A stretch of DNA of 64,000 nucleotides from Entomortierella parvispora E1425 (GCA_020891255.1 BQFW01000007.1:2294001-2358000), one strand, 5' to 3'. Positions 1 through 64,000 are shown, counted from the stretch's first letter. Program-made: numbers and translations. The notes: generated from the letters alone by a model not told the origin.

Positions 1-2263
1 TTGTTGATTGCATTTATTTTTAAAAAAGGTAAAAACGAAAAGGAAGCACAACTTAAGAGGCGGACCGTTGGACCATGAAGTGTGCGCTGTTAGCATGGTG
101 AGGCTCAATTGAGGAGAATTCAAGATCAACCATTCTATTAATAAGCAAAAGACCAGGAACCTTTAAAGGTCCAGAAGGATCTTCCCCTCCTCCTTACATC
201 GTCGCCCCACCACAGCGGCTCACTTAAAATTCAAGGCTCAGTCTTGGTCAGAAGAAGAAACCTGTCTTCTGTTTCGTTGCCAAGAATCTGACAAACCCCA
301 CAGCCACGTTTTTTTTATTGTGATCAAGGACTAATGGCTGTAGTGATGTAGTCTCACTCCCCCCCCCCCCCTCCGATCATCTAATGACGATCTAAAAGAC
401 CGTTGTTATTCAAAGTCGAAAAGAGTCGAAAATGCCAGAGGTACCTTCGGAAAGGACTTTTTTCGACAACCCCCTCACAAAAGTGATCTTGTGTTTACGT
501 TACGTTGATCTCGGTGTTTGTTTGGGCGACCATTGTTGTCGACTTTTGGAAGTCCACGACTGCTAAGCGCTTCGCAAATTAAGCGACAACAAAAAAAAGA
601 AGCCGATCGTTACCGACAATGGTAAGACGATCATGAACGAAACAGGAAATACCTTTAGCAATTTGCTCGTGCTGCAGACCCGTGGGCGGAGCACATTTCC
701 TGTATTTTCCTGCTCTTGCCTCCCGAACATCAGGTCCGCTCAATTGCGATCAACTGATTCAGGGGAAAGGAGAAAGGTGGCTGTTCAAACTGCCGCACGG
801 CTTCGCAACTGGCCCAAAGGAAATTATTTGCAAGATACCGGAAAGTCGAAACAATCGGCCGCACAATCCTGCTTTTTTTCTTTTCCACAACTGGATCGCT
901 CTCGATTTCCTGTTCCTCCTAATCATCTTTTTACATTTCCTCGGTCAATGCTTGGCAATGAGATGCAGCCTAGAATTGTTTATGTACCTACATGCACCAT
1001 TCCTTTGGCACACAGACCTCTTCTTGTCCAGTGGGTTTGATATCAATTTTTCTTGGCTGCAGGTCCGATGAGGACTGATTTCACATTCCTTGTGCTGGTG
1101 TGTGGATCCCCCTCATCGTTTCGTGGAGGACCGTTCGGTGTGTTGCTCCAACCGTTCTTGCTTCAATTCTCCGCCTCTGCACTGTGACGCACCATCACAC
1201 GCCCCACGTATCCCCCACAAACACAAACAACCCCATTCTAGCAAGTAAATAAAACATCAAAAGAACCATGAGCGAAAGTTATCTTTTTAGAAGAGATTTC
1301 GTGCTACGCTGCAAAGAGTCGGATGAAAAGGTTCTTCCTGCGGATTCGGCATGGCAACCACACAATAACAAAGAGGGGAGCAAGCAAAAACAAACATCGA
1401 CGCCCAATTTTCTTTTTGAGAACCCCAGGGTGCCTTTCCTTCTGGCTCAATTCTCTCGTTTACTTTTAACCTTTGGGGCTCAGTCCAGGATTACCAACGC
1501 GTCTTTTTTTTTTTTTTTTTTATTTTATTTTGCGCATGCTGTCCCCCTTGCCTTCGGCATTGCCCACTGCCAACCGGCAAAGAAAAGTGAAGACAGAGAG
1601 GAAAAGAATAGACGAACTGCATCATGGTGGTCGGCTGTTGATCTCGTGCTGGTTCTTCTAAAAAAAACCCCCCTTGCCCCCTCTTTCATCTCGACAACTT
1701 CAGATTTCGATGAATTACAAATTAGAAATCCTTTTACTGCCGAGGATGAATAAAGTACGATAAACTAAAGAGAGGCTGGACCACAGTCGACGCCGTCCTT
1801 CTTCATCATGGGCCAAGTTTCTCCAGTTCGTTCTCCTGCTTGGATGGTCATGGCACCATAAACCTTAAAAAGCTTATTTTTCCAGAGGCGAGAAAGACGA
1901 GAACACCGGAAGAAAAAAAAAGCATACACGCCGCACTTTTTTTTTCTCATTCCGGACAAATACACTGCCACAGATCAAGCTATCCCGATGGATGGTTCCA
2001 AGGACCCAGTATCTGGAACATGAATTCGCCAAGATCAAGCAGAGTTTATCAAAAATGTGACCACAATGGTCCAGAGATAGAGCGGGGGATGAGGTATCAA
2101 CAAGTCAAAAAGTGGATAAAAAAAGTGGTGAGAAATAGAGAGAAGTAATAAGCATGAAGTATCTGGAAGCAGCGCGCGGTCGTCGCTGCCAGCTGGTTGG
2201 CTGTTGTTCTCAGGGGCATGGATTGCATCGCGCGTCTATGTTCGCGCACAATCGGACGGTCCA

Positions 2264-5006
2264 TTATTCCTCCTTGACAAAGCAATCCTTGTCCTCGAGA
2301 TATCGGTATTTTGTGACCACTGTTCCGTGCGGCTTTGGTTCAACACAATACAACATATGAAGCGGCACGTCCATTTCGGGCATCTTGACGCGGTCGATAT
2401 CCATCAGATATCCAAGCAAAATCCGGAGAACAACCCGATGGGTCACAATCAAAAGGTCAGATGTCATCCTTTCCAGCTCGATAATCAGGGGATTCAGTCG
2501 TTGAATTACATCCAAATAGGATTCACCCCCCATGCCTACGAGAAATAAACGTGTACCAAAGTAGCAGAAAGAGATGAGTCTCCGCAAAGACCTGATTGAC
2601 ATCCACGAACAACCTGAATCCAGAAAAGAGCAAAAAAGTGAAAACAGGTATTACCTGGATAGCGATAAAACAGCTTGTTGGCCCGTCGAGATTTGAATTC
2701 CTCAGGGTATCGATCCTGGATCTCCTGATAAGTCAACTCCTCACAGATACCAGCATAGATCTCGTTCAGGAATCGAATGTGTTTAATGTCGTATTCCTTT
2801 GGATCAAACTCCTCAACAGTTTCTTTGGTCCTTGTCAACATGCTTGTCCACACTGAGAGCGGGCGATCAACTGAACAATCATCAACATGGGTATTGTCAG
2901 GGACGTGGTGGTGGTTTTGGTTCCGGGCCTTCAACTGGCTTGCCCGCTGGTCCTTGATGAATCGCGATAGGCACGCGCCGTACTTTTTGCCGTTGCTAGA
3001 AAGCGGCGCGTCTCCTCCTGCACATGCACATGCCCCAATGCCAGAACACCAAAGAGAAAAAAAAAACAAATTAGGAAATCTCGATCACTTTTGCCTTTTT
3101 TTTTTTTTTGTCAATTTCGTGCTCCATGTGGATCATTGGCAAGGAAAAGAGACATTGAAGGAAGAAAGAAAGGGCAGTTCTTACCGATCTTTCCAAGTAT
3201 ATTGTCAACACTCTCACCATGTCTTGTCAGCCAAATGCATCGTGATGAGAGGTTGAAGTTCATCAAATAAAAGATGCACTGTCCTGCCAAGTATCCTTGG
3301 GTGTTGTAAGCAATCACCTGCATTGCATGTGCGACCGAAAATAAACAGTTGGTAAGAATAGAAGTCATAACGTATTTACCCATTGCGCCTGTGTTTGGTA
3401 CTCTTCTTTTTCTTGTCCAAGTTCTTCAAACCTTCCCTTATCTCTTCTCACAACTTCATTACCTTTTTGCCGACATTGATCAGTTTGCAATACTGGATCT
3501 CATCTTCCTCATCCTCCTCTTCCAATGGCTGATACGCCCTCTCGTAATTCTCTAGTCTTCGACGAAAGTCCTCTCTGGCCCTTGTCTCGTTCATACCCTT
3601 GTAGTCAGGAGACATGAGCTTCATGGTCATGTTTTGAGCCAAGACCAGTGGATCTGTGCAGATGGACTCGATGAACAGCACTCTGCAATTGGGCTCGAGT
3701 TTCAGTCTGTTCAGCAGCAGTTTTCTAAAAATGAAATGAGAACGAACCACAATTGGGTCAGCGTCCTAGGATTCTTGGGTACAAGCGCGCGCGTATTTAT
3801 CTTTCCAAAGATTTTCGCTGTACCTGCGTTCTCGCGATGAGTTTGTGGCATCTAAAATTCATTGTTGTAGAGATATTGTATCGTCAGTCGCTGTTAACCT
3901 TGCTGCACTGGTCATTCAGTCATTAAACAACACAAATATCACATCAGCCTACCATGAATGCCGACGCGACCACCACGCTTTAACCATGCAATCAACTCTT
4001 CTAGACTCTCGAGCGCCAGACTATCACGGAGGACTTTGGCCGTGTTGTTCTTGGGGTCAAAGAAGGCATGCGAGTGGTTTCCTCCGTTATTGTTGTCACC
4101 CCTGGAGGCGGTTCTACGCCGGTTGCCGACATTGAACACCTGAGTGGGGGAAAGAAAAAAAAAAGAGTCAGTACGTCGGCCATTCACAACGAACAAAAAG
4201 ACATTAATAGCATTCCCACCAATCCCATTTTGCTTCTTTCTCTACCTTTGTATCATACTGCAGCCAGGTCAGATATCTCTGCAGTTTTTTGACAATGAAA
4301 CTCTTGCCCCTAGCAGGCAAGCCGACTTGAGGAAATTTCAACAGTGAGCGTCAAAAAGTCAAATATTCTTGTAGGACAGCCCACTCTTTCTCAAAGGCCC
4401 GAATGATACTATCTCTTCTTACCCATGATGACGACTAGTTTTGATCCAAACTCGTGTTGAGTGTCCTCAAGTTCTAAGAAGGAACAAACATTGGTACAAG
4501 TTTACCAGAAGGTTATAATAATTATCCTGTTGTTTGTCCCTGTTCTCACTGTAATTCTCATTCACTCGATTACCTTGAGGGAGCCTGGTCATGACGACTC
4601 CAGGCTGGTCAAACGAACATAGACTCCGCCTACGGAAGGGCGTGTCGACTTCATGGTCAACAGGGTCGGACTTGGGTGGGCAGGTGGGTTCCGAGATAGA
4701 GGTCAAGGGAGTCGGACGCGATTGACGGTGATGGTGGTGGTGATGATGGTGGTGGTGCTGGTGGTGCTGGTGGTGGTGATGATGGTGATGATGTTGGTGC
4801 TGCGGCAGGGTAACTGCCTCTTGGCGGGGCAACAGCTGTTGCCGGTGCTGATGCTCGTGTTGGAAGTGGTGGAGGGGTTGTGGCGCCTCACGCGGAGTGT
4901 GGGCCTCCGGTTCTGAAGTGAATGGCGGGGTCTCTGGTTCGGAGGTGGTGGAGTGCATTGTCGGACGAGAGGCCGAATGGGACGTGAGAGAGGATGGGGA
5001 TTGCAT
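2264..5006 (-). CDS. 6-phosphofructo-2-kinase/fructose-2,6-bisphosphatase (multi-exon)
   Basis: Joined exons give LVVIM-VGLPARGKSF (Walker A, ~4300-4345), VFNVGNRRR, VLFIESICTD, histidine phosphatase RHGES and YPGxGGESYLDVIQRL. GT-AG introns lie between them; the N-terminus has a poly-His tract. Confidence 0.93.
4729..4801 (-). repeat. CAY/CAG trinucleotide tract encoding a His/Gln run in the PFK-2 N-terminus
   Basis: (GTG/ATG/CTG)n on the + strand; translates as HQHHHHHHHHQHHQHHHHHHHHHH. Confidence 0.9.
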
Positions 5007-5346
5007 TGTTGAGGGCTGAATGGGTTGAATGGAGGAAAGAAAGGGATGAATCGGGGGATGTCAAGAAAGGTCCCTTATTCTTCCTTTCGTGACACAAATT
5101 TCTGGAAGTCGAACACCTTTGTCCGTGGATCCATGACGAGGATGGGCGCACGTTGGGCGGAGGACACAGCAATCATAGCCATGGTATCCAATGGTTTCAG
5201 TCACAGCAGCAATCTAAGCTGCAGCATTGTCTTCTGAAGAGAAGGTGGGATGAAGAGGACACATCGACTAGAGTGACTAGTCTCGCGTTGTAGAAACGGG
5301 ATCATGATCAACGAGGCATGTCTTTATTTAACGAGACTTCGTGTTA

Positions 5347-7630
5347 TCAGTATGCCTGGTCCTTTGGCTTCGTGTCATAGATGGGCCACAGGCAGTGGCC
5401 AGGATGCCTCACACACCAAAGTGGTTGCAATGGCTCGGCTCTGATGTTTTCAGAAACCATCCTGAATCGATGTTCGTTGAGTCTGTCCAGAGCCTCAATA
5501 CTACGAAGAGTGTCATCGTGTTGATCAGGACCATTCCAAAGCTTGGTTTTACTGTCCTCAGAATTGCCGCTCCATAGGACCTATGGGTGACAACAAGAAA
5601 GAATAAAAGTTAGAGCGTGCAAACAAACACTTGACAGATATGAAACCCCACTTTAGCTGAAGAGCGCGTGCAAATACCTCGGCTGCAGCTGACGCCCTTG
5701 GCCAGAGCTTGGTATCCAGATTGGTTTCATCGACTTGTTCTCCCCAGAGCAGTGCCTCTCCTCCGATCACACTTTTCGCCTCGTTTGAAGATAGACCCGT
5801 CAATGGATTGAATGAGTAGATCTTTTGCCATCCCTTATAGTCGCACCATGAAGTTCCGAGGGTCCAGTTTCCAAGCCAATCACCGTAGCCACAATCCAGG
5901 TACCAGTAATCTGCTGATCCAGCGATGACCTTGTATCCTTTCTTGATCGCCTTTTTGATGTTTTGAGAGGAGGTCCAGACCTGGATGACAACGTCCTTGT
6001 TGTCGGCAAGAGTCTTCAAGTTGTGTCCCAGCAGGGGTTCCTCCCAAACAATGGGTTGTTTACCGCCATCCCGTAGCATGGCGTGCTGATTCGAAACAAA
6101 GTTGTCCAGGATTTGATCGAATCCAGCCTCTGTGCGCGGGATGTTTTTCTTTTCCATGAGATTCACAATCGATTCCGTTGTATTCCAGCAATTGATGTTG
6201 ACTTCGTCTGCTCCGGCATGAAAGTTCCTGTCTTTGAACAGGGGCACCACTTGATCATATACTCCACGGAGGACCTCGTATGTCTTTGGCAAGACTGGAT
6301 TCAGTTGGCCACTTGGGGGCTCGGCGGCAAAACGACTATAGCTGGGGTAGCCGTCTAGACACGTTGTGATCTCTGGAAACGCTTGGGACCATGACCAAGC
6401 GTGGCCTGGCATATCGATCTCTGGAATCACACGGATACCCCGATCCATGGCATAGTCCACTATCTTTGCAATGTCTCGTTTGGAGTAAACCATAGAGCTC
6501 GAGTATGCTCCTTTGGCTGCCAATTCACTGAGAGGAAGGCCTGGTATCTCTTCACCATCGTCAAGTTCTTCGCTGGGCTGATCGTCCAAGGCGATGGGGA
6601 AGGACTGTGAGTCAGCAATGTGCCAGTGAAGGACGTTCAGCTTATTCATGACCATGGCGTCCAGAGTCTTGTACAATGCAGACATGGAGAGAAAGTTCCT
6701 GGACGAGTCCACGAGAAGTCCACGATGTGCAAACAGGGGTCGATCATGGATCACTATGGGTGTCCTGGGAATCTCCTTGGTACCATCTTCTTGATTGTTG
6801 ACCACTAATTGTGAGAACGTCTCCATGGCTCGAAGTGCTCCATACTACGGTGTGATCATGCGACCACAGAGATAAAGGCAAGATTTTTTTGCATGGTCAG
6901 CGGCCATTTTACCCCACAAAGCAGTGTTGCCCAGATTGGGCTCACAACGTCGACAGGGCATTAACAGCATGCGTCATTGTCTGAACACAAAAGCATGACC
7001 TTTGCTCCTTTACCATTGTCTTTGCATGGATCGTTCCCTGGACACCTGCTATGGGTGTTGCACTCTTCAGGATATGCTTGCAGAGGTCCTCATCAATTTC
7101 AAAAGGGGTGTTTGGATCTTCTTCATCTACGCCTATCAGTATCCTGTACGATTCTATAAGGGTGAGAAAAAAAAAGTGCTTTAGTTTCATTGCAAACACA
7201 ATGGTCAATGGCCCGTTCTCAAGTCATCCACGTCTGACCTACCGTCTGTTTCTAGTGAAAGAGGTTCATTTGAGATGCTCTCTTCCACCTCCACCCTGAT
7301 GGTCTTGAGTTCAAGTGACTCGACTTCCGACCGATCCTCTTTGGCCAGCAATGAAGGATCTACAGGTACCGGGCTTTGGAAGTCACTTGAACGAATCCTG
7401 TTTCTTAATCTGGCAGCACCAGCTGCCAAACGTGGGTGGACATCGTCCGGTAAACGAAATTTGAAATGCTTGGATAGCTGGATGGTGCGATGGCCCTGAC
7501 ATGTGCTGGCGGGCTTAGGCCATAAATGACTCTGGACTGGCGCTGGATCAGGCATGAAAAGCAACGAGACCAGAAAGGCATTAGAGGCCAAGGCCAGGGC
7601 GGCCGAGATGGAATACATGACTTTGGTCAT
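5347..7630 (-). CDS. beta-N-acetylhexosaminidase, glycoside hydrolase family 20 (secreted or membrane-anchored), 4 exons
   Basis: Hydrophobic N-terminus, then LWPKP, YGALRAMETFSQL, HRGLLVDSSRNF, NKLNVLHWHIADSQSFP, PEIDMPGH, catalytic HAGADEV, IGGEALLWGE and C-terminal PLQPLWC. The last exon ends in TGA at 5347-5349. Confidence 0.95.
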
Positions 7631-8429
7631 GGCCAGTTAGTGGAGATGTAGAGAGAGAAAGAGAGGAAGATAAGGAGGAGCAAAGATGAGGGGTTCGAGC
7701 AAAAAGTAAAGTGGGCTAATGACATATAAAGTAAAAAAATGAAGGGCGAAGAAAGCAAAGTAGAAGACAGGCATTCAAGGAAAGGAAAGCACTAAAAAGC
7801 CACATCATGGGTCCACACCAGAGCAGTGAGGAAGAGGAAAAACAGACCGAGCAGACAAAGGGACGCGCCTGTCCTGTGTTCACTGTCTGTCTGTTGTCTG
7901 TCTGTCAGTGCTGCATGTACGCACGCATTGAACAGGGAGGAGGGAGAAGGAGGGATGGGAGGGGGGAGAAAGGAGTGGTTCAGCAAGCGTATTTGGCGCG
8001 GGCAACTGCAGGTGGGTCGTGTTGCACAGAGACTGTGCTCGATCGATAGGACTGAGGCCAGGGAGCAGGTGACAAGTGCTCCCAGCATCACTGTCATCCT
8101 TATGCGCTTGGAATAAAGGAGGACATGGGCAGAGGTTGACGCCTACTTCCAGACGATGCTGGTTCGGAGCTCAGTCCTCCGCACTGTCCTCCGGTCCTTG
8201 ACCCCCGCGGGATTGGAAGATCAGAGCAGTTTGGTGGCAACATGAACAGGGCTGCCTTGCCCTGGCTCACTGGCTGGCCGCTGGTCCAATGGGTCCACGT
8301 GACTGACCATGATGGAGAAATGGCAGTGAACTTGTGCACATTGACCGAGGAACAAGACATCATCATCCTCCGCCACTCTTGCACCCCTCATCCCTCCCGC
8401 ATCGTCCTTACCTTTCTCTCTTTTGACCA

Positions 8430-11400
8430 ATGGAGCCCAAGCGCGTCATCGTCACCTGTATGTCGGTCGGATGAAACCCTGGACTGCTCCATGGACAAAA
8501 AAGACGCGCTCAAATGCTCATTCCCAATGGTTTCTCATCTCCTTCAATAGATTGCGATGAGCACGGCAACTGGGCCAACATTGCCGATGACCTCGCCTCG
8601 CGTCTGCCTCTCCGGAATCTAGTCTGGAAGCCTAGTAATAACAGGGCCACGAGGAACATTGCCATGCTGGATGTTGAGCTCAGACGGTTCGCGCCAGAGT
8701 CCTCCAAGAATCTTCCTCCTGTTACCTTGCTGCAGAACCCGTACCTGAACCTGTACTTCGTCAACTGTGAGGTAAGTGCCTCCTTTAGCCCGCCGAATAG
8801 TGGATATTCTTATGTCGCGTTTTCTGACTAGCTTTAACCTCTTAATAACCCGTTTATCCTGTTCTTTAAAACCAAAGGACAACGAGACCTACAAAACTAC
8901 CGTGCGGCAGCAAATCCGCGAGTGGATCCAACTTGTGACCTCAAAAAAGAATCAGGAATGGCTTATCGTACATGTCAGTAATCAAGAAGGAGCTAGGAAT
9001 GCTACTAGGTTCTTAAAGTCCTCTGTTTTGGACAGGATTAAAGCCGACTTTAACACTGGCAAAAAGGACAGGTAACACGATAGTTTACCGTTGCGTGCAA
9101 GCATGTAGCTCAGTCCAGTCAGAGCTATGCTAACGTTAAATCTATCAATCTAGAGTCGCGCAATTGAAGATGGCAGACACTGAACTGTCGGAAATGGAAC
9201 TCTGGGCTGACTTCACGGCAAAGATGAAGGACGGAATCGTGTCAAGTTTTGATCAAAACGTTTTGACGTTCGAGGAAGATATTCGTAGACTGGACTCCCA
9301 ACGGCAGATGCCAGGATGGAATTACTGCACGTTTTTTATCCTCAAGGAGGGTCTTACTCACGCATACGAGATGATGAATCTCCACGAAGAGGCTCTTCGG
9401 CAGTATGACGAGCTGGAGGCCTCTTTCTTTCAGATTTTGAGAGGTATTGACGTTGCCACATCGACGTATCAGAATACTTATACAAAGTTGAACTGACCCA
9501 GGTCTTTTCTTAGATAATGCCTTGACCTGGTATGGCAAGTTTGGAGGAATGCAAGAAGGAGACGACGATGCCAACCTCTTGGATATAAACAGGAAACCAT
9601 ATCGGGATTTGATCATGCAAAACACCATTTCTGTGTTTGATTTCAGGACATACCTCTTTGGGCGACAGTGCAACCTGCTCTTCCGACTTAGACGACCTGT
9701 TGAGATTTGCCACAGAGCCTTGATTTTCATCCCCGCCTTTGCCAGAACTGTCCGAGAGCATGTGGTATGACCTGTCATGGGATAATGAATATGGCAACCC
9801 AAACCGTCGAGATTTTCTGTTAACATTTGAATGATGCCTTTTTTCACGCGGACTAGTCAAACCTCACGGAGAATTTCTTGGAATCATGGATCTACTCTGC
9901 TTGCATGTGCATCGTCAATGAGTGTGATGACACGGTGCCTATGTCGTCTGATGATCCCCATATGATGGTTCTTCTTGACGGAGCAAAAGCTGAGCTTCTA
10001 CAGCTTGCGCGTCAACAGGTAGGACCGCTTGGACAATATTTGACCCAAAATTTGGTGTATTGCTTTTTACAATGAATGCTAACCAACTCCATCAAAAGCT
10101 CGACAGGCTAGGAATTCAACATGGACGCCTTCCCGAAGAACTGCCATTTACAATGTCTGTTGGATTCGAGGACAACAATGACCAAGCTCATTCAGAAGAG
10201 GTGGAGAGAAAGCCAATGTCAAAAGATCTCCTGGAAGCTGTCTCCACGAATGAGACCTTCGATGCCTTGTACATGGTACGTTCTTCATCGATTTGCTTCA
10301 TGATGCCATATTTCACTCTCTGACTTCCTTCCTTTCTCTTTCTTTCTTTCCAGAGCGTATCTGCTAGAGCGATCAAGGGATTTGATGGAAGCGGACGCCA
10401 CCGATCGTCTCTGCTTCTTCATGGCGATGTTGCTGCTTTGCAATTGTAGGTTACATTCCCTTTTTCTCTGCTCTGGTCTGCACTCCTTGCTCTATGAACT
10501 AACATGAAATGATTATAATATTTTTCTGTAGCTTTAGGAAAAAGTACGCAGAAGCTGCCAGGATATTGGAGTCGATCACTTGGCGGTATGGGCATAACGG
10601 ATGGACTGTTCTCGAGAATGAGCTTGTTATCAAACACGCAAAGTGCTTACGGGAACTAGGCGACACCAACAAATACGCCCAGGCATGCTTGACATTACTG
10701 AGAAATATGAATGATCTCAATCAGGAGGATCAGCTATTTTACGCCAATGAGCTCTTTGGCACCGCGGGATCGAAAGATCTGAAGCAAGAGCTCTATCATC
10801 AATTTGCACCCATGTTCGATATTAAGGTTGTGTCTGTTGTGGACATCCTAAAGGACGAAGACGGTTCATACCTCGACATTATCATTGACAACAAGTTGCC
10901 AAAGGTGAGTCATAGAGGTCTCCGAAAATGTAGAGCTCAAACTTCAGAGCTGACATCATCTTGCCTTTCTCTAGGAGATTGAATTCAACAAACTGTCGCT
11001 CAGGATGGTCAGTGGCGAGGTCGATGAGCTGTGGTTTAATATTCGTCATGGTACCCTTAAACCTGGCAAGAATCCTCTCCGAGTGACTTGCGAGGTAAGT
11101 GCTTGCTGCCGCAACCTTTTTTGCCTTTCACTGTCGAGAAGTGTATCTTACCTCTTTTAAATGATAGACCTCGGCCTCAGGAACGTATGTTCTGGAAAAA
11201 GTTCACTTGAAAGTTGGGAAGCTGGTCTTCCTGTACGATTTTTTGCAGGAAAACAAGAAGCGTGTCTTTAGAGTTGACTCTAACCCACAGGCGTTGAAAG
11301 CCTCCATCAAGTCCCCTTCTGTGCGGGAAGCGGGTCACTCCAACACATTCCTGGTTTATGTGTCCAGTGGAAAGAACCATGTCGCGGAGGCTACTCTAAG

Positions 11401-13225
11401 CCTGTTCCCAGCCTCAGAAGGCATCTCGCTTTCTTTGGTACCAGCATTGACCTTTACAAAGGAAAGTGCCGATGGCTCTGGAAAAGTAGCAGCACCTGGA
11501 GAAATTTCATTGGAAAACTATGACGCAGTGACCTTACCAGCTTTTGGTCCCAACGAGACTCTCATCATTGCTGTTCCATATGAGTCCATGATGGAGCTGC
11601 ACGAACACTTCCTGAAGTTGGTGATTCAATACCTTGCACCCAATGCGAGAAGGCACGCATTCACGCTCACCACCAGCATCGACACTCTGCTCCCACTGCA
11701 AGTGTCACACTCCGTCATCTGGCGAGACCAAAGGTGTGAGAGGGTCAGCTTTCGTTATTTTGAAGTATCAACCAAGGTACTAATTCTTCCTTGCTGTAAT
11801 AGTCTGAACCTCAAAGTGGACGTAACCTGCACTGGCCTTGTCCCTGTTCGTATCATGAACGTTGAACTTCGTCAGCCAAAGAGTGTTAAAGAGTTCAACC
11901 AACCTCCATTTGTTGGTGAAACGGTAAATGATCCGAAACAGAGCTTTTTATTTGCTGTAAATTGGATGATCATGTTCTGACAGCTTCTTTGCAGACTCTA
12001 TTCCCTAGGCAGCATGCTTCGTTTGTATTTAAAATCTCCCGGCCTGCCGATGTACAAGGTGAGTGAATTGTTTTTTTTATTATTAATATTTTTTGCACGT
12101 ACTCACACCGTTTATCTCGTTAGATCTTGTATCGAAAACTGATTTTATCATCAGTTATCAGAGTTTGAAGGAGGGTAAGTTTGTAAGTGCTGGATTTGAA
12201 GGTAATAAGAATCACAACATTGACTCAATGTCCTTGTCTACCCAATTCAATAGAGGTCGAGAGCGCCCTCAGTGCAGTTATCAATGCCGACTTGGCTAAG
12301 GCAGAGTTATCACAGCATGCGTTGTTTGTTACAGCGCACCTGAAGAATCTCCTATTGAAGAGCGTGGATTATACGGCTTACGGGATGTCTGACGAACTAG
12401 AGCTGCCGGCTCTGGATGTCCGCAGTTGCGAATCTGCGTTCGCTTATCATGATGCAAAGGTTCGCAATGTCCTGATTGGAATCCTCAAGGATCTTTTCTC
12501 TGTAAGTGAGATGACTCCATCTCTACAGGATATAAATATAGGATGTATTGAAGCCCTTCTTGTTCCTGAACATGATTTTACTGTTTCAATAGGACAAGAA
12601 GCGCCTCGACTATGACCAGATTGTCGAGCTCAGCAGCTCAAATCAAGTGCGCCAGATATCATTCCCGATCGCACTTCCAACTACACAAATGCTGGTGACT
12701 GTCGAGATTACAGCAGAGGGTCAACAGGAACTGACAGTGGGAACACCCGCCACCTTCCAGCTCTCGGTGCAACATTCGTCGTATTGGAACGCCATTCAGG
12801 AAGAGGAGAAGAGCAGTGACTTTTACTATGACATCCTGGTGGACTACGAAAACTGGTTGCTCTGTGGCCACAAAAAGCGTCTCTTCAGTGCAAAGGTATG
12901 TTTTCTCTTGTTGCTTGCCCTGTTACCATGAATGATAGAGAAGATCATACTTGACTAACGAATGGATCGATCTTCATCAAACTTGTAAACTTGTTTCTAG
13001 CCTGGTACTATCACGACGCACGCTGTGTCCCTGGTTCCACTCAAGACGGGCCCACTTCATGTGCCTAAGATTGTGATCACCAGTGGAGCAAGCAGCGTGT
13101 ACTGCCAAACAGCATACGTCAACGAGGCAGAGCAGGTGCTGATCAAGCCGCGCACAACCACCTCTACGTTCTTCATCGACCAGCAGCGTGGAGTCCACTT
13201 CACGAACAGTCAAGTTGGACGATAG
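8430..13225 (+). CDS. TRS130: TRAPP II subunit TRAPPC10/Trs130 (many exons)
   Basis: Exon 1 MEPKRVIVT at 8430 splices to YCDEHGNWANIADDLASRLPLRNLVW. Further motifs: LQNPYLNLYFVNCE, EWLIVHV, RLDSQRQMPGWNYCTFFILKEGL, ALRQYDELEA, FDFRTYLF and C-terminal VDYENWLLCG...LVPLKTGPLHVPKI. Confidence 0.9.
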
Positions 13226-13698
13226 AATCATTACAATACATGATGACTGCTCGAGGAGGAGCAAAAAAAGTTGAATAAAGTAAATAAAAAAAAATGAACT
13301 TCTATTCTTCCTTGAGTCCTGCCCCACTCACCCTCATTCATTCGACCTCCTGCCATCTGCTTCAGTGTCCCATTACATTCATTTACAACACAGACGCACA
13401 GCAGATACGCAGACACACAGACACACAGACCCACAGACCCACAGACCTGCAGACAATACCTGTTCATCAGACCCAAGCCTCTCCTTCAACATATCCAAAG
13501 GCAGCAAAAGTCGAAGTTTGAACAAGAGTGGACAAAAAAAAAAAAAAAACCACGCCACGCGACAAAACGCAGAGACCCCTCGTCTTCCCTCTTCTCTTCT
13601 CTCTTCTGGACCACGCCATCAACAGACCGACTGCCTGTTTGTCTACTCTCACAATCCTTTTGTCTGCAGGCAGGAATGCTCTTTGACGATAATACATC

Positions 13699-16600
13699 AT
13701 GGACATGGACACGGACGACTTTGAGAGTTTTGAATTCATCGACTACACCGCCTCAGGTCCCTGGGAGCGCTTCATTGTCCAAATCGAAGACTGTCTAAAG
13801 CAATGGGGTCTAGTTCACAACAGCTTTGGTGTCTTCAACCCCAATGTGATGCCTAGTTCGAGCGAGACAAGTCTGGACCTTGACCGAGAGATTGCGCAGG
13901 CCATTGGCGATGATCACCATCGACATGCAGAGCCCAGGGCCATGGGTGTTAGAATGGACGCGACTCCGCCTTCTTTGTCTTCAAACACCGCAGCTGGCGC
14001 TGGCGAATCCAAGGTCTACCAGCACGAAGAGACCATCACGCTGGATGATGTTTCCTACCAACTTTGTTACCGCTACCATCCTGCAAAGGCTAGAATGGCC
14101 TCCGGGGTCGAGCATATTGATCTGGAGTTTCTGCCCTTGACTCTGGAGGGTATTCAGCACCATGAACTCCACCGCTGGACCTCTCTGACCCATATCCTGG
14201 TGCTCTCACCCTCCTCAACCTCAAACAAAAGCGGCACCAGTAGCAGCAACAACAATAACATCATCGATCTCGGGACGGCCAAACTGTTGTTGTCCTCGTT
14301 TGCCATCGCATTCCAAAACACGGGATGTAACATTCCCGTTTTTGTCCCGACAGGCCAGGCTCAAAGCAGGACCTACAACGGCCTCTCGATCCAGCCGCAG
14401 ACCTTTCAGCTGCAAGGGACCGAGTTTGGACTGGATGAAACGGCAGAAGATCAGGCCATTGAAGTACGGTATACGACGGTCTTGGTCCCATACCCACCGG
14501 CACAGTACAAAAACTTGAGTTTGTCCGGGATACTCGATCTCTTTATTGAGCGTATGGGCGTCGACCACGAGTCTATTCTCGACAGTCAGGACTTGGAAGG
14601 GGAGCCAGGAGGATATAGCCACTCGGTCAAGGAGCAGATATACTTGTCGGCCCTGTTCACGTATCAAATCGAGAACTGGTATGATGAGGACTGGCGGTAT
14701 GGGACAAGTGAGAGTCATAGGCTGCCAAAGAGGGCGGTGAATGCGCCGCCACGTTTACCCATCGGGCCGATGCAGGACCCTTTGATATGCCTGCAGCTGG
14801 TGGCTAGATTTGGTAAGGTTTTATACCTGATTTCTCGTTCCAGATTGACTACGACGCCATGGTGATGACAAGCAACTAATATGATCTGCACGTTTAGCCT
14901 CGGCGCCAAGTACGATGTACCTCTCCAACAAGACTCTGACAGACATGGATGCAACACAGGCCAATATTTGGAACATCAAAGCAACTTTCAAGACGGATGA
15001 GTACAGTCTGTTATGTGGAGCTCTCGAAGACGCCATCTCGTCCTGGAGCATGGAGGTAGCAGCACAAGTGGCAGTGGAGGAAAGTAAGAGAGCCAGCACC
15101 GAAAAGCAACGGCGTTCGTATACCTCACTGTTACGAAAAGGAGCGAGACTCATTCAAGGTTCGATCGCCATGGTAGACAACTCTGATGTGGAAAGCATCG
15201 TCAGTACCCTCTTTGAAGGGGAACCTTCACGGGATACCCCAGCGATTCTGAATCAACGGATGAGTCACGTACGCGAAATCGAATCATCACGCCGACTCAT
15301 ATCTGCAGCTGAACTAGGACTGCACCTACCACAGGCAACAGTAGTCCCATACAACTCATTACTATGGAGGATGTTGGAGCATCTGGTGGACGTTATTTCA
15401 CCAAACTCACACATCACCTATCCGACTTCGTTCATGGGCTTTATGAAGGCAGTATGGGCTGATGCCGTGAAGCAGATGGAGGAGCACTGGCGCAACCGAA
15501 GAATGATACCCCTGATCGATGTCTTTGGTGCGCCGCAGGAGAGCCGCCCTCCAGCGGACGACTCAATACTGAACGATCCGCTGATAGGAGACGTCGACAA
15601 GCAACCAAAAAATGCGTCCATTGACCTGCGATTCAACCTAATCCATCAGAAGCTGTGCATGGTCAACTGCTGTATAGTTCGGGAGTTGGATGCGAAAAAG
15701 AAGAAGAAAAAGCAAAAGCTTGCAAAGGACCAACATTCGAAAGAAAGGAAGGCACAGGGTGTTTCGTTGTCCGATGAATGTTCTCAAACGACGCTTGAAT
15801 CTGAGAAGATGGACGCTCCCTCACAGGAAATCACTCAGTCAGTCGATGAATCCATTAGCCATCCAATATCACGACCTGCATCGCCAACACCCCCATTGGA
15901 AGAAGTGATTGATCTCGACAAGGATGCGGACGTAGCGGTAGAGCCTAAAGTTGACTCACAAGCTCAGGATGCTGACGTATCAGAACCCCAAACATCAGAG
16001 ACCATCGACAACGGTACACTGAAAGATCTTCAAGGCCTGTCTCTTCTAGAGACCGGTGCTCAGCTAGTGGTCCCGCAGCTTCAAGTACGCAAAGATGTCA
16101 CCATTGTTAGATGGTTCAAGTAGGGTTACTCATCTCTATTTTATTTTGTAGGAACCTGGCATTATGACGGAAGACATGATCCAAGAACAAGAGCTTTTGT
16201 TTGAAGACTTGGGTTCAACACCTGACGGGGCCAAGACGAGAGCACAACTGCAGTCCGCCCATCTTGTGTCTGGTAGGATATCTATCCCAAAATATCGATC
16301 ATTGTGTTGTTACACGCGTCCGTTGCTCATTCTTGTTCAATCTCTAGATATGCAAGCGTTCAAGGCAGCAAATCCTGGTTGTATCCTTGGAGATTTCATT
16401 CGCTGGCACTCACCCAAGGACTGGGATGAGGTTCACAAGAAGATGAGTCCTCGAATGGCCGAAAGCGGGAACATGTGGCAAACACTATGGAATGTGAGTT
16501 TAATTGAAAAAAAAAAAATCATGGGTCGGATTCTAAATTGCGGTCCCAACTCATCTTGGACAACACGTTTCAATTGACAGGCAGCGGAAGCTCTTCCAGC

Positions 16601-17556
16601 GAGCCAACAACCGCCCCTGTTTGACAATAAGGGGGAAGCTGAGGCTGCGCTGGCTTTCCTTAAGCAGCTGCCGGCAGATCGACTCTTTGCCCAGTAAGGA
16701 CCACATGGACTTAGCCTTGGGTCTGCCTCTGATTTCGGAACTTTTTAATCCCTGACTCTGAGATATTTCCACCGAAAACAACATAGGCTGCTTCCGACTC
16801 TTGTCCTCTTGTCCTACGACACGCTTGTGTCCCATCCAGTGGCTGCGATTAATCGACAAGTAGTAAAAGGGCTTCAAGAGCTTGCCCAAGACTTGACCGA
16901 TTTCCCTTGGGCACATCTCATCTCGGAGGGGAAGGAGCTAGATGTAAAACCTATCCTAGAGAGGTTTCGCCAAGTCGAGTCGACAATGGGCAAGGTTATG
17001 GCCCTGGTGCGCAAGGTAGCGTATATATGAATTTCGAGAGGCGAACAAGTAGGGCGTCATCCATGATCCTCGACAATAACGTAAAATTGTACCCCTTGTT
17101 AGTTCCCGGACCAATTCGACCTGGTGGAGAGGATAGTAGATGGCGTAGAGTCGGTTGTCGACGATGGGCCTGAGCGTACCTGCGTGCAGGATCTGTTCTC
17201 CGTCGGGGGTAAGTGGATCGGGCGTCATTGCACATAGTGATTTGCCCCATCTAACACTGAGACGCTCACCACATTTATGATTTCTTTTTGTTTCCCTAGG
17301 GTTCTTGGAGTCGACTTTTCCAAAACCAAGCTGCCGTGAGTTTGTGATGGAGACTTTTGATCCAATGGCCTCGTCAACGACGTTGGCGGCCCCTGCTTCA
17401 GTCTCAGACTTGACTGTGGGCACAGGGGCATTTATTTCGTCTGGTCAGAGCTCGGGATGGCACGCCCGACCACTTCAGAGGCGAATGTACAGCTGCTTCA
17501 AGGACTCTGAAGTCCGAATTGTCGAAGCGATTGCCAAAGACGGCATGTTCATGTAG
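13699..17556 (+). CDS. RAB3GAP1: Rab3 GTPase-activating protein catalytic subunit homolog
   Basis: N-terminal FIDYTASGPWERFIVQIEDCLKQWGL, catalytic-domain DMQAFKAANPGCILGDFIRWHSPKDW and C-terminal REFVM...RRMYS match hallmark RAB3GAP1 segments. Confidence 0.9.
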
Positions 17557-18827
17557 AGAGGTGGTGAGAGATGGAAGGAAAAAGAATAAAGACAAAAACA
17601 ATTTAATCTTGGCCAATAGGAAGTTGCCGGGAAGGAGCGTGTGCCTTGTGTGACGGAGGGGAGGCAACTTAAACAACGCACGGCCGAGCGTCCTGGGAAA
17701 GCGTCGTCGAGGGCTGCTCTCGACGGCTCATTTGTTTGCTACGCACACAAACGTTGGCTCGTGAAGATTGGGAGCAAAGTACATAAGGAAGGAGAGGAGA
17801 AGAGAAGGGGGTGGGAGAGTGGAGGAGAAAAGAGAGACAACAGAGAAGAAAAGTGGTGCCACCATCGACTCACCTCAGCAAAGATGTGTGCAGACCAAAA
17901 AAAAAAAAAAAAAAAAAAATTGAGGGATTTTGCCTTTGGCCATTCTGCTGGGTGGACTGCTGGACTGTGTGAGAAGGAAAAAGAAAAAAGGAAAAATAAA
18001 AATTGAACTGGCGCCCTGACCATGCCGGGGACTGAATCCATCGATGGGGCCATCATGGCGTGCTATTGCTGGTGGGGTGCAAAAATAACCGTGAAAGAAT
18101 ACCCCGATGATGAGATAGATTGGGAGCGGGGCTTGATCCTGCCCCTTTGCTCCCCCCCTCTCTGGGGCGTGCTCATGCGCTGTGTGTCTGTGATCGCCCG
18201 TCGTCATTGGGTGCTCCTGGCTGACCTTTTTTTTTTTTTGTCGATTTTTCATTCTCCTCTCGCTCTGCCGCTGGGCAGGAAACCACTCCACTTGTGGCAG
18301 GCCGACAGGCCAAAGGTCAGAGAGACCAACGGACAGGCAGGACAGGACAGGACAGGAGAGGACGACAGGCAGACAGACAGAGTATCAGAGAGATACGAGG
18401 CACAAGCGTGGGAGAGTAACAGAAGGTCCATCCCCTTTCAGCATCCGTTTGTGGATGGTGTGCCAACGCTGTGGGAGACCACTTTCTTTTTCCCTTGTGT
18501 TCCTTTTTTGTTTCCCCTCCGTCGTTCCTTCATTACTTCATTGCACTCACCCACTCACCCACTCACTCACTCATCACTCTCCATCGCCCGATCCCTTCCT
18601 CTTCTCCTACCTCATCCGTCTCATTCCACCCTACATCCATCCTTCTCTTTTGGATTGCATTCGATTCATTCGCAGCGTCTTTCAAACTCATTCTGATCGG
18701 GTCTATTGATTCATCCTTGTCGAGCCTACTCGACTGGTCGCAGACTCTCTTTCATCCCAGCCTCCTGTTTATTTCCTTCTGTTGACGTTCTACTTTGCTG
18801 GCCATCCTTTGCTCTTCTTCGTCCTGA

Positions 18828-21427
18828 ATGCCGAGTACCCTTCCCCATCCTATGGCCCCAGCACCCATCCTACCTCAAAAATCTGTAGCCATCATGTCTG
18901 CACACAACCACAACCAGGGCCATCACAGCCAGCACCCTACTCACCCTAACCAACCGAACCAACAGAGTCAGCACCAGCATCACCCCAATGACCATCCTCA
19001 CTCGTACAACCAGCAGCACAACAACCACCAGCAGGTGAAGCATGAGCCAATGGATCTCTCGTTGCCGCAGCAGCTTGACAATGCCCTTCGCATCCACAAC
19101 CAGTATCCATCGCAATATCAGCGCCAGTACCAGCCCATGGAGCATCAGCAGCAACAGCAACAGCAGGGCCATCAACAGCAACAACACCGGGAGCAAGAGC
19201 AACGATCTTACCGTGGTCATCGCCGGTTCAATGGAAACGATGACGAGGATGAGGATGAACTGGAGGACGACGACGATGATCTCGATGAGGAAGAGCTGCA
19301 GTCCTCCAGATTCCACAGCGCCTACAACACTGCCTACAACACGGCGTACAACAGCGCGTACAACAGCTGCGATGAAGGAGACGATGTCAACATGGAGGGT
19401 GTCTCTCTCAAAGAGGAGGACCAGGACATGTCTGAACCCACGTCAGCATCGACTGGCCCATCTCCCTTCTCTTTCCATCCCCCAAGCAACTCGACTCCAT
19501 CTCAGCAGCACCGGCAACATGCCCCCCACCCTCCTATTGCCTCATCGTCCTCATCTGCTTCTTCAACAGCCGCGGCCACGCCTGTTACTTCTCCCTCGAC
19601 CTCCTCCATGAAGAAAACAGGCACCGCTCCCGCTGCTTCTACCACCGCCAATGTGCCAATCAAGCCCCGCCCTCTCCGCCCCATCCTCCCTTCCCGTCCC
19701 ACGAGTCCGCAGCCAATGATCCAGGCACGGTCTGGAGCTTCTACAGCCAACGGCAGCAGCACCGATCCCAACGCGGCCGCGGGCCCACAGAAAACTCTGT
19801 TTGGTAGCACAAGCACCACGAGCGCAAACAACACGACGGGCAAGACGCGTTCGTCAGCGTACAAGATCAACGGTCTCAACATCCTCAACCGCAACAGTCT
19901 TGACAGTCGCACTGCCCTCGAGATGATCCGTCGTCGTCGCGAGAACCACAACCATGTCGAGCGTCGTCGACGAGACACGCTCAACTCGACTATTCTCCAG
20001 ATTGCAGAGATCCTCCCCAACTGCTCTTCGACTGCCAAACTCAATAAGGGAACGATTCTTCGTCTTGCACTGGACCATCTTCGGGTACGTTTTACCCTGT
20101 GCTCTTTGTTGCCTTTCCTTTACAGAGTTCCTTGAACACGATTGCTTATCTGTCCTCTTTTCTTTTGTTCTCATAGACCCTTCATACCGAGAACCATTCT
20201 CTTCGATCTGAGAATGCTGCACTGCGGTTCTTTTATCAGGGTGCTCAGATGCGTCGCAATGGTCCTCCTTCCGCTGCTGCGACAGGCCCAACCATGGGTA
20301 ACAACCCAACACAACCCCCAGCTGCCTTCTTTCCTCCTCCTCCCCCTGCGTCAGTCCCCCATGCCCACGCACAACCAACGTCTGGACCCTCCCCCCATGC
20401 CTCCCGAGGACCCTCTTTCTCGTCTTCATCGTCCTCGTCCACTCCAAGCGGAATGAATACTCCCTCGATCGTGCCAATTTCTGGTCAAGGTCCCTTCTCT
20501 TCAAGTGCTTCTCGACCAGGCTCGGCAGCGAACAGCCCTCCAAGTCAACATTTGCCCCACCCTGCCCACAGTGTCAAGCGATCCATGTCGGCAAGTGGCC
20601 ATCTGCAGCCCATCCTGCCCAAAGGCCAGTCCTCGTCCTTGAGGGTGTCTCCCTCCTCTAGCCCAAGGCAACACCCACATCAGCGCATGCCACCACATGC
20701 AAGCCCAAGTGGCCTGAAGCCTTTCAGCGACGCCATCCGGCTGGGTCCCTCCCCATTATCAAGCCCGTGCTCTTCGCCATCCTTGGGACCATCGGCCTCC
20801 ATGCCATCGTCTATGGCGTCGGCACCTAATGCCCTCCATGCGCTTGCCAGTGCACTCCCCACTGTTCCTGCAAGCCACCAGCACTCGGCTGCGGTTGCTG
20901 CAGCCGCGCAGGCAGCAGCGAGTCGATCTGGCGGTAGCAGCCACGCTGCACGCCACCAAAAGAGTCACAGCGGAGGAAGTAGCTCGGCGGATACCAGCTC
21001 CGCCTCGTCCGTTACCTCTGAAGCTGCCTCTGGCCCTGCCATGTTGCACCACCATCATCACCATCATCACCATCACCATCATCCTCAACAACCACAGCCT
21101 ATACAGGGACACAACCTTCCAATCCACCCACTTGGCGCTAGTCACGGCTCGCACCAAAGTTCAGGAACAAGGCTCCCTTCTCTTGGATCCTTGACAGCGC
21201 CTTCAACACCCCTCACCTCGCCTCGTCAAGGAGCTGGTGGACGCTCTCAAGGAGGCCTCCCATTGCCCCCACCACTGAGTTTGCCTGGACCGGCTGAGGT
21301 CTTTGGAATTCGCCAGAACCCGGCAGCGCCAGGAGGACAACCGCAACAGAATGGCCTTGGCTTGGGCCGCTTGCACCCCCGTGAGAGCTTCAACAATCCC
21401 ACATTACCACCCTTGGCACCTCGCTAG
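18828..21427 (+). CDS. bHLH(-zip) transcription factor, E-box (CACGTG) class, USF/TFE/Cbf1/Rtg3-like
   Basis: RRRRENHNHVERRRRDTLNSTILQIAEILP...KLNKGTILRLALDHLR, then an intron, then TLHTENHSLRSENAALR. Flanks are Q/H/S/P low-complexity, with an AYN(T/S)x4 repeat and poly-His. Confidence 0.9.
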
Positions 21428-21692
21428 GAAAAAGATCGATCTTCCTTCCTTCTTATACCATTTTTTGATTTTTATATTCTTTTCTTTTTTTTTGCATCCT
21501 GCATTCGCATATCTCTTCATTGACACGTATGATCCCAACCATCCAACACTTTATGCCTTTAACCAAATGTACCATCAAAATAAACCAATGTTTTCCCGTT
21601 TACATAGGCCTGTCCTTAGCGAATATTCCGTTCGCACTTTTCTTCGTGATATCAAAAAACGGTACAAAAAGGCCTACAATTACTCAGAGTCC

Positions 21693-21921
21693 AAGCTCGA
21701 TACTTGGCCATTCCCTAACCAGTCAGGTGATTGGGGGATTTCGATGCATTCAGTTTTGCATTTTGCTTAGCCATTACTTAAAGGCTAAGCTCGATGCTTA
21801 GCCATTAACTAACCAGTCAGGTGATTGGGGATTTCGATGCATTCAGTTTTGCATTTTGCTTAGCCATTACTTAAAGGCTAAGCTCGATACTTAGCCATTA
21901 ACTAACCAGTCGGGTGATTGG
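21693..21921. repeat. ~93-94-bp tandem repeat, ~2.4 copies, with internal inverted repeats
   Basis: TAACCAGTCRGGTGATTGGG recurs at 21716, 21810 and 21903. The unit contains GCTTAGCC-N10-GGCTAAGC and GGCTAAGC-N5-RCTTAGCC. Confidence 0.92.
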
Positions 21922-21924
21922 GTT

Positions 21925-23283
21925 TTATTTCATCCTGTCCACAAATATCGTGAATTGGCGCATTAAGTTCTTTTTCTGTGTTCTGAATTTGGTTCTCTTT
22001 CGCTCAAACTTGGCCCGCTCGAGCCTCAGTCTATCTCTTTCCTTGGCCATCTCCTCTTGGGCTATTTGTTTATCCTCCAAGATCTCCATGCGTGCACGCT
22101 GACGCTCATCTGCCATCTCGGCACGGTGCTGCCTTCGTTCCTCTGTCATGTCCTCGTTCAATCGCTGGCGCTTTTCCTCCACCTCTTCCTCCCATTCTTC
22201 CCTTGCCTCCTTCTCTCGCTTGAGCAAGGTATCGATAAACGCAAGCGCCTTCCATTCTGCTTCCTTTGTCATTTCAACGGTTGTTTTAGACCTCGGTGAC
22301 GGTAGCCGATAACGAGTCGTATCCTCAGATTTTTCTAAAACTAAAAGGTGAATAATAATGAACAAAAGGGAACAATCGCGTTGGTAAAGGGTGCAGGCAA
22401 CTTTCTTACCTGCACCATTATTGACAACAGGTTCCTTCTTCAAACTTGTAGAGTCTGTGGCAGCCTTCCTGGACGATCGAGGAGGAGGGAGTTCAAAGAA
22501 CGGCTTGGAGGTGAAGAGCTGGAGCGAGCGATTAATAGGTCTTGGTTCGAAAACACGGTGCAAGAGCTCAAAGGGCGGACAATGCTGTTCCTGCCGATCC
22601 AGGAGTTGACGACTGGGACCAGTGGATGTCATGGCGGTCGCCTCGAGGTATTTCATTCTAACATAGCAAACCAATGATTTGACACGAAGGGGAGTGATGT
22701 TGACGCCTAGCGTGTCTTGAAGCCAGTCTGTCAGTTCTAGATAAAAGTCCTTGAGTCGAAACCCTTCCACAGATGAAGGGTAGTTCAGGCGACTTGACTT
22801 GTCAGGATGGGATATCCATTTGAGAATGGCCATCATCTCACTCGACGTCCAGATATCCGGCTCCCTGTCCATGTGGTTGACCACTGTAAAGTCAAGCTCA
22901 TCATCGTCCGAGAGACCCACATCGTCGTCCTCCTCTGCGACTGTTTTGTTCTGAACTGGAGGCGGCAAGGTGGACGACTGTGTCGATCGCAGTTGTCGAC
23001 TGGATGAACTGAGGGCTTTCTTGTTTTGTGGCCGAAGAACTGGTGTGGTCGTCACGGTAGTAGCTGTCTGACTTTTCTTCATCGGATGGTGGACTGCAAT
23101 GTCGTGTGGGTGAATCGAATAAAATAAATGCGACAACAGAGCGATTAGAACCGTTGAGTTCGGGATGTAATGAGGTTGAATTGGGTACTGTGCCTCTCGT
23201 TGCTGATGTTGCTGATGGTGATGGTAGTCTAGTTGAGTGGGAAGAAACGGAGAGAAGGAAGAGTTCGTGGCCTGTGGAACCAT
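21925..23283 (-). CDS. Myb/SANT-like (trihelix-type) DNA-binding protein with C-terminal coiled coil; start uncertain (23388, 23283 or 23082)
   Basis: WTSSEMMAILKWI...KDFYLELTDWL...VKSLVCYVRMKYLEA...CPPFELLHRVF, followed by an E/R/K-rich coiled coil. GTAAGA..TTTTAG intron at 22409-22341. Confidence 0.6.
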   Translation of the reverse strand: MVPQATNSSFSPFLPTQLDYHHHQQHQQREAQYPIQPHYIPNSTVLIALLSHLFYSIHPHDIAVHHPMKKSQTATTVTTTPVLRPQNKKALSSSSRQLRSTQSSTLPPPVQNKTVAEEDDDVGLSDDDELDFTVVNHMDREPDIWTSSEMMAILKWISHPDKSSRLNYPSSVEGFRLKDFYLELTDWLQDTLGVNITPLRVKSLVCYVRMKYLEATAMTSTGPSRQLLDRQEQHCPPFELLHRVFEPRPINRSLQLFTSKPFFELPPPRSSRKAATDSTSLKKEPVVNNGAGKKVACTLYQRDCSLLFIIIHLLVLEKSEDTTRYRLPSPRSKTTVEMTKEAEWKALAFIDTLLKREKEAREEWEEEVEEKRQRLNEDMTEERRQHRAEMADERQRARMEILEDKQIAQEEMAKERDRLRLERAKFERKRTKFRTQKKNLMRQFTIFVDRMK

Positions 23284-24051
23284 GTGCTCCCGAAGGAAAG
23301 GGACCACTATTGGAGCTCCGACAAGTTTGCCTGTAGTCAATGGGATTCTATGGGTGTGCTCAATGAACCCCTGGTCACCAACATGCATCGGACTGGACAA
23401 AGCCGATGAAGAAAGCAATGATGGGAGAAGAAAGAAAAGGAATGAAAGTCAACTTGATGCAAATAAGCATGAAAGTCTGTTTTCAGGAACAGCTTCGCCC
23501 AAGGGGCTTTTCTGGAGGGATATCAAGTCTATGCCCATTGGTCAATGGAGTTCTGTCGTCATGGAAAAGGATCTCGGAGAAAAGACAGATCAATCTGCCC
23601 TGTGCGAGCCTTTTGCCTCGCCCACATGGTTATTCACCCCGGACGCAATGGAGGGCAGGGCTACTGCAGATTCGATCGGGCAGCCGGCTCTTCTGTCCTG
23701 AATGCCTTCCTGTCAAGTTCTTTGTGTAATATCGGTCATCATTCCTTCCATTCTCTTTATGAGAGAGAGAGACAAAGATCGTTGTGGTTTGCCAATTATA
23801 ACAAGACACAACCATTGCAGACAGGTAACAAAACAACCCCAGACTCGCCCGCACAAAGAGACTGGTATAAAAAGGTTATTTGCCTGTCATAATCCGATTT
23901 CATCTCTTTCTTCGCCATCCACCCCCCGGGACCTTTTTGGCTCCTCATCCTAGGCACTGCTTCACTGCCTACTGGGCCCACTCGCTCGTTCTCTTGTCAA
24001 CTCTTTTGCAAAATCACAAAGACACTTGCCCAAAAAAACACTCCACATCTC

Positions 24052-27000
24052 ATGAGCCACAACAATACCTTCTTCAAATCATCACGCTCGACTCAGGCAA
24101 GACAGGGAGGTCAACCTGGTCCTTCTGGGTCTGGGACCTCAGCCATGGCGACCCCCAGCACGACAAGAACGACTTTGAGACACCAAGAAAGAGGGTACAA
24201 CCCTCAAACAGACAAGGAAAAGGGAAAACATCAGCTTTTGGATTCGAGTGAGGATGACCCTGAAGAAGATGAGCCTCTTGTGGAAACCTCGACTCACATC
24301 GTAGTGGAGCACCATCGCACAGGAACTGTGAAGACCCATGTCTTTTCCTCAAAGGATGGCCGCCCTTCCATGCTCGGGCATGCTATCCCAATGACAAACA
24401 ATAGTAACATAATGTAAAGTCATTTCGCTTTTTTTTTTTTTTTTGGTTTCTTGTTGTGGATATTCTCATGCTGCAGCATACAAATGCAGATGCCTATTTC
24501 AAGAATTAACGTCATTTGTGGCTATCACATATAGCGAGGGCCAGCTGCTGGACAGCAAGATTGAGACTATGAACGACCTTTTCCAGGAATCTCTTCGGGC
24601 AGGAACCAAGGAGTCTTTGAGGGCTGTGAAGGAAGCTCTTCGAGAGAACGAAGACCGTCGATCCTGCCGTCATATGGTACAAGCCACAGAGGCCTTGGAT
24701 GTCCAGATCCGAGAGGAAGTTGTTCCGAAACTGAATTCGATCGCAAAGCTGCTGGAGGACAATATCGCGGGGACTGGACGGGAATCACCTTCATCCGTCA
24801 AGACAACTTCGAGCAGTATGGAACATATGGACACGCGATTGGATGCCAATTGTGCTGGCGGGGAATCGAGCTGCGCAAAGAGTCACCGAGGAGACTGTGG
24901 ACCTTCTGTGGTAGGCACTGGCGCGTCCGGATCTGCTCCCGCAATCAGCGATCCGTTGGTAATGGAAAAGTTGACAAAGATCGAGGACAGGATAGAGACT
25001 ATGTACAAGGTTGTTATTGATGGGGACGTTCCCCCTTTGCCTGTTTTGGGTACCGATGGAAAAGAGGACGCCTCTCCTGTCGCAGTGGATCCCAGCACTT
25101 CAGCCCCCGAGGTGGACCCCGTCATGATAGCCAAGCTGGAGGAAATGCGCCGTGAAATGTTGACATTCCCCGACACGCTTCAACAGACCCACGAAAGGAT
25201 GGGGGAGCTTATTCAAGCCCTGCTCAGCAACCAGCAACCACATTCCGAGAGGAGTGACGCTGACACGGGAAAGACAGCGAGTAACGCAGAGGAGGCAACA
25301 CGTGTACAGGATGAAGAAGCTTGGAGAGAGTATACGCGAAGCATGCACCAAAGTCAGTATGCACTCGTTTTGGACTTGGGCTCAAAACTGGACGCGACGT
25401 CGAAATCCAACAAGTACGCGCTCAAGACCTTCCTTCGTAAGTTCAGCTGCGTGCTTGCTCTCTGTTTGGTACAGATTGGGTCTCCTCTAAAGCGTATCTC
25501 CTTTATCTCCATAGATTTCATGTTGATGACCCACAATCAAGCCAAGGGGATGAATGAAAAGGTGGATAGTGCACTCAAGGAGATGCTGGACCGGCCTCAA
25601 GCTGATCTCCACTTTCGCACAGAGTTCTCAGAGGCCCTGGGTGCCATGCGAGCAGACCTTCAGAGGATCTTGCACGAGCTCCCAACTGCTATCACAGACG
25701 CGCTGGAAAAAATTCGTGAGCAAGAGATGACAGACTCCCGCGCTCAGGACGTGACGCGTCCTTTTGGAGAGCCCACTCCTTCCGTCATCTCTAGTGGGGT
25801 CGATGCCAACTCTTCAGCTCTACAGATTGCTGATCAAGGACAACAATTATTAGAGACCGAGTTGCCAGCATTGCCCGCTGGGCCACTTACTGCTACTGGA
25901 CAAACAGAGCTTTCACGAGAGAGCGTTGTTAACCCTCTGCCTGGATCGTCGAGCGAGACTGATCCAGTGGTGGCTCCTTTGACAACATCTCCGGTAGAGC
26001 ATCTGGTCACAGTTGTGGAAAGTCTTCAAGCCAACATTGTCTCCCTGATGCAAAGGTTCTCTGAGATCCCAGTCTGGATCCACCCAGACCAACCTATAGC
26101 AGCAGTCGAGGAAGCCACCCCTGGCGATAAAACTGAGGTCGAGAGGGAGCTGCCGCCTGTCCCCCCTCGAGAGACACCCATGGAACGTCAAGCACGAATG
26201 CTTCTCAAGGCAGCTGAGGCCGCTGCTGATTCGAAACGTGCAGCAGATTCTGTTACGAGTGATGGAGAGCCTGCAAGCCGATCCATATCTGGAGCCGAGC
26301 CGCCTGTGACCTCCGAAAGCAAGGATGCCGCCAAGGAAACGTCTTCAAAAGAGGAGGTGTTGGAAAGCAAAGGCAAAGAAACTCAAGACGAAGCCTCTAA
26401 CGACACATCACCACCAGCAGCAACACCGGTCCCAAACTTTCTCAAGGAACTAAACGCCATGAGCAAGACCTTGGGCGAACTTGTGGAAGCCGTTGCTTCC
26501 ACCACTTCAAAGCTGGCGGAGGGTCAGTCCGCAGTGCAGCAGGCATTGATGACAGAAATCCAAAAGGTGATGCACACTCTCAAACCACCGGTGACCGAGG
26601 AAGAAAGAGAGAAACTGGCTCAGGAAGAGTTTCAACAAAGGGCGGCTCAGGTCGAAGCAGACGAGAAGAAACGAGTCGAGGACAAGAAGAACGCAGCTCT
26701 TGCAGAGGAGAGAGCAATTGAGGAGGCCAAAAAGAAGAGTATTGCCGAGGAGGCTTCTCAGAAAACGGCGCACGAGAGGACAGAGGCATTGACTCAAATT
26801 GCCCTGGTGCCACAGCTATTCGGCTCTGTCGAGACCATGGGATTCATGGTCGGAGGCAAGGTGGACGACGTTAGAAGCAGGGTAGATGCGATTGGAACGC
26901 AGCTCTCTCTTGGACTCGGCACAACAGAGCAGGCTCTTTTGACGATCCAGCAAAAAGTGAGCGAGATCTCCACCGGCACGACGAACGAGTCTGCTATGAT

Positions 27001-29442
27001 TGCAAGTATCAACCAGCATCTGGCCGTGATCACCGAAGCTACGGGAACTGGTAGCGACCAGTACTTGAAAGAGCAAGTGGCCGAGGCGATCCGAACCGCG
27101 ACTGATGTCTATGAAATCGTGGATGATGTGAAAAAGATTAGCGAGAAGACCTTAGAGAACCAAGAGTTGCTGAAAACAAGGTTTGGAGAGTGGCAACGAC
27201 GACAGGAAGAAGGGTTCGAGAATTTGGGCAAGAGGGGCGAGGACAGCTGGAATGCCTGGAACGCCCTGCATGCACAAAAGATGAGCGGTTTGGACAGTTG
27301 GCATGCTCAACATGAGGAGCACATGCTGGCTCTCGAGAATTGGCATAGACGACATGATCTGAGTTTTCACGGCATCGAGGAATGGCGAAGTCTTCATGAT
27401 CAAGGACTCGCAGAGTGGCAACAAAGGCACGATGAGGCCATCAACTCTTGGCATCAAAAGCAAGATCAGGATTTGGATCGGCTGGAACAGAAGCACGACC
27501 AAGGACTAGAAAGATTGGAGCAGAGGCATTGCTACGGATGTGCTGTTTCCAATAATGGGCCTTTAGGTGAGGCCGCTTCTTATCAACCACCGCCGCCTCT
27601 TTCAGATGCCGTGGAGAATGTCTCCAACGCGGCGAGAGGAATCTCGGTCACCGATTCCACTCTTCGCTCAAGATCACTAGGCGAGACTGGAGATGGACCC
27701 CAGGTTTCTGTTCGGGGTCCGTCGCAAGAGCAGTCAGAAAATAACGGAGAGCGTTGCGACGATTGCTCCAATCCAGGCAGCATCAACCGCCAGTTGCACG
27801 AGTTCCTGCGAGATGCGGTTCCTGGGTACAACGGGGGCTGTCTCTTGTGTGGGAACGCGCCCGAAAACGACGCGTCTGATAGCAAGAGTCAGTGGACATC
27901 GGGGGTGACAGCGACCGAGCCTCGCACCGGATACGTGACACCTGGTGGGACAGGAATATCTTTGGATCCGAATGCTGTCAATAACTCTGGCCGTCTTCCA
28001 AGTCCTGCCGAGAATATCGCTGATACCTATCGAAGTCGAGAGGCAGCTTCGAAGGCGCCGACGACACGCGCACCGTCCCCTGGCGTCCACGGCCCAGGCA
28101 TTCCGCAGGCACTTTATGATATCCTTAGACCGTTTTTCCATCCAGAGGGCGCCGAGATGGTCGATTCTCAGATTTGGACTAATTTACAACTCGAAAACTC
28201 TCGGCTGAAAAGAGACTTTGAGGAGCTCAAAGGCGATCACGATTTGCTATCGACGCAGTCGAGTCAACTCATGGTTTCCTCCATGGAGAAGGATCGACTC
28301 CTTTCTGCCTCATTGGTAGAAAAAGCCCAGTTGGAAGCAGAGCGTGCCGAGAGCAAAGAAGAGCTGAAGCGAGCAAGCGATACGATCGTTCAACTCTACA
28401 GAGGTATGAATTTCATTTTTCATTTTTTTTTTGGACTGGAATCTATTTTTGCAGCATGCACTGTGATCATTCATTCTGAATCTTCATTTGTTTTTCAGAG
28501 GGCCTTGGACTCAAATGTGCCAGGGACGTTGTGGAAGGCCTCCCACCCAAGAGTGCTGGAGAGAGTGGAGACAGCGATGTGGAATCGGTCGGGTCTCTCC
28601 ACACCCCTCGGTACGGTCTCATGAACGAGGCTGCCGATCAACTTCGTCAGACCCTGGACGAGTACAGAGAGCAAGGTATGATCCTTCGTCAAGAAATTCT
28701 TCAGCTTGATCTCGAAAAGCAGCAGTACCTTCAAGAGCAAGCCACTCGTGCGCTGAGTTCAGCCTTCAATGGACGTGGCAGCAGTAGAGGAACCGGTTGT
28801 GCCAGCGCTGCCACATCGAGTGCCAACGACTTCACGGATACGGATGCGGCAGAGGACGAGAATGATGAAGTGATTGAGGTCTATCCTCGATCGAGACAAC
28901 GGCGTTCCCGACCGGTGTCAATGTTGCAGTTGAGGGACGGAGACCCCGCTGCCTCGGCCTCTTCACGCGGTGGTGGTGGTGGCGGCGCGTATGTTGCGTC
29001 GGCCAGTCGTCGCCAGTCTGTCACAGGTGCTTCTCAAGGCGGCCCAGCTGCTGGTGGCCGGCGCTCATCCGACACATTCAATCCTGCAACTTTTACAGCC
29101 AGTGCCAGCAACAGTTCTCGCCCATTGTCGGGATCTGGACCTTCCATGTCGCGAACGCAGCACAAGCGAGCGTCCACGATTCGAAACCGTTCCATGGGCC
29201 CTAGCCGATCATCTCGCCCAAACGTTCCTGAGCCAGCGATGGTGCCTCAGTTGGAGGCAGAGATCCACGTGTGCAGAGATGGGATGGTAGCAGAGACATT
29301 GCTCAAGAGCAAGAACATTTTGACCGAGGAGCAATTTGATAGCATCCAAAGATCAAAAGGTGAAAATGAGAGAGCTGCCGAAGACACTGCCATTTGGTCG
29401 CTCAAATGTGATTTTCAAGTCAGAATGGTCAACCATCCTTAA
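24052..29442 (+). CDS. large uncharacterised coiled-coil protein (about 4 exons)
   Basis: Long open frames joined by introns at ~24414-24534, 25437-25514 and 28404-28498. Contains coiled-coil segments, W/H 11-14-residue repeats and three CxxC motifs. No family recognised. Confidence 0.7.
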
Positions 29443-29730
29443 GATACCCATCTCCTTGAGAAGTAAATCAACCTCCAGAGTGAGAAAGTTGGAATAGATT
29501 CGACAACAAAAACAAACGATCGAGTCCATGGTTGGTGGCAACAATAAACAACATGTCAAGAAAATGCGATTGTTTTATTAGTTGCTTGCTGGATGGGTGA
29601 GTTTGCTAGCAAGTAAGCAGGATATATGTACATTGGTCCACCGATCAAAGGGACCGACGCCGCCTCCTTCAACTCCGAGTCAAGAAGCACGCGGTGTCCA
29701 CAAAAAAAAATTGTTTGAAGTCCTCGACTC

Positions 29731-32700
29731 CTACTCAATAAAAACCATGCACCCTTCGCCGTATTCCTCGAATTCTTCAAGGAGACTGATGCTGCTCCTC
29801 ATCTTCTTTTGAGCGGCAGCCTCAGGAAGCCTATGGCCGCGGTAGTGGTGGAAGCAGCGTTCCTGTTCCTGTTCAGCACGTGTCATGACTGGGAAGTGAT
29901 TGCGATACATCTGTCGATGACTTGGCGATCGAGAGGGTGATGGCGATGTGGACTCCATGTAAGCCGAACGGGCTGGCGACCTAGAGAGGACACTCTCATG
30001 GCCAACCGGAGATGTGGGAGACGTTTGGCGACTGGTAGGACCACTTGCAGCTGCATCCGCCGTCTGTGCAAAGCCGAAATCCGCTCCTGGACTTGCGAAC
30101 TGTCGAGCGTGGGAGTTGAATACAAATGGTTGAGGCAGGGTGACGGGTGTTCCTTGATGTGCGCTCATCCGGGCTACCTTCTGAGTGGAGGGTGTATCGG
30201 GATATCCAAGTTGACTATCAAAGCCATAGTCGGCAATCGAGTTCATGTAGGGTCGACCAAAATCGCGACCACTAATCGAATCCAGCGGAAGAGTGTCGCT
30301 TGTAGTGTCGACAGCAGTAGCTCCAAACTGGTGCGATAGTGGCGAGGTTTCAGGTAGCAGTTGAATGGGCGAGGACGCTGGCATGGGTGTATGGGACTCG
30401 AATGGATTCCGAAGGGTTGACCAAGCAGCTGGGCGAGTTGACGGAGCTGGGGTGTGTGACAGCAGACGTGAGCGCAGGTTGTCGTCATATACAACTGTCT
30501 TCTGCTTCAGAGTTTGAGTCTTGGTCTGTAAGCTGGTCCCGTTCCTCTGGGCTTCTCTCTCCTCTGACAATGCAATATCCAGTTTTCTCTTCAAGCTCAT
30601 CGCTGGTCGGGAAAGCTCTCCATCTCCTTGGCGAGCACTAGACAGATTCATTAGACCACTTCGTAGGAGGGTGCCTTGCGATCTTGCAAATAAGCCGCGT
30701 CCTGCACTAGGCGATTTGACAAGCGCCACTGCATCATCGGATTCTTCTTTGTCAGAGTCACTAGACCCCAGGGACTCATTCTCATGAGCGTAATTTCTTT
30801 CTCGCTCCGATACTGCGGGTACGGGTTCAGGTCCATCTGTGAGAGTACTCATGCTCATCGAAAGGTGAATTTGCACGACAGGTTCTGTTGCTTGTGAGTA
30901 GGCGGCTGATCCGTCTAGAAATCGATCGTCCGGCTGCGTGGCGTCCGTGTCCGCTTGACTTGTAAGATTGTCCGACATGGGCAAACGAAGTTGATTGCTA
31001 AATACTCTCTTTGCAAAGAATCCTGGCACTCTTGCGGGTTCCGAGGCATCCTCGAGGAAAGGATTAACGAGCAAACGGTCCTGGCTCTCCAAGCAAGTCA
31101 TGGAAGGAACGGAAGCAGCCATTGTTGCCATGTCTTTCAGGTCGTCAGCGTCGTCAGCGTCGAGTAAATCGTTTGCGTCGTTTGCGTCGTTTGCGTTGTT
31201 TGCGTTGTTTACAGTGTCTGCATCATTTGTGGTCTCTACATCATGTGCGGCACCTGCATCATTTGCGGCGCTTGTTTCGTTTGTGTGGATTGTCACGTTA
31301 TTGTCGGAGGTGAGGGGAACTTCCTGGGCAACGCCAGACTCTAACGGCTCGTTACGACCTGCAATGTCCGCGTCGTCGCCCTCTGGTGGGGAGCGCGATT
31401 CAGGAACAGCCTCCTTGATTGTCAGACTCGGCTCTTGCATACCGGTAGTCTCCTTAGATGACGGCGCAAGTAGATTCATGCAAGGGTCATTGTTGCCAAG
31501 TTCTACAGCCTCAGCACAATCTCCCTTGATAGCAGTGGATGCAGCAGGGGATATAGCAGCATCGCTGTTGGTAGACTTTTCTAGAGAGGGAACCACAGCA
31601 GGCTGGTCCTTGCTCAAGTCAAGGTCATCCAACTTTGTAGAGGCCGTGACCGTCTTGGGCTGTCGTTTCAAGCGTAACAAAAACTTGTCTAGATGCACAA
31701 ACTTCGAAGCATCGTGGGCGTATATCCGATGGGCTTGAGATGCGATGTGCTAAACAAAGAATTTTTGACAATTAGAGCGAGTTTCGTGTGCTGGTTGAGT
31801 GCTCTACGCAGAAGAAATAACATACCCTATTCATATCCTCAAAAAAGCCTCGGCAGTTCTCACAGTAGCCCTTCTTCCGGTGTTCTGGCGGAACTGCAGG
31901 AGCCAGTGCCTTCAATTGCTCCTGCCTTGCAGGGTCTGGTACAGGTGGTAGTCCAAGTGGAATAGGCACAGTAGCATCGGCGGTGGCGATAACAGTTTTG
32001 GTCTGAGGGACAGCTTGTGGTTGTTGCTCTGTCTTTTGCAATCTAAATTTTGAAGCCCCAGCCTCTAAAAGAACGCCTGCGCTGCCTGGACGAACAATCT
32101 CGGCTGGTCGGGCAAACTCCGCCTTCTTGGAATCTTGGGTTGGCACAGTTGCCACCATGGCCGCAGACACTATGGCGTCCGCCTTGGGTGCAGGCAAAGT
32201 TCTTTTTCCAAGCTGCCGCAAAACCTCATCATGTGCGGCCTCCGGGCCCTGAGCGTGGTGTGCCTTTCCCATGGCAGAGGTAGTAGACACAACATGGGAA
32301 GTAACAGAGTTTACTATCCCAGAAGCGAGGGCAGATGGCGATGGCTGAACATCCTGGGCTTCTGGCACACGCGGAGCCTCACCCGCGGCTGCAGCTGGTT
32401 CTATCCCTTGCCTAGCAGGGACTGCCTGTGCTTCTTGCTTTGGGACTCGGGGCTCGATATGAATGAATGGGCTGCGCTCTGTCATATGAAGTTGGATTTT
32501 TGGCCAGGGGCATTTTACACTCGACGAGGTCTTTTTGGAGTCGTACTCGTGTGCCAGGATGGTTCTGTGACGACCAGTGGTATCCTCGATAAGAACATAT
32601 GGCCCTCTGAAAATGTGGTAGTCTGACCTGACAGAGTCGTCCATCTGTGTTGTAGTGAGACCATAGGTTTTCTCGTGGAGGAGAAGATCCTGCAGCTTAC

Positions 32701-33581
32701 GGCTCTCGGCGTGTGCCACTGACTTTCCCATGAGAGGCTCCATTAGGTGTTTCATCCTGTCCATGTGCCAGATTTTGATATTAAGTCCAATGGCTTTGAC
32801 AATAATACTGGGTTCTTGAGTCGGGGCAGGAGGTCCAGCAGGTTTGATGGACGGCTTAAGTACGGGGATTGAGGCTTGCTGCTGTGCTGCATTCTGACTC
32901 TCCTCTTGAGCCTGGAGCTTGATGCGGGCGTGGTCTTCTTTCCGGGGTATAGCTCTCGTGGTAATGAGATGCGTGACATCGTTTGAAAAGAACATTGCAA
33001 CAGACTACAGATAACGACAAACAGCGCAATTGTTAGCATAACTCATACACTTGGAAGGGAGGAAGGGGGAATGACAAAGTGGCTCTTACAGAGTTGTGGG
33101 CTGCCAGAACTTTGGAGATCTTTGCAACAACAGGAGGCTCCACGTTGTCGAAATAGAAGCGGCAGCTTGGCAGCATCTGGAGCCATCGCCGAGTGACTTC
33201 TGCCGGATTGTTGACCGTGCCTATCTGCTGAGGGGGTACCCCAGCAGACGGGTTCTTGTCCCGGTCTCCTGTCCGGAGAGCGCCCTCCAGTTTTTTAGCC
33301 TCCGGGTACGTGCCTTGCGGCATCCGAACTTTTGCACCCAAGGGTTGCTGAGCCTTTGGGTTGTAGATATTTAGGCCAGAAATCGTCCGCTGTTGGAGGG
33401 CAAGCCGACTGCGTTGGATCTCCTTCTCATCAATGATAATGGTCGGGGAGACCTTCTGCGCAGGTTTCTGTTGAAGTGCATTGCCTTGAGAGGTGAGGCC
33501 AGGCCGCATGGCATTGAGATTATTGCCCACATCCTGGAAAGGGGTCCGCAGGGGCTGCGGGTTCATGCCGATCTCGGCCAT
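29731..33581 (-). CDS. DBF4: Dbf4/Dfp1(Him1), regulatory subunit of the Cdc7 kinase
   Basis: Motif N/BRCT-like RFYFD...FFSNDVTHLITTR, motif M DLLLHEKTYG...FRGPYVLIEDTTGRHRTILAHEY, motif C zinc finger KKGYCENC...HIASQAH, then a long acidic/Ser-rich tail. Confidence 0.9.
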
Positions 33582-33832
33582 TTGTTTCGTGATGTATGTG
33601 GCCCTCCTTTCGTCTCTGGATCGAAATGATCAAAGAGAAGGGGCGAGGGAATGGATGTAGGAAGGAAGAAGGACTGTCGGCACGAATCCCCAACTCAATG
33701 GTTGCCTGTTTACCAGCAAAGGAAACGCGATGACGTGCGAGCGCGGGGGCGGGAGCTATAGTAGATGGCAATGAATGATGTGACGGTAGACTGGCACCTG
33801 GTGTCTAGTCAAGATGATGCTGAAGTATGGGA

Positions 33833-34003
33833 CAGAGATGAGTGGGAGTTGAAGCAGATTGAAGCAAAGGGGCAGGAGAATGGATGCCAATGAACCAATG
33901 AATTTAATTCATGGTGGTGATTTTTTGCATGATTGTTTTCTGAGGGAGACGCGACAACACGTGACCATCAGGTTGCGCCACCAATTTTGTATTTTTGACA
34001 TTG
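33833..34003 (+). repeat. 171-bp direct repeat, copy 1
   Basis: CAGAGATGAGTGGGAGTTG...TTTTTGACATTG, identical by eye to 34481-34651. Confidence 0.95.
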
Positions 34004-34248
34004 AGACGCTTCCTGGACATTGACGGTCCATAAAGTCACGTGACCAAGTCGGCCAATCGTCGTCGCGCCTGCAGTCCATTATTGGCCCGATGAACCAGCC
34101 CATGAAATTGAACAAGGGCCAAAAAACAGATATTTTCTTTTTGTCCACGGGAATAAAGGGGGGTTGTCAGGCGCCTGGGCCCGTTCATGCATGCGGCACA
34201 TTTGCTACATCATTCTTTTACATTCTTTCATTGGCGCACCTTCTCCAA

Positions 34249-34500
34249 ATGCCCAAGCATCAATTGTCTCAACAGGACCAGGAACCGCCCCAGGAACCCA
34301 AGCAGCAACAACAGCAACAACAGCGGACGCGAAAACGACAGAAACGAGAGCCTCCGACAACTGGCCAGCAACCATGCTCCCAGCAAGTCGATTCATCTCA
34401 ACGTGAATCTAATGTAATGCTCGACTCGACTACGTCAGCTCTACGCATGCTGCGGAATGAACAGTGCCATCTGTGTGCCTCAGAGATGAGTGGGAGTTGA
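34249..34500 (+). pseudogene. possible truncated gene 5' end (83 codons; Q-rich, basic RTRKRQKR cluster)
   Basis: ATG follows a pyrimidine-rich leader and the sequence has a low-complexity, protein-like composition. The frame runs into repeat copy 2 and stops shortly after the junction. Confidence 0.35.
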
Positions 34501-34651
34501 AGCAGATTGAAGCAAAGGGGCAGGAGAATGGATGCCAATGAACCAATGAATTTAATTCATGGTGGTGATTTTTTGCATGATTGTTTTCTGAGGGAGACGC
34601 GACAACACGTGACCATCAGGTTGCGCCACCAATTTTGTATTTTTGACATTG
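34481..34651 (+). repeat. 171-bp direct repeat, copy 2
   Basis: Same sequence as 33833-34003, 648 bp downstream. Confidence 0.95.
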
Positions 34652-34793
34652 TGTTTATAGTATACATGTAAATACGCATCGATTATCTAAACCGCGGTGC
34701 TGGTCGATCCCTAGAAAAGCAAGTAGCAGAGACACAATGGATTAGTATAAGAAAGGGAACGGGTGCCCAGGGGGTAACAAAAAGTCCGTGCAC

Positions 34794-35536
34794 CTACATT
34801 TCAATCTCGTCGTCGTCATCCTCAGGAAGGGATCGTCTGACAGATGTCCTGTGTTCGACTGGCTGTGAACCCACAGATTGCATTGCAGTGTAGATGGGAC
34901 CGTACTCCTGGAGATTTGAAAGGTAAAAATGAGGATGCTTCGTGAGTCAAAATTCAGGGAGAATCGTGGGATTCCGGCGATATGAGTGAGAATACGTACC
35001 TCCAGTTGATGCCTGAAGCCAGGGTTGGGATTCATGCAGAATCTTTTGTTTTGCACATAGCGGTACACAGTGTCGTACTCCATGCCAGTTGCTTCCATCA
35101 AGTAGGCTACCACAAAGGCAGGTGACCTGGAAATGCCACTCATACAGTTGACCAGGACCTTTCCGTTTTCGCTCAAGATGGCTTGGTCGATAAACCTCTT
35201 GACGGCAGGGAAGGCAGTGATGAGATTTTGTGTCGCTGCATCCGAGATTTCCAACTGAAGATATTTGAAATGTTCTTGATGATGCAACTTCAAGATCTTT
35301 GACTCGGACATGTCCCAAAGCGAAACAATGTGTGTGATTCCTGCTTTTTGCAATTCCTGAAGATTCCGCGTGGCAGAGTATGGTCCGAGGAAGATGGACG
35401 GCAGGATTTCTTGCATCTCTCGTCTTTGTTCGTAGCGCCACTCGAGCACGGCACCATTTTGGCCCATGAGTTGGCGATATACGTTGAGTTTGGCTTCTAC
35501 GTCTGTGTGCGGATGGGCCATGGCTGCGGTAGTCAT
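34794..35536 (-). CDS. dual-specificity phosphatase, STYX-like (2 exons)
   Basis: WRYEQRREMQEILPSIFLGPY, GITHIV, VLVNCMSGISRSPAFVVAYLM, VQNKRFCMNPNPGFRHQLE, then a GTACGT..CTCCAG intron, then EYGPIY. TAG stop at 34794-34796. Confidence 0.9.
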
Positions 35537-35842
35537 AGATGGGTTAGAAGGAGTGGATCAACCGGCTGGTGTGGTGCGTGTGATGTGAAAAGGGTGCTAG
35601 AGAAGAGGATGCAGGAGAAAGAAAGAGAAAGAAAGTGGGAGGTGGGGGGGAAAAAGGACGGACGAGAGGCGAGCGAAACAAAAAGGTGGCAAAGGGACCA
35701 CACCCACTGTTCCTTTGACGTCCTGGGACAGCGCCACCATCCATCGGGCGAAAGTGCCGAATAAAACTGAATAAAACTTAGTTTACGGTGTCTTCAGTCA
35801 CAAAAAAACAAGAGTAAACAAATTAAGTACAGATTAGTCTGA

Positions 35843-38800
35843 TTAGACCTCTGACCAAATAATTGTCGGTGTAATTTGCAAGATACTCACGTAAGGTTGC
35901 GGCAAGCGCAATTCGTCCTTGCATCCGGTTGGATGAATTTGGAAGGTAGTTTCTTCGGTCTTTGAGCCGACGTTGGGGAGTGGCTGCGACCAAGGTCGCG
36001 ATGTTCTTGCAAAAGGACGAAGGGTTGTTCTGTCTGATGATGTGAGCTGAGAGTACCCTGATACTGCGATGTTTAAGGCGGCGTTGGCGTCTCGCCCCCG
36101 AATGGTATACCCACATTTGTGGGAAATACATTCCGGGTTGGTGCACTCTACCGCCCCATTGATCCTCACAAGCTTCAAGGTACCCTTCTTCCGACGGCGA
36201 CCTCGGGCAAGTCGTATGAACTGGAAACAAAACGGACAACGCTTGGATGTATTGTTCTCGTTTGTTTTACAAACTGCCCCATGTTGCATGTGACGGTGGG
36301 GGATCTTGTTGCCACCCATTTTTACGTTCCCCTTGAGCCGAGAACCTACACCCATCCCAGCTGCCCCATGGAAATGTAGCGGTATGACGCGACGTAGAGT
36401 CTTTGAGCAGTTCGTTACGTGTTTAAGCACCAGGCGCTCCTTTCCCGTGGGGTCCTTTATGAGTTCCGGCCTGTGATGAGTTTTACAGGAGGGGCAAAAG
36501 CCGTTGGATTGGATGGGCACCTTTTCAGGAATTGGCTCTTCGACTATTGCATTCATGACGGGAATAAAGATCTGGTTAGATAATGGAAGCGTGAAGCTAT
36601 GAACTGCGCCACATTTTTGAATGGTATTGTTTTACCTTGACCAACTCTTTTGAACTCGCGGCGCTCCCTGGATGCAAAGTAGTCGTATGTCCTTCGGAGA
36701 CGTAGCTCAACATTATGACTTGTATTTTTTCTTGCATTTGAAAGCTCAAAGGCACGAACATTGTCCCAGGACTTTCTCCGAACGCCCGCAGCAATCTTGA
36801 GGTCATCCGTGGTGTTTGCTCTGTGAGCAGACTGTTCGCCAAGCTCATCATATATGGCCGCAATATCTTTGCTTCCTTTGACGGCTGTCTTTCTTTGTTT
36901 TGCTTGTCGCGTGAGCCCCGATATGTGCCGGATGTTTCCAGCGGTGGTCTTTTGGGTTTTGGGTATTTTGATTTGCGCAAGAGCCTCCTCCCTGCTGCCA
37001 GCCAGTGCTTTGTCGAACTCAGCCTGATCTGCAGTTGCCTCATCCGAGTCCAGTAATTTTCCAGATAATAAGTGGTATCGATTCTGGAGTTTGATAAGGG
37101 TCCTCTCGGGGACGATAACGGTTTCAAAAAGAACTTTGGCGCCTGGGTCAGTCCCCCCCGGGACCAGTGTAATCTTGCGGCTATTTGTTGCGTTGTTATC
37201 CTCAATTTCTCTCTTGAGTTGACGTATGCATGTTGCCTCGACATAATCCATCGTGCCAGGGCGATTAACAGTCGGAGAGGACGTGTATGAGGATTCTGCT
37301 GAAGGACCCTTGGTGATACCCGTGTCGGATTTGGTGCTTGTGGTAGATCTAGTAGCAGCCTTCTTATCCGACCTTTGTTTCCCCTTTGCACGTGAGGATG
37401 AAGATGTTGGTGCGCCTTTCCTGTCTTTTGAAAACTTATTGAGGGCGTACTTTCCTCCTTTAGGTCCTTGACTTCGGTGTTGAGCGGGAATATTGATGCT
37501 CGTGTTTGTTGGACAAGTTGTCGCTGATCGTCAAAATCCTTGTACAAATTTTGGAGCGAATCCGCAGCCGTTAACTTTGAAGTGCTACCATCCGTGCCCA
37601 TTCCATCCAAGGGGTCGTCGACAAAAGTCGAGCCATTGTGTGCATCTTCAGAGACAGCAGTGTTCTTTAGAGAAGCAAGTGTGTCCCGAAGTTTGTTGGC
37701 AAGGAGTTGCTGTTGGCGCGCTTGCTTCGCCACTAAACGGTTAAGCTGTCGCAGTTAGCTTGACTTTTCCTTCAGAGTCGCATCTACCTTCTGAGCGTTC
37801 GCGCTCGCCGCCTCCGCTGTTATTCCAGACTCGATGAGCTCTTGCTGACGGGTGGGGTGCTTGGTGGTCGCTGACGGCTGGCGATGTTTTTTCTTCTTCT
37901 CGGACCATAGGTCCTGCACCGAATCATCTTTCGTCTTTGAGCCCACGATCTGAATAGTCCGCGAATCCACGTACAGAAGACTAAAATCCACAAACATTGC
38001 AAGGGTTTGTCAGCCAAGAATTCATATCGCAATGTTGCTCAAAATAAACAACTTTTTCTTACCGGTCTTCAAATTGAAGATGATGTTTCTTGCAAATATT
38101 GTGCAGAATCTCCAGATCAAAAAAGGCCCCTATGACCACGCTTTTGTTTTTGTTCGCGACCTTTACGAGAGACACCACCTTGCCAGCATCTCTGTCTCGA
38201 ACATCAAAGTGACCTGGCTCTTGGGCGCAAAGCGTCTCGCAAATCCCGATTGGGGTTAATGGGAGAGGATGGTCCTTCCCGCAGGACGATACAGGCGACA
38301 GACGACGAGTGAAATCGTGGTAGCCAAGAGCCGTCAGGATATTGTTAGCGAGATGGCAAAATGGCCCCAGTATGAAAAGATGCTCCTGGATTTTGCCTTC
38401 CTCGTCCTTTTTAGGAGTGTACGGCCGGAGAAGATTGAGGATGTTGACGGCCACATCGATCTCACTATCGCTATATGACTCTGGTTCGAACAAATGGTCC
38501 CGTACCATTTGGTGCGTTGCCTCTTGATAATCGCCACTTTCGTCCAACATGAGACACGTCACTGCCTCCAAACCACGGAGGTGCTTAGAGGATGGCTCGG
38601 CAGGAGATTCGGGAGGAGTGTTGGATGGTGGATCGGCAACTAAAGTGTTCATATAATATAATCATTAGAGAAACATGTGGGGACCATGACCATCCCATTG
38701 AAAAGAATAACTATTAATACCATACCTTGTTCGAGTATCGGTTCGTCTCCTGTCTGTTCTAACAGGGTGCTTTGTACTTGGGTGACGCCCATGTTTTCAC

Positions 38801-41453
38801 CTTCGTCCTCGGCTACTTCCGCCATGAAACTATCGTCGTCATCGATCATGTCACCCTGGTCAAGAACGTCGATGTCATCCTCAAGGTAAGCCAACTCGAC
38901 AATATCAACATCCTTAGATGAAAGATCTTGAGCTGAATCCTTATTATCGTTCTTTTCACCATTTCTCTTGACCTTGCCAAGGGTAACACTGATCAAATCG
39001 AGAACATTCTTGACCCGGATGAGGCGAGATTGTCTCTGACTCAAATCAGAGGGGTCCCGTAAAACCAGCGTCGAGTTGACCCACTCTGCCATACAGCTAT
39101 CGATAGCTAGATCCAGCTGCATGAATAGTCTCTTGTAAGATCGACGATGAGCCTTCAAAAGCACATGGGGTTTGCTCCGGTTCTCGCCGATTGTTGACTC
39201 CTTCTGCTCAGCGTACTTCTTTTTCTGGTCACGGTAGGTCTGCTCCCCAACCGGGCGGAGGTGAACTCGCAGGAGATTTCGGACCAGCGCTCTTTTTAGG
39301 CTGATGTACATCGTTGACTTCCATATGTTGCTAAAGTTGGTAGCCATGGCGCGAAGATACTCTGGTCTTGATTGTGACATGCCTTTTGGGCATGTGGCTC
39401 TCGCAATGTAATCAGGGTCGTCCTTGCATGTTTCTCTGACTACCGTTGCCAACTCATTCCAAATAGGATGGGCCAGAGGGGTCGGGGGTTGGGGATCGTC
39501 ATAAGATGCTCGCTGACGCTTGGATCCTATCGGCAAGGATGATCCTTCAGCCTCGTCCTCCTGCTCGTCATCTCCATCGCCCTCCTCATCCTGTTCAAGA
39601 TCATTGCTCGCGTCATCGACATGGTCTTCCTTGTCACCGGCGCCTTGCTTCAGCCGCTTGTTCGATGCACGCTTTTCCGGGATGTTGTTGACAAGGCGGG
39701 CCGCGATGTACTGAATGCAATCCTGGGATAACAGGCCGTGCATATCCTTTTCTTCAGCCGTTCGGACAGCATCCTCGTCGCAGATTATTTTCATCTTTCT
39801 TTGAAAATCGTCAGACACTGGAGCGGCACGGATGATAGGGTTCTTTGAAAGACGGGTATCTCGTATTTCGAAGGCATCCGGAAGAATCGTGACGATATTA
39901 AAGTCCTCATGACCGCCTCCCTCTGGATGATAACGACCTTGAATGACCTACAAGCAGTAAGCTGGGTTAAAATCAAGCTTTTCTCTACCAAATGCCTAGT
40001 ATCAAATTCTGTCTCGACCACTAACCTTGAGTTGCGCCATCATCATTGCTGTCTGGATCTCTGCAATATGAGCCGACATTTTCTCCTGTTTGCTATTCAG
40101 CAGATCCTTTATGGTGGATTTGTCATCGCTCGAAAAGTCCTTCCGTAGGACACTGTTTAGTGGGACAGAAACCACGCGGAGTTGTTTTCCAGGGGTCTTC
40201 TCCTTGGTCTCCTTTGTGAGTTTGCCGGATTCGGATCGATGTTTCACGACGGCCTCATCCCAGAGTTGGTCAAAGTGGCTCTCGACAGTTTCGTGGTACA
40301 CTTGGCAGGCCGTCCAATCCTTTCCGGCTTGTCTTTTCATCTTAGCTGAAACGTCAGCCGCTTCCCAGGATCCTATGCTCATGTCGTGGTGGCGTTCTAT
40401 GACGGGCATGGCTTTTTTTAGGACATCTCTGGGTAACTTCCATCGGTCAAGTTGAGCCCTCTTGAGCATGCAGTGCTTTTTTGCCAAGTCCACGGGTTTT
40501 TTGGATTTGAGATGCGCTTCGACCTCTTTTTCACCAGATGACTTCAAAAACAGCAGGCTATTTTGAAGAGAAAACACGTTATTGCATGTCCCCGTGAGGA
40601 AGAAACGTGCTCACTATACCACGTTATTCTCGGAATTACCACTGTCGTCGTAGTTCGGGCAATGCAACCTGCATGTCGACGGTTGCCGGGTATCCTCTGC
40701 TTTCAGATGACTTCTTGGAATCTCTGAAGATGGCAAGATCAGTAGGCAGCGGGCTCTGGATCATGGATGACGGCCTTGGAGGACTTGGCGGAATGGTGGA
40801 GCAAGGTAGAGGCACATACGTTACGATGCCTTCATAGGAGTTGGCCGCATGCAGGATGCCAATGTGGAGACGAGATAGCCCTGCCGGACGGTAAACTTGG
40901 GTTGCGCAACGTGTTGATAATATGACGATTGTTGTCTCGAGGAGATAGGATAGACGGGACAGCAATAGCTTTGTTGTAGGAAGGCGAAAAGACTGTTCTC
41001 CGACCGTAATGCTGAACTTTGATTCAACAGAACCGTTCAACACCTTTGAGATAGTGGAAGCAAGAGATATAGGTCCGTCGTTTCCCTGAACGATAATGCC
41101 GTATACTTTTTGCAGGACCTGCAATGTTAGGTCTATATTCTCGTTTCGAGGCAAGGTCGACGGTTCCTCGGAAACCTTTTCCAGACGATGCAGGAATTCC
41201 AAGTCCGTTGGTTCGCTTTCCAGAACTTTGCGCGCATCTTGTACAATATTGCTGTCATCCTTGAAGCTAATGATGAGCTGTATGGAATGTATTGGTCATT
41301 AGCATTCCATGCATTGCTTGCATTCCATTAATGACTGAAATGAATGAGCAAAAGTACCCGTGTACTAGAGTCCGAGATGTTTATATCATTCATAGTGACA
41401 TCCATGGGGCTTTCATTCAGCCTGGCATCGTAGTTGTCGTTTTCGCTTTGCAT
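35843..41453 (-). pseudogene. giant Fanzor1-type (TnpB-derived) RNA-guided endonuclease gene, 7 exons, ~1,700 codons, with one nonsense codon and one frameshift
   Basis: Exons 41453-41358, 41277-40640, 40557-40026, 39947-38726, 38639-38063, 37980-36636 and 36543-35843; all introns are GT-AG and phase-compatible. RuvC-I GGTDPG (D at 37147-37149), GAAGMGVGSRLKG, RuvC-II TNENNTSK (E at 36257-36259), Zn-finger CPFC...CTNPEC and RuvC-III RDANAALNI (D at 36089-36091). In-frame TAA at 37755-37757; 1-nt deficit near 37451. Confidence 0.88.
35885..36010 (-). ncRNA. candidate omegaRNA scaffold overlapping the Fanzor 3' end
   Basis: Expected position for Fanzor/TnpB guide RNAs. Cluster of stems: GCGACC-tt-GGTCGC, TCGG..CCGA, CATCC-aacc-GGATG, AATTC/GAATT and GCAAG/CTTGC. 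Boundaries unknown. Confidence 0.4.
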
Positions 41454-42184
41454 GATCGAAGTTCTGTGGAGCAGGGTGGCGACAAGACGAATGGCAAAAG
41501 AGGCAAATAGTCCTTGATGCTGTGCGCGTGCATGGCTTTCTGTCAAACGCGATATACAGCAGCGCGTCTCGCCAGATTTTCAACTCACGTGATCTGAACG
41601 GTCGGTTTTGATACAGTGGTAGTTGACCTTTTGATGCAGTAATCGTAGTCAAAAGGCGCTCTTGGAGGTGCCAGCGGCTCCGAGAATTCCTGTCCCAAGC
41701 CCAAGAGTTGGAAGAGACGACCCGGCGACTCTTAAGTCATTCTGTCGAGATCAAGACCACTCTGTTGGTCGCTCGAGCCTGACGCTCGAAATAATTGCGC
41801 ATTTTTTTTTTGTCCTTCCCGGGTTCTCCTGAAGCTTTTCTCGCCTGCTCGTGTGGAACTAGTGTCCGTATAGCAGAAGCAGCAGCGATGAAATGGTAGG
41901 AAAGAAGTATGTGGCGAAGACAACTTTCCCCTATCTCTCGCCCATTGCACCTTTTTATACCAGAGTTGCGGTGGCTTGGAGGCAAATCCACGACAACGGT
42001 GTCGACTCCTTCAAAACTATCACCCGGCACTCACGAAATCCTTTCTTTCCGATACCAAGAAGCTATGATTAGCATCCGCCACTTGGATGATTGCATTGGT
42101 AGCGGAATAGTATAAAAACGAAGAAACAATGAATCAGGTTCCTCAAGACACTTGCCCACGATATCAACGTACACTCCCTCCAAA

Positions 42185-42790
42185 AGGATGCTATAGTCGC
42201 CTATCTTGACCTAGTCGGCAGTTTCTCTCACGACGTAAGTAGATCTTGAAGCAAAACGACATCGTCTTCTCTATACCATACTAACGTGACAGTGTACAGT
42301 ATGCTTAAGGAACAATCGCAGATGTGTTTGAAGCAGTGGAGCGTGGCCGCTGTCAATATGGTGTCGTACCCTTTGGGAACTCAACTGCTAGATCAGTTGT
42401 CCGTACCTTGAACAAGTTCGTAAAATCCAAGGTCAAGATCAGAGCCGAGACGCACCTCCTTGTTCAACACTACCTCCTTTCCAAAAGCAACATTGAGTCT
42501 ATTCGTCGGGTATACTCCTATCCTGTAAGTCAATATATAGGTGCACATCGTATTCCTGTTCATATGGACGACTTACTTCTAGTCACTAACTGTTCTCATA
42601 ATGGCCTTGGTTCAGTGTCAGACTTTCTTGAACAGCCGATTGAAGGGTATTGAGCTTGTTCCCTGTGCTTCAACCTCAGAAGCTGCCCAACTCACATCCA
42701 AGGAAAAGTTTGCTACCGCCATCTGTAATCGCGTCTGTGCCGAGATTTATGGACTAGACGTTCTTCATGCTGACGTTGAGGACTAGCAAT
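42185..42790 (+). pseudogene. degenerate, truncated prephenate dehydratase (PHA2-like)
   Basis: IVAYLDLVGSFSH (canonical VAYLGPxGTFS), DVFEAVERGRCQYGVVPFGNST (ENS changed to GNS), VYSYP, ALVQCQTFL, STSEAAQ and AAIC-like TAICNRVCAEIYGL. In-frame TAA before GTIADVF and TAG after ADVED. No NxTRF motif and no ACT domain. Confidence 0.8.
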
Positions 42791-43337
42791 GTAAGATCGG
42801 CTCTTCGAAACCTGAGTCTTGTAACCAGAGTGTTTTGTGTTTCAAGAGCCAACACAGAACGCTTGCGATCAATATAGACAACACCATTATTTCGGGTGCA
42901 TCGGATGCCCCTGCAGCCAATGCATTTTTTTTATTCTAAGAGCGTTCTTGTTGCGGTATTGGTGTGTCAAGAATACTGAGATCAGTTTTTATTGATCGTG
43001 ATCGAAAAGTTAAGGGCTTTAGATAACCTGCACCGTACATATTCGATGTCGAAACAAGGGCGGCATGAATGCATTTGCTCACATGCGAGTGCGACCATCC
43101 TCCCTTTCTTTCTCTCTTTCTTCATTGCATCTCTGTCTCTCTCTTTCTCCCCCTTCTCGCCCTGCCTCTTGTTCTTTCTACTCTCCTTCGCCAATCTCTT
43201 TTTTTGCTCTTCTTCCCCATTCTTCTAATCCCCTCCTTATGACCGCCTAATTCCGCCGCAAGTACCACAGCAACTTTTCCACAACTCACCAACAGTAGCT
43301 CGTTTGCAACAAAGCTGCCTCCTTCACTGGGATCATC

Positions 43338-46300
43338 ATGGCCGGAAGCAACATCAATCTGGTCGACTACAACCAAACCACTGCATTCTGGTCATTCCTG
43401 ATCTACTGCTTGGTTGTCATCTTTGTGGCCGTCTTCTTCCTTTTCTACTCTAGCAGGGTGTTTGCCCAAGTCGTTTCCAAGCTGATCCGTTGGTTTACTT
43501 GGAAGCACTTCAAGGCATACATTGAGTTTGGTATGACCTCTCCAAGATGTTGCATTGCTCCACAGATACCCGATAGTACGATGCTAGTAGACGACTAATA
43601 TCCTTCCAACTATAGAATCGTTACAGATCGCACCACTGGGCGGGAGGATCCTTTTCAAAAACTTAAGATACCAATCAAGGAACCAGTCCATCACCGTTCT
43701 TCATGGATACATATCATTCAGATATTGGCTCTGGAATGTGAGGACCGAAGATGATCCCATTCCTGAAGACTCGACCTCAAAGGAGACGGGTGTGGGTAGG
43801 AACACGAAGCAATCAAACCGAACAAACGCGAGGCACTGAATTGAGGATCGTGACTGATCGGAGCTTGTTCTTTTAAAACAGGAATGAACGACAAGGACAA
43901 TTGCCGTATTACCTGTCACCTTGTTGGTCTTGAGTGGTTCATGTATAACAGGACGCCAGCGTATGATGTGCTTGCCACAACTTTGGGGTTGAACCCTGAC
44001 GCGTCACCTTTCGAGACCAATCCCGATAATCCGAACCCGAGTGTTTCGGGTACGTGTCTGGAAATGAGATCGGATAGATATCGCCCAGGAATGTTGTCTA
44101 ATTCTTTTTTTCTTTCTCATGGATCAGTCAACATGAATGAAGCGAGCCAGGATGATGGATCTGCTGACAGTTGGTTTAGAAGATGTCTCCCTGTCAAGAT
44201 TGACTGCGAGACAGGGGCTATTATCATGGGAAATGCCCACCTTCCATCTTTGCTTGTGGCCTCATTCCCTCATGCACATAGCATGTACTCTGCGACCAAG
44301 GTTAGTCCCAATGAGTTGTATTTCGATTTTGTCCGCAAGTTTCCTCATTCACCAACATACTCTACATCGATGTACTAGACGAGGTCTTCATTAGACAAGT
44401 ACAAAACAGTGCTTTTGGTCACCTTTGAGACTCCCTCTATTGACTTGAGACCAAATGCGGATTACAACACTGCCATCATTGGCAGGAATATGGGCGATAT
44501 ACCGGATATTTCAAGACTGTACGTCGTACCTCTGCTACCACTTCCATATAGTAGTGCGAGTTCCTTCTTTGTTCTCTGTCTTTAACTTCTCTTTGGCATC
44601 ACTTGAAATTAGACCGCCAGCCCGGCCCACTAGAGTCCAGCGATTCACACGGCCTATCAAGGCACTTTGGACTAAATACTTTGGAGTCAGCAAAAAAGTC
44701 GCAGAGGAGTGGCATGGACTGCCACGGTATAACCAAAATATTTCGCTCGAGAGTATCAAAGACACTCAATTCCACGAATACGCCATGGTCCGTAATGTGC
44801 TACAATGCAATGAACTAGGATTGCGGTATTATACGGACATTGCTGGTAAGTACTTTTTCCAATTCAGATCGGTAACCATACCATGGGTTAATATGAGGCA
44901 TTAACTAGAGTAAACTTTTCGCAGGCAAGGTCCCTGAGCCGTCACAGCATGGTCCTGACGCGGATGTCGATCTTCCACCAGAGTGGGGAATCGAGCTGAT
45001 AGTTGACGAGGCCGTAATATCATATGGACCATGGGCAGATCGCCAGAGAACTGAGATCCAAAACTTTTACTTTCCCAACTCATATCGGAGTCAGACGGAG
45101 ACACCTGAAGCGCAGCCTGGAGAAGATCGTATTCATGCGGCGTTGCACATGACGGTTACATTCAGCTCTTCTGTTACATTCAAGATTCCAACACAGGAGA
45201 AATCCAAGGTACAGAGCGGTTAATAATTTCGTCCGTACAGCAACAGCCCCCGCATTGATTGCTACGGTATCTTGTTGACATCAACTAACCTGTCAGTTCA
45301 CCCATATATAGGATTGGAAATACAATGACCCAGAGTTTCAAGCAGTTCAGGGAGGAAAATCCATGCGACCATTCGGATGGCTTGAACTCAAGGCAACGGA
45401 TGGGTCTATGGTCTCGGTAGACATACCAATGATTTACGGCCCAGACGGCTATAAGAACACTGTTCAGGTTGACTTACTAAATCTGACAATCACTTCAAGC
45501 GTAAATTACGCTTCTGTCATCACTCACAAGGAGTTCAATGTAAGCTCTTGAAGTTGTTCAAGCGAGTCGCCTTCACAAGATTCAGCGATGTACTCATTCT
45601 CTATCATGCAATTAGATGTCCTGTGAATTGAACAATCCACTGATATGGAATGAGCAAAGGAATTGGGACTTCAAGTTCTCTATGGATTCACCAAAGATTT
45701 ACCTGCTGCGTGATCATATCACTCTCATCCAAGATCTGACGAAAGACTGGACATCTGGTCCTTCTGTCTATATGGCCTACTTTGTACCGTTCAAATATGA
45801 TTTTGACATCAAGTTGCCTAATTTCCAGCTGTACACATACGTGAATGAGCACAATATCATCAACGAGCCTACGGAACTGGATGAAAATGGTAAGCTACTT
45901 GTTTGATGATTTATGGTTAGATGTCCAAGTTTTTTAACCCTACAAATCGACTTCCCCAGCCTTCATTATCGCAGCAGGCAAGAGCTTGGATTGCCACGTA
46001 GTGCTCCCTTTCGTCGAATACAATCCGGAGATCACGTCCATCACGTTTGATGTTGAGGTATTTCGCGTGCTGTGTATATATCGAGTGAGCAGATGATAAT
46101 TACTCTTGAGTACTCACCACTCGCATCCCCTTATAGATTCGAGATGGAGGACTGGAGATTCAGCTGCCCCTTGCCCATACCCTCGGTGAATTTTCGACAG
46201 CCGACTCCAAAAACTTTGCTGTAATCCCATCGGTTGTCATCAATGGAACATATGACTACTATGGATTTGTGGATCCTAGTCATATCGAGTCCTTGAACTT

Positions 46301-49300
46301 GGATGTCAAAGGACAAGGAGTAACTGTCAAACTTTTTGGAAACGTTATTCGCTATGTGCTTATTCTCATGGACAACTATGCAGGATTATATATCAACTTT
46401 GTGACGATGGAGGAGTATCGTTTGAAACGCACCGATCCTCCCGGGGCAGAAAAAGCCGAGTGGAAGCAGGCCAATTCCAAGGTATGCAATCATCTATTAT
46501 TATTATTATATTATTATTACTATCTATTGGCGCTAGCTGACCACGCATTGCCTGTGTTTCATAGCCGCCTAGCGACCCTTTTGAGGTGTATGTGCACTTC
46601 ATCACCACGGATACTACGCTGATTTTGCCAGAAAACCTTTACAGTTGCGAGAACTATTCTGAAATCACATGTGCTGAGTTGCAGCTTGATCTCAGGAACT
46701 TGGACGTTTACATGGGTTAGTCCATCTACTCGATGTCCCCATGTTTTACTTTTTTTTCGGTGTGTGCTGTGTTGATATCTATTTAACATATATGAATACT
46801 CTAGATATGCATGTCAATGTCAGCCCTTTGACTTGGAGTAGGCAGGTTGTAAAGCCCTCCAATTTCGGAACCAAGATGTCTCAAGGTGACCAGAATTATC
46901 TCTTTATCGATGGTAAGTTTGGCAAGACATCAATTGTATATTCTCAAATGAACAACATAACCTCATGGCATTTTATGATCTCTCCGTCTTTAGGAATATC
47001 AATCTACGCTCACCGGCTGTTCGGACCACTTCCAAAAACGACCACATATGTTGCAAACTGGACTCTGGATATTGGATCCATTTATGGACAAATCAAACCA
47101 TCCTTCCTGCTTGGGGTGTCATCGTTCGCAAAGGCCTTTGCATACAACTTGGTTGATGGCGACAATGCATTTCCTCCTGAATATGCCACCGTCACCCCTC
47201 CCGATATCACCTTCGTGGACCTGAGTGTCAAGGAGATCGATGTTTCCATTCGAGGCGAGGACGTTGTTAGTCAGATCTTGCTCAAGGACGGTATTATTGT
47301 TCACTTTGACGATGTCATAAATGAGCGATATATCGGCCGAGTGGTCTTGAAGATGCAATCACTTATCGTGCGCTCCATGGCCTTGACTCAAGCGAGCAGT
47401 GACGAAATTAATGGAGACACTGAAAGCGTAAGTCAAACTGGAGAGGAATGGACTGATCTGCCAGCAACTAACTTCCTCGGGCTTTTCTTTGTCTTCTCTC
47501 TCCTAGAATGATCAAGCTCCGTGGGTAGAGATAGCGAGCTTGAATTGCGCGTTCGATGTCACCGTATATATTGGGGCAGGAGATTGGAAGGAGCGTCGGG
47601 AGAAGCAACAAAATTTTGTCCGAGAACAGGATCGTGAGACTCTGCGCTGTCCTTATATCTACGCGAGAAAAGGCTATGGAGCCCATAACCATCGTGAGTA
47701 GTCAACACATGAGTGGCAAGCAGAGTGTACCCAGGTTAAACTTTAGATTCTGACAACTTTTCGTTCCTCTACAGCTCCTCGCCATCCTAATCTGAAGGAC
47801 AACCATTTCGGGACGCTTTATGTTCCCCCTTTGACATCAGATCTTGCTGGTAAGTTCCATGACTCTCACCATCCTATCAATAACCAGAACTTTAGACTTA
47901 CCTGATGTTACCAACGTGTAGCGATGAGAGGGGATTCGATCAAGAGCGCTAATTCTATTGTGGAGTTCGCGAGCGATAACGGGTCAATGATTGAGATCGT
48001 GTCCAGCTCCAGTTCTTCCTTGAATGAGGGCCAACGACTTTCCGCACAGAGGTAAACGCCAGAGTTTCCCATGAGGTATACAGAATGAAAACTTTGACTA
48101 ATAAGCCAACGCGATTATTATGATTGCACACAGATCTCTATCATCGTTTTCAGTAGGAACGTCAATTGCTGGAGACAGTGAGAGTGAAATTAGTGATGAC
48201 GATTCTATTAGACAAGTGGATATAGACTCTGACCTAGAGCCGCGATACTCCAGCGACGGCGAATCCGCTGATGAATTTGAATATGCTGACGACTTTGAAG
48301 GTACAGTCGGTACAGTTGATTGAGCCACAGCAGCCATGGATGTTGTCATCTGTTGACTAACATGCTTATCCATGTGTAGATGAAAACAACCAAGAGTTCA
48401 AAAATACGCCGTCATTCCCATTAAGGACTATCCCATACAGCAGCTATCTCAAACGCTATGCTGTGTCTGCGACGCGATTCGGATGGAACCGCCATCCTTA
48501 TATGCCTCCACCGAGAGTTATCTTTTCTCAGGCTCGCGTATGTATTTTTTTTTTTTTATTCTTTTTTTATTTCTCTACACTATAATGTACAACAACTTGC
48601 ACTAACACACTTAAACACTTTTGTGGTGAATGTAGACTGGTGATACGCTGGAAGACGTCCCCAGATACCATAGTCAGGCTAATTTCGAGGAGGCTTTTGG
48701 CACGACTGGATGCAGTGAACCTCATGTCTCATCTGCGCAACCCAAAGGCCAGGAGACCTCCGATGAAAAGAGGACAACAATTATCGTAGAGGCGACTCAG
48801 GATGTCAAAATTTTACTTACACCAATCCTTCTCAAGATCATCCAAGAATTTTTGGAGGCTATAAACGCCGAGGTAAGCTTGGGGTGGCTGATCAAGAGGC
48901 GAAGTACTCGTGGTTCAACGCGGCAATGGAAACTTACTTCACATCCCTTTTATAGGAATGGGACTTGGAGACGATGTTGGATGTCACACAGATGGAGTAC
49001 GTGGAGCTTTTGACACGGATGCAACCCAGCAAACTGCACTCGCAACAGTTCGTCATCAACATACCTCGGGTCCATCTTCGATTCATTCAGGATGTGATGA
49101 TGCCGGATGCACTGAACGGAGTCGATGATATCAACATCATCAAGACACGCTATGAGCTCTCTGGTGCCAACCTGTGTGCCATTGATATCGTCCTCGATGA
49201 CGCTGCCATCATTGCGGCTGTCAAATATGAGGATGAGGAGTTTGAAAAGTTTGTCCCGGGAAAAATCCACATCGCGTCTTTCAAGGTGGTCGAGTCTAGA

Positions 49301-52300
49301 GCAAATGTGGACTTTTCGAAATTCAAACTTAACGCTCGGTTCGTCTCGACATCAGCGGAGGCTGAGCGGATCTTTGGTATCCCAGATGCTCGCCACCAGT
49401 TTTCACGTCTCGGAATCAACCATCTGTCTTACCTCAAAGAGCCAGTGATTGCCGACATCACTTTTGAAAGGTTCAAGTTGCGACTCGTTCGGTCTTCGAA
49501 TCCGAACCACTTCTCGGCCAACTTGGAGAAGTTTTCAGTCATGTTTATCAGTCAGTCTGCAGAAATTGTTGCTGGCTCGATTTGCTCTTGGCTGACGTTC
49601 CTCAAGGATCTCGGGACGATTCTAAAAAGGTTTCAACTTCGTCGATCGAAGCAGCTTCAGACCCTTTTCTCGGAGATTGCTCGATTTTCTGCCCAGCGAG
49701 CCATTAACACCGATCCTGTGTTTTTGACAAGGCCCTCAACGACACTGCGATTGGGAACTATGTTCTACCGTAACGATGATGGTTGGAAGCTTCTGGCCCA
49801 TATTCGGCATTGTATGCGATTGATGCCTCCAGCACTGAAAATGACTCTTCAAGGTGCGCTCAAAAAGCCTGAGCTAGAGTCGTACAGCACCGATACCATG
49901 TACGATATCGTCATTTCTGTATTTTCCAATTGGAGGAGCTGGGAAATGGACGACCTTCGCAAGTGTAGGCTCTTCTCGGATGTCTTTGAGAGGAGGCGGA
50001 TGGCAAGCACAGATGATTTGGCCCCCAAGAAAGACTCCTGGATATACGACATGCTGCGCTACTCTGTCAACTCTATGCAATTGAGTCTGGGCGAACTTGA
50101 GGCCGCGATCTATGATGAGCAGATGGACAACAGCATGAAGCTCACGGACCTAGAATTCACATTCGAGTCTCGATACAAGCCCGACGTGTTGACCCAAACT
50201 GGACTTTACCCCGATGCTCCGATCACAGGCGAACAGGATCGTCTTACAACAGGCTTTTTGGATATTGCCGTGAAGACAGGGCTCAAGAGTGCCGTTGTCG
50301 ATATAAATCCAGTCATTATCGCCTTTACGCGTCATATTCTGCGAATTGAGCGCATCTTCACGCCTCAGTTCAGCAAGATATTGGAGTCTACGAACGAAAA
50401 ACGGCAAGCCGAAATTCGAAAGTCCTTGGAGAGTAAGTACCATTGTACAATAGATCATTTCCAATTATTTTTCCGCTTCTCGTCTCGTTATTAACATGAA
50501 TATATGATTTAGACCCATCATCGCCTCGGCAATCGTTCCAGCTATCGCGCGAAGTTGCCGGATCAGTGGGGCACGATTTAGAGCCAACACTCTTGCAGGA
50601 ACTGGATAAATTCGACATTGTTTTCAACGGCATGGCGGTGGTGGAGACTATCAAAATCACTTTGACAGCCCACAATCTGACGGCCCAGGTCATATTTTCT
50701 CAGATCCAGATCTCTGCTCTCAACTTTGCCAAGCAGAGGATGGCTCCGAACATGGATATGGAAGGGCTGTCTATTGCAAGGAGCTCAGGATCGAACCCTG
50801 ACGGATCGTCCGCTGCAAGGTCGGGATTCAACAAGCTGATTGCTTCCGTGGCCACCAACATCAGCAGTATCACCTCCACGCTCAAAGAGCGCGTGTACCT
50901 CAAAGAAAACTCGACCAAGGACCCTACGAAAGCTCTTCTGAGTGTCGGAATCATTGGTATCAACTCGGAGGCAACCCTCAGTCAGTTCACGCCGCCAAAA
51001 AGAGCCAAGCAATCCAAAGCAAGCGTTCCTCGAGAAGTGATCAACCTGCTGGTCACCTTCAAACAGATTCAAATCGTACTCCCTCGCAGCATCTTGAAGC
51101 TCTATCTTTTCGCCAAGGACTGGCGCGAGGAGAACTTGCAGAGTTTCGACTTTTTATTCCAGGGAGTCATGAATGAGTGGGAGGCAGACCGAAAGAAGCA
51201 GCCCAAGACCGTGATACCATCAACTCCTAGAGAGTTGAAGGTCCAGGTTGTTCTAAAATCTCTTGTATTGGAGTCGCAAATGCTGCCGTCCCTCAAGTTC
51301 ATGTACGATGCTGGAGATTTGATGATCATGCTTCACGACATCCCACCTGGATTGCCGTTTTCTGTCCCGCAACTGACATACACGGCCCAGCTCATGCGTC
51401 AGTCAGTCGATTTCAGGACTGTACTAAAGACCAAAGGGGTGGATTCACGACTTCAGGAAGATCGGAGTACAGCCAGCTTCATGCTGCCTGTCATTCGTGC
51501 TTCTGGTAGTGTCATGAATGTTGTTGACACTGCCTCTCCTGCAAGGACGCGCCGATCTTCTATTACAGCATTGGCCCGAGGACAGCATCATCCGAAGAGA
51601 CTTGAATCCTCAGTCTCATTCGACTTTGTGGAGATGACGTTGAACGTCAATATGTTGGATCATATCTTGACGGCCCAATCACTTCTTGGAGCTGAAATGA
51701 ACGAACTTATTGACATCTTCACTAAAGGCTCAAAGGTCACACCTTCTGTTGCCTCTCCCAAGGCAGCTTCATTATCAGCATCCCCAGGACTCCTCTATTC
51801 TGTCAAAGTTTCGCTTGTTGGACTCAGTATTGCCGCTGAGAGTCCATCCGCTATTTTGTACTTTGAGTCGGATTTGCTGAAGGGCATCATTACCAACAAT
51901 CCCAACCCTACACCCGTGACGCCGTTCCCGTCTGATATTGTGAGGAGTAGGCTTGCTTGGAGACTGTATGCCCAAAGCATCACTTTGTCGCTGAACCACA
52001 ATGCAGGAAATATTCGACACGGCTCCCGGGCTGAAGACATTCGAGCGCGAAAGTTGAGACTTGCCTACATCACCATCAATCTCAACGTACAGAACTTCAG
52101 CCCTGTCACTTCGGACAAGAATCGCTTCGCACAAACACCTGTCAGCTCGTTTTACGTCAGCTTCCTCAAGGTCCACGCGCTCATGCAGCCGCAGTCTGTT
52201 AGCAAGATGATTGGACTTTATTCTTACTATACCCATGAATTACAGCGTCGAAAGGAACTCAAAGCATCCGATATGGCCAAGCTGGCGGACAACACGAAAC

Positions 52301-55300
52301 GAATCATCAAGTCGCTGGATGTGGATGTGCCAGCCTACAAGGACAACACTCGATCGATGTTGGAGGCTACAGAGATTTTCTTGAACATTGATGATGTCGC
52401 GGTTGCTATCCCGTTGGACAGGCGCGAGGATATTATGGACAGCAGTGAGAGACTCGTCGAGGCCTTCTTGATTTCAGCAACGTCAATTGCCATTCTAACC
52501 AAGAGTGGAGAGACATCATCGGGCACACTCAGTCATCTCTGTGCTCAGTTTGTTCCCCGATTTGACCAGAGCAAGGACGAGCACTTTAGATCTCGGAGTC
52601 ACCCAAAGATCAACCGACTATCGTTCCCAAATATTTCCTGCCAAGTCGAAGCAAGCAAAGACTCTCCAGGCCATCAAAAGATTTCTTCTCAATCTTCAGT
52701 TTCTGGTTTTGAGCTGGACATTGATCCAGCCATCGTGCGCTACATTAACACCCTCGCGGATGTGTATGACAGCAGCAAGGGCTTGGTCACATCCTTGACT
52801 CTGGACCAGGGCAACACCTCTCAAGCAGCAGGAAAATCTGACAACGTGTCGTCATCCTCCACACCCAAGAGCGAGCTGCCAACACCTCACCTCTCCACGA
52901 ATGTCATTTGGAAAATTGAAAATACGTTCCAATGCAGCAAAAGCGTCTGCCGATTTTATCCAAAGAGCTATGTGGCCAAGCTTCCAAAGGCCTCCAAGTA
53001 TATGGACTCTGAGCCCAATTTCGCTCAAATGGGTGCTGAGGTTTCAGGAGTGGATCGCTTCATTATCCCAGGCCTTTCCTTGTGGACAACTCTTCGGATT
53101 CCTTTGGGCGATAACGAGGCAGAACTGGAGGCAGCTGGACCACCCAGAGTTCATGCAGAAGTGAACATTCACTCTAGTGAAAACACCTTTTACCCCTCCT
53201 TGGTCCCATTCTTCCAGGACATTGTGTCAGGCCTCAAGGTTGGCATTCGAAAACAGCGTCAATACTCTGAACCGGATATAGTGGTACCTATAGCTCCTTC
53301 TTCGTCATCCAAAAGCGCAAGCGAAGAGACGAGCTTGGTCGGGTTGGAATCGCCTGCCGTTTCCACCAGCTCCAAGAGGCAAGAACTGGCTGTCACCTGC
53401 TACCTGTTCCTGGAAAAAACAAAGATCGAGTTCAACTGTCAGCCGATGGCAAAGGTCATCTCTATCATGACATTTGAGCAGGGCAACATTTTGATGAGTT
53501 ACAACTCGGACAGAATAGGAAACACGTCGAGCACTGTTGCGGGAACGTTCGAAGGCGCCTCTTCAGACACGCATCACATATTTTCTCAAGACAAGGGTTT
53601 TAAGCTCGAGACCAAGGGCATGATCTTCAATGCTGTTGCGGAAACAAGACGGCAGGCAGAGGTCAACAAGAAGACTCTGTCTATAACTGCGGATTTTAGG
53701 CAGATATCGAGCGACTTTGATTTGCGCCAGGCCGAGATTCTAGTCTTGATGAAGATGATTTGGATGGACCAAGCCAACTATTTGATTCGAGATGGTCTTA
53801 CAGTCAGTCGATCCACCTCTTCCTCACAAGTCTTCGAGGCCCAAAACTCACTGCCATCGCCAGGAACGCCGGTCACCTCAGTGGCATTGACGTCAACAGG
53901 AAAAAGGGAATCAAGTTTCCTAGGATACAATATATTTGTGATTGCTCGACTAGAACAGATCCGGATCACAGGCGACCTTGGATCCCAAGTCGGCAAGATG
54001 GACTTTAAGCTGGACGAGGTGCGCCTACGGACGAAGCTTCGCCCCTTCCACCCTCGTTCGGCATCTGTTTCCACAGGGGCTTTGGATCTTCAGTTCCTGC
54101 CAATGGAGCGCGGCTGGCTTGAAGGCTACCTGATCATTGAAGGTTTCACGCTCGAGTCGCTATCCAAGGTGAACCGACATCAAACATTCCCTTGCTCAAT
54201 CATGGAGGTCGTTGTTCAGACGAAGCGTATGAGCTCAATGCTCTCGTATGATTACAAGATGTTCTTCATTCTGGCGGTTGAGCCGATGCGAATTGTGATG
54301 CAGGATCACTGGAAGGGCCCTAATCTCGAACAGGATGTCTCCCAGGCCATCATGGCCCATCTTCATGGACTCCGATTACTGGCTGGTGCCAAGACCGTTC
54401 CAGTGTTCAAAACGCTTCTCTCTCGACTCTCCAACACGATGGATCAGAAACTTGCAGTGGCAAAAGAGGAGCTCAAGAAACCTCTGCTATCAACGGCGAC
54501 TCTCAGTCCCAACTCGGCGAGAACCAAGTCCCCGCCAACCGTTGAAACCAGACCATTGAAGTTGCAGGACAAGGTTCAGGCAGCATGGAATACAGTCGGT
54601 TTTGTCCAGATATCCTTTGGGGATCTTGACCTCTCCTTCTTCCCGTATTTCTTGTCCGACAAGGAGTGCACGCATGCCAGTGTCCAGGGAGTCAAGGTCC
54701 GACTGGATCGAGATTTAATACAAGGGTACATGAACGCAAAGCCTATAGTGCATCGTTTGACCGAGATTGACTTGGCGCTTTTGAGTCTACAAAAGTACAC
54801 CCTCCAGACTGTAGACCAAGGCACCATCAAAAACTTTACCTTGGACCAGTGGTTTGACCGCATCCGGAATCCAGCTTCGACAACGATTGCAAAACTTCCC
54901 GCGACCAGTCAGGTGATGGAGTCATGGCAGGAGCTTGACAGTCTGGTCGTCAGTCATATCTGCAAGACCCAGTTTGCGGGACTGATTGACATTGCGACGG
55001 ACTATCGATTGTTCCGAGGCGTGGAAAAGAACTTTGAGCGATTCTTGGAAGAGCTGAGCATCCGTAATTTCAAGGACGAGAGGAACCTTGCGCAAGAGAC
55101 AACCGGTATCAAGACGAATGAAGGAACTTCAGGGACTGAGCTACCGTTGCAGCCCGACTCTTTAGCTGTTGTGGCTGCCACTGCCCAAGCGACGGGAGGC
55201 AGTGAGCTTTCAAGAGTGAACAGTCAGGATGCACCCAACACGAATGCGGATCCGAATGCACTTGAAATTTCCATCCCGTCCACGGCTGCCACACTTGCAG

Positions 55301-55956
55301 CTGCTGCAGGAAAGGGTGTTTCTGGATCTCCTTCATCGCCAATCCCCAGGGCTGGAGGAGATGGAACTGCGGCTGGCAACGATGCTGTAGGACGATTTGA
55401 TCCGCTATCGATTTCGACCTCACTGCCCTCACCTAGGTCGCTCCTGCCATCGATTTCACCAGTTCTCCCCGGTTTGATAGCAGAATCGGCGCTCAAAGAC
55501 GATGCTCAGACTACTAACAACCCTGCACCTCCTGTGACAGCCACTGATTCACCAGATCCTACTAGTGGCAATGTTGCAAAAGCAGTCGTCGAGCAAGGTC
55601 CCTCTGTTACCTCACCTTTGACCTCCTCGACTACTGCAACTGCCGCGTCCCCCAATGTCGCATCTGAGAAGGCAGGCGCTCAGCTGATCTTTGAAGCTCG
55701 AGAGCAGATTGTATTTAAACCCACGCTAGATGTCCTGCCCAACACACCCCTGCCCTTGGGACATTTGGGCTTCAAGAAGGAGGATATCCCGCCCATTGTG
55801 CATATTGTGACGACTGGTCTGGAGACGGGTCTTTTAGCGGTAGCAGAGTTCCATGCGAAGAAGGTCGAGATGTCAGGTCTACGAGAGCTTTGGGATGGAA
55901 AAGTGCTGATGGACGATGACGATCCGGAGAAGAAGGACAGCGCCGTAGCCGAATAG
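43338..55956 (+). CDS. CSF1: Csf1/BLTP1 (KIAA1109/Tweek) bridge-like lipid transfer protein, >3,000 aa, many exons
   Basis: N-terminal TM helix, then FYSSRVFAQVVSKLIRWFTW, ESLQIAPLGGRILFKNLRY, GYISFRYWLW, GLEWFMYNRTPAYD, PPEWGIEL, YGPWADRQR and GWLEL. Very long beta-rich body. Confidence 0.9.
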
Positions 55957-56277
55957 ACACGTTGAAGTTGAAGAAAAAAAAGAATGAAGAAAAAAAAGAA
56001 AATTGAGAAAAAAACGTCACGTGTAGTGTGCTTGACTGACAGAATGAAAAAGACGACGACGCATGGTGCAAACACACGACCACCCCTCCTCTCTCCTCTC
56101 TTTTTCTTTCTCTCCCTCCGCCCTTGTCCTTGTCCTTGTCCTCATCCCTGTCCTCCCCTCCTTTATTCACTTTTACGAACTTGGTTTCTCGTACCTCACC
56201 AGATCAGGACACCCCCCCCGTCCACCATCAATCCCCTCATTTTCACACTCAGGACACCCCTCCCACATTAGTTGGAC

Positions 56278-59200
56278 ATGGACCTTTCGCGGTATGCTTC
56301 ATTGCTCCAGACTGCCAAGGCCGAGCACGATGCTAGTGATCTGAAGGTACAAAGAGAAGCGCCAAGCAGTAGAAACAGACAGAATATGACCGAGGAATAC
56401 TGACAGCGTTACTCGCTTTGCCTCGGTGGCGCGTCGTGGTTCTCGAATAGAACGCGTACGGATCGTATCTCAAGGCACATTCGGCCATCATGCGCACTCT
56501 TGGCACTCAGATCGTATTCAGGGACAGGGGTAAGGACACCCAACGCTCTTCTCCTGCACACACTTTCTCGACTACCTCTTTGTTCCACCCGTCTCCATTT
56601 GTCCAGGGACAGAAACAGAAAACTGAAACGTTATCCTCAAACAACCCATTTCTTACTTTTTGCACTCGGACAAGCTTAATGCTCTCGCTAACTCGATGCA
56701 TCCTGCAATGCTCTCTTCTTTCTTTCTTTTTTTATCGGTTGACGTTGGCTCAGATTCGATCGATGTGATGCCTGCAAACTATACTCAGCTGAACGCACAC
56801 GCACAAGAGATCCTCAGGCGACTGAATGACATTGTGGAGACTGCAAAGAGGGACAACACGCGTGTGACAAGGGCGGATACTTCATCCTCGTCGCCCCTGA
56901 CAGGAAGCTCGACACCCACTAAATCATCCTCCTTGACGACGTCGTCCTCTACTGCTCTTGCATCGTCGACTTTGATATCACGACCGGGCATGCCTCCCTC
57001 TGCCCCCTCTCAACGATCCACCGCCACAACGACAACAGCGACCGTGAACAAGAGGACCAAAAAGAATATACCCATGATCCCCATCTCACCTCTCACCAAA
57101 CAAGCGCTCCTGCATTCGTACTCTCTCTCTCAGGTCACGGCTCGTTTTGAACAGGCGAAACAGGGGTCGAGCCCGGACGGGAGCCCAGCCTTGTCCTCGG
57201 GTTCAAGAGATCTGGCCCATCTGCGTAGACTGATCGAGGATGTCCGAATTCAGCGGGCAAAACTGGATGCCGTGAACATCCAGATCCAATCCGTGGCCAC
57301 TTCCACAATCACCTCCTGGGACCCGGAAACTATCGCACGACAGCTGACTATCATTGATATCAGTCTGTTTAAAGATGTGGCCATTCCTCGGGATTTGGTT
57401 CGGTCAGACAGAAGACTTGCGGCCGCTCGGCGTTGTATCGACTTTGAAAACTATGTGGCCCATAGTCTAGCGCATCAGCTTTTGCAGGAATGGGACGCTA
57501 GTCGACAGCATCATTCGTCCAGCAACAGTCCAACAGCAACGACCCATTCCTCTTCCAAAGGCGCAGCCCAAGTACCCAATGCCGTGGCACATTTGATTCG
57601 AATCGCCCAGATTCTCTTGCACGTCTACAGGAACTTCAACTCCTTTATGGCAGTCATGAGGGCCTTGACCAGCCCAGAGATCAAAAGAATGCATAGGGTC
57701 TGGTCTGGTGTCCCATCCAAGACGAAGGATACGTTCAAGAAACTAAGCACTATCTACAACGACCATGGCGATCTTCGAGGATACAGGACAACACTGTTAC
57801 AGAAACTTTCGGCTTTCCAGGACGTAGGCAAGGATGCAGTTGTGGCGATTCCATGGATGAGATTTCATCAGGATGAAGTCAAGTCAATCATCAACTCATA
57901 CCTGACTGGACATGAAACTGCTGGAGGATCGAACGAAATTGTCTTGTCAGCCCCTGGAGCTCGTAAACTGTCGGCAGTGGCGACTCTTTTGCTGCATTGC
58001 AGAACCAACGACTCGAATCTCTTTGACAGACCTGAATCGGACTCAAAGGCGTCTCAATCGGCACAGACAAAGAACCGCGAGCCCATCGCGGTGGAGGGTA
58101 TCAAGACACCTCTAACTCCAACGTGGGACCTTGCCTCCCTTGGTCATGGCGATATCACACTGCATCACTGGATCCTCTCCCGACCCTACCTCAACAAACA
58201 ACAGCTGATTGACGAAAGTTTGGAGATTGAACCCTTGTTCCATGGCGAAGAACTTGCATGTTACTCGAGAATCCTTGACAGCGATGGAGAAGAGTCTATC
58301 TTGTCTGCAGGAGAAGAAACAGGAGCTGCCGAGGAAGAAGAAAATTTTGAACATGTTATCGCACCAGAACATGACCTGGATCCTTTGCCAGAGACGCCTA
58401 CGGCTTCTCAACAAGACTGCCCCATGCTGGCTCGATCTCCAGTTTCGGAAACGGAGCTGAACGACATTATGAACGAACTATTGAATGATGACGACGCTTC
58501 TGACGGCAACGGACTCTTTGGTGAAAGTGGTGACAATGACTCTGAGTCGGATTCAGGACTTGCATCTGGACAAGGATTTGCCTCCCAGCCTCGATCGTCG
58601 ACACGCAACCAGGATGTTCTCCAGTTTTTGGGCATCAACCCTGACGAAGCTTCTGACAGTGATGATGATGGAGGTGAAGCTTTTGGTGCTCTAGATGGCC
58701 CCTCATTGAACAAGGGCAAAGGAAGGGCTGTGGAGGGAGGTTTGGACGATGACGAGATCTCGGCCTTGCTCGCTCAAGTAAAGGGACTTGTTCGGGAATC
58801 CAGTGATCATGCAGAAGCAGCGGAGGCAAGCTTGAACAAATCCAACTTCGAGGAAGATGAAGCGCAACAGGTTGAATCCAAGGAGGAGTCTATCATTTCG
58901 CCTGACAACCACAGCAGCGAGCGCCGGTCGTTTGAGCTGTTTGAAAGGGAGCTGGAGACAAAGGATCCTGTGGATACCCAAGCGCGGAATGACATGCCGG
59001 GATCGGACCCTCTTGGTCTGGGTATCAAGAGAGATGTCCCATCAGCAAGCTCCACGCCACCTCCTCGATCACTGTTCTCATTGGAGGCCATGCGGATGCA
59101 GCTTCAAAACCTGGACAATGGCCCTGAAATCGCGCCCGTCGTCGAGGACACTAAAACAGAAGCGGTTGAAAAGACGTCGCCCGATTCTGCAGGGTCGGGA

Positions 59201-60832
59201 AGTACAGGAACAGAACAAACAGGAGACATTTCGCCCGATCACAAGGTTGAGCTGCCATCATCTCCACCCACCGCCACCTCTACAGGAAACCCATTCGCGC
59301 CGTTTATGAGCGCAAAATCACCTGTATCTTCTCCAGAAACCTCCATATCGCCACTGGTCAAGGGCAGACGCAGAAAGCTCCAAGTGGATCGACCAAAGGC
59401 AACCTCAACGGACACGATCCCCCACATTCTCAGCCCACCACGACCAGCCGTCTCCTTCGGATTTGATTCAGCAGAATCAGATATGGCAGAGATCGAGGCC
59501 AAAGCCAAGCAGTCCTTGGCTAGCCATGCCGCATTGAGTGAGGCTATTCATGGCGCTTCAGAAGTGGATCATAGCAAAGAGGATGACCCACTCTCGGAAC
59601 CGACCCAGGAACTGGAGGACACCTCAGCTGAGAAGGGGGAGGAGGCCATGGCGTCAGTGGTGACACTTCAGGAATTGGATAAGGTAAATCAAACTGATGA
59701 ATTCATGAATGATTTTTTATATATATATATTTTTCTGGCCACCTCAGTGGAATTTTCTGTACACAAAGTCAGCTGAACCAATCCACTCCAGAATATCTTG
59801 GATAGCTCTCTGCCGTCTTCAAAGCCCTTGGCCGAGGATTTACCATCCACTTTGACAACGTTGACGACACCGGCCACAAAAGAGGCAGAGGACTCGATGG
59901 CTTTCATTCAAGCTGCGCATATTGGCACGACCACTCCAGCGATTCTCTTGAACACCCCCAATACCGACAACAAGGATCCATTCACACTCGGGGACAATCT
60001 TTTCAGCAGCACTATTGAGAAGAGTGATGCCAGCACACTGTCAGAATCACATTCGACTGACCACGCGTTGGATGGAGCCTTCTTGGCGGAAGAGAGCTCG
60101 GACCAGAAGGGTCATGATTCAAAGGACTTGTCCAAGGATACTCAGAGTTCCACGTCACTTTTGGACAAGGATGATCAATATCATCTTGATGGTCATCTCT
60201 CTGACCAGGGTCCAGAGGATCATCTTCTGGCCGGCGAAAAGAGTCCTCCGAGCGATGATGGCAAAACGAGAGCCAATCGTCAGCGCCGAAGAAAAGAAGG
60301 GGGTTTGATCTCCCTTCCAACGCCGTCCAAAACCCTGTTGTCCATGAGCTCAACAGGATCACTCTCGAATGCCTTCCATGCCAGTGCCTCGTCGTCGGCT
60401 ACGGAGACAACAGACGCGAATACGTCAATGACGATTGCCGGACAGACTAAGGACGGCGAAGCTAGCGAGCCAAGAAGCCATTCTAATGAGCAACACGAAA
60501 ACAGCCCTCACCATGTGACAGCCAGGAAGATGAAGACAAAAACAACAACGATCACAACGACAACGACAACATCCACGGCATCAGAAGCATCAGCGATGAC
60601 GGGATGCACAGACCAGAGCCAGATCGTGGCTCGGTCAGAAAGAAACGACGACATTATGACAAAGACCATTCTCTCCGATGTGGAGGTAGACGTTACTGCA
60701 AGTGAGGTGAGCTCTCGTCTGACAAAGTCACCAGCAGAGGGGGACGATGCGGCGACGATGCAAGAGCAGCGGCAGCTAGGAGAGGGAGCAGGACCGAGAG
60801 GGAGCTCGGATCAAGATGATCCAAGTGCCTAG
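56278..60832 (+). CDS. RasGEF (CDC25-domain) protein with an N-terminal helical (MIT-like) module and a long acidic tail
   Basis: Exons 56278-56346, 56451-56529, 56754-~59682 and ~59789-60832. WDPETIARQLTIIDISLF, YRNFNSFMAVMRALTSPEIKRMHRVW and AIPWM are CDC25-type motifs. Confidence 0.8.
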
Positions 60833-61450
60833 TCGAGGAGAACACGCCAGCTATGGACCCAATAAATGAATGAATGAATGACAACTTTTTTACCGTTTCA
60901 GTACCAGGGAACGAAAAAAAAAAAAAAAAAAAAAAAAAAAAACAAGGAGACAAATGAGTGCATGCGGCAACCAGAGTGGCGCGACATGTCGTCCCTCCAT
61001 CCCCTTCATGGGGTGCATTGTCCTTTTTGTCATGGACAATGATCTAATTAGATCAGCCAATACCTGGCGCGACAAACACGCAGCCACACCACAGATACAT
61101 GATTGACTGTGCGCAAATGGTCGTGAAACACAGCCACCAGGAATCGCCACCTCGCGTGCATGTGTTTTAGGCGCCTCTTTTTTTTTTCTTCTTTCAACCC
61201 ATCTCTCCTCCTCTCCTCCTCTCCTCCTCTCCTCTCCTCCCTCTTTGTCTTGCATTCATCCGTCTTTTATTTCCCTTCTCCTTCCTTCCTTCACGTTGCT
61301 TGCTCGCTCGTTTTGCTCCCTCTCTTTCTCTCTCTCTCCTCTCTATTTCAATCTTTCTATTTCAATCTCTCTCCCCGCACCTCCCTTCCCCAGATTCAAC
61401 CCCAGGGCAGCAATTCACCTCGCGCTACCTAATCCTCTCTTACTTTTTTT

Positions 61451-61496
61451 TTCATTTCCCTTCCTCGCAGACATTCATTTCCCTTCCTCGCAGACA
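61451..61496 (+). repeat. perfect 23-bp tandem duplication in the TOK1 leader
   Basis: TTCATTTCCCTTCCTCGCAGACA x2. Confidence 0.9.
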
Positions 61497-61557
61497 ACAC
61501 TTGGACCAAAAAAAAAAAAAAAAAAGTGAAGAGAAAAAAAGGCACTAGCGCGAACAA

Positions 61558-64000
61558 ATGGCGAGCCTAGCGCCACTGGACATAACAGTAGACCCTCTCC
61601 AGTCGAACTACCTGCCACCCCCTTCATCTCTCCCCTCCTTCTCCCCGTCGCCATCATCACCGTTCGATGTGACGCCCATTCCAAAAAATAACAGTGGATC
61701 AAGTCCAAACAACCACGACACGGACTCACTGACAAGTCCCGTTCGTCCTTCCATATACCCTATCCCCCAGGAAGGCCATCGGATCGTTGACGGAAGCGAA
61801 TTCGGATCTGAAGAATACGAAAAGGAGAGATCCGATCCAACGTTGAGCTCTAGTATTAGCAGCAGGAATCGTGTTACTCTCGGGATGGGGGGCACTCTGG
61901 CTGCCCCCGGTGGAGGCGAAGCGAACGCGTCGCCACAATCCTCCAATTACCCAGACAGTCGAAAGGCGCTTTTGGAATCTTGTGCCTACTCCATGTCGTC
62001 CTCCAACTCTTCTTCGGGTTCCTTGACTGATCAAGAGCCAGAGACGTCGCTCATTAACCCCATGGAAACACCACTGAATCCAGACTCGGTCCCTCATCCA
62101 AAGCTCTCCAAGGTGGGCCCTTATTTGACCATCTCGGCTTTACAGGCCTATACAGTGATGACAGTGGTTCGATGTTTGGCGGATCCCACGTGGATTGTTC
62201 TCAAATCGAGTCAGGACAAGACAGGTGGAGGACAAGAAGATCCATATACGCTGAAGCTGGGACTGATCGGGAAGAAGGAAAGGATATGGCTGTCCTTGGC
62301 GATCGGGTTCTCCATTTTGAACTCGATAGGTGTTACGATGCGCATCATGGATCGAATGACTCGGATGAGGAAGATTGTGGTCGTTTCGACTTATCTGCAA
62401 GGTATGATGAGATCGTCCGCTAGTTGAGGATGGATGATGATTCTTTAAGAGCCGGAAACCATGCAGGAGAACAACGCTGCAAGAAATAATGCAATTTGTT
62501 GTAGAAACTGAAACGACATAGGATCTGTCTGCTCCATACGCGGCAGCACATCTGTCGACCCTGATGCAAGAAGATAGAACTAACCGTAAAACGTTTGCAT
62601 GGCCTTCTAATAGCTGGATTCTGTATCGCAGCGGTGACTTCGTTTCTCAGGGCGCATCAACTTCCTCCAGGAGCGCAATACTCGCATGGTTTTCTATCGT
62701 GCGTGATGACCATGGTTTTTTCCTCCATCATTGCCTTGATGTTGTCCTGGGACTGGTGGCGAGGATTTCCTTCCGCAGGTCTGTCGGCCACATTAAAGGC
62801 GCTGATCGTTGCTTCGTTTGTAACGACCGCCGTGATCCTGGTCGGGGCGACAATCTATACCCGACTCGAAGGCTGGACATTCGATCAGTCAGTCAACTTT
62901 TGCATTGTCTCTTTTGCGACCATTGGCTATGGCAACATCAGTCCAAAGTCGACAGCGGGTCGGATCATCTTTTTCTTTTACGGACTCCTCGGCATCAGCA
63001 CCTTTGGATTCTTCATTGTCTCTCTCAGGAATGCCATCATTGAACAGTTCCAGTGGCGACTCGTGGACAGGTTTTCGCGCCCGGCCCACATGACTCGGGT
63101 CCAGACAAGGATGTCGGCCAAGGACTTGAGTTACCCGATGGCTCGCTTCGAAGAAGAACAGAGGGTCAAACTCTTGATCAAACGGAAAATGATTGTTAGG
63201 ATGGTGGTCATCTGGATCGTACTTTGGTTTGGAGGCGCGGGCGTCTTTTGTGCCTTTGAGAAGTGGAGTTATATCGAATCTCTGTACTTTTGTGTATGTG
63301 TTTATCTTTCTATCCGTATTGGTTCTCAGCGTCTGATACATTGCTCTGACCATCTATTCTCTCTGTTTGAACGAGTAGTTTGTAACTCTGACCACGATCG
63401 GGTTTGGAGACTACGTTCCAGAGGAACCAGGATCGATCGAGTTCTGGAACATTTATGTCTTTATCGGACTCACTGTTTTCGCTTACATCCTCTCTCTCTT
63501 TTCAGAATCCATGGCTTCTCATATTCATCTCGTCGATGATGTGGATGATGATGAGGACGGCGATGGACTGTATGGCTGGGAGCAATGTGAGGACCCCAAC
63601 GCTCCACTGACAACAAGAAGTGCATCTTTGGGACTAGAGGGATTGAAATGGGCCCAGAGTCAACAGATGCCATATCGTGGACCTCTTAATCAAAACGATA
63701 CATCTTTATCCTCTGCACTGCATCAACCGGGACCACAGGCCAACTCGGATCGAAAGCCAGGAGGCGTTCACTTTTGGGACGAGTCTCCAGCTCCCCAACA
63801 GTCATCGGCCAACTCAACAGTAACGGATTCACCAGGGCACCCATTGGCGGATACAGATGGAAACACGGCACCTCCACACCAGAGCATTGATATGTCACAG
63901 CAGTTGCGATTTAGACCAAAGCGGAGAAACTCGTCTGGTCGAATCTTGATGGTTTCAGCCAAAGAGCGGAGGCAGATGCTGCAGGCAGAATACTACGCCA
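61558..64000 (+). CDS. TOK1: TOK-type two-pore-domain outward-rectifier K+ channel (3' end outside the window)
   Basis: Several N-terminal TM helices, pore loop 1 WTFDQSVNFCIVSFATIGYGNISPKSTAGR and pore loop 2 WSYIESLYFC-(intron)-FVTLTTIGFGDYVP. Confidence 0.9.

Follow-up and report, generated by a model that had tools for sequence, protein, structure and literature searches.

Does the minus-strand DNA at 41453..35843 of the window (the whole stretch of 64,000 nt from Entomortierella parvispora E1425 analyzed here) encode a single giant nuclease of the Fanzor1 type, and does such a gene belong to the host or to a transposon? Fanzor1 proteins are eukaryotic relatives of TnpB. Our analysis favors a positive answer to the first question. 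We consider it likely that a transposon-borne gene of the Fanzor1 type, from a giant lineage of Mortierellomycota, is present here in one copy, and that this copy is now probably a young pseudogene. No paper describing a giant Fanzor1-like family has been found in the literature.

The predicted splicing pattern, which relies on splice signals and colinear homologues, comprises eight coding pieces and six ordinary GT-AG introns of 80, 82, 78, 86, 82, and 92 nt, all with compatible phases (Table 1). The coding pieces total 5,066 nt; counting in the 42-nt segment, the stop codon and the single base lost from the frame brings the length to 5,112 nt, a gene of ~1,700 codons with a protein of ~1,689 aa. 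The original prediction joined seven pieces through six introns into one frame of about 5,112 nt; the exons, the introns and the length are reproduced here, but the frame has two breaks. Exon 1 begins with ATG and is followed by splice signals (donor GTACTT, branch GCTAAT, acceptor CAG); in exon 2 an in-frame upstream Met is absent. Exon 5 is the best-conserved N-terminal block in the comparison with homologues (30-48% identity), and the frame of exon 6 is confirmed by similarity to P0017 (RQQELIESGIT vs RQQELEKEGMT).

Table 1. Features of the locus, in window coordinates
Feature	Coordinates	Strand	Remarks
Upstream 1.9 kb of extra DNA	41454..43337		Absent between Gryganskiella DUSP and Csf1-like genes
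Broken prephenate-dehydratase copy	~41950-42783	+	Pfam PDT matches 42324-42650, 42601-42783
Exon 1 (E1)	41358..41453	-	Start codon ATG at 41453; 32 codons of poor conservation
Exon 2 (E2)	40640..41277	-	N-terminal alpha/beta module, weakly OTU-like, conserved Cys absent
Exon 3 (E3)	40026..40557	-	Helical bundle and start of REC-like region; colinear with homologues
Exon 4 (E4)	38726..39947	-	Helical REC-like region, acidic disordered loops; tblastn colinearity
Exon 5 (E5)	38063..38639	-	Helical, runs into WED domain
Exon 6 (E6)	37788..37980	-	WED beta-hairpin, KKKK basic patch, start of coiled-coil arm
42-nt segment	37746..37787	-	In-frame TAA 37757-37755; mini-intron or coding with nonsense codon
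Exon 7 (E7)	36636..37745	-	Coiled-coil hairpin, Ser/Thr/Lys-rich linker, RuvC-I GTDPG, helical insertion; 1-nt deletion ~37452-37449
Exon 8 (E8) and stop	35843..36543	-	Coding 36543-35846, stop 35845-35843
3' flank to DUSP gene start	35537..35842		Expected place of element end and of any guide-RNA 3' part; nothing recognised

The motifs on which the Fanzor1 assignment was originally based are all located. In particular, GTDPG (RuvC-I) lies at 37155-37141, and exon 8 contains, in this order, a CCHC zinc module (36496-36407), the GAAGMGVGSRLKG strand (36367-36329), the RuvC-II Glu of TNENNTS, the TNB zinc finger CPFC...CTNPEC (36238-36128), and the Asp of RGRDANAALNI (RuvC-III, 36100-36068); the motif TNENNTSKRCPFC is present in the gene as well. 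The D-E-D triad is intact, as claimed (Asp codon 37149-37147, Glu codon 36259-36257, Asp codon 36091-36089), and is conserved across the family, with the RuvC-I Asp kept in 13 of the 14 aligned members. The signature of Fanzor and TnpB proteins, found in their C-terminal half, is D-X(125,275)-[TS][TS]-X-X-[C4 zinc finger]-X(5,50)-RD (PMC3627910), and the window protein fits this spacing, reading D(37149)-X268-TS-KR-[C4 zinc finger CPFC...CTNPEC]-X11-RD.

In Fanzors, Gly or Pro occupies the position of the canonical RuvC-II Glu, and a Glu ~45 residues downstream serves as the alternative (PMC10530073). Here the FxGxAG strand HFHGAAGMG precedes the Glu of TNENNTS by 36 residues, with the canonical position assigned by eye, and this putative layout would match the "rearranged glutamate" arrangement. 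A search of the family profile against PDB gave SpuFz1 as the sole match (E 0.028). The family Glu and Asp fall on SpuFz1 chain residues 935 and 1000, that is, 65 apart, the same spacing as between E541 and D606, which together with D383 are the SpuFz1 catalytic residues (PMC10432273); the RuvC-I Asp may be equivalent to D383, according to the fold alignment only. The Pfam Cas12f1-like_TNB match in exon 8 (E 9e-4) is below the Pfam cut-off. As the sequence-level link is weak both for this match and for the PDB profile, membership is assigned chiefly by fold and motifs.

The two structure models considered here represent homologues rather than the window protein itself. For the AlphaFold model of homologue P0007 (pLDDT 84), the best seven Foldseek matches are all Fanzor1 structures (SpuFz, PpFz, GtFz; best E 4.8e-5), and VIA aligns its residues 121-762 with SpuFz 134-633 (Z 14.6, 331 residues). 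The Fanzor1-like identity is supported, and the C-terminus aligns to the Fanzor1 RuvC/zinc-finger fold, as the original prediction had proposed to check. The model of the N-terminal part of a homologue aligns by residues 357-860 to SpuFz 18-277 with VIA Z 10.6 (the next unrelated match having 6.6), though the match is helical, at 8% identity, and VIA itself notes that this range is possible from a common helical arrangement. Sequence identity in the structural alignments to Fanzor1 is just 13-19%. The REC/WED part of the fold is encoded by E3-E6, and because some of the apparent extension resembles REC/WED, only ~370 aa count as a truly new N-terminal module. The motifs had been placed in the C-terminal ~500 aa; the nuclease core is larger and spans approximately residues 370-1689, being inflated by insertions.

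The reading frame shifts within exon 7, and the break is kept in same-strain contigs (run X1). In a ~93% identical relative (run X3), there is one extra base at this place, at 37449 or 37451, and both variants restore the frame as KEE[Q/R]YALNK. The 1-nt deletion near 37450 is therefore confirmed by reads, and the frameshift is real. The 42-nt segment reads GT...GCTAAC...AG, is half as long as the other introns, is identical in X1, and has no counterpart intron in paralogue L006; if it is coding, its TAA is a nonsense codon, and otherwise the TAA belongs to an atypical intron. The deletion together with the possible nonsense codon makes this copy most likely a recent pseudogene. In the inferred frames, X3 differs from the window by 23 synonymous and 14 non-synonymous substitutions, which suggests that the copy may have been under purifying selection until recently. 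Other decayed family copies, with frame breaks or stops, are L006 and L009.

The family is mobile. In Mortierella sp. GBAus27b, a 7.35-kb unit recurs with 98% identity at five loci or more. The unit starts with TC and has a 7-bp hairpin near its end with CTAG 11 nt after the hairpin; it is followed by T in all four of the copies compared and preceded by A in just two of them, and no target-site duplication is seen at these units. Helitrons are recognised by 5'-TC, a CTRR terminus with a hairpin 10-12 nt ahead of it at the 3' side, insertion at A/T and no duplication, and the carrier ends in GBAus27b look Helitron-like. Moreover, homologues in five genera have unrelated neighboring genes, with no synteny. 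As to the window copy, the DUSP and Csf1-like genes lie 7.8 kb apart, vs ~750 bp in Gryganskiella; these ~7 kb of extra DNA at a site compact in the latter indirectly support its mobility. The extra DNA includes the broken prephenate-dehydratase copy, whose PDT matches span positions 35-104 and 103-165 of the profile, lie in two frames and are surrounded by stops. No Helitron-like ends are recognised at the window copy, its 3' flank has no GC-rich hairpin followed by CTRR, and its flanks do not resemble those of the other loci at the nucleotide level. Contig depth in X1 is 313 at 35901-36100 and 78 in the flank, which suggests paralogues with a common 3' part of the gene.

Some of these observations would also fit a domesticated, immobile host gene, in which a Fanzor-derived nuclease with new N-terminal domains has acquired a cellular role (e.g. 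DNA repair or genome defence). Its N-terminal two thirds are single-copy in X1 (depth 75.6 vs 78.2 in the flank), it sits between host genes without detected transposon ends, its introns are host-like with two positions common to a paralogue, and the X3 differences suggest purifying selection. Nevertheless, we regard domestication as unlikely, given the absence of shared synteny among the five genera, the compact Gryganskiella locus, the near-identical units with defined ends in GBAus27b and a family protein cluster of 70 members, while the frame breaks and stops in the window copy, L006 and L009 follow the pattern of transposon copies rather than of a needed host gene.

Exon 2, which encodes the N-terminal alpha/beta module, aligns to the N-termini of P0029, P0035, P0053, P0167, P0175, and P0178 and has no Pfam match. 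Its matches to OTU-like folds are local and weak (Foldseek E ~0.5, VIA Z <=5, Atlas TM <0.3), no Pfam OTU match is found in 24 members, and the family alignment contains no conserved Cys in this module; an OTU cysteine protease or deubiquitinase is rejected on these grounds. A HEPN (Swt1-like) domain is rejected too, as the HEPN_Swt1 match in exon 3 of the window gene (E 5e-5, 23.9 bits) is below the Pfam cut-off of 27.5 and there is no match in the 23 other members, so that the domain is not recognised across the family. The giant protein has no Pfam match to a PIN/XPG domain.

OMEGA systems such as the Fanzors encode their guide (omega) RNA at the 3' end of the gene, up to the element's end, and cut DNA in a TAM-dependent way. 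RNA guidance of the giant protein is inferred by analogy with characterised Fanzors. At the 3' end of the gene there is no Rfam match, RNA fold z-scores are just -1.9 (window 3' flank) and -2.3, and no hairpin at a conserved position is observed across six loci. This lack of conserved 3' RNA structure, the large conserved non-nuclease part and the recurring, albeit weak, OTU-like matches could be explained by a guide-free RuvC nuclease, whose helical lobe and N-terminal module pick the target by protein-DNA or protein-protein contacts, possibly with ubiquitin or chromatin via the OTU-like domain. We find this improbable, since the REC/WED and RuvC/TNB surfaces that bind guide RNA in Fanzor1 appear to be kept at the fold level, and the OTU match is as weak as described above; moreover, Fanzor guide RNAs vary widely in length and sequence (PMC11423790) and hence would escape the crude scans applied to the 3' ends.

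Homologues of 1,300-1,800 aa, colinear with exons 2-8, are found only in Mortierellomycota, and the family collected by phmmer has 343 representatives. At least ten homologues from other Mortierellomycota are colinear from E2 or E3 through E8, which supports a single gene that includes the 5' exons; the giant size is real and conserved. Two intron positions (intron 5 among them) are common to the window gene and the distant paralogue L006, and this fits the description of the lineage as "eukaryotised". A misjoining of two adjacent genes, an unrelated N-terminal one (E1-E4) and an ordinary-sized Fanzor (E5-E8), to which 700-800-aa database proteins starting at the E5 equivalent (P0007, P0065, P0050, P0104) and the annotation dividing locus L006 in two might point, is very improbable: at least nine independent gene models (from Mortierella, Linnemannia, Actinomortierella, Gryganskiella, Dissophora, Benniella, and one public-sequencing-run assembly) carry both parts in one protein, every intron phase fits, the Fanzor1 REC/WED match in E3-E5 leaves E5-E8 alone as an incomplete core, and the short proteins stem from short contigs or partial models.

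Among known systems, the closest is Fanzor1 (SpuFz1 of Spizellomyces punctatus, PDB 8GKH, 9CEU-9CEZ; PpFz1 of Parasitella parasitica), with which the giant proteins likely share the WED-REC-RuvC-TNB fold, as judged from the models, the Glu and Asp aligned with SpuFz1 E541 and D606, the CxxC...CxNPxC zinc finger, and an FG-type strand where the canonical RuvC-II Glu would stand, the alternative Glu following ~40 residues on (PMC10530073), as well as the fungal host, introns and transposon carriage. Unlike Fanzor1 proteins of ~630-850 aa, the giant family is 2-3 times longer, and the predicted size ratio is right (~1,689 aa vs 633 aa in SPu-1-1p; PMC3627910). It further differs in the additional N-terminal module, in the coiled-coil hairpin and CCHC zinc module around RuvC-I, and in its low sequence identity to Fanzor1, with Pfam matches below the cut-off.

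The Helitron-borne Fanzor1 genes of Chlamydomonas reinhardtii (CRe-1, 2, 3 / CrFNuc; PMC3627910, PMC10530073) are multi-exon, reside on non-autonomous Helitron-type carriers without RepHel, and occur in multiple near-identical copies; the GBAus27b unit, with its 5'-TC, 3' hairpin, CTAG and following T, would resemble them. However, the algal elements are of the Helitron2 type, in which both ends carry hairpins, the terminal repeats are asymmetric and target-site duplications are frequent, whereas the Mortierella unit looks Helitron1-like without duplication and the window copy shows no such ends; the Mortierellomycota proteins are also much larger. A split RuvC and the TNB zinc finger are common to the family, TnpB (IS200/IS605, IS607) and Cas12; over the RuvC half, Cas12j, Cas12f, Cas12i, and Cas12o are among the Foldseek and VIA matches, and the enlarged helical REC lobe parallels the route of growth from TnpB to Cas12 (PMC10432273). 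Still, the giant gene is eukaryotic, with introns and a putative Fanzor-type rearranged Glu and with neither a CRISPR array nor TnpA, and the homologue model is closer to Fanzor1 than to any TnpB or Cas12 structure.

Under the preferred reading of a transposon-borne giant Fanzor1, the protein would consist of an N-terminal module of ~370 aa, in which a helical bundle follows a small alpha/beta domain that is weakly OTU-like in shape, and a Fanzor1 core of ~1,300 aa, in which REC/WED, the split RuvC and the TNB zinc finger are extended by acidic loops, a coiled-coil hairpin of ~100 residues, a Ser/Thr/Lys-rich linker and the CCHC zinc module. The carrier would have Helitron-like ends, as in GBAus27b, and in the window would be represented by the gene and the broken prephenate-dehydratase copy, ~7 kb between host genes. 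By analogy with SpuFz1, the 3' end of the element may give rise to a guide RNA that intact members bind, the D-E-D RuvC site then cutting the DNA that this RNA matches, and such guided cutting would aid the persistence or spread of the carrier element.

Translation of the minus strand of the window between 41700 and 35700 yields a chain of long open segments, which, together with splice signals, define the eight coding pieces (E1-E8) of a giant Fanzor1-like nuclease gene. The six predicted introns, of 80, 82, 78, 86, 82 and 92 nt, are all of the GT...AG type with fungal branch-point motifs, and their phases are compatible. The exons sum to 5,066 nt; if a 42-nt segment between E6 and E7, the base that is missing and the stop codon are counted as well, the total is 5,112 nt, which reproduces the six-intron gene of about 5,112 nt of the original prediction. 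The motifs quoted there were all found, in the same order, and their spacing, D-X268-TS-KR-[C4 zinc finger]-X11-RD, agrees with the signature that Bao and Jurka gave for Fanzor/TnpB (PMC3627910).

Coding pieces of the giant gene and the adjacent gene fragment (window coordinates)
Feature	Coordinates	Strand	Basis
E1	41453-41358	-	open segment and splice signals
E2	41277-40640	-	open segment and splice signals
E3	40557-40026	-	open segment and splice signals
E4	39947-38726	-	open segment and splice signals
E5	38639-38063	-	open segment and splice signals
E6	37980-37788	-	open segment and splice signals
E7	37745-36636	-	open segment and splice signals
E8	36543-35846, stop 35845-35843	-	open segment and splice signals
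Broken prephenate-dehydratase copy	41950-42783	+	diverged N-terminal motif VAYLDLVGSFSHD, Pfam PDT

Sequence comparison by itself points only weakly to membership in the Fanzor family. The Pfam Cas12f1-like_TNB match (E 9e-4) is under the Pfam cut-off, and single-sequence PDB searches with E8 and a part of E7 gave no relevant match. A phmmer search with E8 against 1.84 billion representative proteins yielded 343 relatives, some of them 1,081-1,823 aa long; all named ones are "hypothetical proteins" from Mortierellomycota. The profile of the relatives' C-terminal halves has SpuFz1 as its sole PDB match (E 0.028), with the conserved Glu and Asp of the family aligned to chain residues 935 and 1000, that is, 65 residues apart, like E541 and D606 of SpuFz1, which bind magnesium (PMC10432273). 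All members of the Asp-Glu-Asp triad show conservation within the family, and the strand HFHGAAGMG, 36 residues upstream of Glu, would fit the "rearranged glutamate" arrangement described in Fanzors.

The AlphaFold model of the homologue P0007 (equivalent of E5-E8, 802 aa, pLDDT 84, pTM 0.74) retrieves Fanzor1 structures as the top seven Foldseek matches in PDB, followed by Cas12 variants, and its residues 121-762 align with SpuFz 134-633 at a VIA Z-score of 14.6 (331 aligned residues). The C-terminal mismatch with the TnpB/Fanzor RuvC and zinc-finger fold, which would have refuted the original prediction, is not seen. RNA guidance and cleavage by the giant family would follow from this membership.

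Solved Fz1 proteins comprise about 600-850 aa (PMC11423790). The giant size claimed for the window gene is real, as tblastn matches of long homologues are colinear through E3-E8, and in the alignment from E2. In a second model (P0029 residues 1-860, pLDDT 72.5), residues 357-860, corresponding to the end of E3 through E5, align to SpuFz 18-277 at Z 10.6 and to PpFz 103-379 at Z 9.2, while the next unrelated match has a well lower Z of 6.6. Since the match with SpuFz is helical, with 8% identity, we consider it probable, not certain, that much of the N-terminal "extension" belongs to the Fanzor core. What emerges is a Fanzor1 core that has been enlarged by several additions, namely acidic loops, a coiled-coil hairpin some 100 residues long, a linker rich in Ser, Thr and Lys, and a CCHC zinc module; ahead of it lies an N-terminal module, about 370 aa long, that is new.

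This module contains a small alpha/beta domain with repeated but weak matches to OTU proteases; the family alignment has no conserved Cys there, Pfam gives no support, and the domain was not assigned to OTU. Pfam searches with all exons and 24 N-terminal homologues produced matches below the cut-off only; among them HEPN_Swt1 was discarded, being present in one member only. The giant gene lacks a PIN/XPG domain. Ku-like clusters obtained for E4 in the ESM Atlas feature search (0.76, below the tool's lead threshold of 0.9) were discarded as well, since a beta-barrel is at odds with the all-helical model. The same search with E2 gave nothing, and the Atlas structure search gave TM below 0.3. Similar helical regions were found in uncharacterised proteins of AlphaFold DB (best E 4e-15).

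The original prediction held that the pieces form one frame, which proved incorrect, as the frame is broken twice, by a shift in E7 and by a TAA in the 42-nt segment. The frame changes in E7 at about 37452-37449 (AAGGAGGAAAGTACG). The contigs of the sequencing run X1, whose sequence in both flanks equals that of the window and which thus represent the same strain, keep the break. Two variants from X3, a run of a relative about 93% identical, carry one additional base exactly at this site, both restoring the frame as ...KEE(Q/R)YALNK..., and the nearest paralogue reads ...DLRQKKYDHNKYY. Together these comparisons show a real 1-nt deletion and rule out an assembly slip. An intron bridging 37450 was rejected too, as the sole GT...AG of a suitable length class spans 35 nt, the region aligns with the coding sequence of the homologue P0017, and a single X3 base restores the frame.

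The second break is an in-frame TAA at 37757-37755 within the segment 37787-37746. Splicing would be possible, given the GT, GCTAAC and AG that the segment carries, but its length is half that of the other introns, an intron is lacking there in the paralogue L006, and the read-through resembles a coiled coil, the arms of the hairpin then being of approximately equal length. The gene has either six introns and a nonsense codon or seven introns.

Among the 37 listed coding differences between the window and X3, 23 are synonymous and 25 fall at third codon positions, implying that the inferred frames were under purifying selection until recently. The window copy is probably a young pseudogene of an otherwise conserved family, in which L006 (frameshift in the last exon) and L009 (stops) have decayed as well. 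Comparison of X3 with the window at 37512-37544, 37918 and 36393 reveals at least two gene variants, one with a 31-nt deletion, and single-base indels are seen in E6 and E8 too; the relative's copies may also be decaying. L006 (BQFW01000004.1 of GCA_020891255.1, 8465-13870) is a full-length colinear paralogue with protein identity of 30-57%, annotated as two genes (314 and 1,081 aa), with the frame change near 13520.

The distance from the DUSP gene to the first Csf1/BLTP1-like exon is about 750 bp in Gryganskiella cystojenkinii and 7.8 kb in the window (35551 to 43338); within the extra 7 kb or so lie the giant gene and, in broken form, a copy of a prephenate-dehydratase gene. The latter matches Pfam PDT over positions 35-104 in one frame and 103-165 in another, with stops around them, and has no ACT domain. 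As it is part of the DNA that the corresponding Gryganskiella locus lacks, the element of the giant gene may have carried it along as a gene fragment; no such fragment was found in other loci of the family. No terminal repeats or Helitron-like ends were identified around the window copy, the ends of the insertion were not found, and the flanks show no nucleotide similarity to the 12 fetched loci. The alignment of an X3 flank contig ends at 35703, but an empty site was rejected as its explanation, since the 30 loose letters still resemble window positions 35708-35735. Contig depth in X1, a rough measure, is about 78 in the flank and 313 at 35901-36100, which suggests that additional paralogues have the 3' part of the gene in common.

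Elsewhere in the window, an exact 171-nt direct repeat (33833-34003 and 34481-34651, 648 nt apart) lies just downstream of the DUSP gene. Some 12 kb at 17556-29734 have no counterpart in Gryganskiella (locus L010), where they are missing between the Rab3GAP-catalytic and Dfp1/zf-DBF genes; they include an HLH gene (18828-20135) and an uninterrupted 1,393-aa ORF on the plus strand (24443-28624) with no Pfam or PDB sequence match. At 18-22 kb the GC skew is strongly negative.

Nine proteins of 1,545-1,603 aa from Mortierella sp. GBAus27b fall into one protein cluster at 90% identity. Five of their loci, each on a different contig and amid unrelated neighbours, have in common a 7.35-kb unit that is 98% identical. 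The unit starts with TCTATATAATAAGG and ends with CCCGTGAGCAATCACGGG-CTTTCAG-CTAG, and a T comes next in each of the four copies whose end was readable; the 3' boundary reads ...CACGGGCTTTCAGCTAG, and no target-site duplication was found. These ends look Helitron1-like; in Chlamydomonas, non-autonomous Helitrons that carry Fanzor1 genes have already been described (PMC3627910, PMC10530073). The neighbours differ among the homologues of Linnemannia, Actinomortierella and Benniella and the paralogue locus L006, and the family has apparently been spreading recently in at least one species. The repeat contains about 2 kb of non-coding-looking DNA upstream of the gene start, and in L004 an annotated Pif1_2B-domain gene overlaps its left edge.

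No guide RNA was found, with no match in Rfam; shuffled versions of the 3' regions fold nearly as well as the regions themselves, and no hairpin of conserved position occurs across six loci. A consensus GTGAGT donor is located 15 codons upstream of the stop of the giant gene (minus strand, about 35891-35797), and in the GBAus27b copy L001 GTATGT...CACTAAC...ACAG directly follows the annotated stop (15184-15260). The family may have one further 3' intron, in the part of the locus expected to encode a guide RNA.

To our knowledge, no RNA-guided DNA endonucleases other than Fanzors are known from eukaryotes. Those studied have about 450-850 residues, whereas the giant family is two to three times larger and conserved across a fungal phylum. 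No paper naming Fanzor together with Mortierella was found in the literature searched. The catalogue of Saito et al., in its accessible part, contains one ordinary 677-aa Mortierella Fanzor and, as weak evidence of novelty, lacks the family motif GVGSR[IL]. We tentatively suggest, as a possible rather than probable reading, that Mortierellomycota have an undescribed Cas12-sized Fanzor1 lineage, which would have grown independently by enlargement of the REC lobe and addition of an N-terminal, possibly ubiquitin- or chromatin-related, module, would still be mobile on Helitron-like elements in some species such as GBAus27b, and whose intact members would be RNA-guided nucleases with properties unlike those of compact Fanzors (e.g. 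guide length, target unwinding, partner proteins).

As the window copy is broken, it is of lower interest alone, its main value being that of a pointer to the family. If members are active, eukaryotic descendants of TnpB would have been enlarged by REC growth and domain accretion, as in the prokaryotic transition from TnpB to Cas12, and intact natural copies would allow experimenters to test the roles of the added parts.
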